Both the position numbers and the translations under genes were made by a program. The notes beneath the pieces were generated by a model. The model searched no databases and was not told the origin of the DNA. It saw only the letters and a program-made list of their open reading frames with translations. A DNA stretch of 64,000 bases from Macrostomum lignano (Eukaryota), in NCBI GenBank assembly GCA_002269645.1, contig NIVC01000891.1:186001-250000 (forward strand), written 5' to 3'. Positions 1 through 64,000 of the stretch are shown here, piece after piece. Each line of letters opens with the position of its first letter. Within the stretch, counting starts at the first letter, position 1.

Positions 1-1
1 G

Positions 2-230
2 GAAATCGATCCGCGATGGACATGCAAAGAAATGGCGGAACTCAGTAAAATTCCTTCATCCAGCATCCACAAAACTCTCATAGAGGACCTGTGGCTGCAG
101 TACGTCACTGTTCGATGGGTGCCGCATCATCTCGATGACAGTCAGGAAGCTGGCAACAAGTCATCGTTGCCCAACAACTTTCTCGACGCTATCGACGAGA
201 AAGCAACGAGTTGTCAAAATTGGTTGTGTA
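2..230 (+). mobile_element. Degenerate mariner-family transposase fragment (HTH plus WVPHxL linker), frameshifted, 5' end off-window
   Basis: The frame from nt 2 reads EIDPRWTCKEMAELSKIPSSSIHKTLIEDLWLQYVTVRWVPHHLDDSQ, matching the mariner HTH-to-WVPHEL segment. A shifted frame continues QQVIVAQQLSRRYRRESNELSKLVV, resembling the stretch before the first catalytic Asp. No intact DD34D domain follows. Confidence 0.7.
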
Positions 231-2702
231 TATTGAATGACATTTACAGCTCAGCTCAAAGAGCAGGTGCTGCAGCAGCTGAATTTTGAAGTCAATTTGT
301 GTATCTCAGAAACCATATGAGAATGAGTTGTAATCATCTTCATGGTATCTGGTATCAATTTAAAAATGTAGTAAGTGTAGTAATTTTAAGAATGTCAACA
401 TTAAAAATTGCCAAAATTTACAAATAGGCAGATAGACTCTCACTTTCTATTTTTGCATGTAAACACCAAGATAGCAGAGTACAATTGAAAATGACTAAAT
501 AGAATAATATATATAGCATTCAGATTGCAAGGTAAACATATACTGCTACACATAGAAATAAATACAAATAGAAGTAGATAGACTATGCTAGTGTTACTTG
601 TAATGAACTTAACATACTCGTACAACGAATTACGCTGCTCCTTCGGATCTAGCATTAGATATGCTTCTTAATTAAAAAGGCTTTCTAAGGGGTCATTAAA
701 TACAATTAAAATATATAATACCAGCATTCTTTTTACTTTGACCTAAGCATATGATCTATTTCTAAGGGTTCCTGCCGTACCTATTGTCCTTTGCTTTTGC
801 TAGCCAAAACAGCATTCAAATATGGTGATATTAGAGGAACATACTAAATAGATTGGCAGGAATAAATTAGAGTTATTCTGTGGATTACTGAGCGTTAGAG
901 CTCAAGATATACTCATAAGATCAAAAGTGAATATCATTAGAAGTGAATCATCACAGATTTTCACACAAACATAAACAAAACTGCTTACTTAAGTATGCTA
1001 CTTGGCTATAAATGGTTAAAACCCAATATAATGAACTTAATAAGGTCTATACTTCTTTAGTAAAATCACAAGAACATGCAATGAAAAACTACTCTTTGTT
1101 TAGTATTTTTCTACATAATTAGAAGATTTGGGAACATTTACATGCTTATGAGCTGAGTAAACTTACACCTTACAGGAAATTTTGTGCTTATGAAAAAAGT
1201 CTAAATGTAACATCAATAGGCATAAGTAAGTAACAGTGCATTGACAGTCGCAGATAAAATGGAATAACAATATTTAAAATGTATCTAAAAGAATGAATCA
1301 CTGAAGATCATAATGGTTGGCGTTGTTTATCAGAAAACTTACACCTTACAGGAATTTTTTAACAGTAGACAAATATCATGCAATCGAGACAGGGCCAAAT
1401 AAGTTCATAAATATTGAAAACACAGCGGTAAAACATCCACAAGCTCACAGATGAAGGTTTTCCCCAATATTTTCAGTCATTTTCCCATAGACAAATATAT
1501 TACACGTGCACAAAAAACATTATGAAACAAAAAAACGTACTTAAGATACAAGTCAGAAAAATACGTTTTTGGTCGCTATCGCCACAAAAAAACATAAACT
1601 CTGACTTAAAGTTTAAAAAAAAATTTTTTAATCAGTTTTTTATTAACGAAAGTTAAATTCATGTACAATTGCTTCTAATTTAACAATGAAATTCATGATG
1701 TAAGAAAAAATTTGTTTATAACTTACGTACATTTCAATCTGAGATTTACCCTGGTGTCAGCAAATTTTTCAAACCCAAGAATTCCAAGAAAATTCTTCTC
1801 CACCCCCACCTTAATATTACCAATTCCAGAATCAGAATCGGTTCAGATCTTCCAAGAAAAACAGCAGTATAACTATTTAATTCTGTTGAATGTTTGACTG
1901 CCTTAACAACCTCACGGCTCACTTAGCAAAATTTTTCACTTTCTTCTTGACAATTGTCATTCAATAATAAAAACTTTATAGCACGTATCTCCCTCTAGTT
2001 ATGGAGACAAAAAGTTATACTTCACAAATTGGTTCTGGTTCTGGAACCAGAACAAGCAATATGAAAAGGCCCTATTAATGAAGTCTTGAACATTAGAAGT
2101 GTCTTGATTTGAATCTCATCGTTTCGTTTTGATCTTATCTTGAACAAAATCTCAAAATCAACCACCCGTTAAAAAGTAAAATGTTTCTGCTATATTATAC
2201 CCATAAATTGCACTACTGGAATACATGTACATACCACTGCCGGATCCATAGCCGTTAGAAAATGGGTTCCGGTGCCGGAACTCTAGCCATTGCCACTTAA
2301 TTAGACCCCTTAAATTTTTGGCGGTTGCATGCACGTTGGCATGTTATAGGCCTAGTATTAAAAATTCAAAAGAATTTCTTTCTAAAAATTTAATACAGCG
2401 TAAACACTCGCTACGAGTATAATATATCGTTGTAGTGTACCGTGCCAATAAGTTCAAATTATTCTACAATAAGCACTACCTTTTAAATATACCTGAGCGC
2501 ATTAAAATAACTCACAAACAAAATCTATGCGTTAGCCTGGGTTTAAAGCAAAGCGCCACGAAATGTACTTTTTAGATTTTATATACTGCGATGAATAAGT
2601 TCTAAAAGATTCTCCAACGCAATCCGCCGCCGGACTAGTTACACAGCTTAGTCTACTCGAAAATTATCGTATAATTAGAAATAGCTGTATAGGTGTGAGA
2701 AT

Positions 2703-3070
2703 CAGGGGCGTAGCCAGAGGGGGGGCAAGGGGGGCCGTGGCGCCCCACCCCCCTAAAAGAAACTGGTGCCCCCGGCCCCTCCTAAAAGAAACTGGCGCCC
2801 CCGATAAAAGAAACTGGCGCCCCCCCTAAAAGAAACTGGCGCCCCCCCCCCCTAAAAGAAACTGGCGCCCCCGATAAAAGAAACTGGCGCCCCCCCTATA
2901 AGAAACTGGCGCCCCCCCTAAAAGAAACTGGCGCCCCCCCTATAAGAAACTGGCGCCCCCCTAAAAGAAAAAGGCGCCCCCCCTAAAAGAAACTGGCGCC
3001 CCCCCCTATAAGAAGCTGGCGCCCCCTAACTCACGCCCCCCCCCAATCAAAATTCCTGGCTACGCCCCTG
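2703..3070. mobile_element. Non-autonomous hAT-type DNA transposon (MITE) with an internal ~22-24 bp tandem repeat
   Basis: Perfect 15-bp TIRs (CAGGGGCGTAGCCAG at 2703-2717; reverse complement at 3056-3070) flanked by an identical 8-bp TSD GTGAGAAT (2695-2702 and 3071-3078). The interior repeats CCCCCCTAAAAGAAACTGGCG. Confidence 0.9.
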
Positions 3071-3158
3071 GTGAGAATAGCTCAGCAAAAGCAATTCTAG
3101 CATATTGTGCAAATGCTTATGTACTTAATTTTTACCTTTCTTTTTTGCACGACCCGTT

Positions 3159-4198
3159 TGTGATAAATAGGCAATTAGATAATAGCATGCACGGTGAGCA
3201 ATTATTTAGGCCCTAGACAAACCTACTTGGAGCGTTCGGAGATTTTAAAGCTATTAATCCTAATCGCCTATCGCCGGTCGGCGAGTTCTACCAGTCTTCT
3301 CCAATAGCCGCAGATACAGTACAAGAAAATAAAGAACACGAGGAAACACAAACCGAAAGATTTAGAGAGTGATAATCCTATTTCAAGAATAACTAACTTG
3401 ATTGACGGTTTAATTTGACTAGCTGAGTTACAAGATTTAGACAAACGACGCAGATAACTAGAGTTGACAAAACGACAATAACGGTTAATAAATAATGATT
3501 ATACACGCACTGACAAGCGGATCTCAGCTGAAGAAGAAAGAGGCACCGAACACAGGACCACGGAGAAGACTCCTAACCCCTGGCCTAAGCCAGAACCTAC
3601 TCTCAAACGAGAGCCCTGCCGAACCGACCGTTCAACGGAGTACCGACTAAGTTCTATCGGCACTGCCCTTCAGTGTAACACTGGGGCCCTCGGGGTCGAG
3701 GCCGCGTACTTGATCAGATCCGACAGTCTCTGTCTAACCGCGCTTGATAGCGACGACTTCAGACAGGAATTTGCCGTAGACGTTACGCCACAAGACTACT
3801 GCGGTTGGGCGGGAACAAAGATATGGACCGGGGGTGATGAAATCAAAACGCCTCAAAGCGCGAACCAACAAGGGGAGGAAAATCGGGCCACCGGCCGGGA
3901 ACTGGACAAGACAAACCGGGGAAAAGGAGCAAGCGAGATCCGATTGCCAAAACACACTTTCATATATAGTCAGAGTCAACCCCTCACAAAACCCCCCTCA
4001 AGCCGGGTGGTGGTCGTCTGGCCGGCCGCTTGCTAAGCCGATTTGCACTGTGCCCGCGGCGCCGGGTAGAACTGAAACTTGCCGCGTGCCAGGGTCCAGG
4101 CCGGTTCTGATTGGCTGACCGCGCAAAGCTGGGGTTCGCAGACAAACTCAACCCTCCGCTGAGTCACAAAATCGGCGTCTAACTCTAACCTGTTTACA
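3159..4198 (-). mobile_element. Possible solo-LTR-like or promoter-like segment
   Basis: The minus strand starts TGTAAACA (4198), has CCAATCAG (~4110) and a TATATA box (~3965), then a T-rich tract, and could end ...TATCACA (3159). No matching TSD was found, so the boundaries are unproven. Confidence 0.25.
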
Positions 4199-4784
4199 AT
4201 TTTAGATTTCAACCAACTAGAAAAAGTACACAAAAAACGCATGACTAAACTAAAGCAAAATAACAATTCAATAACAATATAGAAACTAATGCAGTCAATT
4301 TACACGCAAAGATGCTCACACTACACGTTTGAAACCTAAAGGCAGTAATTAGGTTCACCCCCGGTTCAACCCCCAGAATATAAAAAAACTGCTCTCCTAA
4401 AGACTAGAGGCCACGCGCAAGTCTAAAACTCTATGCGCAAGTATGACTTTTCGTGTGCTATAGAATAAATATATTTTCAGTCTGATTTTTAAGGAAAAAT
4501 TTGGGTGAACCCGAGTAGGGGTGCATGAATTCAGTAGTTAGTCAGTTTGCAAGCGTCTGCTCATGCAGATCCGTTAAATTTGGACAATTCCCAGAAAAGA
4601 CGTCCGTATATTACGTCCTTCTTTGCGTTAGCCTATACGTCAAAGTGGATGTACGTCAAGTACTTAAAGTGAAAAGAATATGAATGTTAAATGGAACTCT
4701 AGAAGTAAAATTCTTAGTTTAGCAACGTCTGACTCTCGCAGCGTAAAGCAAACGTAACCCCCAGCCAAGCCATTGAGCTACAAT

Positions 4785-4870
4785 TTGTGTCCTTGAGCAA
4801 GACAATTAACTCTGCTTTGCTTCAGTTCACTTAGCTGTAAAATGGGTGCCAGCGTTAGCTGGGGTAATTG
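4785..4870 (+). mobile_element. SINE central-domain relic
   Basis: TGTGTCCTTGAGCAAGACAATTAACTCT...CACTTAGCTGTAAAATGGGTGCCAG resembles, from memory, the conserved core shared by many invertebrate SINEs. No Pol III head was seen. Confidence 0.4.
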
Positions 4871-5354
4871 AGGGTGTGTGTGGCGACCCCCTGTCCTTGG
4901 ACTGAACAGCCGTACGCAGCCTTCAGATGCGCCGCGCAATAGCTGCTTCTGAGCTGTCGGTTGCACATCTGGCCATTAGGGCAGGTGTAATCGCAAATTC
5001 AATTAAAATTAAAATTTTATAGTTGCATGTGCATACATGTACTAATTTATTGTAGTGTCCGGTTACGCATGCACCGATGAGCAATCTCTGGATCTCGGGG
5101 CCGCGGGCATTGCACTTAACAACCCTTTCCCCACAGCATTTGTTTAACCCTCCCACATTTGGCTGTCTGCCCCGGCTTGTGTGGCATGTCCAAAAATGTC
5201 CTGATTGGCTAGTACATGTACCCCTCGTCCCAGGCGGGGGACAGGGGGACATGTCCCCCCTAGTATAAAAGCTATGGGGGACCTGCCATGCTTTGTCCCC
5301 CCACCCCACCAATTGTGACTCGTTGTAGTAATCAATAATTTTTCTTCAGGGCGT

Positions 5355-5540
5355 CAAAATGAGTGCCTACGGCGCTAAATGAGTGCCTGCGGCTCTAAAA
5401 TGAGTGCCTGTGGCGCTAAAATGAGAGCCTGCGGCGCTAAATGAGTGCCTGCGGCTCTAAAATGAGTGCATGTGGCGCTAAAATGAGAGCCTGCGGCGCT
5501 AAAAAGAATGCCTGCGGCGTTAAAAAGAAGTGCCTGCGGT
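5355..5540. repeat. ~21-bp minisatellite (AAAATGAGTGCCTGCGGCGCT)
   Basis: About 8 degenerate tandem copies are visible. Confidence 0.8.
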
Positions 5541-6039
5541 GCCAAACTGTAGCCATGTAAACTATAGCTAGCAGCTGTCCTGAGGCTCGACTCTCTCCTC
5601 ACTTCTTTCCGGGATTGTGGCTCGGGAACATACGGTACGGGCGGGACTCTCGTAGGAGGGACTGACCGCGGTCACTCGACTCGACACGTACGTAGTTAGC
5701 TCGTACTACTCTGCTAGTGGATGCTACGTTTAAGATCGCGCCGTGTCGTAAGTATAAAATAGTTATTATCGTCCTGTCTGCACTGTTTTCTCGTAGTTTG
5801 ATGGAACTACACTATGCATTTCATAGTCGACGACGCTATCTAAAAATTAGCTAAAAAGAAGACCTTGTAGTAACGAATAAAATATTGGATGTTTTATAGC
5901 ATAAATATTTCAACTAAACAATAGCTGCTGCGCTATTATAATGGGGTAGTGCAGGGGAAACAGCAAAGCCTTATAAGTACAGGAAAAAGTGCCGATCGAA
6001 ATAGCCAAGCAAAGAACAGGCGGACATCGGGCGTGCCTG

Positions 6040-6114
6040 CGACACGATATATCGTCCGGATGGAGACTGTTGAGTCAACAGCTTTGCCCCATCAGGAGTC
6101 ATAGGTCCGAGTCG
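6040..6114 (-). promoter_or_regulatory. Type-2 (form 2) SECIS element, assigned to the SelN 3' UTR
   Basis: RNA reads CGACUCGG-ACCU-AUGAC-UCCUGAUGGGG-C-AAA-GCUGUUG-ACU-CAACAGU-CUCCAUCCGGA-CGAU-AUA-UCGUGUCG. This gives helix I (7 of 8 pairs), an internal loop, the AUGA/GA quartet (AUGA at 6102-6099; CGAU at 6054-6051), an 11-bp helix II with one mismatch, unpaired AAA (6085-6083) and a 7-bp apical mini-helix. It lies on the same strand as, and downstream of, the UGA-containing gene. Confidence 0.88.
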
Positions 6115-6619
6115 CCTGCTAATTGAGGACTAAACCGGTGCATGGGCACGGTGCCCCAGTGATCGACTTGCAGCAGAACTTGCTCAGACAGACCGCAATC
6201 TGAGTAAGCTTTGCTGTACAATCGAGCACTTGATCGGAGCGAAGGTAACTACCACAGGTGTACAGAGTCGCGAATTTGATATTAATTCTCTTGCTTTAAG
6301 CCACAAAATTGGTTTACACACAGCAGATATATAATAAAGTCTTTGATAGAAAATAGTGGCAGAGTAAAAGTAAAACTTAATTTAAAGTACAAATGTACTT
6401 GTAGAAAAAAATTGTCCTGCCAAAATATGCTCATTCTGTCGGAATAAAAAATGAACGGATTTTTAAATCAATAAAATTCACACCACTGCAGCTTTGGACC
6501 GGTCTTTTGGTTTAGAAAATGTAAATTAGGAATGCATTAAATAACTGATCTTGGTAGGGAGCTCCTTGGGATTGGATTGGATGATAGCTCGTGCATGCAA
6601 GAGACCTAGTAATTTGGCA

Positions 6620-7752
6620 GGGGCTGCTTGGCTGAGAAGGAAGGAGTGCACAATGGGGTGGCTGGGGCTGCTTGGGTTGGCTGATAAGGAAGGAGTGCAC
6701 AATGGGGTGGCTGGGGCTGCTTAGCTGAGAAGGAAGGAGTGCACAATGGGGTGGCTGGGGCTGCTTAGCTGAGAAGGAAGGAGTGCACAATGGGGTGGCT
6801 GGGGCTGCTTAGCTGAGAAGGAAGGAGTGCACAATGGGGTGGCTGGGGCTGCTTGGCTGAGAAGGAAGGAGTGCACAATGGGGTGGCTGGGGTTGATTGG
6901 GTTGGCTGATAAGGAAGGAGTGCACAATGGGGTGGCTGGGGCTGCTTAGCTGAGAAGGAAGGAGTGCACAATGGGGTGGCTGGGGCTGCTTAGCTGAGAA
7001 GGAAGGAGTGCACAATGGGGTGGCTGGGGCTGCTTAGCTGAGAAGGAAGGAGTGCACAATGGGGTGGCTGGGGCTGCTTAGCTGAGAAGGAAGGAGTGCA
7101 CAATGGGGTGGCTGGGGCTGCTTAGCTGAGAAGGAAGGAGTGCACAATGGGGTGGCTGGGGCTGCTTAGCTGAGAAGGAAGGAGTGCACAATGGGGTGGC
7201 TGGGGCTGCTTAGCTGAGAAGGAAGGAGTGCACAATGGGGTGGCTGGGGCTGCTTAGCTGAGAAGGAAGGAGTGCACAATGGGGTGGCTGGGGCTGCTTA
7301 GCTGAGAAGGAAGGAGTGCACAATGGGGTGGCTGGGGCTGCTTAGCTGAGAAGGAAGGAGTGCACAATGGGGTGGCTGGGGCTGCTTAGCTGAGAAGGAA
7401 GGAGTGCACAATGGGGTGGCTGGGGCTGCTTGGCTGAGAAGGAAGGAGTGCACAATGGGGTGGCTGGGGTTGATTGGGTTGGCTGATAAGGAAGGAGTGC
7501 ACAATGGGGTGGCTGGGGCTGCTTGGCTGATAAGGAAGGAGTGCACAATGGGGTGGCAGGGGCTGCTTAGCTGATAAGGAAGGAGTGCACAATGGGGTGG
7601 CAGGGGCTGCTTAGCTGATAAGGAAGGAGTGCACAATGGGGTGGCTGGGGCTGCTTGGGTTGGCTGATAAGGAAGGAGTGCACAATGGGGTGGCTGGGGC
7701 TGCTTGGGTTGGCTGATAAGGAAGGAGTGCGCAATGGGGTGGCTGGGGCTGC
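6620..7752. repeat. 44-bp minisatellite (GCTGAGAAGGAAGGAGTGCACAATGGGGTGGCTGGGGCTGCTTA) between the SelN stop and its SECIS
   Basis: About 25 near-identical tandem copies, with occasional longer variants. Confidence 0.95.
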
Positions 7753-8051
7753 ACAACTGAGTTGAGTAAAATGATCAGTTAAATTCTATGAAAGATAATT
7801 ATAATAAAACACTCCGTACAGATAAATATCCAAACTAAGCGCACGGAAGTTACAAAGTTTGGACATTTTCTTGGACGTATCTTTAATTGTAAAAAATGAG
7901 TTTCATAGTCATATACCAGAGTAGCGTAGGGTGCAAGTAGGCACAAAAGCCATTTTGGCTGCAAATAGTTCGGTAAAAAGTGTCATCGGATAGAATGAGA
8001 GCATCGGAAAGAATAAAAATGAAGAGAGATAAGCAGCTGTCGAGTTTCCTT

Positions 8052-8124
8052 CTATTTTTTGTCCGCAATGGCTAAGCCGTCTTCCAGGAACTTCAAGTAG
8101 GCCTCGCCGTGAGCCTCCTCGACT
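8052..8124 (-). CDS. SELENON: SelN exon 6 (last coding; [23 protein letters not shown])
   Basis: TTGCAG acceptor; phase 2 matches the donor at 8335; TAG stop at 8054-8052; resembles the SelN C-terminal helix. Confidence 0.85.
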
Positions 8125-11100
8125 CTGCAAGCAGTTTTGGATTGAAGACTCTCTTAGTTAACACTCTCAGACCCTTCAGCAGGGCATCAGCTACCTGATC
8201 CTACAGATCCTTCAGCAGTCTACCTGATCTCAGATCCTTCAGCAGGCTACCTGATCTCAGTCTTTAGCAGGCCACCAGCTCTGATCTCAGATCTTCGATC
8301 CTAATTACTTCAGGGAAAATGACACAGCTACTCACGAGAAGTTGCTGGTGATTTTCTTATCCGCAGAATCCAGCATAGCGTTGGCGTAGAGGCTGTGCAC
8401 CACAGTCCCGTTGCCGTCGCTGATGAGGGATGTCACGGGGAAGCTGTAGGCCTCCAAAGTCCTGGTCGACACCTGCGCTAGCCAAGGATCTTGATCCTTC
8501 TCCTGCTGCCACTTCTGCAGGTCGATAATCAGCACCCAGGTGCTCACAAATCGACGCTCCAGCAGCGACTGGACGGCCGGGTTCTCCAGCGCGGTCTTGC
8601 GGAGAACCCGGCCGGAGCCTCAGCAGCTCTGGTCGTCCAGGGAGCCCCAGAGCACCACTGAGTGCACCAGCCGGGGGCTTCCTTTGCCGTCGTCCACGTC
8701 GGACTTGGCGGCGAGCTTCGCCCGGCGAAAGGCCTCCGGGAAGGGTAGGTAGGGCACCCGCTTGAACGGGTACAGCTCCACTTCCAGCAGGCTGAAGGCG
8801 CGGTCGAAACTCATCGGCTGTTCTGAGGGCTTCGCCACTGCCGCCAGCTGATGGTCATATCGACCTGCGGGATGGCCACAATCTCCTTACCGCTCCGATC
8901 CTCTCCTTCCGCCCCCGGTCTTTTCTTCTTCCACCCCCGATCCTCTCTCTTTCCGCCCCCGGTCTTTTCTTCTTCCACCCCCGATCCTCTCTCTTTCCGC
9001 CCCCGGTCTTTTCTTCTTCCGCCCCCGATCCTCTCTCTTTCCGCCCCCGGTCTTTTCTTCTTCCACCCCCGATCCTCTCTCCTTCCGCCCCCGGTCTTTT
9101 CTTCTTCCGCCCCCGATCCTCTCTCTTTCCGCCCCCGGTCTTTTCTTCTTCCGCCCCCGATCCTCTCTCTTTCCGCCCCCGGTCTTTTCTTCTTCCACCC
9201 CCGATCCTCTCTCTTTCCGCCCCGGTCTTTTCTTCTTCCACCCCCGATCCTCTCTCTTTCCGCCCCCGGTCTTTTCTTCTTCCACCCCCGGTCTTTTCTT
9301 CTTCCGACCCCGATCCTCTCTCTTTCCGCCCCCGGTCTTTTCTTCTTCCACCCCCGATCCTCTCTCTTTCCGCCCCCGGTCTTTTCTTCTTCCACCCCCG
9401 ATCCTCTCTCTTTCCGCCCCCGGTCTTTTCTTCTTCCACCCCCGGTCTTTTCTTCTTCCGCCCCCGATCCTCTCTCCTTCCGCCCCCGATCCTCTCTCCT
9501 TCCGCCCCCGATCTTCTCTCCTTCCGCCCCCGATCCTCTCTCCTTCCGGCCCCGATCCTCTCTCCTACCGCCCCCGATCCTCTTCTTCCACCCCCGATCC
9601 TTATTTCATCCGTCCCGGATCCTCTCTCCTTCCGAAAACGATCCTCTCTCCTTCCGCCCCCTATCTATCCTTCTTCCGCCCCCAATCCTCAATCGTTCCG
9701 CCCCGCATCTTTTATGTTTCCGCTTCAATGCTCTCCTCTTCCTCGCTGTTCCCCTAGCAACTCCCCCAGCATACCAACAGCCTCGGGCTTCAGCTTGCAC
9801 GCATTCTCCGTGCACAGTCGCATACTACTCGAGTAGCCAATATCGACTTCGACAAGCAGTTCATCTGGCGCGCCGGACATCCCGGCCTGCACCCACTCCA
9901 TGTCGACGTTGAGATTCTTGTCGGCGGGCAGGTCCATGTCCAGCAGCAGCAGGCGGGAGAAATCGGCCGAGAACACGGCGTGCCCGAACCAGAAGCTGGG
10001 CGTGAACCAGAACGGATAGGCCGGCGGGCGGGCCAGCTGGAACTCGCCGTGCAGTCGGAAGGCCACCTCGACGTGGTCGGGCCCAACCGAGCGCACCAAA
10101 GCGACGCTGCTGTGCGGTGGGTGACGCGTGGAGGCGAAGGCGCCAGGGTGGAAGGCGGACAGCAGGGCGCTGATGGCGCGGGCTCCGGGCGAGTCTGAGT
10201 AGCTGGGCGGCAGGTAGCGGTTCATTGAGTGCGCCGTCTCGTAGTCGAACTCGTCGCGAATCCCGACGCCCGACTGGCTGTCGTCTAGCGGCCGGCGGGT
10301 GACGTAATAGGGCCGCCCGATGGACTGGTTGGCTGGCGGGCGGAGGCCCGCGATGATCAGCGACTCGGGCAGATCCAGGGGACAGCGATGGGGCCGAGTC
10401 CAGTTGAACAGGGCGTTCAGGTAATGCAGGTTGGTGCCCCTCTCCTGGGTGTCCGGCGAGACGGGGAAGGGTTGATACAGGTGAGATGTAATTAATGCAA
10501 CCGGTGCAATGGGGTGGTAGGGTGGCGGCATCTTAATTGCAGAGTGGGGTGGCGGCATCTTAATTGCAGAGTGGGGTGGCGGCATCTTAATTGCAGAGTG
10601 GGGTGGCGGCATCTTAATTGCAGAGTGGGTGGCGGCATCTTAATTGCAGAGTGGCGGCATCTTAATTGCAGAGTGGGTGGCGGCATCTTAATTGCAGAGT
10701 GGGTGGCGGCATCTTAATTGCAGAGTGGGGTGGCGGCATCTTAATTGCAGAGTGGGGTGGCGGCATCTTAATTGCAAGTGGCGGCATCTTAATTGCAGAG
10801 TGGGGTGGCGGCATCTTAATTGCAGAGTGGGGTGGCGGCATCTTAATTGCAGAGTGGCGGCATCTTAATTGCAGAGTGGGTGGCGGCATCTTAATTGCAG
10901 AGTGGGGTGGCGGCATCTTAATTGCAGAGTGGGTGGCGGCATCTTAATTGCAGAGTGGGTGGCGGCATCTTAATTGCAGAGTGGGTGGCGGCATCTTAAT
11001 TGCAGAGTGGGGTGGCGGCATCTTAATTGCAGAGTGGGTGGCGGCATCTTAATTGCAGAGTGGGTGGCGGCATCTTAATTGCAGAGTGGGTGGCGGCATC

Positions 11101-14100
11101 TTAATTGCAGAGTGGGTGGCGGCATCTTAATTGCAGAGTGGCGGCATCTTAATTGCAGAGTGGGTGGCGGCATCTTAATTGCAGAGTGGCGGCATCTTAA
11201 TTGCAGAGTGGGTGGCGGCATCTTAATTGCAGAGTGGGGTGGCGGCATCTTAATTGCAGAGTGGTTGGCGGCATCTTAATTGCAGAGTGGCGGCATCTTA
11301 ATTGCAGAGTGGGTGGCGGCATCTTAATTGCAGAGTGGGTGGCGGCATCTTAATTGCAGAGTGGGGTGGCGGCATCTTAATTGCAGAGTGGGTGGCGGCA
11401 TCTTAATTGCAGAGTGGGTGGCGGCATCTTAATTGCAGAGTGGGGTAGCAGCATCTTAATTGCAGAGTGGGGTGGCGGCATCTTAATTGCAGAGTGGGGT
11501 GGCGGCATCTTAATTGCAGAGTGGGGTGGCGGCATCTTAATTGCAAGTGGCGGCATCTTAATTGCAGAGTGGGGTGGCGGCATCTTAATTGCAGAGTGGG
11601 TGGCGGCATCTTAATTGCAGAGTGGGTGGCGGCATCTTAATTGCAGAGTGGGGTGGCGGCATCTTAATTGCAGAGTGGGTGGCGGCATCTTAATTGCAGA
11701 GTGGGGTGGCGGCATCTTAATTGCAGAGTGGGTGGCGGCATCTTAATTGCAGAGTGGGGTGGCGGCATCTTAATTGCAAGTGGCGGCATCTTAATTGCAG
11801 AGTGGGGTGGCGGCATCTTAATTGCAGAGTGGGGTGGCGGCATCTTAATTGCAGAGTGGGGTGGCGGCATCTTAATTGCAGAGTGGGTGGCGGCATCTTA
11901 ATTGCAGAGTGGGGTGGCGGCATCTTAATTGCAAGTGGCGGCATCTTAATTGCAGAGTGGGGTGGCGGCATCTTAATTGCAGAGTGGGTGGCGGCATCTT
12001 AATTGCAGAGTGGGTGGCGGCATCTTAATTGCAGAGTGGGGTGGCGGCATCTTAATTGCAGAGTGGCGGCATCTTAATTGCAGAGTGGGTGGCGGCATCT
12101 TAATTGCAGAGTGGGGTGGCGGCATCTTAATTGCAGAGTGGGTGGCGGCATCTTAATTGCAGAGTGGGTGGCGGCATCTTAATTGCAGAGTGGGTGGCGG
12201 CATCTTAATTGCAGAGTGGGGTGGCGGCATCTTAATTGCAGAGTGGGGTGGCGGCATCTTAATTGCAGAGTGGGGTGGCGGCATCTTAATTGCAGAGTGG
12301 GTGGCGGCATCTTAATTGCAAGTGGCGGCATCTTAATTGCAGAGTGGGGTGGCGGCATCTTAATTGCAGAGTGGGTGGCGGCATCTTAATTGCAGAGTGG
12401 CGGCATCTTAATTGCAGAGTGGGGTGGCGGCATCTTAATTGCAGAGTGGGTGGCGGCATCTTAATTGCAGAGTGGCGGCATCTTAATTGCAGAGTGGGGT
12501 GGCGGCATCTTAATTGCAGAGTGGGTGGCGGCATCTTAATTGCAGAGTGGGGTGGCGGCATCTTAATTGCAGAGTGGGTGGCGGCATCTTAATTGCAGAG
12601 TGGGTGGCGGCATCTTAATTGCAGAGTGGGGTGGCGGCATCTTAATTGCAGAGTGGGTGGCGGCATCTTAATTGCAGAGTGGGGTGGCGGCATCTTAATT
12701 GCAGAGTGGGTGGCGGCATCTTAATTGCAGAGTGGGTGGCGGCATTTTAATTGCAGAGTGGGGTAGCAGCATCTTAATTGCAGAGTGGGGTGGCGGCATC
12801 TTAATTGCAGAGTGGGGTGGCGGCATCTTAATTGCAGAGTGGGGTGGCGGCATCTTAATTGCAAGTGGCGGCATCTTAATTGCAGAGTGGGGTGGCGGCA
12901 TCTTAATTGCAGAGTGGGGTGGCAGCCTCTTAATTGCAGAGTGGGGTGGCGGCATCTTAATTGCAGAGTGGGTGGCGGCATCTTAATTGCTGAGTGGGTG
13001 GCGGCATCTTAATTGCAGAGTGGGTGGCGGCATCTTAATTGCAGAGTGGCGGCATCTTAATTGCAGAGTGGGGTGGCGGCATCTTAATTGCAGAGTGGGT
13101 GGCGGCATCTTAATTGCAGAGTGGGGTGGCGGCATCTTAATTGCAGAGTGGCGGCATCTTAATTGCAGAGTGGGTGGCGGCATCTTAATTGCAGAGTGGG
13201 GTGGCGGCATCTTAATTGCAGAGTGGGTGGCGGCATCTTAATTGCAGAGTGGGTGGCGGCATCTTAATTGCAGAGTGGGTGGCGGCATCTTAATTGCAGA
13301 GTGGGGTGGCGGCATCTTAATTGCAGAGTGGGTGGCGGCATCTTAATTGCAGAGTGGGTGGCGGCATCTTAATTGCAGAGTGGGTGGCGGCATCTTAATT
13401 GCAGAGTGGGTGGCGGCATCTTAATTGCAGAGTGGCGGCATCTTAATTGCAGAGTGGGTGGCGGCATCTTAATTGCAGAGTGGCGGCATCTTAATTGCAG
13501 AGTGGGTGGCGGCATCTTAATTGCAGAGTGGGGTGGCGGCATCTTAATTGCTGAGTGGGGTGGCGGCATCTTAATTGCAGAGTGGGTGGCGGGTCAGAGA
13601 GTTAAATAAACCAGTTTGCCGGTACAAACCGCGGACAAATCCTTAGTGATTGTGTCCAGGTGAAGCGGATCGAATTCGCAGTACAGGCGAGTCATTCGCT
13701 CTTCTTTGTTGGCCCCGCCGCCTTCGAGCGCTCGATAGCTGGTCGCCATCGGCGGGTTGAAATCCTGCAAAGTACAACGGGTAAAGGTGCATGCATATTT
13801 ATTAAGGCTTTGCCAGGTGTTAGTAAAGGCCAGCTAATTATCCCACCTTGACAGGTCCAAGCCGGTCCATCAGCTTCCCAAACTCAGCGGGATCCAGGTA
13901 GTCATCGTCTTCGGAGTCCACGGTGCGGAACAGGCGGAAGAAGGACTCGCCGATGTAGCCAATCACCGCTTCCGAGCTCATCGGCATGCTGACCGGCTTG
14001 CGGCCGGCCAGATCGTCCGAGGGCACATCCAGGCCTTTGCTGGAATGTTGGGATTGACTGAGCTGCGCAACTCCACTTAACACCTGCACTATATTGGAGA

Positions 14101-15069
14101 TGCCGAAGACCTGATTAGACAAGCCAAAAGTTGATTGCACACCTTAAATACCTGTTTGAAACCCTCGAAAAACCTATGAAACACCCACAGAACCAAATCG
14201 GACACCCATAAAAACCCGATCAGACACCCATAAACCCGATCGGACACCCATAAACCCCGATAGGACACCCATAAACCCCGATCGGACACCCATAAACCCC
14301 GATTGGACACCCATAAACCCCGATTGGACACCCATAAACCCCGATTGGACACCCATAAACCCCGATCGGACACCCATAAACCCCGATTGGAGACCCATAA
14401 ACCCCGATTGGACACCCATAAACCCCGATTGGACACCCATAAACTCCGATCGGACACCCATAAACCAGATTGGACACCCATAAACTCCGATCGGACACCC
14501 ATAAACCAGATTGGACACCCATAAAACCCGATTGGACACCCATAAACCCCGATTGGACACCCATAAACCCCGATTGGACACCTTTAAAACCCGATTGGAC
14601 ACCCATAAACCCCGATTGGACACCTATAAAACCCGATTGGACACCCATAAACCCCGATTGGACACCCATAAACTCCGATCGGACACCCATAAAACCCGAT
14701 TGGACACCCATAAACCCCGATTGGACACCCATAAAACCCGACTGGACACACTCTGCTCAAGTAAAAAACTTGACGATTTAGCTTGGCACTGGTTAGTACG
14801 AACCGGTTAAGCACCATCTCTAAATTCGGGTCGCCAACACCCAGCCGTTCCGCGATCCCAAATCCCAGCACCAGTCGTTTGAAATTAACGTAGGCCTTGG
14901 CCTGCAGCGCCGGTCGCTGGTAGAGAGACGCCAACGCCAGCGCAGTGAAGAGAACGGCCACAGCCGAGGTGATGTACAGAGTTCGGGGCTTGAATCTGAA
15001 CACCAGGTGCCGACGGTTAAGCGACACCGACGACAACGACAGAGGAGGCCCGGCGTCAACCGACGCCAT
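8052..15069 (-). CDS. SELENON: Selenoprotein N (ER membrane thioredoxin-fold selenoprotein), 6 coding exons, 621 aa, Sec at codon 503
   Basis: Exons 15069-14804, 14039-13847, 13764-13630, 10444-9775, 8864-8336 and 8124-8052 all have GT/AG ends, compatible phases and total 1866 nt. Motifs: N-terminal hydrophobic anchor; EF-hand-like [13 protein letters not shown]; [21 protein letters not shown]; NLNVDMEW; EVDIGY; [20 protein letters not shown]; [26 protein letters not shown]; YSFPV; [10 protein letters not shown]. All match vertebrate SelN. Confidence 0.95.
8336..8864 (-). CDS. SELENON: SelN exon 5, containing the Sec UGA (8622-8620)
   Basis: CCGCAG acceptor and GTGAGT donor. The ORF track splits this exon into 8620..8838 and 8332..8547 because of the UGA; homology continues in frame across it ([16 protein letters not shown]). 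Confidence 0.93.
8574..8614 (-). promoter_or_regulatory. Sec redefinition element (SRE)-like hairpin immediately 3' of the UGA
   Basis: RNA UGA-GGCUC-CGGCCGGGUUCUCC-[GCAAGACCGCGCU]-GGAGAACCCGGCCG forms a perfect 14-bp Watson-Crick stem starting 5-6 nt after the UGA, the position of the vertebrate SELENON SRE. Confidence 0.8.
8885..9680. repeat. CT-rich ~44-bp minisatellite in SelN intron 4
   Basis: CCCCCGATCCTCTCTCTTTCCGCCCCCGGTCTTTTCTTCTTCCA repeated, degrading to ~22-bp units. Confidence 0.9.
9775..10444 (-). CDS. SELENON: SelN exon 4
   Basis: CCCAG acceptor and GTATGC donor; [15 protein letters not shown]...FRLHGEFQL...DMEW...EVDIGY. Confidence 0.9.
10512..13590. repeat. 23/26/27-bp minisatellite (GGGTGGCGGCATCTTAATTGCAGAGT(G)), ~3.1 kb, SelN intron 3
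   Basis: More than 100 tandem copies. The many [16 protein letters not shown] ORFs here are artefacts. Confidence 0.97.
13630..13764 (-). CDS. SELENON: SelN exon 3
   Basis: TTGCAG acceptor, GTTTGT donor, 135 nt, phase 0-0. [15 protein letters not shown] resembles vertebrate IEARFQPLLPETMTK. Not present in the ORF track. Confidence 0.8.
13847..14039 (-). CDS. SELENON: SelN exon 2 (EF-hand-like segment)
   Basis: TTCCAG acceptor, GTGGGA donor; [28 protein letters not shown]. Confidence 0.82.
14190..14750. repeat. 21-bp minisatellite (GGACACCCATAAACCCCGATT), SelN intron 1
   Basis: About 26 tandem copies. Confidence 0.95.
14804..15069 (-). CDS. SELENON: SelN exon 1 (start codon and membrane anchor)
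   Basis: ATG at 15069-15067; hydrophobic [28 protein letters not shown] donor gives phase 2, matching exon 2; this donor choice is inferred. Confidence 0.75.
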
Positions 15070-15641
15070 TGTCTTCTTTGATACAAATTAGTTGAAGCAA
15101 TGAGTGGGCTTGTGCGTGTTTAGTGCACTTCACTGAAACGGGAAACATGTTTATTGGAAATGTTTTAAATAAAGAAGTAAACACAGAACAAAGACCTAAG
15201 CAAAGATTCCAAGAGCCAGTAGGAAAATATTATTGATAATAGGATTATTAGCTAGTTTTTTTATTAAAAAGCCACAAGCACGTCAAACTACGGTAGGCTT
15301 AGGTTTCGCGGTCGCAACTTGTACTTTCGTGTTTGTGCACCATCAGACGAATAGTCTCATTATTGCTTCACAGTCCAACAGAGCTATGTACAGAGTTCTA
15401 AAAATAGATCCTGGACCAAGGGTAGCTAAAACGCTTAACTTTCTATTAATGTACACAGTCAGGGAGAGAGGACAACGATAGGCGGAAAACCAAATGTACA
15501 TTGGCTAGAATATCTCTTACCCCGCCCCACACCCCTCAGACCTGTACATTCTTTCTAACAATAAAATTAGAGTGGGCCAGCGAGAGGGGCCATAAAAGCT
15601 TAAAAAAGATTCAGGCGCGCATCAAATCAAGCCAGCCAGCC
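15070..15641. promoter_or_regulatory. Probable bidirectional promoter and 5' UTR interval between SelN and the BOK-like gene
   Basis: Only 572 bp of repeat-free, AT-richer DNA separates the divergent ATGs. No specific motif was identified. Confidence 0.45.
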
Positions 15642-16277
15642 ATGCAGAACCCACCCAACCCCAGCATACGCATCGACGGACCAGCAGCGGGCGAAGACGA
15701 GAACAACAATGAGATTGTCTCGGCATTCGCCGCCGCGGCCTCTCCAGTCTGGCGGCAGGAGGCGCGCAGCCTCTGTCGCGAGTACATCGGCCATCGACTG
15801 TACCGCGCCGGCTGCATGACCCCCAGCCTGCTGTACAGCCTGCCGCCAAATGCTGGCTCCCAGACTAGCCAGCGCCTGCGGCGTCTCTGCCACAGACTGG
15901 AGCTGCTGCACCCAGCTGTGTTCGCTCAACCGCTGACTGGCCAGCTGGGCCTCACCCTGCTGCCTACCAACGGCGTCACCGACGCTGTCGCTATGGCAAC
16001 GATTCGCCGAGCGTATCGCAAGTTTGCCAGACGCCTGTTGAGCATGCCGCCAGACTGTGACTGGGACTGGGGCAGGCCGGTGGCGCTGTTCTGCATGGCT
16101 GGAGCATTCGCTGTGGATTATGCGAGTGCAAGGATGCAGCTCAGGCTGCTGGGAGGCCGCTCCTGCGAGCAGGCTATTGAATCTCTGGCCGAGTGCCTGT
16201 CCGAGTGCCTGGCAGAGTGCGCAGTAGAGTGCTCGGAGCTGTTTGACTGGCTGACCGAACGAGGCGGTTGGGTCTTT
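15642..16277 (+). CDS. BOK: Bcl-2 family protein, BOK-like (main exon, BH4-BH3-BH1-BH2)
   Basis: GCCATG start. BH4 EARSLCREYIGHRLYRAG (BOK QAKALGREYVHARLLRAG), BH3-like RLRRLCHRLELLHPAVF, BH1 WDWGRPVALFCMAGAFAVD, BH2 WLTERGGW. The donor is probably at 16278 (GTGAGA) or 16272; if unspliced the ORF stops at 16292. Orthology to BOK rests on motif resemblance. Confidence 0.8.
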
Positions 16278-16315
16278 GTGAGAACTGGATGACGTTTGTG
16301 TTGGAACTCATTGTT

Positions 16316-17088
16316 CGTGTGGAGTGGCCCATGAAGCATCAGGGAGGGTAGCAAGCAATGGACCACTGAAGCATCAGGGAGAGTAGCAAGCAATGGGCCA
16401 CTGAAGCATCAGGGAGAGTAGCAAGCAATGGGCCACTGAAGCATCAGGGAGAGTAGCAAGCAACGGACCACTGAAGCATCAGGGAGGGTAGCAAGCAATG
16501 GACCACTGAAGCATCAGGGAGAGTAGCAAGCAATGGACCACTGAAGCATCAGGGAGAGTAGCAAGCAATGGACCACTGAAGCATCAGGGAGAGTAGCAAG
16601 CAATGGACCACTGAAGCATCAGGGAGAGTAGCAAGCAATGGACCACTGAAGCATCAGGGAGGGTAGCAAGCAATGGACCACTGAAGCATCAGGGAGAGTA
16701 GCGAGCAAAGGACCACTGAAGCATCAGGGAGAGTAGCAAGCAATGGACCACTGAAGCATAAGGGAGGGTAGCAAGCAATGGGCCACTGAAGCATCAGAAA
16801 GGGTAGAAAGCAGTGGACCACTGAAGCATCAGGGAGAGTAGCGAGCAATGGACCACTGAAGCATCAGGGAGAGTAGCGAGCAAAGGACCACTGAAGCATC
16901 AGGGAGAGTAGCAAGCAATGGACCACTGAAGCATAAGGGAGGGTAGCAAGCAATGGGCCACTGAAGCATCAGAAAGGGTAGAAAGCAGTGGACCACTGAA
17001 GCATCAGGGAGGGTAGCAAGCAATGGGCCACTGAAGCATCAGAAAGGGTAGAAAGCAGTGGACCACTGAAGCATCAGGGAGGGTAGCA
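16316..17088. repeat. 35-bp minisatellite (GGACCACTGAAGCATCAGGGAGAGTAGCAAGCAAT), followed by five 15-bp AAAATCACTGCCGAC-type units to ~17166
   Basis: About 22 tandem copies with internal re-duplications. Confidence 0.95.
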
Positions 17089-17194
17089 ATCACTGCCGAC
17101 AAAATCACTGCCGACAAAATCACTGCCGACAAAATCACTGCCGACAAAATCACTACCGACAAAATACCTAACGAGTTAACCTCGCATCTTTCAG

Positions 17195-17317
17195 CCCGAC
17201 CCGGAGACCTCAGCGTTTGCAAACAGAAGCGGCCAACACGATGGCGCAACTGTTTGGCAGAAAATACTCGCCCGTTGCGTGCAATACTACTATCGGCTGC
17301 TTGGGCGCTGTGCGTGA
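17195..17317 (+). CDS. Candidate terminal exon of the BOK-like gene (PDPETSAFANRSGQHDGATVWQKILARCVQYYYRLLGRCA*)
   Basis: CATCTTTCAG acceptor; phase 0 fits a donor after BH2, where Bcl-2 genes commonly have an intron; AATAAA at 17395-17400. No homology support. Confidence 0.45.
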   Translation, partial: PDPETSAFANRSGQHDGATVWQKILARCVQYYYRLLGRCA

Positions 17318-17869
17318 TATTGTGCCAAAAAACATACTGAATGTCGAACTGCTTTTCCTGACTACTTTTGTGAATTTTAAACCTTCATGCACTAAATAAA
17401 TTAACGAAAGCATAACTTTCTGTTCCTCGTAAACAAATAAGCCGATGGTGCAATTTATTAATAATTGGAATAGGAGTAAAGCTGAGTGCAACAAAGTTGA
17501 GAAATGGGTCCTACAGAAGCATATTGGAACGCATGAAAAGCCATTCCACATCGTAATGTGTGAAACAGAATAACATAGTGGTAATGAGCAATGCAAGGGA
17601 TATGCATGACGACAGTATTAATTGGAGATAAATATTTTTACACGTGTCTGTACACCTAACATGCGGTACTACGAGCAAAAACCGGATTCGCAACTAAAAC
17701 TTCATGATTCGGTGGCAGCCAGATCTTTGTTTTCATCAAAAATAGAATTCAGTTCAGACAATTTCGACTAGATACAGGCCGAAATGCCAGTAATGGTTGG
17801 TTATAAGCATTTTTGACTTAAGCTTTTCAAAGTTTGGTTTCATCCAGCTTTCTAAACCTAATGAATATA

Positions 17870-18861
17870 ATGTACACACGCCTATCCACAGCCCTCTAAC
17901 CCCAATGTACACACGCCTATCCGCAGCCCTCTAACCCCAATGTACACACGCCTATCTGCAGCCCTCTAACCTCAATGTACACACGCCTATCCGCAGCCCT
18001 CTAACCCCAATGTACACACGCCTATCCGCAGCCCTCTAACCCCAATGTACACACGCCTATCCGCAGATCTCTAACCCCAATGTACACACGCCTATCCGCA
18101 GCCCTCTAACCCCAATGTACACAGGTCTATCCACAGCCCTCTAACCCCAATGTACACACGCCTATCCGCAGCCCTCTAACCCCAATGTACACACGCCTAT
18201 CCGCAGATCTCTAACCCCAATGTACACACGCCTATCCGCAGCCCTCTAACCCCAATGTACACAGGTCTATCCACAGCCCTCTAACCCCAATGTACACACG
18301 CCTATCCGCAGCCCTCTAACCCCAATGTACACACGCCTATCCGCAGCCCTCTAACCCCAATGTACACACGCCTATCCGCAGATCTCTAACCCCAATGTAC
18401 ACACGCCTATCCGCAGCCCTCTAACCCCAATGTACACAGGTCTATCCACAGCCCTCTAACCCCAATGTACACACGCCTATCTGCAGCCTTCTAACCCCAA
18501 TGTACACACGCCTATCCACAGCCCTCTAACCCCAATGTACACACGCCTATCTGCAGCCTTCTAACCCCAATGTACACACGCCTATCCGCAGATCTCTAAC
18601 CCCAATGTACACACGCCTATCCGCAGATCTCTAACCCCAATGTACACACGCCTATCCACAGCCCTCTAACCCCAATGTACACACGCCTATCTGCAGCCTT
18701 CTAACCCCAATGTACACACGCCTATCTGCAGCCTTCTAACCCCAATGTACACACGCCTATCCGCAGATCTCTAACCCCAATGTACACACGCCTATCCGCA
18801 GATCCCTAACCCCAATGTACACACGCCTATCCGCAGATCTCTAACCCCAATGTACACACGC
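17870..18861. repeat. 35-bp minisatellite (AATGTACACACGCCTATCCGCAGCCCTCTAACCCC) between the convergent BOK-like and AAGAB genes
   Basis: About 28 tandem copies. Confidence 0.95.
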
Positions 18862-19013
18862 AAGAAACAAAAAGATAGTTGAAGCACTATCCAATATAAA
18901 TCTGCTGTAGATCAACTGGATCCTAAAAATGACAAACTGAATTGATTAAATAGTTATCATGATATGCCATCCCGAATAATAATATTTAATCAGCTCGAAT
19001 TTCAGCTCCCGAG

Positions 19014-20153
19014 TCAATCGTCTTCATCCGAGTCCTCAAGCCCGTCCAGCTCGCCCTCCGGCATGCCCAGCTCGCGCCAGAGTCCGGCGATGACGTTGGC
19101 CGCCAGCTCGCGCCTCTCGGCGCTGTGCACCGGCAGCTGGTCCGCCTGCGCCTTGGCGCGCATCACCCGAGTGAACAGCGACTCCAGCCGGCGCCCGTCC
19201 TCATCGTCGTCGTAGACCCGATCGAGCAGCGCTTCGTCAACGATTGCCGCCGAGGCCGAGTTGGGTGCCGATTCGCTGATTGCGGAGGCCACAGCAGCTG
19301 CTGCAGCTTCCGGTTCAACAATTGCATCTTCATCTTTGTCGAGATTTGCCTCAGCCGAAGCTTCCGCATCAGCTTCCGGCTCGCCACTGTTGGCTGTGTC
19401 GGCGGCGGCGGCGGCTTGCTCAGCCAGCAGCTGTTCACGAATCCGGCGCATGGACTCGGACTCCTGGCGCTCGCTGTCCGGCCGCATGACCAGATTCGGC
19501 CACGGGTGCGAGTGCAGCGCCTGCCGCATGCGCTCCAGGCCGCAGCGGTCCTCGTCTTCATCTTCCCCGTCGGAGTCTCCAGCCTCCCCGACCCCGTTGC
19601 TCCTCTCGTCGGCCAGTTCGATCAGTTCGAACCCGTTGCTGACGCACCAGCCGACTGCTTCGTCCCGAGTCACCAAGCCGGCACTGTTGTTGCCATGGCA
19701 ACGGTTGCTGGACCGATCGGAGGTCACCAGGAAGCGCACCTCCGGCTCCAGGTGCTCCAGGTAGGCCAGCCACGATTTGGCTACGTCAAAGCAGCGCCGC
19801 TGGCCGGGGCAAAAGTACAAACCGACAGCTTCGACAGCGTCGGCCAACTGCTGGCTGCCGAGCAGCGGCTCCGGCACCTGCAGAATCTCCACCTCTGCCT
19901 CGTAGTACTTGTTGCTGAGGCGCCACGAGTACGCGCTGCACTGCCCAGCTGGCAGCCCGGTGTCGCAGCTCGGCGCTTCCAGAGCCGGCGGCGGCCCCGC
20001 CGGACTGCCGAGAAGGCCGCCAACGAGGCCCGGGTAGAGCGAGGCGGCCGGGTCGCTGCGGCCGGACTGGCAGCAGGCGGACAGCAGCAACACCGGCCTG
20101 GCCGATGCGGCGGCGGGGCTGTCGGCGTCGGCGGCGTCGAAGGCGTGCGACTG
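19014..20153 (-). CDS. AAGAB: Alpha- and gamma-adaptin-binding protein p34 (main exon)
   Basis: YSWRLSNKYYEAEV, WCVSNGFELIEL, GLERMRQALHSHPWPNLVM and LESLFTRVMRAKAQADQLP...ERRELAANVIAGLWRELG with an acidic tail match p34. The ORF has no ATG at its 5' end (in-frame stop at 20189-20187) but has a TTTGCAG acceptor ending at 20154. Confidence 0.9.
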   Translation of the reverse strand, partial: QSHAFDAADADSPAAASARPVLLLSACCQSGRSDPAASLYPGLVGGLLGSPAGPPPALEAPSCDTGLPAGQCSAYSWRLSNKYYEAEVEILQVPEPLLGSQQLADAVEAVGLYFCPGQRRCFDVAKSWLAYLEHLEPEVRFLVTSDRSSNRCHGNNSAGLVTRDEAVGWCVSNGFELIELADERSNGVGEAGDSDGEDEDEDRCGLERMRQALHSHPWPNLVMRPDSERQESESMRRIREQLLAEQAAAAADTANSGEPEADAEASAEANLDKDEDAIVEPEAAAAAVASAISESAPNSASAAIVDEALLDRVYDDDEDGRRLESLFTRVMRAKAQADQLPVHSAERRELAANVIAGLWRELGMPEGELDGLEDSDEDD

Positions 20154-20389
20154 CTGCAAAGTTTGCAGGAGTTCAAAATGCTCGACTCAACTTTCAACGC
20201 TTGAAGAAATTGATTTATTGCGTCTGTGCGACTGTCTATAATCGATCCGTATCAATTCCCAATCTCAGATCTCCGATTCCTTTAGCACTTGGTTTTGAAA
20301 ATATTAATCCCAGATACTAAATCCCCTGGTGCTTAATTCACAATATCCGAAAACCTGATCATTAATTAATCTCCCAATATTTTGAGACC

Positions 20390-21490
20390 CCTAATCTCCC
20401 ATACTCAGATCCCCAATCTCTCATTCTCAGATCCAAAATCTCCCAGTCTCAGATCCGAAATCACCTATTCTCAAATCTCTAATCAACATTTTCAGATTCT
20501 TAATCTCACAGTCTCAGATCTCTAATCCTCCATTCTCAGATCTGAAATCTCACAGTCTCAGATCTCTAATCCTCCATTCTCAGATCTGAAATCTCACAGT
20601 CTCAGATCTCTAATCCTCCATTCTCAGATCCGAAATCTCACAGTCTCAGATCTCTAATCCTCCATTCTCAGATCCGAAATCTCACAGTCTCAGATCTCTA
20701 ATCTCCCATTCTCAGATCCCAAATCCCACAGTCTCAGATCCCTAATCTCCCATTCTCAGATCAGAAATCTCCCATTCTCAGATCCGAAATCTCCCATTGT
20801 CAGATCCCCAATCTCACAGTCTCAGGTCCGAAATCTCCCATTCTCAAATCCGAAATCTCCCATTCTCAGATCCGAAATCTCCCATTGTCAGATCCGAAAT
20901 CTCCCATTCTCAAATCCCAAATCTCCCATTCTCAGATCCCAAATCCCACAGTCTCAGATCCCTAATCTCCCATTCTCAGATCAGAAATCTCCCATTCTCA
21001 GATCCGAAATCTCCCATTGTCAGATCCCCAATCTCACAGTCTCAGGTCCGAAATCTCCCATTCTCAGATCCGAAATCTCCCATTGTCAGATCCGAAATCT
21101 CCCATTCTCAAATCCCAAATCTCCCATTCTCAGATCCCAAATCCCACAGTCTCAGATCCCTAATCTCCCATTCTCAGATCAGAAATCTCCCATTCTCAGA
21201 TCCGAAATCTCCCATTGTCAGATCCCCAATCTCACAGTCTCAGGTCCGAAATCTCCCATTCTCAAATCCGAAATCTCCCATTGTCAGATCCGAAATCTCC
21301 CATTCTCAAATCCCAAATCTCCCATTCTCAGATCCGAAATCTCTCATTCTCAGACCCGAAATCTATTCTCAAATCTCAAATCTCCCATTCTTAGATCCGA
21401 AATCTCCCATTCTCAAATCCCAAATCTCCCATTCTCAGATCCGAAATCTCCCATTCTCAGATCCCTAATCTCCCATTCTCAGATCCCTGC
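20390..21490. repeat. ~21-22-bp minisatellite (TCTCAGATCCGAAATCTCCCAT) with higher-order repeats, in the putative AAGAB intron 1
   Basis: About 50 variant copies. Confidence 0.9.
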
Positions 21491-21707
21491 TCTCCCAGAG
21501 ATCCCAAAAGTCAGATCCCAGAAGCTTAGCTTGTACACATATTCCCTGCCATACTAAGATTCCAAAATCCAAATCCAACTACCATTATTCTACCCCTAAA
21601 TTTTAAGCCTTTAAAACTTTAAGCCTCGTAACTTTAATACGATCACAGCAAACAGCCTCAGAGAAATGTTTTCCCACAAAGCAAGACGCGAAAGCAAGAA
21701 GCCTCAC

Positions 21708-21722
21708 AACAGTGGAATCCAT
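21708..21722 (-). CDS. Candidate 15-nt first coding exon of AAGAB (MDSTV)
   Basis: ATG GAT TCC ACT GTT|GTGAGG is phase 0, matching the acceptor at 20153, and supplies the missing start codon. Inferred only. Confidence 0.4.
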
Positions 21723-22403
21723 GATAAGCTGTTTATTATAATCAAAATTTATTTCTATATATCCGTCAGAAATGGTGACGCAAAAACAGCACAGTTGTTA
21801 TTAATTTTCAGAATAATAAATTCTGTCATGTGTTTCATGTCCGAGCAATAAAAATAAGTATTAAGCTTAAGCTAAATTACAGACTTGGGCAAGTTAACAG
21901 AATAGAGAACAACAGCAAAACACACAAACGGTAAAAGCGAAGCGCAATGCCAGGTGTGGAATATTCCTTCATCTATTTAACACAGTGCTCAGTTTATGCT
22001 CAGTAAGAAGCTAAGAAAGCAACGATTAAGAGATCCTCAGTGTGAGCACAGAGTGCATAGTGTCCTCTAAATAACTCATAGCAAAGACAAGGAAAAGTAA
22101 GGGAAACACAGGATAATCAATAATATTTATGATTGTTGATTCTTGGGCTGCTTTTGATGCGGTGTGCCAGGTAAAATATTAGTAAAAGTTAAATAAACTG
22201 TCTTGTGCAGCAAGTGGCCCTTCGAACTGACTCGAAAAATGGTTTTTGCGAAATAAATGAAATTTTGTGGGCCGATTGACAAATTCTCACTGCACTAGCA
22301 GAGCAACAGCAATAATTTATACTACTCATGAGTAGCTATAGTATTAGAAATGTGCAGCCGCGTCCGCTTGTTAAACAGTCCTTTGTTTGCTTGGCTTTCT
22401 TGC

Positions 22404-22900
22404 TCTGATACCCGTACAGACTCACTCTGATACCCGTACAGAATCACTCTGATACCCGTACAGACTCGCTCTGATACCCGTACAGACTCGCTCTGATACC
22501 CGTACAGACTCACTCTGATACCCGTACAGACTCACTCTGATACCCGTACAGACTCGCTCTGATACCCGTACAGACTCACTCTGATACCCGTACAGACTCA
22601 CTCTGATATCCGTACAGACTCGCTCTGATACCCGTACAGACTCACTCTGATACCCGTACAGACTCGCTCTGATACCCGTACAGACTCACTCTGATATCCG
22701 TACAGACTCGCTCTGATACCCGTACAGACTCGCTCTGATACCCGTACAGACTCACTCTGATACCCGTACAGACTCGCTCTGATACCCGTACAGACTCGCT
22801 CTGATACCCGTACAGACTCGCTCTGATACCCGTACAGACTCGCTCTGATATCCGCACAGACTCGCTCTGATATCCGCACAGACTCACTCTGATACCCGCA
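22404..22900. repeat. 22-bp minisatellite (CTCTGATACCCGTACAGACTCG)
   Basis: About 22 copies, downstream of the spectraplakin stop and probably in its 3' UTR. Confidence 0.93.
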
Positions 22901-23434
22901 CACTCTAAAAGTAAGATGCACCCAATAAAACATATTACTAAAAGTAAAAAATAGCATTGATACAGTGGCGGGTGGATACAATACACTGCATATGACTCAT
23001 GTTTTCACAGAAACAGTTGAAGCATTCAATGCTTGTAAATTATAAACAAATTTAGCTAAACAGAACAGGTCATACAAAACATGGAATAAAAAACAGTTCC
23101 TCGCAGGCAGTTGTGGACAGTTCAATATCTGGATTAATTTTATGCATGCACACGATTCGATTGTGGTGCAGTCGAACGAACAACACAGATGGAAGCAATA
23201 AACACAGGCAGCTAATGCAATGTCATCAAGTGTGTAGCAAAAACTATAATGAATTGGCTCAAAACAGATTGAAAAACCATCAGTAGACGGCATTTTGTTG
23301 GATTTTAAAAAAAAACTACTATAAGCAGAGTAGACGAAATTTCTATTTTTGGAATCGCGTTTGAATTCGTCTACTGACAGTAGCGAGCAAAGAAATGGAC
23401 AATTATCGTATATTTGACAAGATCAGTTCGGCTT

Positions 23435-23868
23435 TTATTTCTGGAAGAACATCGGCCTGGGAATCCGGCTGCCGCCGCCGCCGGCGCCGCTGCCCATGGA
23501 GCTGTGCCGGGACCGGGTGCCCGTGGCGCTGGTGCCGACCGAGCCCAGCTCGCTGAAGACGCTGTCCTCGGCGCCCTCGGACAGCTCCGATTCCGCTCGA
23601 CTGGGTGGCCGCAAACCGACGGAGCGTCCAGCAACACCGCCGGAGCTGGGCGTCGGCAGCAGGCTGCCCGGGGCGGCGGTCACCGGCCGGTAGGACGGCG
23701 ACAGGGCCGCTGCGCCTGCGGCTGCCGGAGACGCATGCTGTTGCTGTTGCTGTTGCTGCGGCTGCTGCTGCTGCCTCGGTCGCTTAGTAGAGAAGGCGGT
23801 CATGTTCTGGCTGACGTGGTCGGCCAGGACGAATCGCTCGCGCAGTTCCACGTTGGTTCGGCCTTTGG
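23435..23868 (-). CDS. Spectraplakin last coding exon ([11 protein letters not shown], polyQ, Ser-rich tail, SxIP)
   Basis: CTCTCAACAG acceptor, phase 1; ends [15 protein letters not shown]. Confidence 0.9.
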
Positions 23869-25569
23869 CTGTTGAGAGAAAAACACAGAATCACAGGGAA
23901 TTACGAGACTGAGGCTGGATTGCCTTGCTCATAGTTGATATATGACGACCTTTGTCAGGCTTATAAAGTTAATTAACAGGCAAAGGAAAACAATATGCTT
24001 AGCAAGTGTTGACAACAACAATCAGCTATCAGTGCAGAAGCTATCGACAAAACATAACGACGGAAATCTCCCGATGAAACGTTTGAGTCGCTAAAGAGTC
24101 ACTTCAACGGATCTATCAGATGGCCTACTATTAGTACCAGAGGGGAGGGATAGCGGGAAAGTGTCGGATATTCCGCAGGTGTACAGCGGCCTTGTGACTT
24201 TCTAATCGGCAGGGATGGGCACTTTCGGAGCCTTGAAGTTGTTTGGCCCTCATGGGTGCGAATGATGATGCGAGAGTCGTGGACACGACAGATAGAAATT
24301 GTCGTCTCGTGGCGCTTTGGTGGCTGGAGATTAGAGAAAATCATGCTAATACATCAGACAGGCCATGCGACAATAATACTATGGTAAATTGCAAAATAAA
24401 AGTACAAAGAGCACTACTAAACGTGCACTAACTAACTGTATAAAAGGACAATGAATAGCACGATGAAACGAATGCACTGAGCTGCTCAGCACTACACAGA
24501 TTGACAACAGGCAGGCTTACCACCGCACTCGTCAATGACCACAAAGGTAAACTGCATCTCTGCGACAGGTGAAAGCGATTGCAAACCGGTCAAAAACAAT
24601 GCGCTCAGCAATCTTTCGGTGTTGGCACTTTCCAAGAAAAAATGTTCATGCTTCTAACTACATATAGATGATGAAAAAATTAGTCAACTTTCGGACTTCA
24701 ATTCAAGCAAAGCCTCTTCATCACTGCCCGAAACTGGAACACCAGCTCTTGTTCATGCACTCTACATTACCAACCTGGTATTAAGCGTTTAAGCTTGGCA
24801 GGCAGCGGCCTGCCAACTACAATAACCTTGAATATGGTCATTGCGACTGGAAATTGTGCAGAATTGTTGATTTGTTATGTACAATATGGTAAGACAAGTG
24901 TAGCTTCTGGAGATACTGGCTGGTGCACGGAAACTGAAAAAAATCAGTTGCTTATATCAATGCATGACTCTTACTAACCACTACATACTACTGTAGATCC
25001 ATGTGTATAGCAGGAACTGCGGTGCAAATTTTGCGATTCTTCCACCCCGTGTCTCATGCAAACTTTTAACAAAATACAATGCAATCTTGAAGTGGAAAAT
25101 TAGCACCAGATCTGGGGAGCTGCAGCTTACGAGTGCAAGACTCCATGAACTCGTAGAAGACCACCGATGACATGTGGGCTACGGAGTGGCAGAGTGGCAG
25201 TGCAGTTGGATAGTTGATTATCTGTCTTAGTGTCTTAGTGTCTTAGTGTCTTAGTGTCTTAGAGTCTTAGTGTCTTAGTGTCTTAGAGTCTTAGTGTCTT
25301 AGTGTCTTAGAGTCTTAGTGTCTTAGTGTCGTGTCTTAGTGTCTTAGTGTCTTAGTGTAGTGTCTTAGTGTCTTAGAGTCTTAGAGTCCTAGTGTCTTAG
25401 AGTCTTAGTGTCTTAGTGTCTTAGAGTCTTAGTGTCTTAGTGTCTTAGAGTCTTAGTGTCTTAGTGTCTTAGTGTCTTAGAGTCTTAGTGTCTTAGTGTC
25501 TTAGAGTCTTAGTGTCTTAGTGTCTGTCTGTCTGTCTGTCTGTCTATCTGTCTGCCCGTCTGTCTGCCC

Positions 25570-25665
<96 letters not shown>

Positions 25666-25757
25666 GCCTGCCTGTCTGTCTGCCTGTCTGTCTGTCTGTC
25701 TGTCTGTCTGTCTGCCTGTCTGTCTGTCTGTCTGTCTGTCTGCCCGTCTGTCTGCCC

Positions 25758-25807
<50 letters not shown>

Positions 25808-25833
25808 GTGTCTGTCTGTCTGTCTGTCTGCCC

Positions 25834-25897
<64 letters not shown>

Positions 25898-25904
25898 GCC
25901 TGCC

Positions 25905-25941
<37 letters not shown>

Positions 25942-26068
25942 GCCTGTCTGTCTGTCTGTCTGTCTGTCTGCCCGTCTGTCTGCCCGTCTGTCTGTCTGTC
26001 TGTCTGTCTGTCTGCCCGTCTGTCTGTCTGCCTGTCTGTCTGTCTGTCTGTCTGTCTGTCTGCCTGCC

Positions 26069-26113
<45 letters not shown>

Positions 26114-29100
26114 GCCTGCCTGTCTGTCTGTCTGTCTTTCTATCTATCTTAGTGCCTGTCATAGTGGCCTACCGTCTATTTTTAATGTCTTTATTGCCTT
26201 AGCAGCAATCTCAGTGCCGGTCTGTTTGCCAGTCTGTCTCAGGCCTGAAATCATCATATCCGAATAATCGGACCAGCTAATGCACAGCTGGCAGGCAGCC
26301 AAGTGTAAATCCTGCTGATTTAATGACAAAGCGAGCCTACAGCCAGAGCTTCGCCGCTCACCTCTGCACGGGTCGTTCTTGACCAAGAACTCGTCCAACG
26401 GCTGCCAGCCGCCGCCCACGCGCACCATGACGGTGCTGTGCAGGATGCGCACCAGCCGCAGTTTCTGATTGTCGCCGAAGCTGTACTTGCCGTCGCCGAC
26501 TTTGCTGATCTTGTAGGGCCGATGGCAGGTGCAGGCGCTGGCTACGGAGCGCACCTTGTCGTGAATTTTCTCGCCCTCCGTGGTCGGCTCGCGGGGCCGC
26601 CAGCCGGGCTTCAGCGCCGAGATGAACTCGCGGTAGTCGATGAAGCCGTCGCCGTTCAGGTCGAAATGGTCGGCGACTCGCTCCATCTCCAGGCGGGACG
26701 TGGGGAACTCTGGGGAGGCGGGCGGATGGCGGCATAAAGATGGATGATCTATAAGATTTCAACAGCAGATGATCTATAAAATTCCAACAGCAGATGATCT
26801 ATAAGATTCCAGCAGTGGATGATCTATAAGATTCCAGCAGCAGATGATCTATAAGATTCCAACAGCAGATGATCTATAAGATTCCAACAGCAGATGATCT
26901 ATAAGATTCCAGCAGTGGATGATCTATAAGATTCCAACAGTGGATGATCTATAAGACTCAGCAGTGGATGATCTATAAGATTCCAACAGCAGATGATCTA
27001 TAAGATTCCAGCAGTGGATGATCTATAAGATTCCAACAGTGGATGATCTATAAGACTCCAACAGTGGATGATCTATAAGACTCCAACAGCAGATGATCTA
27101 TAAGATTCCAGCAGTGGATGATCTATAAGACTCTAACAGTGGATGATCTATAAGATTCCAACAGCAGATGATCTATAAGATTCCAACAGCAGATGATCTA
27201 TAAGATTCCAACAGCAGATGATCTATAAGATTCCAACAGTAGATGATCTATAAGACTCCAACAGCAGATGATCTATAAGATTCCAACAGCAGATGGTCTA
27301 TAAGATTCCAACAGCAGATGATCTATAAGATTCCAACAGCAGATGATCTATAAGATTCCAACAGCAGACGGTCTATAAGATTCCAACAGCAGATGATCTA
27401 TAAGATTCCAACAGCAGATGGTCTATAAGATTCCAACAGCAGATGATCTATAAGATTCCAACAGCAGATGATCTATAAGATTCCAAAGTGGATGATCTAT
27501 AAGATTCCAACAGCAGATGATCTATAAGATTCCAACAGCAGATGATCTATAAGATTCCAACAGCAGATGATCTATAAGATTCCAACAGCAGATGATCTAT
27601 AAGATTCCAACAGCAGATGGTCTATAAGATTCCAACAGCAGATGATCTATAAGATTCCAACAGCAGATGGTCTATAAGATTCCAACAGCAGATGGTCTAT
27701 AAGATTCCAACAGCAGATGATCTATAAGATTCCAACAGCAGATGGTCTATAAGATTCCAACAGCAGATGGTCTATAAGATTCCAACAGCAGACGGTCTAT
27801 AAGATTCCAACAGCAGATGATCTATATTCTATAAGATTCCAACAGCAGATGGTCTATAAGATTCCAACAGCAGATGATCTATAAGATTCCAACAGCAGAT
27901 GATCTATAAGATTCCAAAGTGGATGATCTATAAGATTCCAACAGCAGATGATCTATAAGATTCCAACAGCAGATGATCTATAAGATTCCAAAGTGGATGA
28001 TCTATAAGATTCCAACAGCAGATGGTCTATAAGATTCCAACAGCAGATGGTCTATAAGATTCCAACAGTGGATGATCTATAAGATTCCAACAGCAGATGA
28101 TCTATAAGATTCCAACAGCAGATGGTCTATAAGATTCCAACAGCAGATGATCTATAAGATTCCAACAGCAGATGATCTATAAGATTCCAACAGCAGATGA
28201 TCTATAAGATTCCAACAGTAGATGATCTATAAGACTCCAACAGCAGATGATCTATAAGATTCCAACAGCAGATGGTCTATAAGATTCCAACAGCAGATGA
28301 TCTATAAGATTCCAACAGCAGATGATCTATAAGATTCCAACAGCAGATGGTCTATAAGATTCCAACAGCAGATGATCTATAAGATTCCAACAGCAGATGG
28401 TCTATAAGATTCCAACAGCAGATGGTCTATAAGATTCCAACAGCAGATGATCTATAAGATTCCAACAGCAGATGGTCTATAAGATTCCAACAGCAGATGG
28501 TCTATAAGATTCCAACAGCAGATGGTCTATAAGATTCCAACAGTGGATGATCTATAAGATTCCAACAGCAGATGATCTATAAGACTCCAACAGCAGATGA
28601 TCTATAAGATTCCAACAGTGGATGATCTATAAGATTCCAAAGTGGATGATCTATAAGATTCCAACAGCAGATGATCTATAAGATTCCAAAGTGGATGATC
28701 TATAAGATTCCAACAGCAGATGATCTATAAGATTCCAACAGCAGATGGTCTATAAGATTCCAACAGCAGATGATCTATAAGATTCCAACAGCAGATGATC
28801 TATAAGATTCCAACAGCAGATGATCTATAAGATTCCAACAGTAGATGATCTATAAGACTCCAACAGCAGATGATCTATAAGATTCCAACAGCAGATGGTC
28901 TATAAGATTCCAACAGCAGATGATCTATAAGATTCCAACAGCAGATGATCTATAAGATTCCAACAGCAGACGGTCTATAAGATTCCAACAGCAGATGATC
29001 TATAAGATTCCAACAGCAGATGGTCTATAAGATACCAACAGCAGATGGTCTATAAGATTCCAACAGCAGATGATCTATAAGATTCCAAAGTGGAAGATCT

Positions 29101-32100
29101 ATAAGATTCCAACAGCAGATGGTCTATAAGATTCCAACAGCAGATGGTCTATAAGATTCCAACAGTGGATGATCTATAAGATTCCAACAGCAGATGATCT
29201 ATAAGATTCCAACAGCAGATGGTCTATAAGATTCCAACAGCAGATGATCTATAAGATTCCAACAGCAGATGATCTATAAGATTCCAACAGCAGATGGTCT
29301 ATAAGATTTCAGCAGCAGATGGTCTATAAGATTCCAACAGTGGATGATCTATAAGATTCCAACAGTGGATGATCTATAAGATTCCAACAGCAGATGGTCT
29401 ATAAGATTCCAACAGCAGATGGTCTATAAGATTTCAACAGTGGATGGTCTATAAGATTCCAACAGCAGATGATCTATAAGATTCCAACAGTGGATGATCT
29501 ATAAGACTCCAACAGCAGATGATCTATAAGATTCCAACAGTGGATGATTTATAAGACTCCAACAGCAGATGATCTATAAGATTCCAATAGCAGACGGTCT
29601 ATAAGACTCCAACAGCAGATGATCTATAAGATTCCAATAGCAGATGGTCTATAAGATTCCAGCAGTGGATGATCTATAAGACTCCAACAGCAGATGATCT
29701 ATAAGACTCCAACAGCAGATGATCTATAAGATTCCAACAGTGGATGATCTATAAGATTCCAGCAGTGGATGATCTATAAGACTCTAACAGCAGATGATCT
29801 ATAAGATTCCAATAGCAGATGGTGTATAAGACTCCAACAGCAGATGATCTATAAGATTCCAACAGTGGATGATCTATAAGATTCTAACAGTGGATGATCT
29901 ATAAGATTCCAGCAGTGGATGATCTATAAGACTCTAACAGCAGATGATCTATAAGACTCCAACAGCAGATGATCTATAAGATTCCAACAGCAGATGGTCT
30001 ATAAGACTCCAACAGCAGATGATCTATAAGATTCCAACAGCAGATGATCTATAAGATTCCAACAGTGGATGATCTATAAGATTCCAACAGCAGATGATCT
30101 ATAAGACTCCAACAGCAGATGATCTATAAGATTCCAACAGCAGATGGTCTATAAGATTCCAACAGCAGATGATCTATAAGATTCCAACAGCAGATGATCT
30201 ATAAGATTCCAACAGCAGACGGTCTATAAGATTCCAACAGCAGATGATCTATAAGATTCCAACAGCAGATGGTCTATAAGATTCCAACAGCAGATGATCT
30301 ATAAGATTCCAACAGCAGATGATCTATAAGATTCCAAAGTGGATGATCTATAAGATTCCAACAGCAGATGATCTATAAGATTCCAACAGCAGATGATCTA
30401 TAAGATTCTAACAGCAGATGATCTATAAGATTCCAACAGCAGATGATCTATAAGATTCCAACAGCAGATGGTCTATAAGATTCCAACAGCAGATGATCTA
30501 TAAGATTCCAACAGCAGATGGTCTATAAGATTCCAACAGCAGATGGTCTATAAGATTCCAACAGCAGATGATCTATAAGATTCCAACAGCAGATGGTCTA
30601 TAAGATTCCAACAGCAGATGGTCTATAAGATTCCAACAGCAGACGGTCTATAAGATTCCAACAGCAGATGATCTATATTCTATAAGATTCCAACAGCAGA
30701 TGGTCTATAAGATTCCAACAGCAGATGATCTATAAGATTCCAACAGCAGATGATCTATAAGATTCCAAAGTGGATGATCTATAAGATTCCAACAGCAGAT
30801 GATCTATAAGATTCCAACAGCAGATGATCTATAAGATTCCAAAGTGGATGATCTATAAGATTCCAACAGCAGATGGTCTATAAGATTCCAACAGCAGATG
30901 GTCTATAAGATTCCAACAGTGGATGATCTATAAGATTCCAACAGCAGATGATCTATAAGATTCCAACAGCAGATGGTCTATAAGATTCCAACAGCAGATG
31001 ATCTATAAGATTCCAACAGCAGATGATCTATAAGATTCCAACAGCAGATGATCTATAAGATTCCAACAGTAGATGATCTATAAGACTCCAACAGCAGATG
31101 ATCTATAAGATTCCAACAGCAGATGGTCTATAAGATTCCAACAGCAGATGATCTATAAGATTCCAACAGCAGATGATCTATAAGATTCCAACAGCAGATG
31201 GTCTATAAGATTCCAACAGCAGATGATCTATAAGATTCCAACAGCAGATGGTCTATAAGATTCCAACAGCAGATGGTCTATAAGATTCCAACAGCAGATG
31301 ATCTATAAGATTCCAACAGCAGATGGTCTATAAGATTCCAACAGCAGATGGTCTATAAGATTCCAACAGCAGATGGTCTATAAGATTCCAACAGTGGATG
31401 ATCTATAAGATTCCAACAGCAGATGATCTATAAGACTCCAACAGCAGATGATCTATAAGATTCCAACAGTGGATGATCTATAAGATTCCAAAGTGGATGA
31501 TCTATAAGATTCCAACAGCAGATGATCTATAAGATTCCAAAGTGGATGATCTATAAGATTCCAACAGCAGATGATCTATAAGATTCCAACAGCAGATGGT
31601 CTATAAGATTCCAACAGCAGATGATCTATAAGATTCCAACAGCAGATGATCTATAAGATTCCAACAGCAGATGATCTATAAGATTCCAACAGTAGATGAT
31701 CTATAAGACTCCAACAGCAGATGATCTATAAGATTCCAACAGCAGATGGTCTATAAGATTCCAACAGCAGATGATCTATAAGATTCCAACAGCAGATGAT
31801 CTATAAGATTCCAACAGCAGACGGTCTATAAGATTCCAACAGCAGATGATCTATAAGATTCCAACAGCAGATGGTCTATAAGATACCAACAGCAGATGGT
31901 CTATAAGATTCCAACAGCAGATGATCTATAAGATTCCAAAGTGGAAGATCTATAAGATTCCAACAGCAGATGGTCTATAAGATTCCAACAGCAGATGGTC
32001 TATAAGATTCCAACAGTGGATGATCTATAAGATTCCAACAGCAGATGATCTATAAGATTCCAACAGCAGATGGTCTATAAGATTCCAACAGCAGATGATC

Positions 32101-35100
32101 TATAAGATTCCAACAGCAGATGATCTATAAGATTCCAACAGCAGATGGTCTATAAGATTTCAGCAGCAGATGGTCTATAAGATTCCAACAGTGGATGATC
32201 TATAAGATTCCAACAGTGGATGATCTATAAGATTCCAACAGCAGATGGTCTATAAGATTCCAACAGCAGATGGTCTATAAGATTTCAACAGTGGATGATC
32301 TATAAGATTCCAACAGCAGATGATCTATAAGATTCCAACAGTGGATGATCTATAAGACTCCAACAGCAGATGATCTATAAGATTCCAACAGTGGATGATT
32401 TATAAGACTCCAACAGCAGATGATCTATAAGATTCCAATAGCAGACGGTCTATAAGACTCCAACAGCAGATGATCTATAAGATTCCAATAGCAGATGGTC
32501 TATAAGATTCCAGCAGTGGATGATCTATAAGACTCCAACAGCAGATGATCTATAAGACTCCAACAGCAGATGATCTATAAGATTCCAACAGTGGATGATC
32601 TATAAGATTCCAGCAGTGGATGATCTATAAGACTCTAACAGCAGATGATCTATAAGATTCCAATAGCAGATGGTGTATAAGACTCCAACAGCAGATGATC
32701 TATAAGATTCCAACAGTGGATGATCTATAAGATTCTAACAGTGGATGATCTATAAGATTCCAGCAGTGGATGATCTATAAGACTCTAACAGCAGATGATC
32801 TATAAGACTCCAACAGCAGATGATCTATAAGATTCCAACAGCAGATGGTCTATAAGACTCCAACAGCAGATGATCTATAAGATTCCAACAGCAGATGATC
32901 TATAAGATTCCAACAGTGGATGATCTATAAGATTCCAACAGCAGATGATCTATAAGATTCCAACAGTGGATGATCTATAAGATTCCAATAGCAGATGATC
33001 TATAAGATTCCAACAGTGGATGGTCTATAAGATTCCAACAGCAGATGATCTATAAGATTCCAACAGTGGATGATCTATAAGATTCCAACAGCAGATGATC
33101 TATAAGATTCCAACAGTGGATGGTCTATAAGATTCCAACAGCAGATGATCTATAAGATTCCAGCAGCAGATGATCTATAAGATTCCAACAGCAGATGATC
33201 TATAAGATTCCAGCAGTGGATGATCTATAAGATTCCAACAGTGGATGATCTATAAGACTCAGCAGTGGATGATCTATAAGATTCCAACAGTGGATGGTCT
33301 ATAAGATTCCAACAGCAGATGATCTATAAGATTCCAATAGCAGATGGTGTATAAGACTCCAACAGCAGATGATCTATAAGATTCCAACAGTGGATGATCT
33401 ATAAGATTCCAAAGTGGATGATCTATAAGATTCCAACAGCAGATGATCTATAAGATTCCAACAGTGGATGATCTATAAGATTCCAACAGTGGATGATCTA
33501 TAAGACTCCAACAGCAGATGATCTATAAGATTCCAATAGCAGACGGTCTATAAGACTCCAACAGCAGATGATCTATAAGATTCCAATAGCAGATGGTCTA
33601 TAAGATTCCAGCAGTGGATGATCTATAAGATTCCAATAGCAGATGATCTATAAGATTCCAGCAGTGGATGATCTATAAGATTCCAATAGCAGATGGTGTA
33701 TAAGACTCCAACAGCAGATGATCTATAAGATTCCAACAGTGGATGATCTATAAGATTCCAACAGTGGATGATCTATAAGATTCCAACAGTGGATGATCTA
33801 TAAGATTCCAAAGTGGATGATCTATAAGATTCCAACAGTGGATGATCTATAAGACTCCAACAGCAGATGATCTATAAGATTCCAATAGCAGATGATCTAT
33901 AAGATTCCAGCAGTGGATGATCTATAAGACTCCAATAGCAGATGATCTATAAGATTCCAGCAGTGGATGATCTATAAGATTCCAGCAGTGGATGATCTAT
34001 AAGACTCCAACAGCAGATGGTCTATAAGATTCCAATAGCAGATTGTCTATAAGACTCCAACAGCAGATGATCTATAAGACTCTAACAGCAGATGATCTAT
34101 AAGATTCCAACAGCAGATGATCTATAAGATTCCAACAGCAGATGATCTATAAGATTCCAGCAGTGGATGATCTATAAGACTCCAAAGGTTTGTTAAAATA
34201 ATAAAAAGGCGCAACTTCGCCCTCACTTCTACACCAAATGTTTGTAAACAGCTGATAAAATCAGAAATTCAACCAGCAGAAATGATAAAATAAATCTGGA
34301 ATAAAAAAAGCCCAACAGAAAAAACAGCCACCAACAAATCGCAAACTTGAATAACAAGGACTTCCAATCCTTACTGGACTGGACAGCGTTACGATTCCTC
34401 CGGCAATGATGAAATTTAGCTAGAAAAAAACACGGATGCGGTGGTTTAGCTGCTGGCTTGCACCCGCACCGCTCACACCACAAACTATGCTGAGAAATAC
34501 CCCGTGTCAAATGCAACCAGTCCAACTCACACCATAAACTATGCTGAGAAATACCCCGTGTCAAATGTAACCAGTCCAACTCACACCATAAACTATGCTG
34601 AGAAATACCCCGTGTCAAATGCAACCAGTCCAACTCACACCATAAACTATGCTGAGAAATACCCCGTGTCAAATGTAACCAGTCCAACTCACACCATAAA
34701 CTATGCTGAGAAATACCCCGTGTCAAATGCAACCAGTCCAACTCACACCATAAACTATGCTGAGAAATACCCCGTGTCAAATGCAACCAATCCAACTCAC
34801 ACCATAAACTATGCTGAGAAATCCCCCGTGTCAAATGTAACCAGTCCAACTCACACCATAAACTATGCTGAGAAATCCCCCGTGTCAAATGCAACCAGTC
34901 CAACTCACTGGAGTTCAACACGCCTTCAACGAAGTCTCGCCTGGTCAGCCGGCCGTCCCTGTCCGTGTCCAGTCGGCGGAAGAAGTCCTTGACGTTGAAC
35001 CGGCCGGCGCTCATCCACTCGTTGTAGCGCCCGAGCCACTCGTTAAAGTCGAAGGTCTTCAACCGGTTGACCTGGAGATTGAGATAAATTTGAGAAGGAT

Positions 35101-38100
35101 TAAGAGCTCATGGATAGCAGTCAATTGAAGGAGCCTGAGATAAATTTGAGAAGGGCTGAGAGCTCATGGATAGCAGTCAATTGAAGGAGCCTGAGATAAA
35201 TTTGAGAAGGGCTGAGAGCTCATGGATAGCAGTCAATTGAAGGAGCCTGAGAGAAATCTGAGAAGGGTTGAGAGCTCACAGATAGCAGTCAATTGAAGGA
35301 GCCTGGCAAGGGTTGAGAGCTCACAGATAGCAGTCAATTGAAGGAGCCTGGCAAGGGTTGAGAGCTCATGGATAACAGTCAATTGAAGGAGCCTGGCAAG
35401 GGTTGAGAGCTCATGGATAACAGTCAATTGAAGGAGCCTGGCAAGGGTTGAGAGCTCACAGATAGCAGTCAATTGAAGGAGCCTGGCAAGGGTTGAGAGC
35501 TCACAGATAGCAGTCAATTGAAGGAGCCTGGCAAGGGTTGAGAGCTCACAGATAGCAGTCAATTGAAGGAGCCTGGCAAGGGTTGAGAGCTCACAGATAG
35601 CAGTCAATTGAAGGAGCCTGGCAAGGGTTGAGAGCTCATGGATAGCAGTCAATTGAAGGAGCCTGGCAAGGGTTGAGAGCTCATGGATAACAGTCAATTG
35701 AAGGACGCCAGAGAGAAACTTTAAATCAACGAAAGTCAATCAATAACTGGGCCGGATTAACAATTACGCCGATAAAGCAACATTTATGACGAAGCAACAA
35801 TGAGATCATTGAGACGATGCTTCAATATACTTGTAAACTCGTAGACAAAATCAAGTGGCTAGAGAGACATGTTAGTGTTAGTGAGTTGCTAGATGCGTTA
35901 TTAGAGTATACCCGGGTCTTTAGAGGTGTAGCAGCATCTCTAGAGTGTGCATCAGGATCTGTAGAGGTGCACTGGGGTGTCTGGAGAGGTGCATCGGTAT
36001 AGGTGTATCAACATCTCTAAAGTGTGTAGCAGGATATCTAGAGATGTATCAGAATCTCTAGAGGTAGATCAGAATCTCTAGAGGTGTATCACGATATCTA
36101 GAGATGCATCAGGACATCTAGAGATGCATCAGGACATCTAGAGATGCATCAGGATATCTAGAGATGCATCAGGATATCTAGAGATGCATCAGTATATCTA
36201 AAGATGCATCAGGATATCTAGAGATGCATCATCAGGATATCTAAAGATGCATAGAGATATCCAGAGATGCATCGGGATATCTAGAGAGGCATCAGGATAT
36301 CCAGAGATGCATCGGGATATCTAGAGAGGCATCAGGATATCTAGAGAGGCATCAGGATATCTAGAGATTCATCAGGATAAACGCCACATAAATCGCAGCG
36401 ATGTTAATACAAATAAAATCAGCCGACATCGCCTTGAAAAAAGAGATCGCAAAGCGTTTCTATCGAGTGCAACACAAAAAGAAGAATTTCTACGATAGGC
36501 TGAAATTTCTCAAACTGGGAGAATCAAAATAATCGAGGCGCACAACAACTTAAACAAAGATTAAAAAAACATTTTTTACCAAGAGTTCCTCCGGTATTGC
36601 TGACAGCTGAGAGAATTTTATGCGAAAATTGTGTTGGTTAAGTCAGTTAGAGGCTGCTACATTGAAACACACGCAGCTTCAAGCATGCTGAGGCACTGGG
36701 AGCGGTGGGACAGCAGCATGAAATAAAACGAAACTGCGCCTACCTCGCCAACGTAGCTCAGGGCGTCCTCCAGCCGCTGCCGCCGATCGAGCGTGGCCAG
36801 CCAAACCCGGCGCCAGCGAGACGCCAGCGAGTCCACCGCCGGGTCCTTGTAGCCCATCGACGTTGCCGTAGACGGCCGGTCGCCGGCGGCCTCGCTGCCG
36901 CTGTCCTGGTTTCGCCGCCGGCCCTCTCTATCGCGGCTGCCGCTGGCGCCCCGCTGGCTGGAGTCCCGGCTGGAGTAGCGGAATCGGCGCCTGCCAGAGC
37001 TGGGGGCGCCGCGCGGCGACACCTCCGGAGCTGGGGGCGGCGTGCTGCGCTTGGCGTTCTCAACTACGGTCTGGTAGTCCGGCTGGCGGGACTCCACATC
37101 GACCTCGAACTGGGTGAGCTCTCTGAGCATCTCCTGAGCTTGGTCCGAGTCCTCCGGCGGCGGCTTGGCCTCTGCTGAGGAGAGCGCCGCCTCCGCGCCG
37201 TCCAGCCAGCCGAGCAGCTCGTCCAGTAGGCGACGCCGGTGCTCAGCCGCTTTGCGCGCGTCGGCCAGCTTGGCGCCGCGCTTCAAGGACATGTCGTAGA
37301 GCTCGTCCCAGCGGCGCTGCAGGATGCTGGACCATTTGCGCACGGGCGGCCGGCCGTCCTGATGCGCTGAGGCGACGATCTCCCCGGCCAGTTGCAGCGC
37401 ATTGTCCAGCAGGGGCCTGTTGCTGGTGAGGCTGTCGTGGAAGCTGGTGTGCTCGGCAACCAGGCGATCGTGCGCCTCGATGGTGTCGTCCTCTGGCGGA
37501 GCGCCCAGCGCGGCCAGCTTCTGCTCAGCGCTGGTGAACATGGTGAGCAGGCTGCGGGCCATGCCGGCGAATCGCTCCGCTTTGTCTCGAGCCTCGTCCA
37601 GCTTGCCGCGCCGGTCGGTGCTCAGCCGGTTGACTCGGTCCCACAGCGTCTGCAGGTCCACCAGCTGCTCCTGCACTCTGGACGAGTCCTCGTCGCTTTT
37701 GCTGACCAACTCGGCCGCTGATTGGCGAATTCGATCCACAGTCTCGGCTTTCCGCTCGAGTTCCTGCTCGAACAGCTTGTGCTGCTCAGACAAGTTCGTG
37801 ACGGTGTCCGAGTCGCCACCGACGAGGATGTCGGGCGACAGAAGCGGCTCGGCGCGGTGCAACCAGTCGAGCAGGGCTCGCAAGGCGTCCGTGTAGCGGC
37901 CTGCGATGGTGCATTGAATATCGTTGAATAGTTGACTCAATGCGCTTCTAACATTTGCATGAAGCCTGCAGTCTATCTATTTATTGTAGGCAGGGGTTGT
38001 GTGCAACCTGGCGCACTTTAAGCGACATTGTCACACAACTGGCGAGAGGCATTGCTGCCCATTTCACCGACCCCCTGAGCAGACACACAAGCGCACGGAT

Positions 38101-41100
38101 ACGTACGCAGTCATACGCACAGGCACAGACTCACAGGAGTGCACAGCGGCCCTAACTTTATTTATCTTTAGGCCTGTACACTTCACTGTGCCCTGGAGGT
38201 TGGCCCAAGCCGAGATTCAAATTCAGCCCCAAATTAATGTGACTGCACTTGAAATCCAGCCTGGGCCGCTGGCACATCAGAGCGTCGTGCCAGACCAGAC
38301 GAGTGGGTGACACGTAAGAAGCTTTGATAGATTTATTATCTCAGTCGTTGCCAGATCAGACTTGGACAGCAACTCACCTGAGCAGGTGAGCGCATCGCCC
38401 AGCGCCCGCTCCCTCTTGATGGACTTGTCGCAGAGCTCTTTCCAGGCGTGCTTGAGGTCGTTCAGCATGGAGGTCAGCTGCGCCTGATCGCCCTCGGGCG
38501 CGCGCTCTTTCAGCGCCCAGCCGAATCGGCGCGCAGCATCAAATCGCGCGTTCTTGTCGGCGAGGGCCCGGGAAAGCTCGGCGTGCTTGGCGAGCTGCTC
38601 GTTGAGGCGGTCGGAGTCCAGCGACACGGACTGGCTGGACTCGTCCAGGATGGCCGTCTGCTCCCGGATCCAGCCAGTCAGCTCCGACCACATGTTCAGG
38701 AACCGGGTGGCCTCCTTGTGCCCGAGGCCCAGCTGGCGGATGCGCTCCGAGGATTTAGAGATGAGCTTATCCCAGCGATGACGGACGCTGGTGAGCAGGT
38801 TGCGAATCAGAACCACGTCCTGGGCAAAGTGGGGCATTGAATAGGTGTGAGATGCTTTTTACAGTTGCAATATAATAACCTATTGAGCTTAGCAGCCGTT
38901 CAATCTGCTCGATATGGAGTTGCCTTCCTGCTCAATGTGGGATTGCCTACCTGCTCAATGTGGGTTGCCTACCTGCTCAATGTGGGTTGCCTACCTGCTC
39001 AATGTGGGTTGCCTACCTGCTCAATGTGGGTTGCCTACCTGCTCAACATTGAGTTGCCTACCTGCTCAACATGGAGTTGCCTTCCTGCTCAATGTAGGGT
39101 TGCCTACCTGCTCAATGTGGGTTGCCTACCTGCTCAATGTGGGTTGCCTACCTGCTCAATGTGGGTTGCCTACCTGCTCAATGTGGAGTTGCCTACCTGC
39201 TCAATGTGGAGTTGCCTACCTGCTCAATGTGGAGTTGCCTACCTGCTCAATGTGGAGTTGCCTACCTGCTCAATGTGGAGTTGCCTACCTGCTCAACATG
39301 GAGTTGCCTACCTGCTCAATGTGGAGTTGCCTACCTGCTCAATGAAGAGGTCTCTGCCTCCATTAACTCACCTGGCGCTGGCTGAAGTATTTCAAATGCG
39401 TCCCAGTCTGTTCCAGCTTGGCCACCTGCTCCCTGTGAGCGGCGATGTCTGCCTTGAGCTGTGCGTGCTCAGCAATCTGCTGGTTCACGGTGGGCACGAT
39501 GCGGGACACGGGCAGCTGGGCCGCCAGCAGCCGCTCGGTCAGGGTCAGCCAGCCAATCAGGCGGGCCAGATCCGAGTGGAACTCCGTGACGGTGACCATC
39601 GCCTGTTCCAGCTGGGCGCGGCGCTCTTCAGCTCGGCGCCCGATTTCGGACCAGCGCGCCTCGGCAGCCTCCAGTTCGGCGCGGATTTTTTCGGCTGTCT
39701 GCGGCGCCGCGCGCAATGCCAAAGCTTCGCCAGTTGATCGAAGCGAAGTCAAGCGCGACTGAAGCGCCGGGAATGTGGCCGCCATCTCGTTGAATCTGGG
39801 GGCACGGGGAAAAATAGCAGCGGGAGTGACTCATTTGAGTTGGAACTTAGTGAGAATCAAATGAACGAAGTTTAATACTCATACTCCTCAATTGAACGGA
39901 AGTACCTCGCTCTCAAAGAGAGAATAATGCAAGACCAACAAACCGGAAGTGACTCACTCGAGAGAGACAATGAAGCAATGAAGCAAGCAAGATCAACAAA
40001 CCGGAAGTGACCTCACCCGAGAGAGACAATGAAGCAAGACCAACAACACCGGTAGTGACTCACTTGAGAGAGACAATGAAGCAAGAACTAACAAACCAGA
40101 AGTAACTCACTTGAGAGAGACAATGAAGCAAGAACTAACAAACCGGAAGTGACTCACTTGAGAGAGACAATGAAGCAAGAACTAACAAACCGGAAGTGAC
40201 TCACTTGAGAGAGACAATGAAGCAAGACAACATCACCGGAAGTGACTCACTCAATCGAGAGACAATGAAGAAAGACCAACAACACCGGAAGTGACTCAGT
40301 CGAGAGAGACAATGAAGCAAGAAAACAACACCGGAAGTGACTCACTCAATCGAGAGACAATGAAGAAAGACCAACAACACCGGAAGTGACTCAGTCGAGA
40401 GAGACAATGAAGCAAGACTAACAAACCGGAAGTTACTCGGTTACAACAAAAAACACGAAGCAGCCCACCTGTTGAGCTGGTGCCTGGCCGAGTCCGGCAA
40501 GCCGCCCAGCGGTTTCGCACCCGCCAGTTTGGCATCGATGTCGGCCAGCACCGCCTGGGCATCATGCAGCTCGGTCTCGTACACCACGGCCTCTCGCAGC
40601 GCCTTCTCCAGCGCCAGCTGTTTGTCGCGCGCCGCGGCCAGAAGGCGATTCCAGCGCTCCTTCAGGTCGTAGAGCCGCTTGCGGGTGTCTTCGGCCGTCT
40701 GCGGATCCTCCTCGGAGCGCAGCAGCTGGGTGCCATTCTCTTCGACCTTCATCACCGAGTCTCGGTACGTGGCCATGTCGCATTGGATCATCTGGGTGGA
40801 TCGGTTCGGGATTTCAATAGTTAGGCTGGGATAGGGAGATGAAGGGAGAGGCTGGGAAATGGGAATAGGGAGATGAAGGGAGAGGCTGGGAACTGTGAAT
40901 AGAAAGATCGAGGGAGAGACTGGAAGAGAGTGATAGGAGATGAAGGGAGAGACTGGGAAAGAGGGATAAGGAGATGAAGGGAGAGACTGGGAAAGAGGGA
41001 TAATGATATGAAGGGAGAGACAGGAAGAGAGGGATAAGGATATGGAGGGAGAGACTGAGAAAAAGGGATAAGGAGATGAAGGGAGAGACTGGAAAAAGGT

Positions 41101-44100
41101 GGTAGGGAAATGAGAGCAATTTCAAATTTACAAAACTCTTTCTGATCAAGTAGTATTCAAAGAAAACAAAAACGACCCAATAATCCGGAAGTCAGTTCAG
41201 TAATACAAAAACTGAAATGGACCCGACCACCAGAATGAATGGATAGCAGGGCAAAAAGTAATTTAAAAAAGTACAGAGAAAATGAAATAAACATGACTAA
41301 CTAAGCTTTGCCACAAAGACCAGCTCTAATGGAGTCACTTGGGCAATACCTGTTGCTGCGCGAATGAGCTCAGTTTCAAGGTGCAGCTAACTCGCTTCTT
41401 GACTATCTGAGTTGATCGGTTAAAAGTTAGCTTGCGATATGGAGTAACTGCCATACCAGTATATCAATAGCAGCTGTATTGCCATCTTTTGAAATTATAG
41501 TAGACATGCAGTACTTGTGCATTGGGATATGAAGCAAGAGTTAAGTGGGGAGATGAAGGGATACACGGGCAGGGAGATGAAGGGAGACGCGGACAAGGAG
41601 ATGAAGGGAGACACGGGCAGGAAGATGAAGGGAGACACGGGCAGGGAGATGAAGGGAGACACGGGCAGGGAGATGGAGACACGGGCAGGGAGATGGAGAC
41701 ACGGGCAGGGAGATGGAGACACGGACAGAGAAATGAAGGGAGACACAAGCAGGGAGATGAAGGGAGACACGGGCAGGGAGATGGAGACACGGGCAGGGGG
41801 AGAGGGAGACACGGGCAGGGAGATGGAGACACGGACAGAGAAATGAAGGGAGACACAAGCAGGGAGATGGAGGGAGACACAAGCAGGGAGATGAAGGGAG
41901 ACACAAGCAGGGAGATGAAGGGAGACACGGGCAGGGAGATGGAGACACGGACAGGGAGATGAAGGGAGACACAAGCAGGGAGATGAAGGGAGACGCGGGC
42001 AGGGAGATGGAGACACGGGCAGGGAGATGAAGGGAGACACAAGCAGGGAGATGAAGGGAGACGCGGGCAGGGAGATGGAGACACGGGCGGGGAGATGAAG
42101 GGAGACACAAGCAGGGAGATGAAGGGAGACGCGGGCAGGGAGATGGAGACACGGGCGGGGAGATGAAGGGAGACACGGGCAGGGAGATGAAGGGAGACGC
42201 GGGCAGGGAGATGGAGACACGGGCGGGGAGATGAAGGGAGACACGGGCAGGGAGATGGAGACACAAGCAGGGAGATGGAGACACGGGCAGGGAGATGAAG
42301 GAGACACGGGCAGGGAGATGGAGACACGTGCAGGGAGATGAAGGAGACACGTGCAGGGAGATGAAGGGAGACACGGGCAGGGAGATGAAGGGAGACACGG
42401 GCAGGGAGATGAAGGGAGACACGGGCAGGGAGATGAAGGGAGACACGGGTATGGAGACAAAGGCAAGGAAAGAAAGTGTATAAAACAGCTAGGAGACACT
42501 GACTTGAGCTCAGTCTTACCCCATCCCGGAGCAGACAAACTCACAAGTTCTCATGCAGCATCCCAATCCACAAAAAGCCAGGCCCCATCTCTCACCTTGT
42601 GCTTGGCGATTTCAATCTCCAGCACTTTCGGCTCGCCAACCGGTGCACTCAGCGCATCGAGGGCCTCCTGGGACCGACCGATCCAGGCCAGCACGTGGTC
42701 CAGGGCCTGGCCGAACTCGCCCAGCGCCAACAGCTGCGCCTGAAGCCGGTGCGCCCGCTCGCCAGCCGCGTCAACCAGGAGGTCCCAGCGGCGAGCCGCC
42801 GAGTCCAGGGCGTCGCGCACCGGCTGCCGGCTGTCCGGACCGGCGGCAAGGGCGACGCGATCGCCAAGTAGCCGCGCCGATTCCAGCGAGGTGGCCAGCG
42901 GCTCCAAGCCGGACTGAAAGTCGGACAACTGGTCGATCTGGTTGCGCACCTGCCGAGGGAGGAGATGAGAGTTAGGCGGGTTTGAGACTGGGAGTTCTAT
43001 TGTAATTCAATAAATAATCTTCCCTTCATCTCTATTCACCTGTCCTTCCAATCATCGTTTCATCTACTTTACACCTCTTCCTTCATCTTACGAGTGCATC
43101 CCTCCCATCATTTCACATCCCTCCTTTCATCTCACACCCTTCCCTTCATTTCATACCCCTCCCTTCATCTCATACCCCTCCCTTCATCTCATACCCCTCC
43201 CTTCATCTCATACCCCTCCCTTCATCTCATACCCCTCCATTCATCTCATACCCCTCCCTTCATCTCACATCCCTCCCTTCATCTCATACCCCTCCCTTCA
43301 TCTCATACCCCTCCCTTCATCTTATACCCCTCCCTTCATCTCATACCCCTCCCTTCATCCCATACCCCTCCCTTCATCTCATACCCCTCCCTTCATTTCA
43401 TACCCCTCCCTTCATCTCATACCCCTCCCTTCATCTCATACCCCTCCCTTCATCTCATACCCCTCCCTTCATCTCATACCCCTCCCTTCATCTCATACCC
43501 CTCCCTTCATCTCACATCCCTCCCTTCATCTCATACCCCTCCCTTCATCTCACATCCCTCCCTTCATCTCATACCCCTCCCTTCATCTCACATCCCTCCC
43601 TTCATCTCATACCCCTCCCTTCATCTCACATCCACTTGCGTAGCCCGGAAAGAAATCCCCCCAAAACCCCCCGAAATCCCAACCTGCTCGACGGTGCCGG
43701 CCACGGCTCCCATGCCGGCCAGGCGCGCCTCGGCCCGTTGCAGCTGCGCCAAGAAGTCGCGCAAGGCCTCCTGGAACTGCGCCGCCGAGTCCAGCTGACC
43801 GTCCAGCGCCGCCTGTCGCTGCGTCAGCTCAGCTTTGAGCTCCGCCGCTGATGTCTGCAGCTCGCGGACGGCCGAGGTGACGTCCGGCCGCTCCGGCTGG
43901 CCGACTTGGCCACCGAGGCGGTCGCCGGCTTCTGCCAGGCCCGCCAAGCCGACGCTGGCATCGTCGAGGCCGCGCAGCAGCGTCTGGTTGGCGGCCCGCT
44001 GCCCGGCCAGCTGCTCCGGCGTGGCGCCCAACGGCTGGGCGGCGCCGGCGCCGGTGGACAAACCGGCCAGCTGGTCGGTGAGGCGCGCAATTTCGCGCCA

Positions 44101-47100
44101 AAAAGATTCGGCATCGCGCAGAGTGTCGGTCAGGCTGGCGGCGCGCGAATCAACGGCGGATTTGAGGTCGGACCATTCGCGTGACAGCTCTTCGACTCGT
44201 TCGCGAACTGAGCAGGTGTGGGAGTGCCGGGGTTTGAGCATCTCGGGTGCGCTGAGAGGAATTTTCGTTACTGGGTTCAAATGATTCACAGGGAGAGTTT
44301 ATTGATGATTCACAGGGAGAGTTTATTGATAATTCACAGGGAGAGTTTATTGATAATTCACAGGGAGAGTTTATTGATAATTCACAGGGAGAGTTTATTG
44401 ATAATTCACAGGGAGAGTTTATTGATGATTCACAGGGAGAGTTTAATGATAATTCACAGGGAGAGTTTATTGATGATTCACAGGGAGAGTTTATTGATGA
44501 TTCACAGGGAGAGTTTATTGATGATTCACAGGGAGAGTTTATTGATTGATTCACAGGGAGAGTTTATTGATGATTCACAGGGAGAGTTTATTGATTGATT
44601 CACAGGGAGAGTTTATTGATGATTCACAGGGAAAGTTTATTGATGATTCACAGGGAGAGTTTAGTGATGATTTTTACAAGGTGATAAAACAATCAAAGGT
44701 AAAAACTTATCTAAAGTACAAGGGACGCAGTCAAATTTAAACATTTCTATCCTACATACGCATGCAGATGGATCACAGCAGATACATTCAGGTCACAACA
44801 GTCATTGATTAAATAAGGACAAATTTACGTATGTAACAAAAATTTGCGGACAATCAAAAAGCACAAAAACGCATTGTAGATAAGTGGAAAGCGGTCTATT
44901 GGATATCAAATGTACATCACGTTGTGCCAATCAAAATTCGAATCGAAATTCGAACAGTTTAGCGACAAAAATATGCCTGTCATATTTAGCGCCTTCAAAG
45001 AGCGCCCTGGCAACAACAGCTCGATATACTTACTGTCGTTAACAATGCGTTGCTGTCGTCTGATCAGGCCTATTGTTCGAATTGTTTGGATTCAAATTGG
45101 GTAAATGGTTTTGAGCTAGTAGCTTTTTTGAATGTACGGCAATAGTAAAATCTCCCACTGGCTTCGAATCCCTAAAATCTCCCACTGGCTTCGAATCCCT
45201 AAAGTCTCCCATTCTAGCTTTAAATACCTAGAATCTTCCGTTCTAGCTTCAAATCCCCAAAATCTCCCATTGCGGCTTCAAATCCCCATGATCCCAAATT
45301 GTACTTTAAAGTCCCAAAACCAGAAATTCTGTTTTTCAGGTAAAAATAGCATTTCAAAATCATAGAGTTAACAAAGTTTATTTCTAAAGCGCCAGAAAGC
45401 TCACCCTCGTTGGCCTCTTGACCAGCGGCTGTCGCACCACCGTCAGAATCTTCGGCTGCCTCGCTGATCAGCAGGTCGGCAGCCGAGCGGACGGCCTCCA
45501 GCGCGGCCAGACGCAGCCGCAGCTCGCCGTCCAGGCTGGCGTTGTCAGCCAGCTGCTCCCGCAGCTTGCCGGGGTGCGCTGACACGGGCTCCGGGCAGCG
45601 GATCAGCTCGCCAGTCAGCGCCAGATTCTCCGCCACCGCGTCCAACTTCTCGCCGATGTCGGCAGTTCGAGCCAGCAGGTCGTCCAGCTCGTGCAGGCGG
45701 TCGCGCAGCCGGTCCCGCAGCTGGGCGTAGCGGTCGGTAGCGGAGCGGGAGCGCTCGGACACGGTGGCCGCCTCCTCGGGGTCGATGAGCCCGGCCACGG
45801 CCTGGGCGGTTTTCTTCACGGTCTCGGCCAGGGGCCGCTTGTCGTCCACCTGGTCCTGCAGGCTCTGCGATGGGCAATGGAAGCTGGCGGTGAGATCTCT
45901 GGCTGCAAGTCTCGAAATGCCTTTCTGTGTCCATCTGAATACCTGTCTCGTTTTGTCTGTCTTAGTGGCTGTCAGTCTGTCCGTCTTTCTCAGTGTCTGT
46001 CTGTCTGTCTAAGTGTCTGTCTTAGTGTCTGCATGTCTGTCTGTCTGTCTTAGTGTCTGTCTTAGTGTCTGTCTGTCTGTCTTAGTGTCTGTCTGTCTGT
46101 CTTAGTGTCTGTCTGTCTGTCTTTGTGTCTGCCTGTCTGTCTGTCTGTCTTAGTGTCTGTCTGTCTGTCTTAGTGTCTGACTTAGTGTCTGTCTGTCTGT
46201 CTTAGTGTCTGCCTATCTGTCTTTGTGTCTGCCTGTCTGTCTGTCTGTCTTAGTGTCTGACTTAGTGTCTGTCTGTCTGTCTTAGTGTCTGCCTATCTGT
46301 CTTTGTGTCTGTCTGTCTGTCTTAGTGTCTGCCTATCTGTCTTTGTGTCTGCATGTCTGTCTGTCTGTCTGTCTTAGTGTCTGTCTGTCTGTCTGCCTGT
46401 CTGTCTTAGTGTCTGTCTGTCTGTCTGTCTGTCTGTCTTAGTGTCTGCCTGTCTGTTTGCCTGTCTGTCTTAGTGTCTGTCTGTCTGTCTGTCTGCCTGT
46501 CTGTCTTAGTGTCTGTTTGTCTGTCTGCCTGTCTGTCTTAGTGTCTGTCTTAGTGTCTGTCTGTCTTTGTGTCTGCCTGTCTGTCTGCCTGTCTGTCTAT
46601 CTGCCTGTCTGTCTTAGTGTCTGTCTGTTTGTCTTAGTATCTGCCTATCTGTCTTTGTGTCTGCCTGTCTGTCTTAGTGTCTGCCTGCCTGTCTGTCTTT
46701 GTGTCTGCCTGTCTGTCTTAGTGTCTGCCTGTCTGTCTTAGTGTCTGTTTGTCTGTCTGCCTGTCTGTCTTAGTGTCTGTGTGTCTGTCTGTCTGTCTGT
46801 CTTAGTGTCTGCATGTCTGTCTGCCTGTCTGCCTTAGTGTCTGTCTGTCTGTCTGTCTGTTTTAGTGTCTGCCTGTCTGTCTTAGTGTTTGCCTTTCTCT
46901 CTACCTGTCTACCTGTCTATCTCTCTATCTATCTGTCTGTCTGTCTGTCTCAGTCTCTTGACCTACATTACTCAGACCCTACCTGTAGTACAGTCACAGA
47001 TTCAGCATGAAACGCCACCAGAAAGAAAAACAAATAACCGAAGCTATTAACATAAAACGCCAGTCACACTACTGCCAATTCAGTAAGAAATCATGAACAA

Positions 47101-50100
47101 AAAGTACAAATTGTCACAAACCAACAAAAGGCAATAACAATCTGGACTGGACTAAAAACCGATCGCTGGTCAAAAGTCCCACACCGGATGGCAGGCTTGC
47201 AGGAATTAGAAAGCCATTTGTACGATTGAAATGATAAAATGAATTTGTTAAAGCATCAGGCCGATGTTAAAGATCTTACCAGAATTCGCTCCGTCCAGGG
47301 CTGCGAAATTACAACAGCATGCGAGGTTATGCGCCAGTTAATATTACAATAAATGCCACAACATGCAATATTATACTTGTAGTTAACGTGCTAACTACAC
47401 TACTACTGACTGGAATAATAGTAGTATAGCAGTGAAGTATAAGTGAGCATTTGTTTGAGCACAACATTCACGATTAAAGCGCAAAGTACCCACCTTGGCC
47501 TGAGCCAGCAGGGCTCGCAGGTGCTCAGCGTTCAGCCGCGCCGATGGCAGGTCGGCCTCCTCGGCCTCTGCCCGGCCCAGCCAGGCCTCCAGCTGCTCCA
47601 GCCCGTCGGCCAGCTCGCCGGCCAACGGCGTCAGCTCGTCCAGTCTGGCGCGCCGATCCGACGCCAGGCGCGTCGCGGCCGCCTCGGCCAACCGGGCCGC
47701 CTCCATGGACGCCCGCAGCCGGCCGTGGTCGTGGGCCGGCCACTCGTGCAGCACCGCCCGGCCGGCCAGTTGAGCGTCCGAGCAAGTGGCCGACAGGCCG
47801 GCGAGCTCGGCGGCGAGCGACTTCAGAGCGGCCACCTGGCCGGCCAGTAGACGCGGGTCGCTGGCCGGGGGCTCCAGCGCCGCCAGCCGCCGCTCCAGCC
47901 GGCGAATTTTGTCCGCGACGTCGTCCAGACGATCGGCGGCGTCGCCGGCGCGAATTCCGGCAGCGTCGGCGCGGGCCAGCCGATCGGCCAGCGACTCCTC
48001 GGCGCGTCGGTAGCGGGCCTGGTCGCGCTCGGCGACGTCCTCGATGGTGTCGGCGGCCTCGTCGGGCAGAAGGCGCTTCAGGGCGGCGCCGTCCGACTCG
48101 ACGGTGGTGAGGCTCGGCCGGAGCCGCTTGAGCTCGCTGTCGATGCGGGCCAGCTCGCCTGAGCAGAGGGGGGTTCTCATCTTTTAATCCGAGCTCAAAT
48201 GACTCAAACGAGCTCAAATGACAGAATTTCTCAACTGACTCAAGCTCAGCACCGAGGACATCTCAAATGACTCAAGCTCAGCACAGAGGCCATCTCAAAT
48301 GACTCAAGATCAGCACAGAGGCCATCTCAAATGACTCAAGCTCAGCACAGAGGCCATCTCAAATGACTCAAGCTCAGCACAGAGGCCATCTCAAATGACT
48401 CAAGCTCAGCACAGAGGCCATCTCAAATGACTCAAGCTCAGCACAGAGGCCATCTCAAATGACTCAAGATCAGCACAGAGGCCATCTCAAATGACTCAAG
48501 CTCAGCACAGAGGCCATCTCAAATGACTCAAGCTCAGCACAGAGGACATCTCAAATGACTCAAGCTCAGCACAGAGGACATCTCAAATGACTCAAGCTCA
48601 GCACAGAGGACATCTCAAATGACTCAAGCTCAGCACAGAGGCCTCAAATGACTCAAGATATCCAGACTGAATTTCCCAAGCCTCTCTCCTCCTCACCCGA
48701 GTCGGTGTCGGCCCGCCGGGACCGCAGCGCGGCCTCCAGCTCGGGCAGCCGCAGCTCCAGCTGCTGATGGGCGGCAGCGAAGCTCTCGGCCAGCGGCAGC
48801 GCCCGCTCCAGCTGGTCCAGCTTGCCAGCCGCTTTCCTGCGCAGCTCGGCGAAGTACTGCGACAGCGAGGCCACCCGGGCGCGAATCTCCTCGGTCTCGG
48901 CCGGCTCCAGGGCGGGCACGCCAGGCACGTCGGTGTCGCCGGCGGCGAGGCAGGCGGCGCGTCGCTCAAGCTCGTCCATGTCGGCCTGGTGCGCCTCGAT
49001 GTCGTCGTTCACCTTCTGTGTAGAATTTTCGGGGCATAACAGAAACATAAATAATTAAAGTGCGGTCCTCTTTGCTAACTGCCTGGTCAGTTAGAATTCA
49101 AAGCTTTACGGTTATGATTACACGTCATAAATAGATGTTAAACAGTCTAAATGTTATCAATCAATGTTAAATGTTGAATGCTGTTAAAACGTGAAATATA
49201 ATTCATTACTGATATCGTTCTAGCTGTAGAAATCGGAGGTTTTGTTAAAATTGTCCTCCCAGGCGAGAGATGTGTTAGGGACAGGTAGCTGCGGTGTGGT
49301 TAGGGATCGGCCTGGTTGTCAGGCGGTTCATTACCACTAGCATAAGCACGGCCTCCCTATCAGGGCCCGGGTGCAGACCGGTGACCTGGGCGCCGGAGTC
49401 CACCTGGCTGTCGGTGTGGCAAAGCCAGGTGGACAGCTCGTTGCACAGCTGGCTGTACAGCCGCAGGTGCTCGCCCATGGCTAGCAGGGCTTCCAGCCTC
49501 GACTCAACAGAGTCGAACAGCTCCTTGTGGCTGGCGCTCAGGTGGTTGAGCTGCTTCTGCACCAGTTCGCGGTCGGCGGGGTCGGCCACGGATTCGGCCA
49601 GGCGGCGGCCGAGCACGTTAACTAGGCGCAGCTGCGGCTGCAGGTCTGTGAGACCGTTGACAGCCACCTAGTGCGGTTGCGATGGACTGGCTTGTTCTGA
49701 TTGGCTGATTGATTAATTGATTGATTGATTGACTGATTGATTGATTGTTTGATTGATTAATTGATTGTTTGATTGATTGATTGATTGATTGACTGATTGA
49801 TTGATTGATTGACTGATTGTTTGATTGTTTGATTGATTAATTGATTGATTGATTGATTGATTGATTGGCTGATTGATTGACTGATTGATTGATCGATCGT
49901 CTGCAGCTCAGGACTTGCACAGGGTGAGGGACTCAAGCTCTGCGACTCAGACCGGAACTTGGCGACTCCAGTTTATTACAATATCGGCTTACATGCCAAT
50001 AATTAATCACTTTTACAACAACAAAAGTGTCAAAATCCATTCGATACTGGGAAATCTACAGTCACTTCCTATTTTAGAAAAATGGGTATTACATATTGTT

Positions 50101-53100
50101 TTTAACTCACGAAATGTTCAATAACAAAATATTAAACAGTAGCTTAAAAACTAAACAATGATACTGAATTACAGGGTAAATACTTGTTTCCAAACACAGG
50201 AGTCCCTATTCACCTATTTATCTATTGGTGAATCCCTATTCAACTATTGGGGAATCCCTATTCAACTATTGGGGAATCCCTATTCAACTATTGGGGAATC
50301 CCTATTCAACTACAGGGGAATCCCTACTTATTGTAGGAGTCCACGCTTAACTTTTGCGAACACAAAAATTCAAGCAAAGGGAAATCCAAATAAAATATTG
50401 CGGAAGTCCGTAGCAATAGACGAACCGCCACATATCGGCACGCGGAAATCCCAAGCCCCACTGCCCCAAGCGCGGCCCCGAATCGAACCTTGTGCTCAGC
50501 GATGAGCCTGGCGATGCGGTCGGCATTGGTGGAGCCGCACTCCAGCTCGGCCACTCGCCGTCTGAATGCGTCCAGCGCGGCCAGCAGCGGGTCGTACTTG
50601 GCCCGGAACTCGGCCGCCAGGTCCCGCGTCCGGTCCAGGCGAGCCCGACGGTCGGTTAGGCGGGCCAGCGCAGACTCGTAGCGCTTGGCAACGTCTTCGG
50701 CGTCCGGCACAGCCGTTGGGTCTTCGGCCGCTTCGGCCAGAGTGCGCAGCTCGGCCAACAGCGGCCGACGGTCGGCGAACCGGCCGAGCAGACGGTCAAT
50801 GTCCTGCGGGGGCGGCGCGGAGTGGAGTGGCAGCTGGTATTGCACCGACTGACCTTACTCTGGCGCCTCTTGGAATAAATTTGGCGTCCCTTGCAGTAAC
50901 TTTGGCGCACTTGCAGAAGCTTTCACGCCCCTTACAAAAGCTTTCGCTCCCCTTAAAGAAGCTTTGGCTCCCCTTACAGAAGCTTTGGCGCCCCGTACAG
51001 AAGCTTCGGCGCCCCTGGCAGAAGCTTCGGCGCCCCTTGCAGAAGCTTCGGCGCCCCTTGCAGAAGCTTTGGCGCCCCTTACAGAAGCTTTGGCGCCCCT
51101 TACAGAAGCTTTGGCTCCCCTTACAGAAGCTTTGGTGCCCCTTACAGAAGCTTTGGCGCCCCTTACAGAAGCTTTGGCTCCCCTTACAGAAGCTTTGGTG
51201 CCCCTTACAGAAGCTTTGGCGCCCCTTACAGAAGCTTTGGCTCCCCTTACAGAAGCTTTGGTGCCCCTTACAGAAACTTTGGCGCCCCTTACAGAAGCTT
51301 TGGCGTCCCTTACAGAAGCTTTGGCGTCCCTTACAGAAACTTTGGCGCCCCTTACAGAAGCTTTGGCGTCCCTTACAGAAGCTTTGGCGTCCCTTACAGA
51401 AGCTTTGGCGTCCCTTACAGAAACTTTGGCGCCCCTTACAGAAGCTTTGGCTCCCCTTACAGAAGCTTTGGCGCCCCTTACAGAATCGTTGGCGCCCTTG
51501 CAGTAACTTTGGTGCTCAATTCACTAGTGTTGACTATACTACTACTATTCTCCAACTCAATAGTAGTGCACTTCAGCAAGAGTAACTACAACTATAATAT
51601 TGCATGTTGTGGCATTTATTTTATGAATAATATTGGCGCACCTTGCGAAGTTTAGAATACTAATCGAGAATAATACAAATATACCATTAGCGTAAGAGCC
51701 CTGGAATAGGGCTGAGGCGCTCGCAACATATAAAATGAAAAATGCGAAGTTTAGAACTTTTCTCACCTGCAGTTGGGCAGCCAGCGAGTTCGGGTCATTC
51801 AGCGCCGTTGCGGCGTCCCCGGCGCCGGCTGTCGGGCCAGCGGCGCCGGCGGCGCTCTCGCACTCGGCCAGCCAATCGCGCCACGCTTTGAGCGCCTCAG
51901 CGAATCGGCCGCCCCGTAGGGCGCGATTTTCTGCGCGTTCGCGCGCGCCCGCCAAATCGTCGCGCAACTGGCGCAGCTCAGCCTGCAGCGCGTCGATGGC
52001 GCCGGAGAGGCTGGCGGCCGCGGCGGGCGACGCACCGTGCGCCGAAGCCAGCAGCGACTGGCCGGAGGCCGTCAGCTCGCCGCAGCAGGTCTCCAGCGGT
52101 GCCAGCGGATCGCGCTGGAACTCCGCCAGCTGCTCGGGCAAGGCGGGCTTGTCGGAGCCGGCGATGGTCTGAAGCCGCTCTCGCGCCGATCCGATGTCGC
52201 CACGCGCCGCAACCAGTTCGCGCTCCAATCGTTCCAGTTCGTCCAGTCGGCTTCGAAGCGCCGATCGTCGCTCGTCGGCCCGGCGCGCCAGCCGGCGGTT
52301 CTGCTCACGCAGCCGGTCCAGCCGCTGGCCGAGCCGTTGGTCGCCGGCGGCAAAGTCGGCCAGGCTGTCGGCCTGATCGGCTAGCTCGCCCAGCCGGTCC
52401 TGGACGGAGCGAAGGTCTTCCAGCTGATCCCGCAAGGTGTCCAAGTCCAGCGAAGCCTGCGGTATCGCGTCCAGGCGGCTCTCGATGGTGGCCTGCTCGC
52501 CGCTCAGCCGGCGCGCCTTGTCCTGCGAGGGTTTCGGGGAAAGCTTTGAAAATTTGCATCGAAAAAGGAGATTCGAACTCGCGACCACAGATAAGCACAG
52601 ATTATAAAACACTTTGACAGGCCACCCGCTATCAATGCACTTCCATTTGAGCACACAGAGTGCGATTTACTGCCGGATTTGTCGGTTTTGGCCATAGACA
52701 AAACCAGTGGGTGGCTGTAAGTTAAGCTAAGTTGGTCGCGGTTAGTACGCAGCTGAAGCTGAGCTTGAGTCCCCACTCCCCCTGCACAAAGGAGAATCAA
52801 GTCGAGCATCGCTCCCACCTTGAACTGGCTGAGCACCTCCGACCCGGCAGCCAGGCGGCTCGCCAGCTCGCGCAGCCGCTCCTCCAGCACGCTGCGACGC
52901 GCCGACACTGCGCCGGCTTCGTCAACAATTTCGGCGCCAATCGCGGGCGCCGAAGCCAGCCGGTCGGCGAGAGCGGCGGCGCCGGACACCAGCTGGGCGG
53001 CGGGTGGCGCCAGAGCTTCGACAGTCTCTAGCAGGGCGGCAACTCGGTCGGCGAATTTCGAATCGCTGCTCGTCTTGGCGGCGCCGGCGGGGTCGCCGTC

Positions 53101-56100
53101 GGAGTTCAGCGCCGACCAGCGGTCCTCGGCGCGGTCCAGTTGTGTCTGTTGGAAATGAAAACAGTTTCATGTATGCAGTAGTAGTTCGCAATGCACTACT
53201 ACAGAGATGTTCTTAGCATGCTACTAACTGAGTAGCAACATGCGATGGCGAAAGCTTTGCAGGCCTCACCTGACAGTCCGCCAGCCGCTCGGCGTGCAGC
53301 CGCAGCAGCTCCGCCACGGCCTCGGCCTCGGCCAGCAGTCGTCCGGCCCGTTCGCGCAGCTCGGACAATCGCGAATCGATTTCGGTCACTTCACTGCCGA
53401 TTCGAACTCCGGACGACGCGCCGTGGTCGGCCAGCGCGGCGGTCAGCTCGTCGGCGAGTTGCTTCAATTCCGCCGCTTCAAGCGCCGCCTTCTGGTCGAG
53501 TTCGCCGACAATGTGGCGCAGCTCCTGGACGGCTTGGCTGCCGGCCGGACTGTCCGGACGATCGGCGGCCAGCGCCGACTCTTTGGTGGCCAGTTTGGCC
53601 TCCTCCAGGCCCAGCCAGGCCTGCAGGCGGCTGCAGCGCTCGGCGTATTTGGCGAGTAGCTCGGAGAGCCTGCGTTGGGCAATGACGGGTGGAATCATGT
53701 GCAGAATGTATCATGTGCAGAATGTATCATGTGCAGAATGTATAATGTGCAGAATGTATCATGTATAGAATGTATCGTGTGCAGAATGTATCATGTGCAG
53801 AATTTATCATGTACAGAATGTATCATGTGCAGAATGTATCATGTACAGAATTTATCATGTACAGAATGTATCATGTGCAGAATTTATCATGTGCAGAATG
53901 TATCATGTACAGAATGTATCATGTACAGAATGTATCATGTACAGAATGTATCGTGTGCAGAATGTATCATGTACAGAATGTATCATGTACAGAATGTATC
54001 ATGTACAGAATTTATCATGTACAGAATGTATCATGTGCAGAATTTATCATGTGCAGAATGTATCATGTACAGAATGTATCATGTACAGAATGTATCATGT
54101 ACAGAATGTATCGTGTGCAGAATAGAACCACTTGAAGCTCCTAAAGCACAAACCTGCTCAATGCGCTCCTCAGCGTCTCCGTGTCGCTATCCAGCTCGGC
54201 CAGTCCGGATTGAACCCTGTTCAGCGCCTCGCGGCATCGTCCGGAGGCGCCACTTCCGCCTCCAGCATCTCCAGTCGCTGCACCGTCGGTGAGCTGCAGC
54301 ATGAGCTCCCGGGACTCCGCCTCGCGCCAGCTGATCTCCCCGGCCAGTCGAGACAGGCCGCGAAGTCGCTCGGCCAGCCGGCGTCCGGCTTCCTCCGAGG
54401 CGGCCGAGTCCGCGGCGACGTCAGCGCGGAGCTCGTCGAGGCGAGCCCGGCCGATGGGCAGCCAATCGGACAGCCGCTGCACCCGCTGCAGCATCTGGTC
54501 CTCGGCCTGGCCGGCCCGGGCCCGGCGCTGCGCCAGCTCGGCCAGGCGGGCCTCCAGCTCGCGCAGCTGCCGTTCTACACCGGACAGCTTCGTGCGCAGG
54601 TCGAACTGCGTCGCAGGATCGTCGGCGGCGGCTTCGCACAGTCGTCGGCAGAGGTCGCGCGCCTGCGACAGGTCCGACCGGAACGATGCCAGCTCCTCGT
54701 CTGTTGGCCGGCCTGCGGATGATGGTAGATGAGAGTCACCTCCCGATCTGACATCCCGTCACCAGCCCGATCGATCTGACAGCCCGTCACCACCCCGATC
54801 TGACATCCCGTCACCAGCCCGATCTGACAGCCCGTCACCGCCCAACCAACACACCAGCTTCCCCGGCCTCATCCAGTCGATCAACTGCAGCGGGCAGCGC
54901 TTCGCCCAGCCGGCCCAGCAGGGCGTAGAAGTCCAGGGTCGGCTGGCGCAGCTGCTCCAAGGCGGCCGCTCGTTCAGCCAGTCGGCGCCGCAAGTTCTCC
55001 AGCGCGGCCAGCAGGTCGGCGAGGCCGGACCGCACGCGGTTGACGGCCGCCGTCGCTGCCTCCGTCGCGGAATTTTTATCGTCATCGGCAGCCTGCGATG
55101 CCAGCAGTTCCAGCAGGGCTATCAGCGCCTCGCAGGTGGCTCGGAGTTGATCTGCTGCCGGCTGCTTTGAGTCCAGCTCGTCTAGGAGGAGGCTCACCTG
55201 CGCGCGGGGAGAGCGCAGTATTGCACAGTTTAGGAATGAAATTCACTACTGCTTAGGATGCGTCATGGGCCCAGCCCGTCACCGCCCCAGCCCGTCATCA
55301 ACTAAGCCCGTCACCGCCCCAGCCCGTCATCAACTAAGCCCGTCACCGCCCCAGCCCGTCATCAACTAAGCCCGTCACCGCCCCAGCCCGTCATCAACTA
55401 AGCCCGTCACCGCCCCAGCCCGTCACCGCCCCAGCCCGTCATCATCCCAGCCCGTCATCACCCCAGCCCGTCACCGCCCCAGCCCGTCACCGCCCTAGCC
55501 CGTCACTACCTCAGCCCGTCACCACCTCAGCCCGTCACCGCCCCAGCCCGTCACCGCCCCAGCCCGTCACCGCCCCAGCACGTCACTACCTCAGCCCGTC
55601 ACCGCCCCAGCCCGTCACCGCCCCAGCCCGTCACTACCTCAGCCCGTCACCACCCCAGCCCGTCACCGCCCTAGCCCGTCACCGCTCCAGCCCGTCACCG
55701 CCCCAGCCCGTCACCAACCTGCTGAGCCTGGGCGCTGGCCAGAGCAGGCGTGGTCACCACGGGCCCCAGCACAGCCAGCATTCGCTCCTTCTGCGTGACC
55801 CAGTGCCGCAGGTTGTCGCACTGAGCTTCCCGGTCGGCCAGCAGCTCCACCAGCCGTCGGGCAGTCGTGAGTCGCGCCGCCACCCGGCCAATGAGTTCGG
55901 ACAGTCGAGTGGCCAAACGGCTGGCTGATTCGCCGACGTGTCGAGCTCCGACCACGCCGGCCGCTGGCCGATTTCGCTGCAGCTGCTCGGCCGAGGCCGT
56001 CACGCCGGCCACCAGCGGCTCAACGTCGGCGGCCAGGCTGCGCTGAAAGTCGGCCGCCAGACGGACACTTCGCTCCGCCTCCGGCTGGGTGTCGATGACC

Positions 56101-59100
56101 GAAGACGACGAAATGGAGGCGGCTTCGGCCTCCTTGGCTTCCAGAGCGGCCTGGGCGGCGGCGTAGGCGGCCCAGAAGCGCTTCAGCTGGTCGGCGGCGC
56201 TGTCGATGTCGGCGCTACGGCGGCACAGGGCGTCGCCAATTGAAGCGTAGCGGCCCTGAAGGTCGTCCAGTTCTTGAGCGATCTCGGACAGCTCTGCCAA
56301 GAGTGCGGGACCGGCTGGGTTAAAATTTACAATGTGTACTTTTTAAAAAAATAAACAGATGTACACAACAAGCGTCGTATTTTACAATCCAACCACCCAC
56401 AAAGCACTAGTTTAAGTAGTAGAAAATAGAATTAATTACGCTCGTAGATAAATAAACAAACACAGCGTGCCAGAAATGTGGAGCATGCTGGAGCAGAAAA
56501 TAAAAACACGATTTGTCTACTTATAGTAGTCCAGAGGTTGGCAAAATCCGGCCTTTCGGGTCCTTTGAAACTTCCGGCCCGCTCAATGTTTGTCTATTCT
56601 CTCCTCTCTCCCCTCTCCCCTATTTCCCGCTTCTCGCCCTCTCTCCCCTCTTTCCCGCTTCTCTCCCCTCTTCCCTCTTCCCCGTTTCTCTCTCCCCTCT
56701 TTCCCGCTTCTCTCCCCTCTCTCCCCTCTTTCCCGCTTTTCTCCCCTCTTCCCTCTTCCCCGTTTCTCTCTCCCCTCTTTCTCGCTTCTCTCCTCTCTCC
56801 CCTTTCTCCTCTCTTCCCTCTTTCTCGTTTCTCTCCCCTCTCCCCTCTCTCCCCTCTCTCCTCTCTCCCTCTCTCCTCCCTCTCTCTTCTCTCGTCCCTC
56901 CCCTCTTTTATCCTCTTGTCTTCTTTCTTATCTCTTTTCTCTAATCTCTAATCTTCTATTTCCTCTCCTTTCCTCTCTCATCTGGCCCCTAGCCATGAGC
57001 TGGATTCTTCATCCGGCCCTTGGGATAAAAAGACCACAACGAGGAAATAAGCATGCGGTACAACATCTAGGAAACTACATGGTGCGTCATTAGCTTAAAA
57101 TTTCGGTTACCATGCAACGAGGCCGTGTTGCCAACGCTGCTGCAGATTCCGCTAGACTCGGAGCTGGACACCGGACTAAGAGGCGACCGCAGGAGCGGAG
57201 AATTCCTTGCCCAGCCTGCGGTCGTCCAGCGTTATTGATATTTTTTTAATATATATATTTTACAATGTATGTTGTTCCATCAAGGAAGCCAAAATACTAC
57301 AAGAGCGAAGCTGATCGAATATTTCTATGAAAATATGACAGCTATACCAGTGCGTCGGTGCGCGATGTTCTGTCAGCTAGTCTTAATAATAACTAATGCT
57401 AATTTCTATCTGCAGCTAATAATTTGAGTAATTTATCATGCAAACTGACTCTGCGATTAAAATGTAAATCCATCATGTTTAGAGGGGGGGGGGGGTGCGT
57501 AGCCCAGTGGTGTACCAGCGGCCCAGGCTCGATTCCAAGTGCAGTCACATTGATTTTGGAGCTAAATTGGAATCTCGGCTTAGGCCAACCCCCAAGGCAC
57601 ATTCGTGAAGTGAAGCTTTTAAAACACTCGATCAGCTGTCAACACATTTTTTGTTTATTGGAAAACCCAACAGTAGCCTCGAACCTACAGTTTCAAGATC
57701 AGTACATGTTAAATAAGCCAGAGGTATTTTGTTGCTTGTGATTTTTTCAGGCGAAAAACCTGGCCTCATAAATCTGAGCGATTCTAGCTCGTATGTTCTT
57801 TATCATTAAGTCACGTGACTGACTGAGTAAGACGAGAAAAGCTAAATGGGTCGTAAATAACACGAAGCAATACTTTCTGTCAGTAGTGTGTTGCGACTGC
57901 TGTGAACATTTTGTTGCAGGACTGCTAGTTTTGCCCAGGTTGTCCAGATAGTTGCTAGCCTATTCATTAAACCTCTGCGGTAGACGGCTTATTAGTTATT
58001 TATTATTATTACTGACTGTCAACAGATCGGACACTCACGCGGCCGTTTCGGACTCGTCGGGCTGGCGGAGCCGGCAGCTGCGGCAGCTCCAGCGCCGCTG
58101 CCGTTAAGAGCGACGTCGAAAGCCAGTCCAGCCACCATCAGGCGGTCCATGGCCGGCTGGAACTCCTCGAACTGCCCGGTGAAGTCGTCGGCTGTTTGAC
58201 GCTGCGCCGTCAATTCGTCGGCGTCGAGCGCCACAGGCGGCAGGCCGCGCAGGCGGGCCTCGGCCCGGCCCAGCCAGTCGAGCGCCTCCCGCCTGGCCCG
58301 GTCGAACTCGTCAGCCCGCGATCGGCGCAGTCGGAGCTCCTCGGCGCGGGCCTCCATGCGCGAATTGAAATCTGTCCACAGCTGCTCCACCTGAATAAGC
58401 GAAATCAAAGGTAAACAGCAGAAGTAACTATGCGTTGGTTTATACAGTTAAATGATTCGTCATCTAATTAGTTGTTCAATCCAATGGGGAATCAACGAAC
58501 CTCCTGCCAGGCGTCTCGCACGAACTCGCCGGCAGCTCCGGCCGATTCGGCGGCTGCCGCTCCCTCGGGCTGCTCCGCGGCCTCGCCGGCGGCGCTTGTC
58601 GCCATCCTCAACAGTTCCCTGGCCAGAGTCCGCACGGTGGCCAGGCCGCCCTCGGCCAGCTCCGCCCGCTGCCTGTCTAGAGAGGCCAGCCGTTCCGACC
58701 AGGCGGCGTCTGTCGCGGCGGCGGCCGCCGCGGTCGGCAACGGGGCGGCAAGCGCCGGCACCTGCTGGGCCAGCCAGGCTCGGGTCGGCCGGGACGCCGA
58801 CAGAAACTCCGACAGGCGGTCGCGCGCCGAATCGACGGCGTCTCGACGCTCCGCCAGCCGCCGGGCGACCTCGTCGAATTGACGACGGCAGGCGTCGGCG
58901 CGCTCGCGCAGCTGCCCGGTGGCCGACGCCGAGGCTGGCGACGCGGCCGCCTCCGCCTCGGCCAGGCCGTCCTCGGCCGCCTGCAGCGAGGCCTGGCGGC
59001 ACTGCAGCTCCGCCTCCAGCACTTTCACCTGCTGGGCCTGCGGCATTCGGACAACGACGATAATTGAGAGATAAAGTACACACGCGCTCCAAAAGGGGCT

Positions 59101-62100
59101 TTGGTCATGCACTTGAGCATTCAGAAGTCGAAAAGTCAAAAAAGGTCATAGAAGGTCAGAAAAGGTCATAAAAGGTTATAGAAGGTCACAGAAGGTCATG
59201 AGAGGTCATAGAAGTTTAAAAAGGTCAGAAAAGGTCATAAAAGCCGCCCCTCCCACCTGCTCATCCAGCAGCTCGGGCCGCAGTCCCACCGGCCGCATGG
59301 CGTCCAGCTGTCGGAGCGCCAGCGCCAGCCACTGCTGCAGCCCGGCGATGGCCTCCTGCAGGCCGGAGCAGTGCAGCAGCTGCCGCTGAAGGCTGGCGCC
59401 CAGATCTGCGCACTCCTGCTTCAGCCGGTCGTGTCGGTTCAGAATAGCATTCACTTGGTCCTCCGGTTCTGTCGCTGAGGCGGACTGGCCGACCTGTGGG
59501 TTCATTCACCAGGGAAGAGGCCATTGTGCCTTTCCTTGCCATTCATCCGCAGAAAAGCATTTTGGGTGCCATTCTCTGAGCCATTAGTCAGTTCACTTGA
59601 GTTTGTCACTCCCGCCATGTCAGTTCACTCGAGTTTGTCACTCTTGCCAAGTCAGTTCACTCGAGTTTGTCACTCTTGCCAAGTCAGTTCACTCAAGTTT
59701 GTCACTCCCGCCATAGGAAGCCATCATGGAATTGAGCGCCACAATACTCGATCCCTCTCAACCAGCTCCAAGCCCACCTCATACATTTGAATTCAGAACC
59801 CGAAAAGCTCCGCTAACCTCATCGGCATTCTCGGCCAGCGCGTCGGCCAGAGCATCCAGAGCCTGTCGCAGCCGTTCAATCAGGCTGTCCAGCGAGAACA
59901 AATCCGCGCTGAAGCCGCGCACTCTCTGCGCCAGCGCGGCCAGCTCCGGCTCGCTGACCGGCCGCTGCTCGGCCAGCCTGGCCAGCTGAGACTCCAGCGC
60001 GCCGAGCTGCGAGTCGGCCTGCCGGCGCAGACCAACGAACTCGCTGGCGAGCTCGGCCGCGGTCTGGCGAGCTCTGAGCAGCTCACGGCACCGCTCGGAC
60101 AGCTCCGACTGTCGCTCCTGGACGGCGCGCACAGCCAGCCGAACCGACGCCTCGGATTCGTGAGCAGTGCCGACAAATTTCGGCGCCTCCTCACCGGACG
60201 ACTCCTGAGAGGTTGCAGCGGTGGCGGCGGCGGCGGACGCGAAGGCCTCCTGAGCGGACTCGAGCCCGCGGGCGCAGTTCACCAGGCGTTGGCCAGCCGC
60301 GGCCAGGGCTTTCATGTCCGGCTGGCGGGCCAGCAGCTCCGCTTCGCAAGCCTTCAAACCGTCGACAATGTCGGTGACGCTGGTCAACTTGGCGGCGTCG
60401 GCGTCAGAGTCGTCAGTGTCGGCGTCGGGATCGGCCGGGCGCCAGGCGGCCTCGGCCAGCTCGGAGAGACGCAGGCCGACCGCCTCCTGCCAGGACTGCG
60501 CTGTCTGCAGCCGGTCGGTCTGTGGATTCGAGGCAAGCCGTGAGACGGTTGGTTGATTTTGGCTACCAAAGTGCCTCATCCGCCCAGACTTTGGCCCCCA
60601 ATTGGCCCTCATAAATCCCACAAGTCCTGGGTACCTTCAAACTCTGAGGCCAAAGTGCCTGGGTTCGATTCCGCAAGCAAAGTATTATTTATTAAAAGGC
60701 CAGACAATGGGAAAGTCAGGGGCCAATGTACACCCAGTATGAGCATTTGACTGCGGACGAACCTGATTCTCCAGCGCGTCATGCAGAGCGGTGAGCAGTC
60801 TCAGTCTGGCGTCTGACTCGCGTCGGAGCTGCTCCATCAGGGATCGGCTGACGGTAGCGGCAGCTGTCAGTCTGTCGCGTTGATCTTCGCTAACAGCGTC
60901 GGAATATTTGTGCAGCAGGCTCTCCGTCTGGTAGCACAGCGTCAGCAACGGCTGCTGGCGAGACAGCAACTCGTTATTGATGTCCTGCAGAGATTAACGA
61001 CTGCGGGAGTCTGACTCAGGCCTAAACTGGAAGCTGAACTGTCTACCCCATGTAGTGTACCTCAGTGCATGCAGGCTGCCCAGTGCGATACCTCAGTGCA
61101 TGCAGGCTGCCCAATGCGATACCTCAGTGCATGTAGGCTGCCCAGTGCGGTACCTCAATGCATGCAGGCTGCCCAGTGCGGTACCTCAATGCATGCAGGC
61201 TGCCCAGTGCGATATCTCAGTGCATGCAGGCTGCCCAATGCGATACCTCAGTGCATGTAGGCTGCCCAGTGCGGTACCTCAGTGCATGCAGGCTGCCCAA
61301 TGCGATACCTCAGTGCATGTAGGCGGCCCAATAAGGTACCTCAATGCATGCAGGCTGCCCAATAAGGTACCTCAATAGGCTACCCAATGCGATACCCCAA
61401 TAGGCTACCCAATGCGATACCTCAAGGCTACACAACACGATACCTCAATAGGCTACCCAATGCGATACCCCAATAGGCTGCCCAATGCGATACCTACATA
61501 GGCTACCCAATGCGATACCTACATAGGCTGCCCAATGCGATACCTACATAGGCTACCCAATGCGATACCTCAATAGGCTACCCAATCCAGTACTCCAGTA
61601 CATTCAGTACACGTACATCAACAGACCATTCTAGCCAGTAAGCATGGTACCCTATGGCTCTACATTCACACATTAAAAAAAACAACTCCAAACGCACCTG
61701 GTGCTCCTCGAGCATCTGGGCCACCGGCTGCTCCTCCAGGGTGGCCGACGGGAAGGCCAACAGGCGAGCCTGCAGGCTGCGCAGCTTCGCCAACTCGCGC
61801 TCCAAATCAGTCAACAAGTCGTCGGCGTACTTCTTGGCGTCAACCTAATCGACAGGAATTCAGATTGACAGGTGTGACAGGGTATAGAAACGGTGATGGA
61901 GAGTGGTGATGGCGCAACAGCGGGAGTGCCACAATTTGCAGCCGCAACAGAAAAGCAGCGGCAAGAATGATCCGATACAATGGATAGCAGTTCACAGCGG
62001 AATCAACAAAACTAATCATCACCAAACTACTAAGCTAAACTACGGAATCAAAAGCACACGCTCGTACGGCTATCTGGCTTTAAAGAGGTAGCCTAATCAA

Positions 62101-64000
62101 AATAATAAAAAAGAAAATAGGAGAGTAAACACATCTCAGTAAGGATAAGACAACACACGCACAGATACTTACCCGTCAGAAAGGAATTATTAGTACATTT
62201 GAAAACAACACAGAAATAGCTAAAAGCCGGAAATGCCAGTGAGAAAGCCAGAGTTTCGGCATGCCAGACTTTGGCCAATCGAACTCAGCAACAGCAATAG
62301 AGGGTTCGCTAAATAATTTCAGCGCCATGCCGAACCACAAAAAGCACAACAAATTCACAAAAGCTAAAAGCTACAAATGCCATAAGAAAAGCGACAGTAC
62401 TTATTAATTACGACACCAAAGAATCTTACCGAACTCTCCAGTGACACGTATTGCAGAATATCAGAATACGAGCACTCAACGATTTGACCAAATCCAGACA
62501 CCAACCCAGAGCTCAGAGTGTTACCAGAGAAGGATGAAGTCAGGGAGCGAGAGTCCAAAGGTGAACGTAGAAAACTTTGAGAAGAAGTATTGCCTACATT
62601 GCTTGGGTCAAAAGAGCTCGAACCTCCGCTCGCCTCAACTGAAGATATGCTTAGCGAAGAGGGGCGTCTTACAACTGCACCAGATTGCAGGCCTGGTGGA
62701 CTGGATTCCAATCGCAACTCCTCAGCCTCCTTAAAAGCTTCCTGTGCATTCTTATCACACTGCTCTGCTGCTCCGTTGCTTTCCTGGTCTGCGCGCAGCT
62801 CGAGCTCTTTGATTTCGGGCTTCAGCTGCTCTTGTCGCTCTTCTGACGGACGCGACTCGGCGGCTTGCGCGTCTGTTGGAGACACCTCGTCCTTGACCTC
62901 AGCCTGCCCAGCAGCCTCTTCTGGCTTTGGTACTGCATCGCTTTCCTGGTCTGCGCGCAGCACGAGCTTTTTGGTTTCAGGCTTCAGCTGCTCTTGTCGC
63001 TCTTCTGACGGGCGCGACTCGGAAGCTTGCGCGTCTGTTGGAGCCGCCTCGTTCTTGACCTCAGCCTGCTTAACAGCATCTTCAGGCTTCGGAGCTTCTC
63101 GGCTCTCCTGATCTGCGCGCAGCTCGAGCTCTTTGGTTTCAGGCTTCACCTGCTCTTGTCGCTCTTCTGACGGACGCGACTCGGCGGCTTGCGCGTCTGT
63201 TGGAGACACCTCGTCCTTGACCTCAGCCTGCCCAGCAGCCTCTTCTGGCTTTGGTACTGCATCGCTTTCCTGGTCTGCGCGCAGCACGAGCTTTTTGGTT
63301 TCAGGCTTCAGCTGCTCTTGTCGCTCTTCTGACGGACGCGACTCGGAAGCTTGCGCGTCTGTTGGAGCCGCCTCGTTCTTGACCTCAGCCTGCTTAACAG
63401 CATCTTCAGGCTTCGGAGCTTCTCGGCTCTCCTGATCTGCGCGCAGCTCGAGCTCTTTGGTTTCAGGCTTCAGCTGCTCTTGTCGCTCTTCTGACGGACG
63501 CGACTCGGCGGCTTGCGCGTCTGTTGGAGCCGCCTCGTCCTTGACCTCAGTTTTTTCGGCAGCCTCTTCAGGCTTTGGAGCTTCTCGGCTCTCCTGATCT
63601 GCGCGCAGCTCGAGCTCTTTGGTTTCAGGCTTCAGCTGCTCTTGTCGCTCTTCTGACGGACGCGACTCGGCGGCCTCCGCCTCTGTTGGAGACACCTCGT
63701 CCTTGGCCTCAGCCTGCCCAGCAGCCTCTTCTGGCTTTGCTACTGCACCGCTTTCCTGGTCTGCGCGCAGCACGAGCTCTTTGGCTTCGGGCTTCAGCTG
63801 CTCTTGTCGCTCTTCTGACGGACGCGACTCTGAGGCCTCCGCCGCTGTTGGAGCCGCCTCGTCCTTGACCTCAGTCTTTTCGGCAGCCTCTTCAGGCTCC
63901 GGAGCCTCTCGGCTCTCCTGATCTCCACGCAGCTCGAGCTCTTTGGTTTCAGGCTTCAGCTGCTCTTGTCGCTCTTCTGACGGGCGCGACTCGGAAGCTT
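23435..64000 (-). CDS. Spectraplakin (Short stop/MACF1/dystonin-like), 3' portion; 27 core exons, ~4,330 codons in window; 5' end off-window
   Basis: Spectrin repeats (e.g. [26 protein letters not shown], close to MACF1), EF-hands ([19 protein letters not shown]; [18 protein letters not shown]), GAR domain ([57 protein letters not shown]), [11 protein letters not shown] and a terminal SRIP. All 26 junctions are GT/AG with consistent phase. Confidence 0.95.
24521..24559 (-). CDS. Candidate 39-nt cassette micro-exon after the GAR domain ([13 protein letters not shown])
   Basis: TTTCACCTGTCGCAG acceptor, GTAAGC donor, phase 1-1, no stop. Confidence 0.5.
25131..25178 (-). CDS. Candidate 48-nt cassette micro-exon after the GAR domain ([16 protein letters not shown])
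   Basis: CTGCCACTCCGTAG acceptor, GTAAGC donor, phase 1-1, no stop. Confidence 0.5.
25223..26140. repeat. Compound microsatellite: (TGTCTTAG)n then (TGTC)n
   Basis: 8-bp units to ~25520, then a tetranucleotide tract. The TDRQ/VCLS ORFs are artefacts. Confidence 0.97.
26362..26709 (-). CDS. Spectraplakin exon: second EF-hand plus GAR/GAS2 domain
   Basis: [17 protein letters not shown]...KNDPCR; CCCCAG acceptor and GTGAGC donor; phase 1-1. Confidence 0.95.
26740..34186. repeat. 25-bp satellite (GATGATCTATAAGATTCCAACAGCA), ~7.4 kb, with a 2,851-bp higher-order duplication
   Basis: About 300 copies. Rare variants recur at a 2,851-bp offset (27821/30672, 29031/31882, 29091/31942, 29821/32672). 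Confidence 0.97.
34480..34908. repeat. 54-bp minisatellite starting exactly at the 5' splice site of the EF-hand exon
   Basis: About 8 copies; each begins GTGAGT on the minus strand. Confidence 0.93.
34909..35071 (-). CDS. Spectraplakin exon: first EF-hand
   Basis: [54 protein letters not shown]; phase 0-1. Confidence 0.93.
35080..35705. repeat. 45/56-bp minisatellite (GAGAGCTCACAGATAGCAGTCAATTGAAGGAGCCTGGCAAGGGTT)
   Basis: About 13 copies abutting the acceptor of the EF-hand exon. Confidence 0.92.
36030..36380. repeat. 20-bp minisatellite (GATATCTAGAGATGCATCAG)
   Basis: About 17 degenerate copies. Confidence 0.85.
36744..37900 (-). CDS. Spectraplakin exon: last spectrin repeats with an Arg/Ser-rich insert
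   Basis: [19 protein letters not shown]...[23 protein letters not shown]; phase 1-0. Confidence 0.93.
38155..38291 (-). mobile_element. tRNA-derived SINE copy
   Basis: About 80% similar by eye to 57496-57615 in inverted orientation (CCAGCGGCCCAGGCT.GATT.CAAGTGCAGTCACATT...GAATCTCGGCTT.GGCCAACC), with an A-rich tail. Confidence 0.7.
38378..38819 (-). CDS. Spectraplakin spectrin-repeat exon
   Basis: [18 protein letters not shown]...ALGDALTCS; phase 0-1. Confidence 0.92.
38890..39345. repeat. 22-23-bp minisatellite (CTGCTCAATGTGGAGTTGCCTAC)
   Basis: About 20 copies. Confidence 0.93.
39372..39795 (-). CDS. Spectraplakin spectrin-repeat exon
   Basis: FNEMAATF...[11 protein letters not shown]; phase 2-0. 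Confidence 0.92.
39940..40440. repeat. ~43-48-bp minisatellite (ACAAACCGGAAGTGACTCACTTGAGAGAGACAATGAAGCAAG)
   Basis: About 11 variant copies. Confidence 0.88.
40469..40791 (-). CDS. Spectraplakin spectrin-repeat exon
   Basis: [13 protein letters not shown]...[12 protein letters not shown]; phase 0-2. Confidence 0.9.
40830..42460. repeat. Two purine-rich minisatellite blocks (40830-41100; 41545-42460, 19/24-bp GGGCAGGGAGATGAAGGGAGACAC)
   Basis: Tandem GA-rich units. The long PCPCLPSS ORFs are artefacts. Confidence 0.88.
42596..42949 (-). CDS. Spectraplakin spectrin-repeat exon
   Basis: VRNQIDQL...[15 protein letters not shown]...IEIAKHK; phase 0-0. Confidence 0.92.
43110..43632. repeat. 19-bp pyrimidine-rich minisatellite (TTCATCTCATACCCCTCCC)
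   Basis: About 27 copies. Confidence 0.93.
43684..44207 (-). CDS. Spectraplakin spectrin-repeat exon
   Basis: [14 protein letters not shown]...AGTVEQ; phase 1-0. Confidence 0.9.
44280..44670. repeat. 24-bp minisatellite (GATGATTCACAGGGAGAGTTTATT)
   Basis: About 16 copies. Confidence 0.93.
45034..45069 (-). CDS. Candidate 36-nt micro-exon ([12 protein letters not shown])
   Basis: AATAG acceptor, GTAAGT donor; phase 1-1 matches the host intron; gives a plausible helical linker into [12 protein letters not shown]. Confidence 0.5.
45405..45864 (-). CDS. Spectraplakin spectrin-repeat exon
   Basis: [12 protein letters not shown]...[15 protein letters not shown]...ANE; phase 0-1. Confidence 0.9.
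45950..46950. repeat. Compound TGTC / CTTAGTGTC microsatellite
   Basis: Same two motifs as 25223-26140, but interleaved. Confidence 0.93.
47494..48158 (-). CDS. Spectraplakin spectrin-repeat exon
   Basis: [12 protein letters not shown]...LEAWLGRAE...LLAQAK; phase 1-0. Confidence 0.9.
48200..48655. repeat. 32-bp minisatellite (GCTCAGCACAGAGGCCATCTCAAATGACTCAA)
   Basis: About 13 copies. Confidence 0.93.
48697..49015 (-). CDS. Spectraplakin spectrin-repeat exon
   Basis: [16 protein letters not shown]...DTDS; phase 0-1. Confidence 0.88.
49335..49667 (-). CDS. Spectraplakin spectrin-repeat exon (donor position uncertain)
   Basis: [13 protein letters not shown]...LSTWLCHTD; GTAATG donor chosen, but other phase-0 donors lie nearby. 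Confidence 0.75.
49705..49890. repeat. (GATT)n microsatellite
   Basis: Imperfect tetranucleotide run. Confidence 0.93.
50489..50803 (-). CDS. Spectraplakin spectrin-repeat exon
   Basis: [16 protein letters not shown]...LIAEHK; phase 0-0. Confidence 0.9.
50880..51510. repeat. 21-bp minisatellite (GGCGCCCCTTACAGAAGCTTT)
   Basis: About 29 copies. The [14 protein letters not shown] ORFs are artefacts. Confidence 0.95.
51767..52522 (-). CDS. Spectraplakin spectrin-repeat exon
   Basis: [10 protein letters not shown]...[16 protein letters not shown]...LAAQLQ; phase 0-0. Confidence 0.9.
52819..53145 (-). CDS. Spectraplakin spectrin-repeat exon
   Basis: [13 protein letters not shown]...VLSQFK; phase 0-0. 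Confidence 0.85.
53270..53669 (-). CDS. Spectraplakin spectrin-repeat exon
   Basis: [19 protein letters not shown]...LADCQ; phase 2-0. Confidence 0.88.
53690..54122. repeat. 16-bp minisatellite (GCAGAATGTATCATGT)
   Basis: About 27 copies filling almost the whole intron. Confidence 0.95.
54154..54712 (-). CDS. Spectraplakin spectrin-repeat exon
   Basis: [14 protein letters not shown]...QRLSDWL...LRSALS; phase 1-2. Confidence 0.87.
54855..55197 (-). CDS. Spectraplakin spectrin-repeat exon
   Basis: [18 protein letters not shown]...DEAGEA; phase 0-1. Confidence 0.85.
55262..55715. repeat. 16-bp minisatellite (GCCCGTCACCGCCCCA)
   Basis: About 28 copies starting right after the donor at 55718. 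Confidence 0.93.
55719..56314 (-). CDS. Spectraplakin spectrin-repeat exon
   Basis: [22 protein letters not shown]...LRHWVTQKE...AQAQQ; phase 1-0. Confidence 0.9.
56600..56990. repeat. CT-rich low-complexity tract
   Basis: Polypyrimidine tract with TCTCTCCCCTCTTTCCCGCT-like units. Confidence 0.85.
57111..57215 (-). CDS. Candidate 105-nt Ser/Pro-rich cassette exon ([35 protein letters not shown])
   Basis: GC-rich island in an AT-rich intron; CGCAG acceptor, GTAACC donor, phase 1-1, open frame; weak polypyrimidine tract. Confidence 0.4.
57496..57615 (+). mobile_element. tRNA-derived SINE copy
   Basis: A-box-like TAGCCCAGTGG (57500-57510) and B-box-like GGCTCGATTCC (57526-57536); body homologous to 38155-38291. 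Confidence 0.7.
58039..58390 (-). CDS. Spectraplakin spectrin-repeat exon ending in an SP-rich hinge
   Basis: [12 protein letters not shown]...ALDWLGRAE...SPTSPKRP; phase 0-1. Confidence 0.9.
58501..59037 (-). CDS. Spectraplakin spectrin-repeat exon
   Basis: [15 protein letters not shown]...VRDAWQE; phase 0-0. Confidence 0.87.
59257..59493 (-). CDS. Spectraplakin spectrin-repeat exon
   Basis: VGQSAS...LQQWL...ELLDEQ; phase 0-0. Confidence 0.87.
59818..60519 (-). CDS. Spectraplakin spectrin-repeat exon
   Basis: [12 protein letters not shown]...LAENADE; phase 0-0. Confidence 0.87.
60763..60984 (-). CDS. Spectraplakin spectrin-repeat exon
   Basis: [14 protein letters not shown]...DALENQ; phase 0-0. 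Confidence 0.87.
61055..61580. repeat. ~32-bp minisatellite (GCGATACCTCAGTGCATGCAGGCTGCCCAAT) grading into ~27-bp units
   Basis: Tandem copies with progressive deletion of the central segment. Confidence 0.88.
61698..61844 (-). CDS. Spectraplakin exon at the start of the spectrin-repeat rod
   Basis: [21 protein letters not shown]...MLEEHQ; phase 0-0. Confidence 0.85.
62430..64000 (-). CDS. Large spectraplakin exon (partial) with at least 7 tandem 54-aa (162-bp) acidic repeats and a Ser-rich linker
   Basis: Open frame for more than 520 codons, running off the window edge. Unit [54 protein letters not shown]. A strong phase-0 GTAAGA donor at 62429 joins the exon at 61844; attachment to the spectraplakin is inferred from strand and phase. 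Confidence 0.75.

What the first reader, a model, noticed from the sequence alone, without database searches (positions are those of the whole stretch)
6040..6114. Textbook type-2 SECIS 1.9 kb downstream of the SelN stop codon
The minus strand folds into helix I, the AUGA...GA kink-turn quartet, an 11-bp helix II, unpaired AAA and a 7-bp apical stem. It lies in apparently featureless DNA that no ORF caller flags. With the in-frame UGA it completes a Sec-insertion system for an invertebrate SelN that automated annotation would probably truncate or split.
Basis: partly seen in the sequence, partly recalled or inferred. Interest (0 to 1): 0.75.

Follow-up and report, generated by a model that had tools for sequence, protein, structure and literature searches.

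The report
Flatworm selenoprotein N SECIS element
The hairpin is very probably the real selenocysteine-insertion signal of the selenoprotein N gene of the flatworm Macrostomum lignano. It is an ordinary element of a well-known kind, but public annotation has missed it, and the gene sits in a phylum reported to have lost it.

Summary
On the minus strand at 6115-6039 there is a 77-nt stem-loop with every SECIS landmark:
- helix I
- AUGA (6102-6099) opposite GA (6053-6052)
- an 11-position helix II (10 pairs plus one U.C mismatch)
- unpaired CAAA (6086-6083)
- a 7-bp apical stem with a 3-nt loop

The window is Macrostomum lignano scaffold NIVC01000891.1. Upstream on the same strand lies a six-exon SelN gene (15069-8052, 621 codons). 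It has an in-frame TGA at codon 503 in the SCUGSGR motif, conserved coding sequence after the TGA, and a conserved hairpin 6 nt after the TGA. The stop codon TAG is at 8054-8052, 1,937 nt before the element.

In the 3 kb after the stop the mRNA strand has only 18 UGA triplets, and only this one can form a SECIS. GenBank truncates the protein at the UGA. Two UniProt models skip the UGA with a false 60-nt intron.

Caveats:
- "Textbook" is overstated. The base before GA is C, where the consensus is G or U.
- Rfam's SECIS model does not score the element.
- No transcript evidence could be reached.

Verdict: a new member of a known kind. It corrects the annotation and contradicts a published statement that flatworms lost SelN. 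Interest is modest.

The parts
6039..6115 (-). Type-2 SECIS element (helix I, internal loop, AUGA/GA core, helix II, CAAA bulge, 7-bp apical stem, 3-nt loop)
   Evidence: Sequence. MFE fold -35.7 kcal/mol, z = -3.1. Core-constrained fold -30.3 kcal/mol. It is the only SECIS-capable site between 8052 and 5000 on this strand.
6099..6102 (-). 5' core AUGA, followed by C6098
   Evidence: Read directly. Matches UGAN of the consensus quoted in PMC3753652.
6052..6053 (-). 3' core GA, in the context C-GA-U
   Evidence: Read directly. GA and the W position (U) fit KGAW. The K position is C, which is non-consensus.
6083..6085 (-). Unpaired AAA, 13 nt after AUGA
   Evidence: Unpaired in the MFE and constrained folds.
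6066..6082 (-). Apical 7-bp stem with ACU loop. This extra helix makes the element type 2.
8052..15069 (-). SelN gene with six GT-AG exons: 15069-14804, 14039-13847, 13764-13630, 10444-9775, 8864-8336, 8124-8052. It has 621 codons.
   Evidence: A junction search reproduces P0106 plus the C-terminus of P0108 exactly. Homology to SelN is shown.
8620..8622 (-). In-frame TGA, codon 503, the Sec of the SCUGSGR motif
   Evidence: The homeolog also has TGA here.
8575..8613 (-). Hairpin starting 6 nt after the UGA, resembling the SelN Sec redefinition element (SRE)
   Evidence: -44.9 kcal/mol for 86 nt, z = -3.5, 0 of 200 shuffles as good. Conserved in four other SelN cDNAs, with 5 pairs changed on both sides.
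8052..8054 (-). TAG stop codon of SelN
   Evidence: The C-terminus matches P0108.
6615..7752 (-). 44-nt minisatellite (about 25 copies) lying between the stop codon and the SECIS in the presumed 3'UTR
   Evidence: TRF. It contains no UGA on the mRNA strand. The array is 855 nt in the homeolog.

Best explanation
The element is the functional type-2 SECIS of the Macrostomum lignano selenoprotein N mRNA. It lies about 1.95 kb into a long 3'UTR that also holds a 1.1-kb minisatellite.

Inferred mechanism, from established knowledge of eukaryotic Sec insertion:
1. AUGA and GA form the tandem sheared G.A/A.G pairs of a kink-turn.
2. SBP2 binds that kink-turn.
3. SBP2 recruits eEFSec carrying Sec-tRNA(Sec) to ribosomes paused at UGA503 (8622-8620), about 2.3 kb upstream in the mature mRNA.
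4. The hairpin 6 nt after the UGA helps recoding locally.
5. Translation continues for 118 more codons to TAG at 8054-8052 and yields a 621-residue SelN with an SCUG redox centre.

Shown here: the sequence and fold of the element, its uniqueness in the downstream region, the gene model, the conserved post-UGA coding sequence, and the conserved hairpin next to the UGA.

Inferred: that the mRNA includes the element, that SBP2 binds it, and that Sec is inserted.
For: (1) All SECIS landmarks are present in the right order and spacing.

(2) The gene needs a SECIS.
- TGA503 sits in SCUGSGR.
- The 118 codons after it are 46-51% identical to sea-star and marmoset SelN, with invariant YSFPV and NGTVVH blocks.
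- Both homeologous copies keep the TGA, the open frame and the TAG. Across the whole coding sequence they differ at 16 synonymous and 2 non-synonymous sites.

(3) The hairpin next to the UGA is conserved with compensatory changes across five SelN mRNAs. Selection for recoding therefore acts on this gene family, including this copy.

(4) Exhaustive check: there are 18 UGA triplets on the mRNA strand between 8052 and 5000, and none in the minisatellite. With any NUGA core and either AA or CC as the loop motif, only 6102-6052 forms a SECIS-like fold.

(5) Shuffles of that 5 kb produced a hit as good in 2 of 400 cases.

(6) The homeolog on NIVC01000201.1 carries the same element at the same relative place. 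Its single change (position 6043, G to C) falls in helix I, and the fold still forms at -27.1 kcal/mol.

(7) A SelN cDNA from another animal (L009) has a SECIS that Rfam scores at 26.3 bits. Its architecture is the same: AUGA, a helix II of about 11 bp, AAA, and a short apical stem stacked almost directly on helix II.

(8) No other gene lies between the SelN stop and the element.
Against: - Rfam RF00031 and the other SECIS families gave no hit, even at E <= 10 on a 106-nt slice. Under the same settings the L009 control scored 26.3 bits.
- The base before GA is C, while the published consensus is K, meaning G or U.
- Helix II has a U.C mismatch.
- No transcript covering the region could be found.
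- An ATTAAA hexamer at 7887 could end some transcripts before the SECIS. The first AATAAA after the element is about 1 kb away at 5051, with only a TATAAA at 5898 nearby.
- The flank is about 98% identical between the homeologs, so conservation of the element there says little.
Confidence: 0.85

Rival explanations
1. The hairpin is a chance SECIS look-alike. The true SECIS lies elsewhere (further downstream, or in a non-canonical form), or this SelN copy no longer inserts Sec.
For: - Loose SECIS patterns occur about once per 100 kb by chance.
- My flexible scan also flagged coding exons and repeats elsewhere in the window.
- Rfam does not score the element.
- The K position is non-consensus.
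Against: - No alternative exists within 3 kb of the stop under very relaxed rules.
- An equally good chance hit in that stretch appeared in 0.5% of shuffles.
- The post-UGA frame, the UGA and the adjacent hairpin are all kept in both homeologs, which argues against a dead gene.
- Rfam also failed on two of three candidate SECIS in SelN cDNAs, and the SECISearch3 paper reports that many true SECIS score low with covariance models.
Confidence: 0.08
2. The element is a real SECIS but is carried only by a minor long 3'UTR isoform. Most transcripts end at a proximal site (for example ATTAAA at 7887) and yield the 502-residue truncated product or are degraded.
For: - ATTAAA lies 165 nt after the stop.
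- There is no canonical AATAAA within 1 kb after the SECIS.
Against: - A single hexamer in AT-rich sequence is weak evidence.
- A SECIS-less SelN mRNA would make a protein lacking the redox centre and the conserved C-terminus that selection has kept.
- No transcript data were available either way.
Confidence: 0.05
3. The SECIS belongs to a different, unannotated selenoprotein transcript that lies between the SelN stop and 6115.
For: The 1.9 kb between them is unannotated.
Against: That interval is an AT-rich stretch plus a 44-nt minisatellite. Its only ORFs are repeat-derived or shorter than 75 codons. None has homology support, and the same layout recurs in the homeolog.
Confidence: 0.02

Closest known systems
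SECIS and SRE of vertebrate SELENON (SEPN1) mRNA
   Same: - The host gene family is the same.
- UGA lies in the SCUG motif.
- A hairpin follows shortly after the UGA.
- A single SECIS sits far down a long 3'UTR (review PMC12839072).
   Different: - The host is a flatworm.
- The 3'UTR carries a 1.1-kb minisatellite between the stop and the SECIS.
- The core 3' side is CGAU.
- The vertebrate sequences themselves were not compared here.
Rfam RF00031 SECIS_1 (eukaryotic SECIS covariance model)
   Same: - AUGA ... AAA ... GA layout.
- Helix I, helix II and an apical stem in the same order (consensus printed).
   Different: The model has 9 nt between helix I and helix II, a 10-bp helix II and a 3-bp apical stem. 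This element has 13 nt, 11 positions and 7 bp, and it gets no score at E <= 10.
SECIS of an invertebrate SelN cDNA (Logan contig SRR19075496_10987, L009 2638-2705)
   Same: - Type 2 form.
- AUGA plus one unpaired base, then a helix II of about 11 bp.
- AAA immediately after helix II.
- The apical stem stacks almost directly on the 3' arm.
   Different: - The L009 element is AU-rich (28% GC).
- Its apical stem is 4-5 bp.
- Its K position is G.
- Its source organism is unknown to me.
Kink-turn RNA motifs with tandem sheared G.A pairs
   Same: An asymmetric internal loop followed by G.A/A.G in tandem and then a regular helix. This is my own knowledge of the motif class.
   Different: Only the sequence was examined here. 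No three-dimensional or protein-binding evidence exists for this element.

Membership tests
Eukaryotic SECIS element, type 2 | 5' core (A/G)UGAN on the 5' strand | tested here: met
   AUGAC at 6102-6098. Consensus quoted.
Eukaryotic SECIS element, type 2 | 3' core GA placed opposite so that G.A/A.G can form. The consensus context is KGAW. | tested here: inconclusive
   GA at 6053-6052 is correctly opposed and W is U. K is C rather than G or U. KGAW is a consensus, not an invariant. The frequency of C at that position was not measured.
Eukaryotic SECIS element, type 2 | Helix II of roughly 9-13 positions between the core and unpaired conserved A residues | tested here: met
   11 positions with 10 pairs. 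AAA is unpaired, 13 nt after AUGA.
Eukaryotic SECIS element, type 2 | An additional helix above the A-bulge (type 2 rather than type 1) | tested here: met
   7-bp stem at 6082-6066 with a 3-nt loop.
Eukaryotic SECIS element, type 2 | Helix I below an internal loop | tested here: met
   5 bp, a U.U mismatch, then 3 bp. The loop is 4 nt on the 5' side and 4 nt on the 3' side.
Eukaryotic SECIS element, type 2 | Thermodynamically stable fold | tested here: met
   -30.3 kcal/mol with the core held open, and -20.3 kcal/mol for the upper part.
Eukaryotic SECIS element, type 2 | Lies in the 3'UTR of an mRNA with an in-frame Sec-UGA | tested here: inconclusive
   Genomically it is on the same strand, 1,937 nt after the SelN stop, with no gene in between. 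Its inclusion in the transcript could not be tested.
Eukaryotic SECIS element, type 2 | Operational criterion, not a defining feature: a match to the curated model Rfam RF00031 (gathering score 35 bits) | tested here: not met
   No hit at gathering score or at E <= 10. A control SelN SECIS scored 26.3 bits, also below gathering. Two other SelN cDNA candidates scored nothing.
Eukaryotic SECIS element, type 2 | Binds SBP2 and supports UGA recoding | not testable with these tools
   Needs a reporter assay, EMSA or 75Se labelling.
Selenoprotein N (SELENON) | Full-length homology to SelN proteins | tested here: met
   E = 1.4e-65 (Patiria) and 1.3e-57 (Callithrix), with 97-98% of the query covered.
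Selenoprotein N (SELENON) | SCUG motif with U encoded by an in-frame TGA | tested here: met
   DDQSC-TGA-GSGR at 8622-8620.
Selenoprotein N (SELENON) | EF-hand in the N-terminal part | tested here: inconclusive
   Pfam gave no family at E <= 0.01. The stretch [13 protein letters not shown] looks like a calcium-binding loop, and UniProt names the protein 'EF-hand domain-containing'.
Selenoprotein N (SELENON) | Stem-loop (SRE) just 3' of the Sec codon | tested here: met
   Hairpin at 8613-8575, 6 nt after the UGA, with compensatory changes in orthologues. The SRE is described for SelN in PMC12839072.

The most novel reading that the evidence does not exclude
Macrostomum lignano, an early-branching rhabditophoran flatworm and a transgenic regeneration model, keeps a complete and working SelN recoding system (UGA, adjacent hairpin, SECIS) in two homeologous copies. 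SelN was then not lost before the origin of Platyhelminthes, as inferred from Schmidtea, Schistosoma and Taenia (PMC3828610), but later, within the phylum. The SECIS would also tolerate a C at the consensus K position and a 0.3-kb minisatellite-driven difference in UGA-to-SECIS spacing between the copies.
Probability: 0.8. Interest if true: 0.35.

Novelty: new member of a known kind. Interest (0 to 1): 0.3.

Why it matters
- It repairs a mis-annotated gene. GenBank PAA75298.1 and PAA88127.1 lack the redox centre and 119 C-terminal residues. Two UniProt models delete 20 residues around the Sec.
- It corrects a published inference that SelN was lost in flatworms.
- It gives a genetically tractable invertebrate in which SelN, a human myopathy gene, and its recoding elements could be studied.
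- It does not change how Sec insertion is understood.

Tried and rejected
- **Rfam scans.** Searches at gathering score and at E <= 10 on 64 kb, 601 nt and 106 nt gave no SECIS hit. Controls on SelN cDNAs gave one hit of 26.3 bits and two misses. I treat the miss as weak evidence against.
- **My own covariance model.** I built it from the printed Rfam consensus plus the L009 SECIS. It found only its own training sequence, and nothing in four other SelN cDNAs or at the window element. It was too narrow to be a test.
- **A training set of SelN SECIS from Logan cDNAs.** My scanners found a convincing element only in L009. The candidates in L003, L005 and L006 were doubtful, so I dropped this approach.
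- **Homeolog conservation.** The whole 760-nt unique segment is about 98% identical, so the intact SECIS is not a conservation peak.
- **Transcript evidence.** Exact look-up of small ORFs lying on the element or just upstream of it found nothing on record. The protein search returned no Macrostomum transcript-derived SelN products.
- **Other flexible-scan hits in the window.** These were 40752-40662, 35014-34935, 5379-5444, 29794-29897 and 32645-32748. They lie in spectrin-like or EF-hand coding exons or in tandem repeats, and they do not fold as SECIS without constraints, so I rejected them. The ungapped-pattern hit at 1696-1632 is AT-rich with a weak fold, and I rejected it too.
- **Alternative registers** (GGAC as the 3' core, CUGA as the 5' core). 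Neither gives a helix II of workable length (and inspection).

Full report
**Where the window comes from.** The minus strand of window 1-25069 is identical to locus L002, which is GenBank NIVC01000891.1 of the Macrostomum lignano assembly GCA_002269645.1. Window coordinate x equals record coordinate 186000+x. M. lignano is a free-living flatworm (Platyhelminthes, Rhabditophora, Macrostomorpha).

**The observation.** Reading the minus strand gives the following structure.
- Helix I: G6115-C6039 to C6111-G6043, then a U.U mismatch, then C6109-G6045, G6108-C6046 and G6107.U6047.
- Internal loop: ACCU on the 5' side.
- Core: AUGA 6102-6099 opposite GA 6053-6052. U6101 faces U6051 and C6098 faces C6054.
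- Helix II: U6097-G6087 against A6055-C6065. This is 11 positions with 10 pairs and one U.C mismatch.
- Unpaired C6086 AAA 6085-6083, with nothing unpaired on the 3' side.
- A 7-bp apical stem (6082-6076 with 6072-6066) and an ACU loop.

Unconstrained folding of 96 nt returns this shape at -35.7 kcal/mol, z = -3.1. With the core held open the energy is -30.3 kcal/mol.

**The host gene.** Three-frame translation and a homology search show SelN on the same strand.
- The best hit is M. lignano PAA88127.1, at 96% identity.
- Then come Patiria (1.4e-65), Strongylocentrotus, and vertebrate proteins named selenoprotein N.

A junction search gives six GT-AG exons: 15069-14804, 14039-13847, 13764-13630, 10444-9775, 8864-8336 and 8124-8052. 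Their translation equals GenBank PAA75298.1 up to residue 502. It then reads TGA (8622-8620) and continues for 118 codons to TAG at 8054-8052. The context is [15 protein letters not shown]. The stretch after the TGA is 46-51% identical to sea-star and marmoset SelN, with invariant blocks such as YSFPV and NGTVVH.

**The homeolog.** A second locus, NIVC01000201.1 (L001), has the same neighbours: an adaptin-binding gene and a Bcl-2 family gene. Its DNA is 93-95% identical. It keeps the TGA, the open frame and the TAG. The two coding sequences differ at 16 synonymous and 2 non-synonymous sites.

**Annotation.**
- PAA75298.1 and PAA88127.1 (502 residues) stop at the UGA.
- UniProt A0A1I8GCW3 and A0A1I8FYM7 jump from LVHSV to TALENP. 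This removes 60 nt (8655-8596) that begin with GT and end with AG and contain the TGA.
- No gene is called over the SECIS in either locus.

**A second recoding signal.** A hairpin at 8613-8575 starts six nucleotides after the UGA. The 86-nt stretch folds at -44.9 kcal/mol, z = -3.5, and none of 200 shuffles folds as well. Aligned with the same region of four SelN cDNAs from other animals, the helix is kept, and five of its pairs change on both sides. This corresponds to the Sec redefinition element described for SelN (PMC12839072). The 6-nt spacing in human SEPN1 is my own recollection, because the original papers were not held. The hairpin is independent evidence that this UGA is recoded.

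**Is this element the SECIS?** A eukaryotic SECIS needs a UGA/GA core. On the mRNA strand between the stop and 5000 there are only 18 UGA triplets, and none lie in the 44-nt minisatellite at 7752-6615. I allowed any NUGA core, AA or CC as the loop motif, and up to two unpaired bases at the base of helix II. Even so, only 6102-6052 folds as a SECIS (a stricter scan agrees).

Chance estimates:
- A loose ungapped pattern gives about 1.25 hits per 128 kb of shuffled window.
- Shuffles of the 5-kb downstream stretch gave any hit in 26 of 400 cases and one as good in 2 of 400.

The homeolog has the identical element, 1,640 nt after its stop (1,949 nt here, measured to AUGA). The difference is due to a minisatellite of 855 nt there against 1,138 nt here. 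Its single substitution, at 6043, opens one pair of helix I.

In the mature mRNA the UGA-to-AUGA distance would be about 2.3 kb if the 3'UTR is unspliced. That is within the range I know for animal selenoprotein mRNAs (own knowledge).

**What counts against it.**
- Rfam finds no SECIS at the gathering score, nor at E <= 10 on 601 or 106 nt. Under the same settings a SelN cDNA SECIS from another animal (L009) scores 26.3 bits, still below Rfam's 35-bit cut-off. My candidates in two other SelN cDNAs score nothing.
- The printed Rfam consensus has 9 nt between helices I and II, a 10-bp helix II and a 3-bp apical stem. The element here has 13 nt, 11 positions and 7 bp, so insertions probably account for the low score. 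That is an inference.
- The SECISearch3 paper reports that its own, much larger covariance model misses 9% of true SECIS at 10 bits and 26% at 20 bits (PMC3753652).
- The same paper gives the core consensus as UGAN/KGAW. Here it is UGAC/CGAU, so K is C.
- No transcript evidence was reachable.
- Poly(A) hexamers are equivocal: ATTAAA at 7887 before the SECIS, TATAAA at 5898 and AATAAA at 5051 after it.
- Conservation between the homeologs is uninformative, because the whole unique segment is about 98% identical.

**Comparison with what is known.** Functionally and structurally this is an ordinary type-2 SECIS serving an ordinary selenoprotein family. SelN is known from sponges to vertebrates (PMC3473315). 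The only published flatworm survey I found covers Schmidtea, Schistosoma and Taenia. It lists no SelN and infers a loss before the split of Platyhelminthes (PMC3828610). I found no paper linking Macrostomum and SelN. The M. lignano gene, present in two copies with intact recoding signals, moves that loss to a point inside the phylum.

**Verdict.** It is a new member of a known kind. Its value is a corrected annotation and a small phylogenetic correction, not a new mechanism. Interest 0.3.

Noticed in passing
window 8575-8613 (-): A strong hairpin starts 6 nt after the Sec-UGA of SelN. It is conserved with compensatory base changes in four SelN cDNAs from other animals, and it matches the Sec redefinition element known from vertebrate SEPN1.
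   Followed up: partly
window 8596-8655 (-); proteins P0107, P0108, P0106, P0001: Public models mishandle the Sec codon. Two GenBank proteins stop at it. Two UniProt models remove a false 60-nt GT...AG 'intron' that contains it, deleting 20 residues including the SCUG centre.
   Followed up: yes
window 6615-7752, 8882-9704, 10520-13592, 14200-14749: The SelN gene is packed with minisatellites:
- 44 nt x 25 copies in the presumed 3'UTR
- 22/44 nt x 37 copies in intron 4
- 26 nt x 119 copies (3 kb) in intron 3
- 21 nt x 26 copies in intron 1

Array lengths differ between the two homeologs. The gene spans 6.45 kb here and 4.1 kb there from the ATG to the UGA.
   Followed up: partly
L001 (NIVC01000201.1 387685-411786) versus window 2000-16000: A second, homeologous SelN locus has the same gene order (adaptin-binding gene, Bcl-2 family gene, SelN) at 93-95% DNA identity. 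This fits the known partial genome duplication of M. lignano (own knowledge).
   Followed up: partly
window 15501-16292 (+) and 15069 (-): A Bcl-2 family gene lies head-to-head with SelN. Their start codons are about 430 bp apart, which suggests a shared bidirectional promoter region.
   Followed up: no
window 34000-64000 (-): GC-rich exons encode spectrin repeats and an EF-hand, so this is probably one very large spectrin- or spectraplakin-like gene. Two false SECIS-like hits of my scanner fall inside its exons.
   Followed up: no
window 5858 (-), L001 about 16797: The high identity between the two homeologs downstream of the SECIS breaks at about 5858, roughly 40 nt after a TATAAA hexamer at 5898. 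This could mark the end of the transcript, but that is speculation.
   Followed up: no
window 6038-6105 (+): Rfam reports a weak hit to the RT-6 sRNA family (14.9 bits, E = 0.27-1.5) on the antisense strand of the SECIS hairpin. It is far below that family's 46.7-bit gathering score, and I take it to be chance.
   Followed up: no

Follow-up and report, generated by a model that had tools for sequence, protein, structure and literature searches.

The hairpin directly 3' of the selenocysteine (Sec) UGA codon in the SelN gene of the flatworm Macrostomum lignano is, at a probability that we put at roughly 0.8, the ortholog of the SELENON/SelN selenocysteine redefinition element (SRE), and by analogy with the human element it would act as an enhancer of recoding. 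The assignment to the known SELENON element follows from the same gene, the same register and spacer, the covariation of the stem and the match to a model of the family. The 9-bp base of the stem is kept by compensatory substitutions, some of which alter the encoded amino acids, and the stability of the hairpin far exceeds what codon choice by itself would yield. The analysis was performed on a window of 64,000 nucleotides (contig NIVC01000891.1, positions 186,001 to 250,000), and positions below are those of the window.

SelN gene, Sec codon and candidate SECIS

The SelN gene was found on the minus strand of the window as a spliced animal gene, with exons located by tblastn and a local G+C content of 0.58. 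The following features were assigned to it, in the order of transcription.

14803..15000, minus strand: first coding exon, matched part only; the start codon lies slightly further upstream according to P0003
13847..14044, minus strand: exon, EF-hand region (tblastn)
13600..13731, minus strand: exon (tblastn)
9773..10450, minus strand: exon, large conserved core with the motifs HGEFQL…PFWFTP…LNVDMEW (tblastn, 73% identity to the related transcript L002 and 100% to P0003)
8336..8864, minus strand: exon with the Sec codon and the proposed SRE (acceptor AG at 8866-8865, donor GTGAGT from 8335)
8620..8622, minus strand: Sec codon UGA, in frame in SelN within the active-site motif (…LDDQSC-U-GSGR…)
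8052..8124, minus strand: last coding exon (stop TAG at 8054-8052)
6036..6116, minus strand: candidate form-2 SECIS (pattern scan), about 1.9 kb 3' of the stop codon

P0003, the public annotation of M. lignano SelN (502 aa), matches the large conserved exon at 100% identity and ends at the Sec UGA codon. Past the UGA, the reading frame is open and conserved with SelN of other animals for 118 further codons in two exons, and the full-length protein would have about 620 aa. An earlier note on this DNA had proposed an in-frame Sec UGA in an invertebrate SelN, and this is borne out by the SC-U-GSGR motif, the conserved frame beyond it and the identity of the gene as M. lignano SelN. In the annotation of many invertebrate genomes, that of M. 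lignano included, SelN proteins end at the UGA, which flags a systematic annotation error. In one survey, SelN was reportedly inferred to have been lost at the base of the flatworms; the M. lignano gene implies, contrary to that survey, that the flatworm base had not lost it.

The SECIS pattern scan was calibrated on a mammalian SelN transcript (L004) and run on both strands of the window, where the candidate at 6036-6116 obtained the best score; its z value is -3.1. It has an AUGA core, a helix II with 10 of 11 positions paired, an unpaired AAA, a mini-stem CUGUUG/CAACAG and GA on the 3' side, and its membership of the SelN transcript is putative; a transcript that reached it would pass a 44-bp minisatellite. 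Rfam was searched with the whole window at its gathering threshold and with positions 1-12000 at E <= 10, and neither search matched a SECIS, the candidate included, or an SRE family; the SECIS_1 model gives the mammalian SelN SECIS only 26.6 bits, below its own threshold. The only Rfam match over the hairpin was to a Caulobacter sRNA model (19.9 bits, E = 5.3) and was discarded as chance.

Structure and stability of the hairpin

The element was divided into the following parts.

8614..8619, minus strand: 6-nt spacer GGCUCC (Gly-Ser) between the UGA and the stem, read from the sequence
8601..8613, minus strand: 5' arm GGCCGGGUUCUCC, of which the first 9 nt form the conserved core
8588..8600, minus strand: top of the hairpin, with two more base pairs, a 1-nt bulge and an 8-nt loop (GCAAGACCGCGCU), as predicted by RNAfold; sequence and register vary among species
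8575..8587, minus strand: 3' arm GGAGAACCCGGCC, of which the last 9 nt form the conserved core
8566..8622, minus strand: full match to a covariance model of SelN SREs trained with no flatworm sequence (47.4 bits, E = 4.5e-9)

The arms GGCCGGGUUCUCC and GGAGAACCCGGCC form 13 contiguous Watson-Crick pairs, to which RNAfold adds the two pairs above the 1-nt bulge, closing the 8-nt loop. With the flanking pair C8614-G8574 the helix reaches the perfect 14 bp described in the earlier note; this last pair is not a conserved part of the stem, its positions being unpaired in 26 of 36 aligned sequences. The outer helix placed by RNAfold around the UGA in Macrostomum is not conserved either, and both were dropped from the element. 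The stem is fully Watson-Crick in Macrostomum, as had also been remarked, but a long, nearly perfect stem is not special to the flatworm, several other sequences having 14-16 contiguous pairs. The 39-nt hairpin has a predicted energy of -30.3 kcal/mol and closes at alignment columns 10 and 48, as do those of the mammalian transcript L004 and of the non-mammalian vertebrate transcript L005. An 81-nt segment folded at -46.4 kcal/mol, compared with -31.8 +/- 3.2 kcal/mol in dinucleotide shuffles (z = -4.63; none of 200 as stable). When the UGA and 21 codons were recoded synonymously with the gene's own codon usage, the mean was -23.1 +/- 3.9 against -40.8 for the native sequence, and 1 of 5000 recodings was as stable.

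Comparison across animals

Relatives were gathered by protein search with a trimmed SelN alignment. The set compared has 39 distinct Sec sites of SelN; a mammal, a second vertebrate, Lottia, Mizuhopecten, Stegodyphus and an insect are among the sources, together with many animals without taxon label, and most sequences stem from metagenomes or read archives without labels. In 35 of the 39 sites the 39-nt hairpin folds (-18 to -30.5 kcal/mol), in the same columns and with the same 6-nt spacer. A gapless alignment of 57 columns and 36 sequences has a single register throughout, in agreement with the earlier claim that the register is identical to that of the vertebrate element, and the spacer is 6 nt in 36 of 36 sequences, with the form GGN-UCN/AGU, of which Macrostomum keeps GGN-UCN. 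The loop varies among the aligned sequences and is not conserved.

For comparison with human-type arms, the vertebrate transcripts L004 and L005 stood in for the human sequence. The arms given as human in the earlier note, GGGCGGACUCUCC...GGAAAGUUCGCCC, have an exact match in L005, and those of L004, which is 95% identical to naked mole-rat SelN, are GGGCGGACUCUCC...GGAAAGCCCGCCC. The stem begins 6 nt past the UGA in both, the distance that had been claimed for vertebrates and that is reported for human SEPN1. The stem of the human element is reported to have 16 bp and one symmetric bulge of 1 nt, with a loop of 5 nt and a spacer of 6 nt (PMC3159437). The predicted fold of L005 is exactly that stem, bulge and loop. 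Conservation beyond the chordates, also foreseen, was found in the protostomes Lottia gigantea, Mizuhopecten yessoensis and Stegodyphus mimosarum.

Introns interrupt the element in some genes, after UGA-G in the scallop and inside the loop in L024 and L043, and the pairing is kept across them, which indicates that the spliced mRNA is the target of selection. The UGA is found at the end of an exon in vertebrates and the scallop. The only insect SelN transcript obtained (L009) and a divergent clade (L025, L031 and L051) have the Sec UGA but lack this hairpin; some lineages can therefore do without the element.

Covariation and profile search

Covariation in a SelN alignment, RNAalifold included, had been proposed as a check on the element, and it is strong in the 9-bp base of the stem. 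Of the cells, 83.5% were paired against 75.2% in shuffles (none of 500 reached the observed value) and 30-49% when partners were slid, and double-change cells numbered 39 where 8.7 were expected (0 of 500 shuffles). Changes on both sides were seen in 8 of 14 tested pairs, with far lower values in the shuffle and slide controls, and RNAalifold independently recovered the 9-bp base and a 3-bp upper helix. Pair 15-43 is never broken in the 36 sequences (GC 14, AU 12, GU 6, CG 2, UG 2), and pair 12-46 occurs as GC 24, CG 6, AU 2 and GU 2. The synonymous third positions of the Gly codon (column 12) and the Arg codon (column 15) covary with the first positions of the codons at columns 46-48 and 43-45, respectively, which switch among Pro, Ala and Ser while pair 15-43 stays intact throughout. 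In the 3' arm, synonymous sites hardly vary (0.18-0.59 bits), whereas the values outside the stem are 1.6-1.9 bits.

The common animal form of the arms is GGGCGGACU...AGUCCGCCC, from which Macrostomum differs by G-C to C-G at pair 3, A-U to G-C at pair 7 and C-G to U-A at pair 8. These changes alter residues (T to V, S to N and P to A), and the three changed pairs agree with the earlier observation of compensatory changes in arms that encode RVL/ENPA in place of RTL/ESSP.

A covariance model was trained on 32 non-flatworm sequences, with a sequence-only model as control. On the window it gave 47.4 bits at the Macrostomum site, compared with 24.1 bits for the sequence-only model; this was the sole significant match, the next best reaching 10.5 bits. 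Most comparison sequences carry no taxon label, so any count of independent substitutions is a rough estimate. A neighbour-joining tree of 45 upstream residues was poorly resolved, and Fitch counts of compensatory events were left out of the evidence. Close relatives in this tree differ in pair state.

Proposed role and alternative explanations

The proposed role is drawn from experiments on the human SRE (Howard 2005 and 2007, Maiti 2009, as summarised in PMC3159437, PMC8704476 and bioRxiv 10.1101/014928). By this analogy, the hairpin base would sit at the mRNA entrance of the ribosome while the UGA occupies the A site, and would disfavour termination there, leading a larger share of ribosomes to decode the UGA; decoding as Sec would take place when the machinery of the 3'UTR SECIS supplies Sec-tRNA, the SECIS being the essential signal and the SRE an enhancer. 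The human element stimulates readthrough and Sec insertion, and mutations in its stem lower this effect and cause disease (PMC3159437, PMC8704476, PMC3541580). Loop and spacer nucleotides are also reported to matter for the human element (PMC8704476). The Macrostomum loop differs from the human loop in length and sequence, which counts against the proposed role. A full-text literature search for the arm sequences, with the primary SRE papers outside its scope and earlier invertebrate reports of the element therefore possible, returned no match.

It is very improbable that the hairpin is a by-product of protein coding, that is, that G+C-rich codons for conserved residues (GSGR.L…E..P) are self-complementary by chance in an RNA without function. 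The arms do encode neighbours of the active site, many stem columns are first or second positions of conserved amino-acid codons and the gene is G+C-rich here, but the recoding experiment in silico, with the gene's own codon usage, matched the native stability once in 5000, the third positions of the 3' arm are nearly invariant whereas those outside vary freely, and the synonymous Gly and Arg positions covary with the first positions opposite them as these switch residue, leaving pair 15-43 unbroken. Equally hard to credit is a hairpin of the bacterial SECIS type, with direct recruitment of the Sec elongation factor and no need for a SECIS in the 3'UTR. A stem-loop directly past the UGA does resemble the bacterial layout, a descent of SREs from bacterial SECIS elements was put forward as a speculation by Mariotti et al. 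(bioRxiv 10.1101/014928), and Rfam had no SECIS match in the window; against this, the host is a spliced gene in a flatworm genome with a plausible form-2 SECIS candidate on the same strand 1.9 kb past the stop, the SECIS model of Rfam has low sensitivity, as its score for the mammalian SelN SECIS shows, and the SRE does not replace the SECIS for Sec insertion in human cells (bioRxiv 10.1101/014928).

Somewhat less improbable, though still unlikely, is a real and conserved structure whose main role is other than UGA redefinition, such as slowing of the ribosome for folding or membrane insertion, protection from nonsense-mediated decay or binding of a regulatory protein. Functional data are known from mammals alone, the insect and the divergent clade keep the Sec codon without the hairpin, so that Sec insertion does not strictly depend on it, and the exon-end position of the UGA in vertebrates and scallop is one where decay pathways are relevant. 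The constant 6-nt distance from the UGA across lineages is, however, what is predicted for a recoding stimulator positioned by the ribosome, the human stem mutations cited above act on readthrough and Sec insertion, and such roles and UGA redefinition are not mutually exclusive. An ortholog of the SELENON SRE thus stands as the preferred reading of the Macrostomum hairpin.

Wider reading

A wider and more tentative reading, to which we give slightly less than even odds as a whole, is that the SelN SRE is an ancestral animal recoding element of flatworms, molluscs, chelicerates, rotifer-like animals and vertebrates, whose pairing dictates the residues after the active site, and which was lost in the insect and replaced by a different hairpin in the divergent clade. 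As part of this reading, residues +14 and +15 would alternate between Ser, Pro and Ala only when the Gly and Arg codons opposite them change synonymously in concert. An element common to these groups is probably older than the protostome-deuterostome split. No statement of this reading was found in the literature searched, which had the primary SRE papers outside its scope.

SEPN1 myopathy mutations fall within the SRE, which is, to our knowledge, one of few RNA structures within coding sequence whose role in human disease is proven. If the orthology is true, compensatory substitutions have preserved one hairpin in one register between flatworms and mammals, and this argues strongly, on evolutionary grounds, for the structure itself as the unit of function. 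Two adjacent pairs are flipped in Macrostomum, so that its element is a compensatory mutant supplied by nature and could separate action by shape alone from sequence-specific recognition. The natural variants of the SelN SRE also provide material for asking how a helix past the UGA shifts the ribosome away from termination and towards Sec insertion.

Comparison with known systems

The closest known system is the vertebrate SELENON SRE, for which an EvoFold match has been reported (PMC1440920). The two are alike in gene, 6-nt spacer, 39-nt span and 9-bp basal helix, in which 6 of 9 pairs are identical and 3 are changed on both sides. They differ at pairs 3, 7 and 8, where Macrostomum GGC…GCC and GU…AC replace GGG…CCC and AC…GU, and in the residues encoded by the arms (RVL/ENPA in Macrostomum and RTL/ESSP in vertebrates); the Macrostomum stem also lacks the internal 1x1 mismatch, and its loop has 8 nt of other sequence instead of 5 nt.

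SRE-type stem-loops of SPS2, SELENOT, SELENOH, SELENOO and SELENOP (PMC1440920, PMC5727441, bioRxiv 10.1101/014928) are likewise hairpins within coding sequence, placed a few nucleotides past a Sec UGA, and are enhancers that are not essential, but they lie in unrelated genes with unrelated sequences and are analogous to the proposed Macrostomum SRE, not its orthologs. The 3' stem-loops of viral and cellular readthrough (Firth et al. 2011, PMC3159437) share the stable helix a few nucleotides past a UGA, with the stop codon in the A site; in those, a near-cognate tRNA inserts a standard amino acid, and many of the elements are much longer, whereas the outcome in SelN would be Sec, with a SECIS. 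Bacterial SECIS elements also place a hairpin immediately past the UGA within the open reading frame, but they bind SelB through the apical loop and are essential, whereas the Macrostomum hairpin lies in a spliced animal gene with a candidate SECIS in the 3'UTR.

The SelN gene of Macrostomum lignano

Gene structure was mapped on the minus strand using L002, a related read-archive transcript from a Macrostomum relative. The selenoprotein N (SelN) exons, the elements around the selenocysteine (Sec) codon and a candidate SECIS are listed below.

Features of the SelN gene (window positions; the first five exons placed by L002 mapping)
about 15000-14803, minus strand, exon
about 14044-13847, minus strand, exon
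about 13731-13600, minus strand, exon
about 10450-9773, minus strand, large exon
about 8864-8336, minus strand, Sec exon
8124-8052, minus strand, last exon, terminating in TAG
8622-8620, minus strand, Sec codon UGA, in frame within the SelN reading frame
8619-8614, minus strand, spacer GGCUCC between UGA and stem
8613-8601, minus strand, 5' arm GGCCGGGUUCUCC, pairing with the 3' arm at every base
8587-8575, minus strand, 3' arm GGAGAACCCGGCC, pairing with GGCCGGGUUCUCC
C8614-G8574, minus strand, 14th pair, flanking the 13-pair stem
6036-6116, minus strand, candidate form-2 SECIS from the pattern scan, about 1.9 kb past the SelN stop

With the large exon as query, an exhaustive profile search returned a 502-aa protein at 100% identity (P0003), public under the name 'hypothetical protein BOX15_Mlig016072g1', Macrostomum lignano. 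Its annotation ends in ...LDDQSC and is thus truncated at the Sec codon, with about 118 residues missing; DDQSC are also the last residues in most of the ~60 SelN cluster representatives found. A single residue separates P0003 from the window (SDADDG versus SDVDDG), and the window is therefore another allele or copy. The gene family is selenoprotein N, as the earlier note had said in assigning the hairpin to an invertebrate SelN; its named members include "Selenoprotein N" of the naked mole-rat and of Stegodyphus and "selenoprotein N-like" of Mizuhopecten. The host is a free-living flatworm. The gene and the L001 and L002 transcripts of two Macrostomum relatives show that the Macrostomum lineage, at the least, has kept SelN. 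The Sec-containing gene (8052-15000, minus strand) and both transcripts contradict, for the whole phylum, one survey's inference that SelN was lost at the base of the flatworms. Full-length relatives of about 23-27% identity (P0169, P0162, P0163, P0072 and P0086) came from bacterial or metagenome sources, one named Planctomycetaceae, and SelN-like proteins seem to exist outside animals.

No SECIS was reported by Rfam within the window, a weak negative because the mammalian SelN SECIS (L004, 2622-2681) scores 26.6 bits with Rfam SECIS_1, also under the threshold of 35. A pattern scan calibrated on the L004 element (AUGA, helix II of >=7 pairs, unpaired AA, GA, helix I) gave three matches over both window strands. 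The best, at 6036-6116 on the SelN strand, has the form AUGA, 10/11 paired, AAA, mini-stem, GA (z = -3.1) and is a candidate form-2 SECIS; a 1.1-kb minisatellite (44-bp x 25 units) separates it from the SelN stop codon. The window is rich in minisatellites, with >25 arrays of 16-162-bp units (6615-7752, 8882-9704, 10520-13592, 14200-14749 and many more), among them one of 26 bp x 119 that fills a SelN intron and, at 26743-34185, one of 25 bp x 298.

Hairpin at the Sec codon

The 14-pair hairpin described in the earlier note, 6 nt past an in-frame Sec UGA, was confirmed on the minus strand: 13 arm pairs follow the GGCUCC spacer, and C8614-G8574, which takes in the last spacer base, is the 14th. 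At the stem top, RNAfold placed two further pairs over a single-base bulge, leaving a loop of 8 nt. The 81-nt hairpin segment folded at -46.4 kcal/mol (z = -4.63); dinucleotide shuffles averaged -31.8 +/- 3.2, and 0/200 were equally stable. Because the hairpin sits in coding sequence, the UGA plus 21 codons were also recoded synonymously 5000 times with the gene's own codon usage; the native fold was at -40.8 and the recoded mean at -23.1 +/- 3.9, with 1/5000 recodings equally stable. The hairpin is explained neither by composition nor by the peptide. In Macrostomum, and identically in L002, an outer helix was also predicted (RNAfold, 8560-8640, minus strand), in which GCUG-A-GGC pairs with downstream GUC-CAGU, so that two bases of the UGA codon, its U and its G, are drawn into the helix. 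Among other animals the extension is not conserved; columns 9 and 49 are unpaired in 26/36 sequences.

Comparative analysis

Sec-site DNA was collected from contigs encoding SelN proteins truncated at UGA, and from metagenome contigs scanned for back-translated DDQSC-UGA-GS-G, a scan giving 38 loci of which 34 were true SelN sites. Once duplicates were removed and two intron-interrupted sites spliced, 39 distinct SelN sequences were left, many with just 45-55% identity to the closest named sequence. They include a mammal (L004, 95% identity to Heterocephalus SelN), another vertebrate (L005), Lottia gigantea, Mizuhopecten yessoensis, Stegodyphus mimosarum, an insect (L009, 58% to Gryllus), a rotifer-like sequence (L047, 57% to Brachionus) and the two Macrostomum relatives.

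Thirty-six sequences aligned without gaps over 57 columns starting at UGA, and columns 10-48 (39 nt) formed a single hairpin closed at columns 10 and 48 in 35/39 sequences, at -18 to -30.5 kcal/mol; Macrostomum, at -30.3, was second most stable. Standard pairs filled 83.5% of cells of the 14-pair stem, compared with 75.2% when partners were shuffled among sequences (0/500 shuffles matched 83.5%) and 30-49% when 3' partners were slid by 1-3 columns. Both sides had changed in 39 cells versus 8.7 expected (0/500 shuffles). The conserved core is a 9-bp base (columns 10-18 with 40-48), found independently by RNAalifold together with a 3-bp upper helix. Pair 15-43 was never broken (G-C 14, A-U 12, G-U 6, C-G 2, U-G 2), pair 12-46 was broken twice (G-C 24, C-G 6, A-U 2, G-U 2) and pair 18-40 three times (U-A 28, A-U 3, C-G 2). 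Pairs 16-42 and 17-41, A-U and C-G nearly everywhere, were G-C (or G-U) and U-A in the three flatworm sequences. The earlier note's proposals of an identical register beyond chordates and of compensatory changes are thus borne out, the former by sequences including Lottia, Mizuhopecten and Stegodyphus and the latter by these altered yet paired flatworm positions; shuffling and RNAalifold on the SelN alignment, along the lines that it suggested, gave the double changes and 9-bp base described here.

Columns 12 and 15 are synonymous third positions of Gly and Arg codons, and their partners are first positions of codons 46-48 (CCC, GCC, UCC) and 43-45 (UCG, CCG, GCG), so that RNA pairing chooses Pro, Ala or Ser there. 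Third positions of the 3' arm were near-frozen (0.59, 0.18 and 0.31 bits at columns 42, 45 and 48), against 1.6-1.9 bits beyond the stem, and CGN was used for the first Arg in 35/36 sequences, the second, outside the core, being freely AGR. Neither the freezing of third positions, nor the Arg codon bias, nor the pair-linked choice of residues follows from protein constraint.

A covariance model was built from 32 element-bearing non-flatworm sequences with the 9-bp base alone as structure input, and a sequence-only control model from the same alignment; both were scanned over the whole window, the structural scan with filters off. The structural model matched 8566-8622(-) at 47.4 bits (E = 4.5e-9), with no other match >10.5 bits in the rest of the window, and the sequence-only model gave 24.1 bits at this site. 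The roughly 23 extra bits show that the flatworm site fits the family structure exactly where its own sequence departs from the family. Matches of 10.5 bits recurring every 324 nt at 62778-64000 were attributed to chance in a G+C-rich 162/486-bp tandem array at the window end. We put the probability that the flatworm hairpin is the orthologous structure of the SelN selenocysteine redefinition element (SRE) at about 0.9.

Divergent lineages and introns

No comparable hairpin was present in L009, the sole insect-like SelN transcript (UGA at 1224; fold -9.6 kcal/mol), whose arms encode RSL...AGQH. Folding of the Sec-site region likewise gave no canonical SRE in a divergent SelN-like clade (L025/L040, L031 and L051; about 30% identity, ...DDQSC-U-GTGKTLRAGLLSEPKV) that keeps the Sec UGA; it shares, in three sequences only, another hairpin, GAGAGCAGGUCUGCUCUC, of 6-8 bp about 20 nt past UGA. 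The SRE can therefore be lost or replaced.

An intron lies directly 3' of UGA-G in the scallop Mizuhopecten (L007, UGA 7560) and apparently in two fish-like genomic fragments, where divergence sets in at this very position. The SRE loop of L024 and L043 is interrupted by an intron, and the arms, though on separate exons, remain paired (11 contiguous pairs); no intron occurs at the element in Macrostomum, Lottia or Stegodyphus. Intron positions near the SRE vary by lineage (L007, L024/L043, proteins P0154 and P0178) with pairing kept across them. It is therefore in the spliced mRNA that the structure is under selection, in line with a translational signal.

Probable function and comparison with the human SRE

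A helix beginning 6 nt past the A-site codon abuts the ribosomal mRNA entrance, a geometry common to other readthrough and frameshift stimulators. Judged from its structure, the flatworm stem, 6 nt past UGA, would abut the entrance in the same way, and by analogy it probably enhances UGA decoding. Reviews and later papers on the human SRE report that stem, loop and spacer all matter, that it stimulates readthrough in cells even when no SECIS is present and increases Sec insertion when one is, and that its mutations lead to less SelN and to myopathy (PMC3159437, PMC8704476, bioRxiv 10.1101/014928, PMC3541580). The SelN SRE is already well known, and its human-to-pufferfish conservation was found independently by EvoFold (PMC1440920). 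No statement of its extension to protostomes was found in the literature searched; Howard et al. 2005 ('phylogeny of SEPN1') may include invertebrates. The human arms given in the earlier note occur exactly in the vertebrate L005 (GGGCGGACUCUCC...GGAAAGUUCGCCC). The predicted fold of L005, which has 9 + 7 pairs on the two sides of a 1x1 mismatch and a 5-nt loop, agrees with the human SRE as published, whose stem of 16 bp contains a 1-nt symmetric bulge, with a loop of 5 nt and a spacer of 6 nt (PMC3159437).
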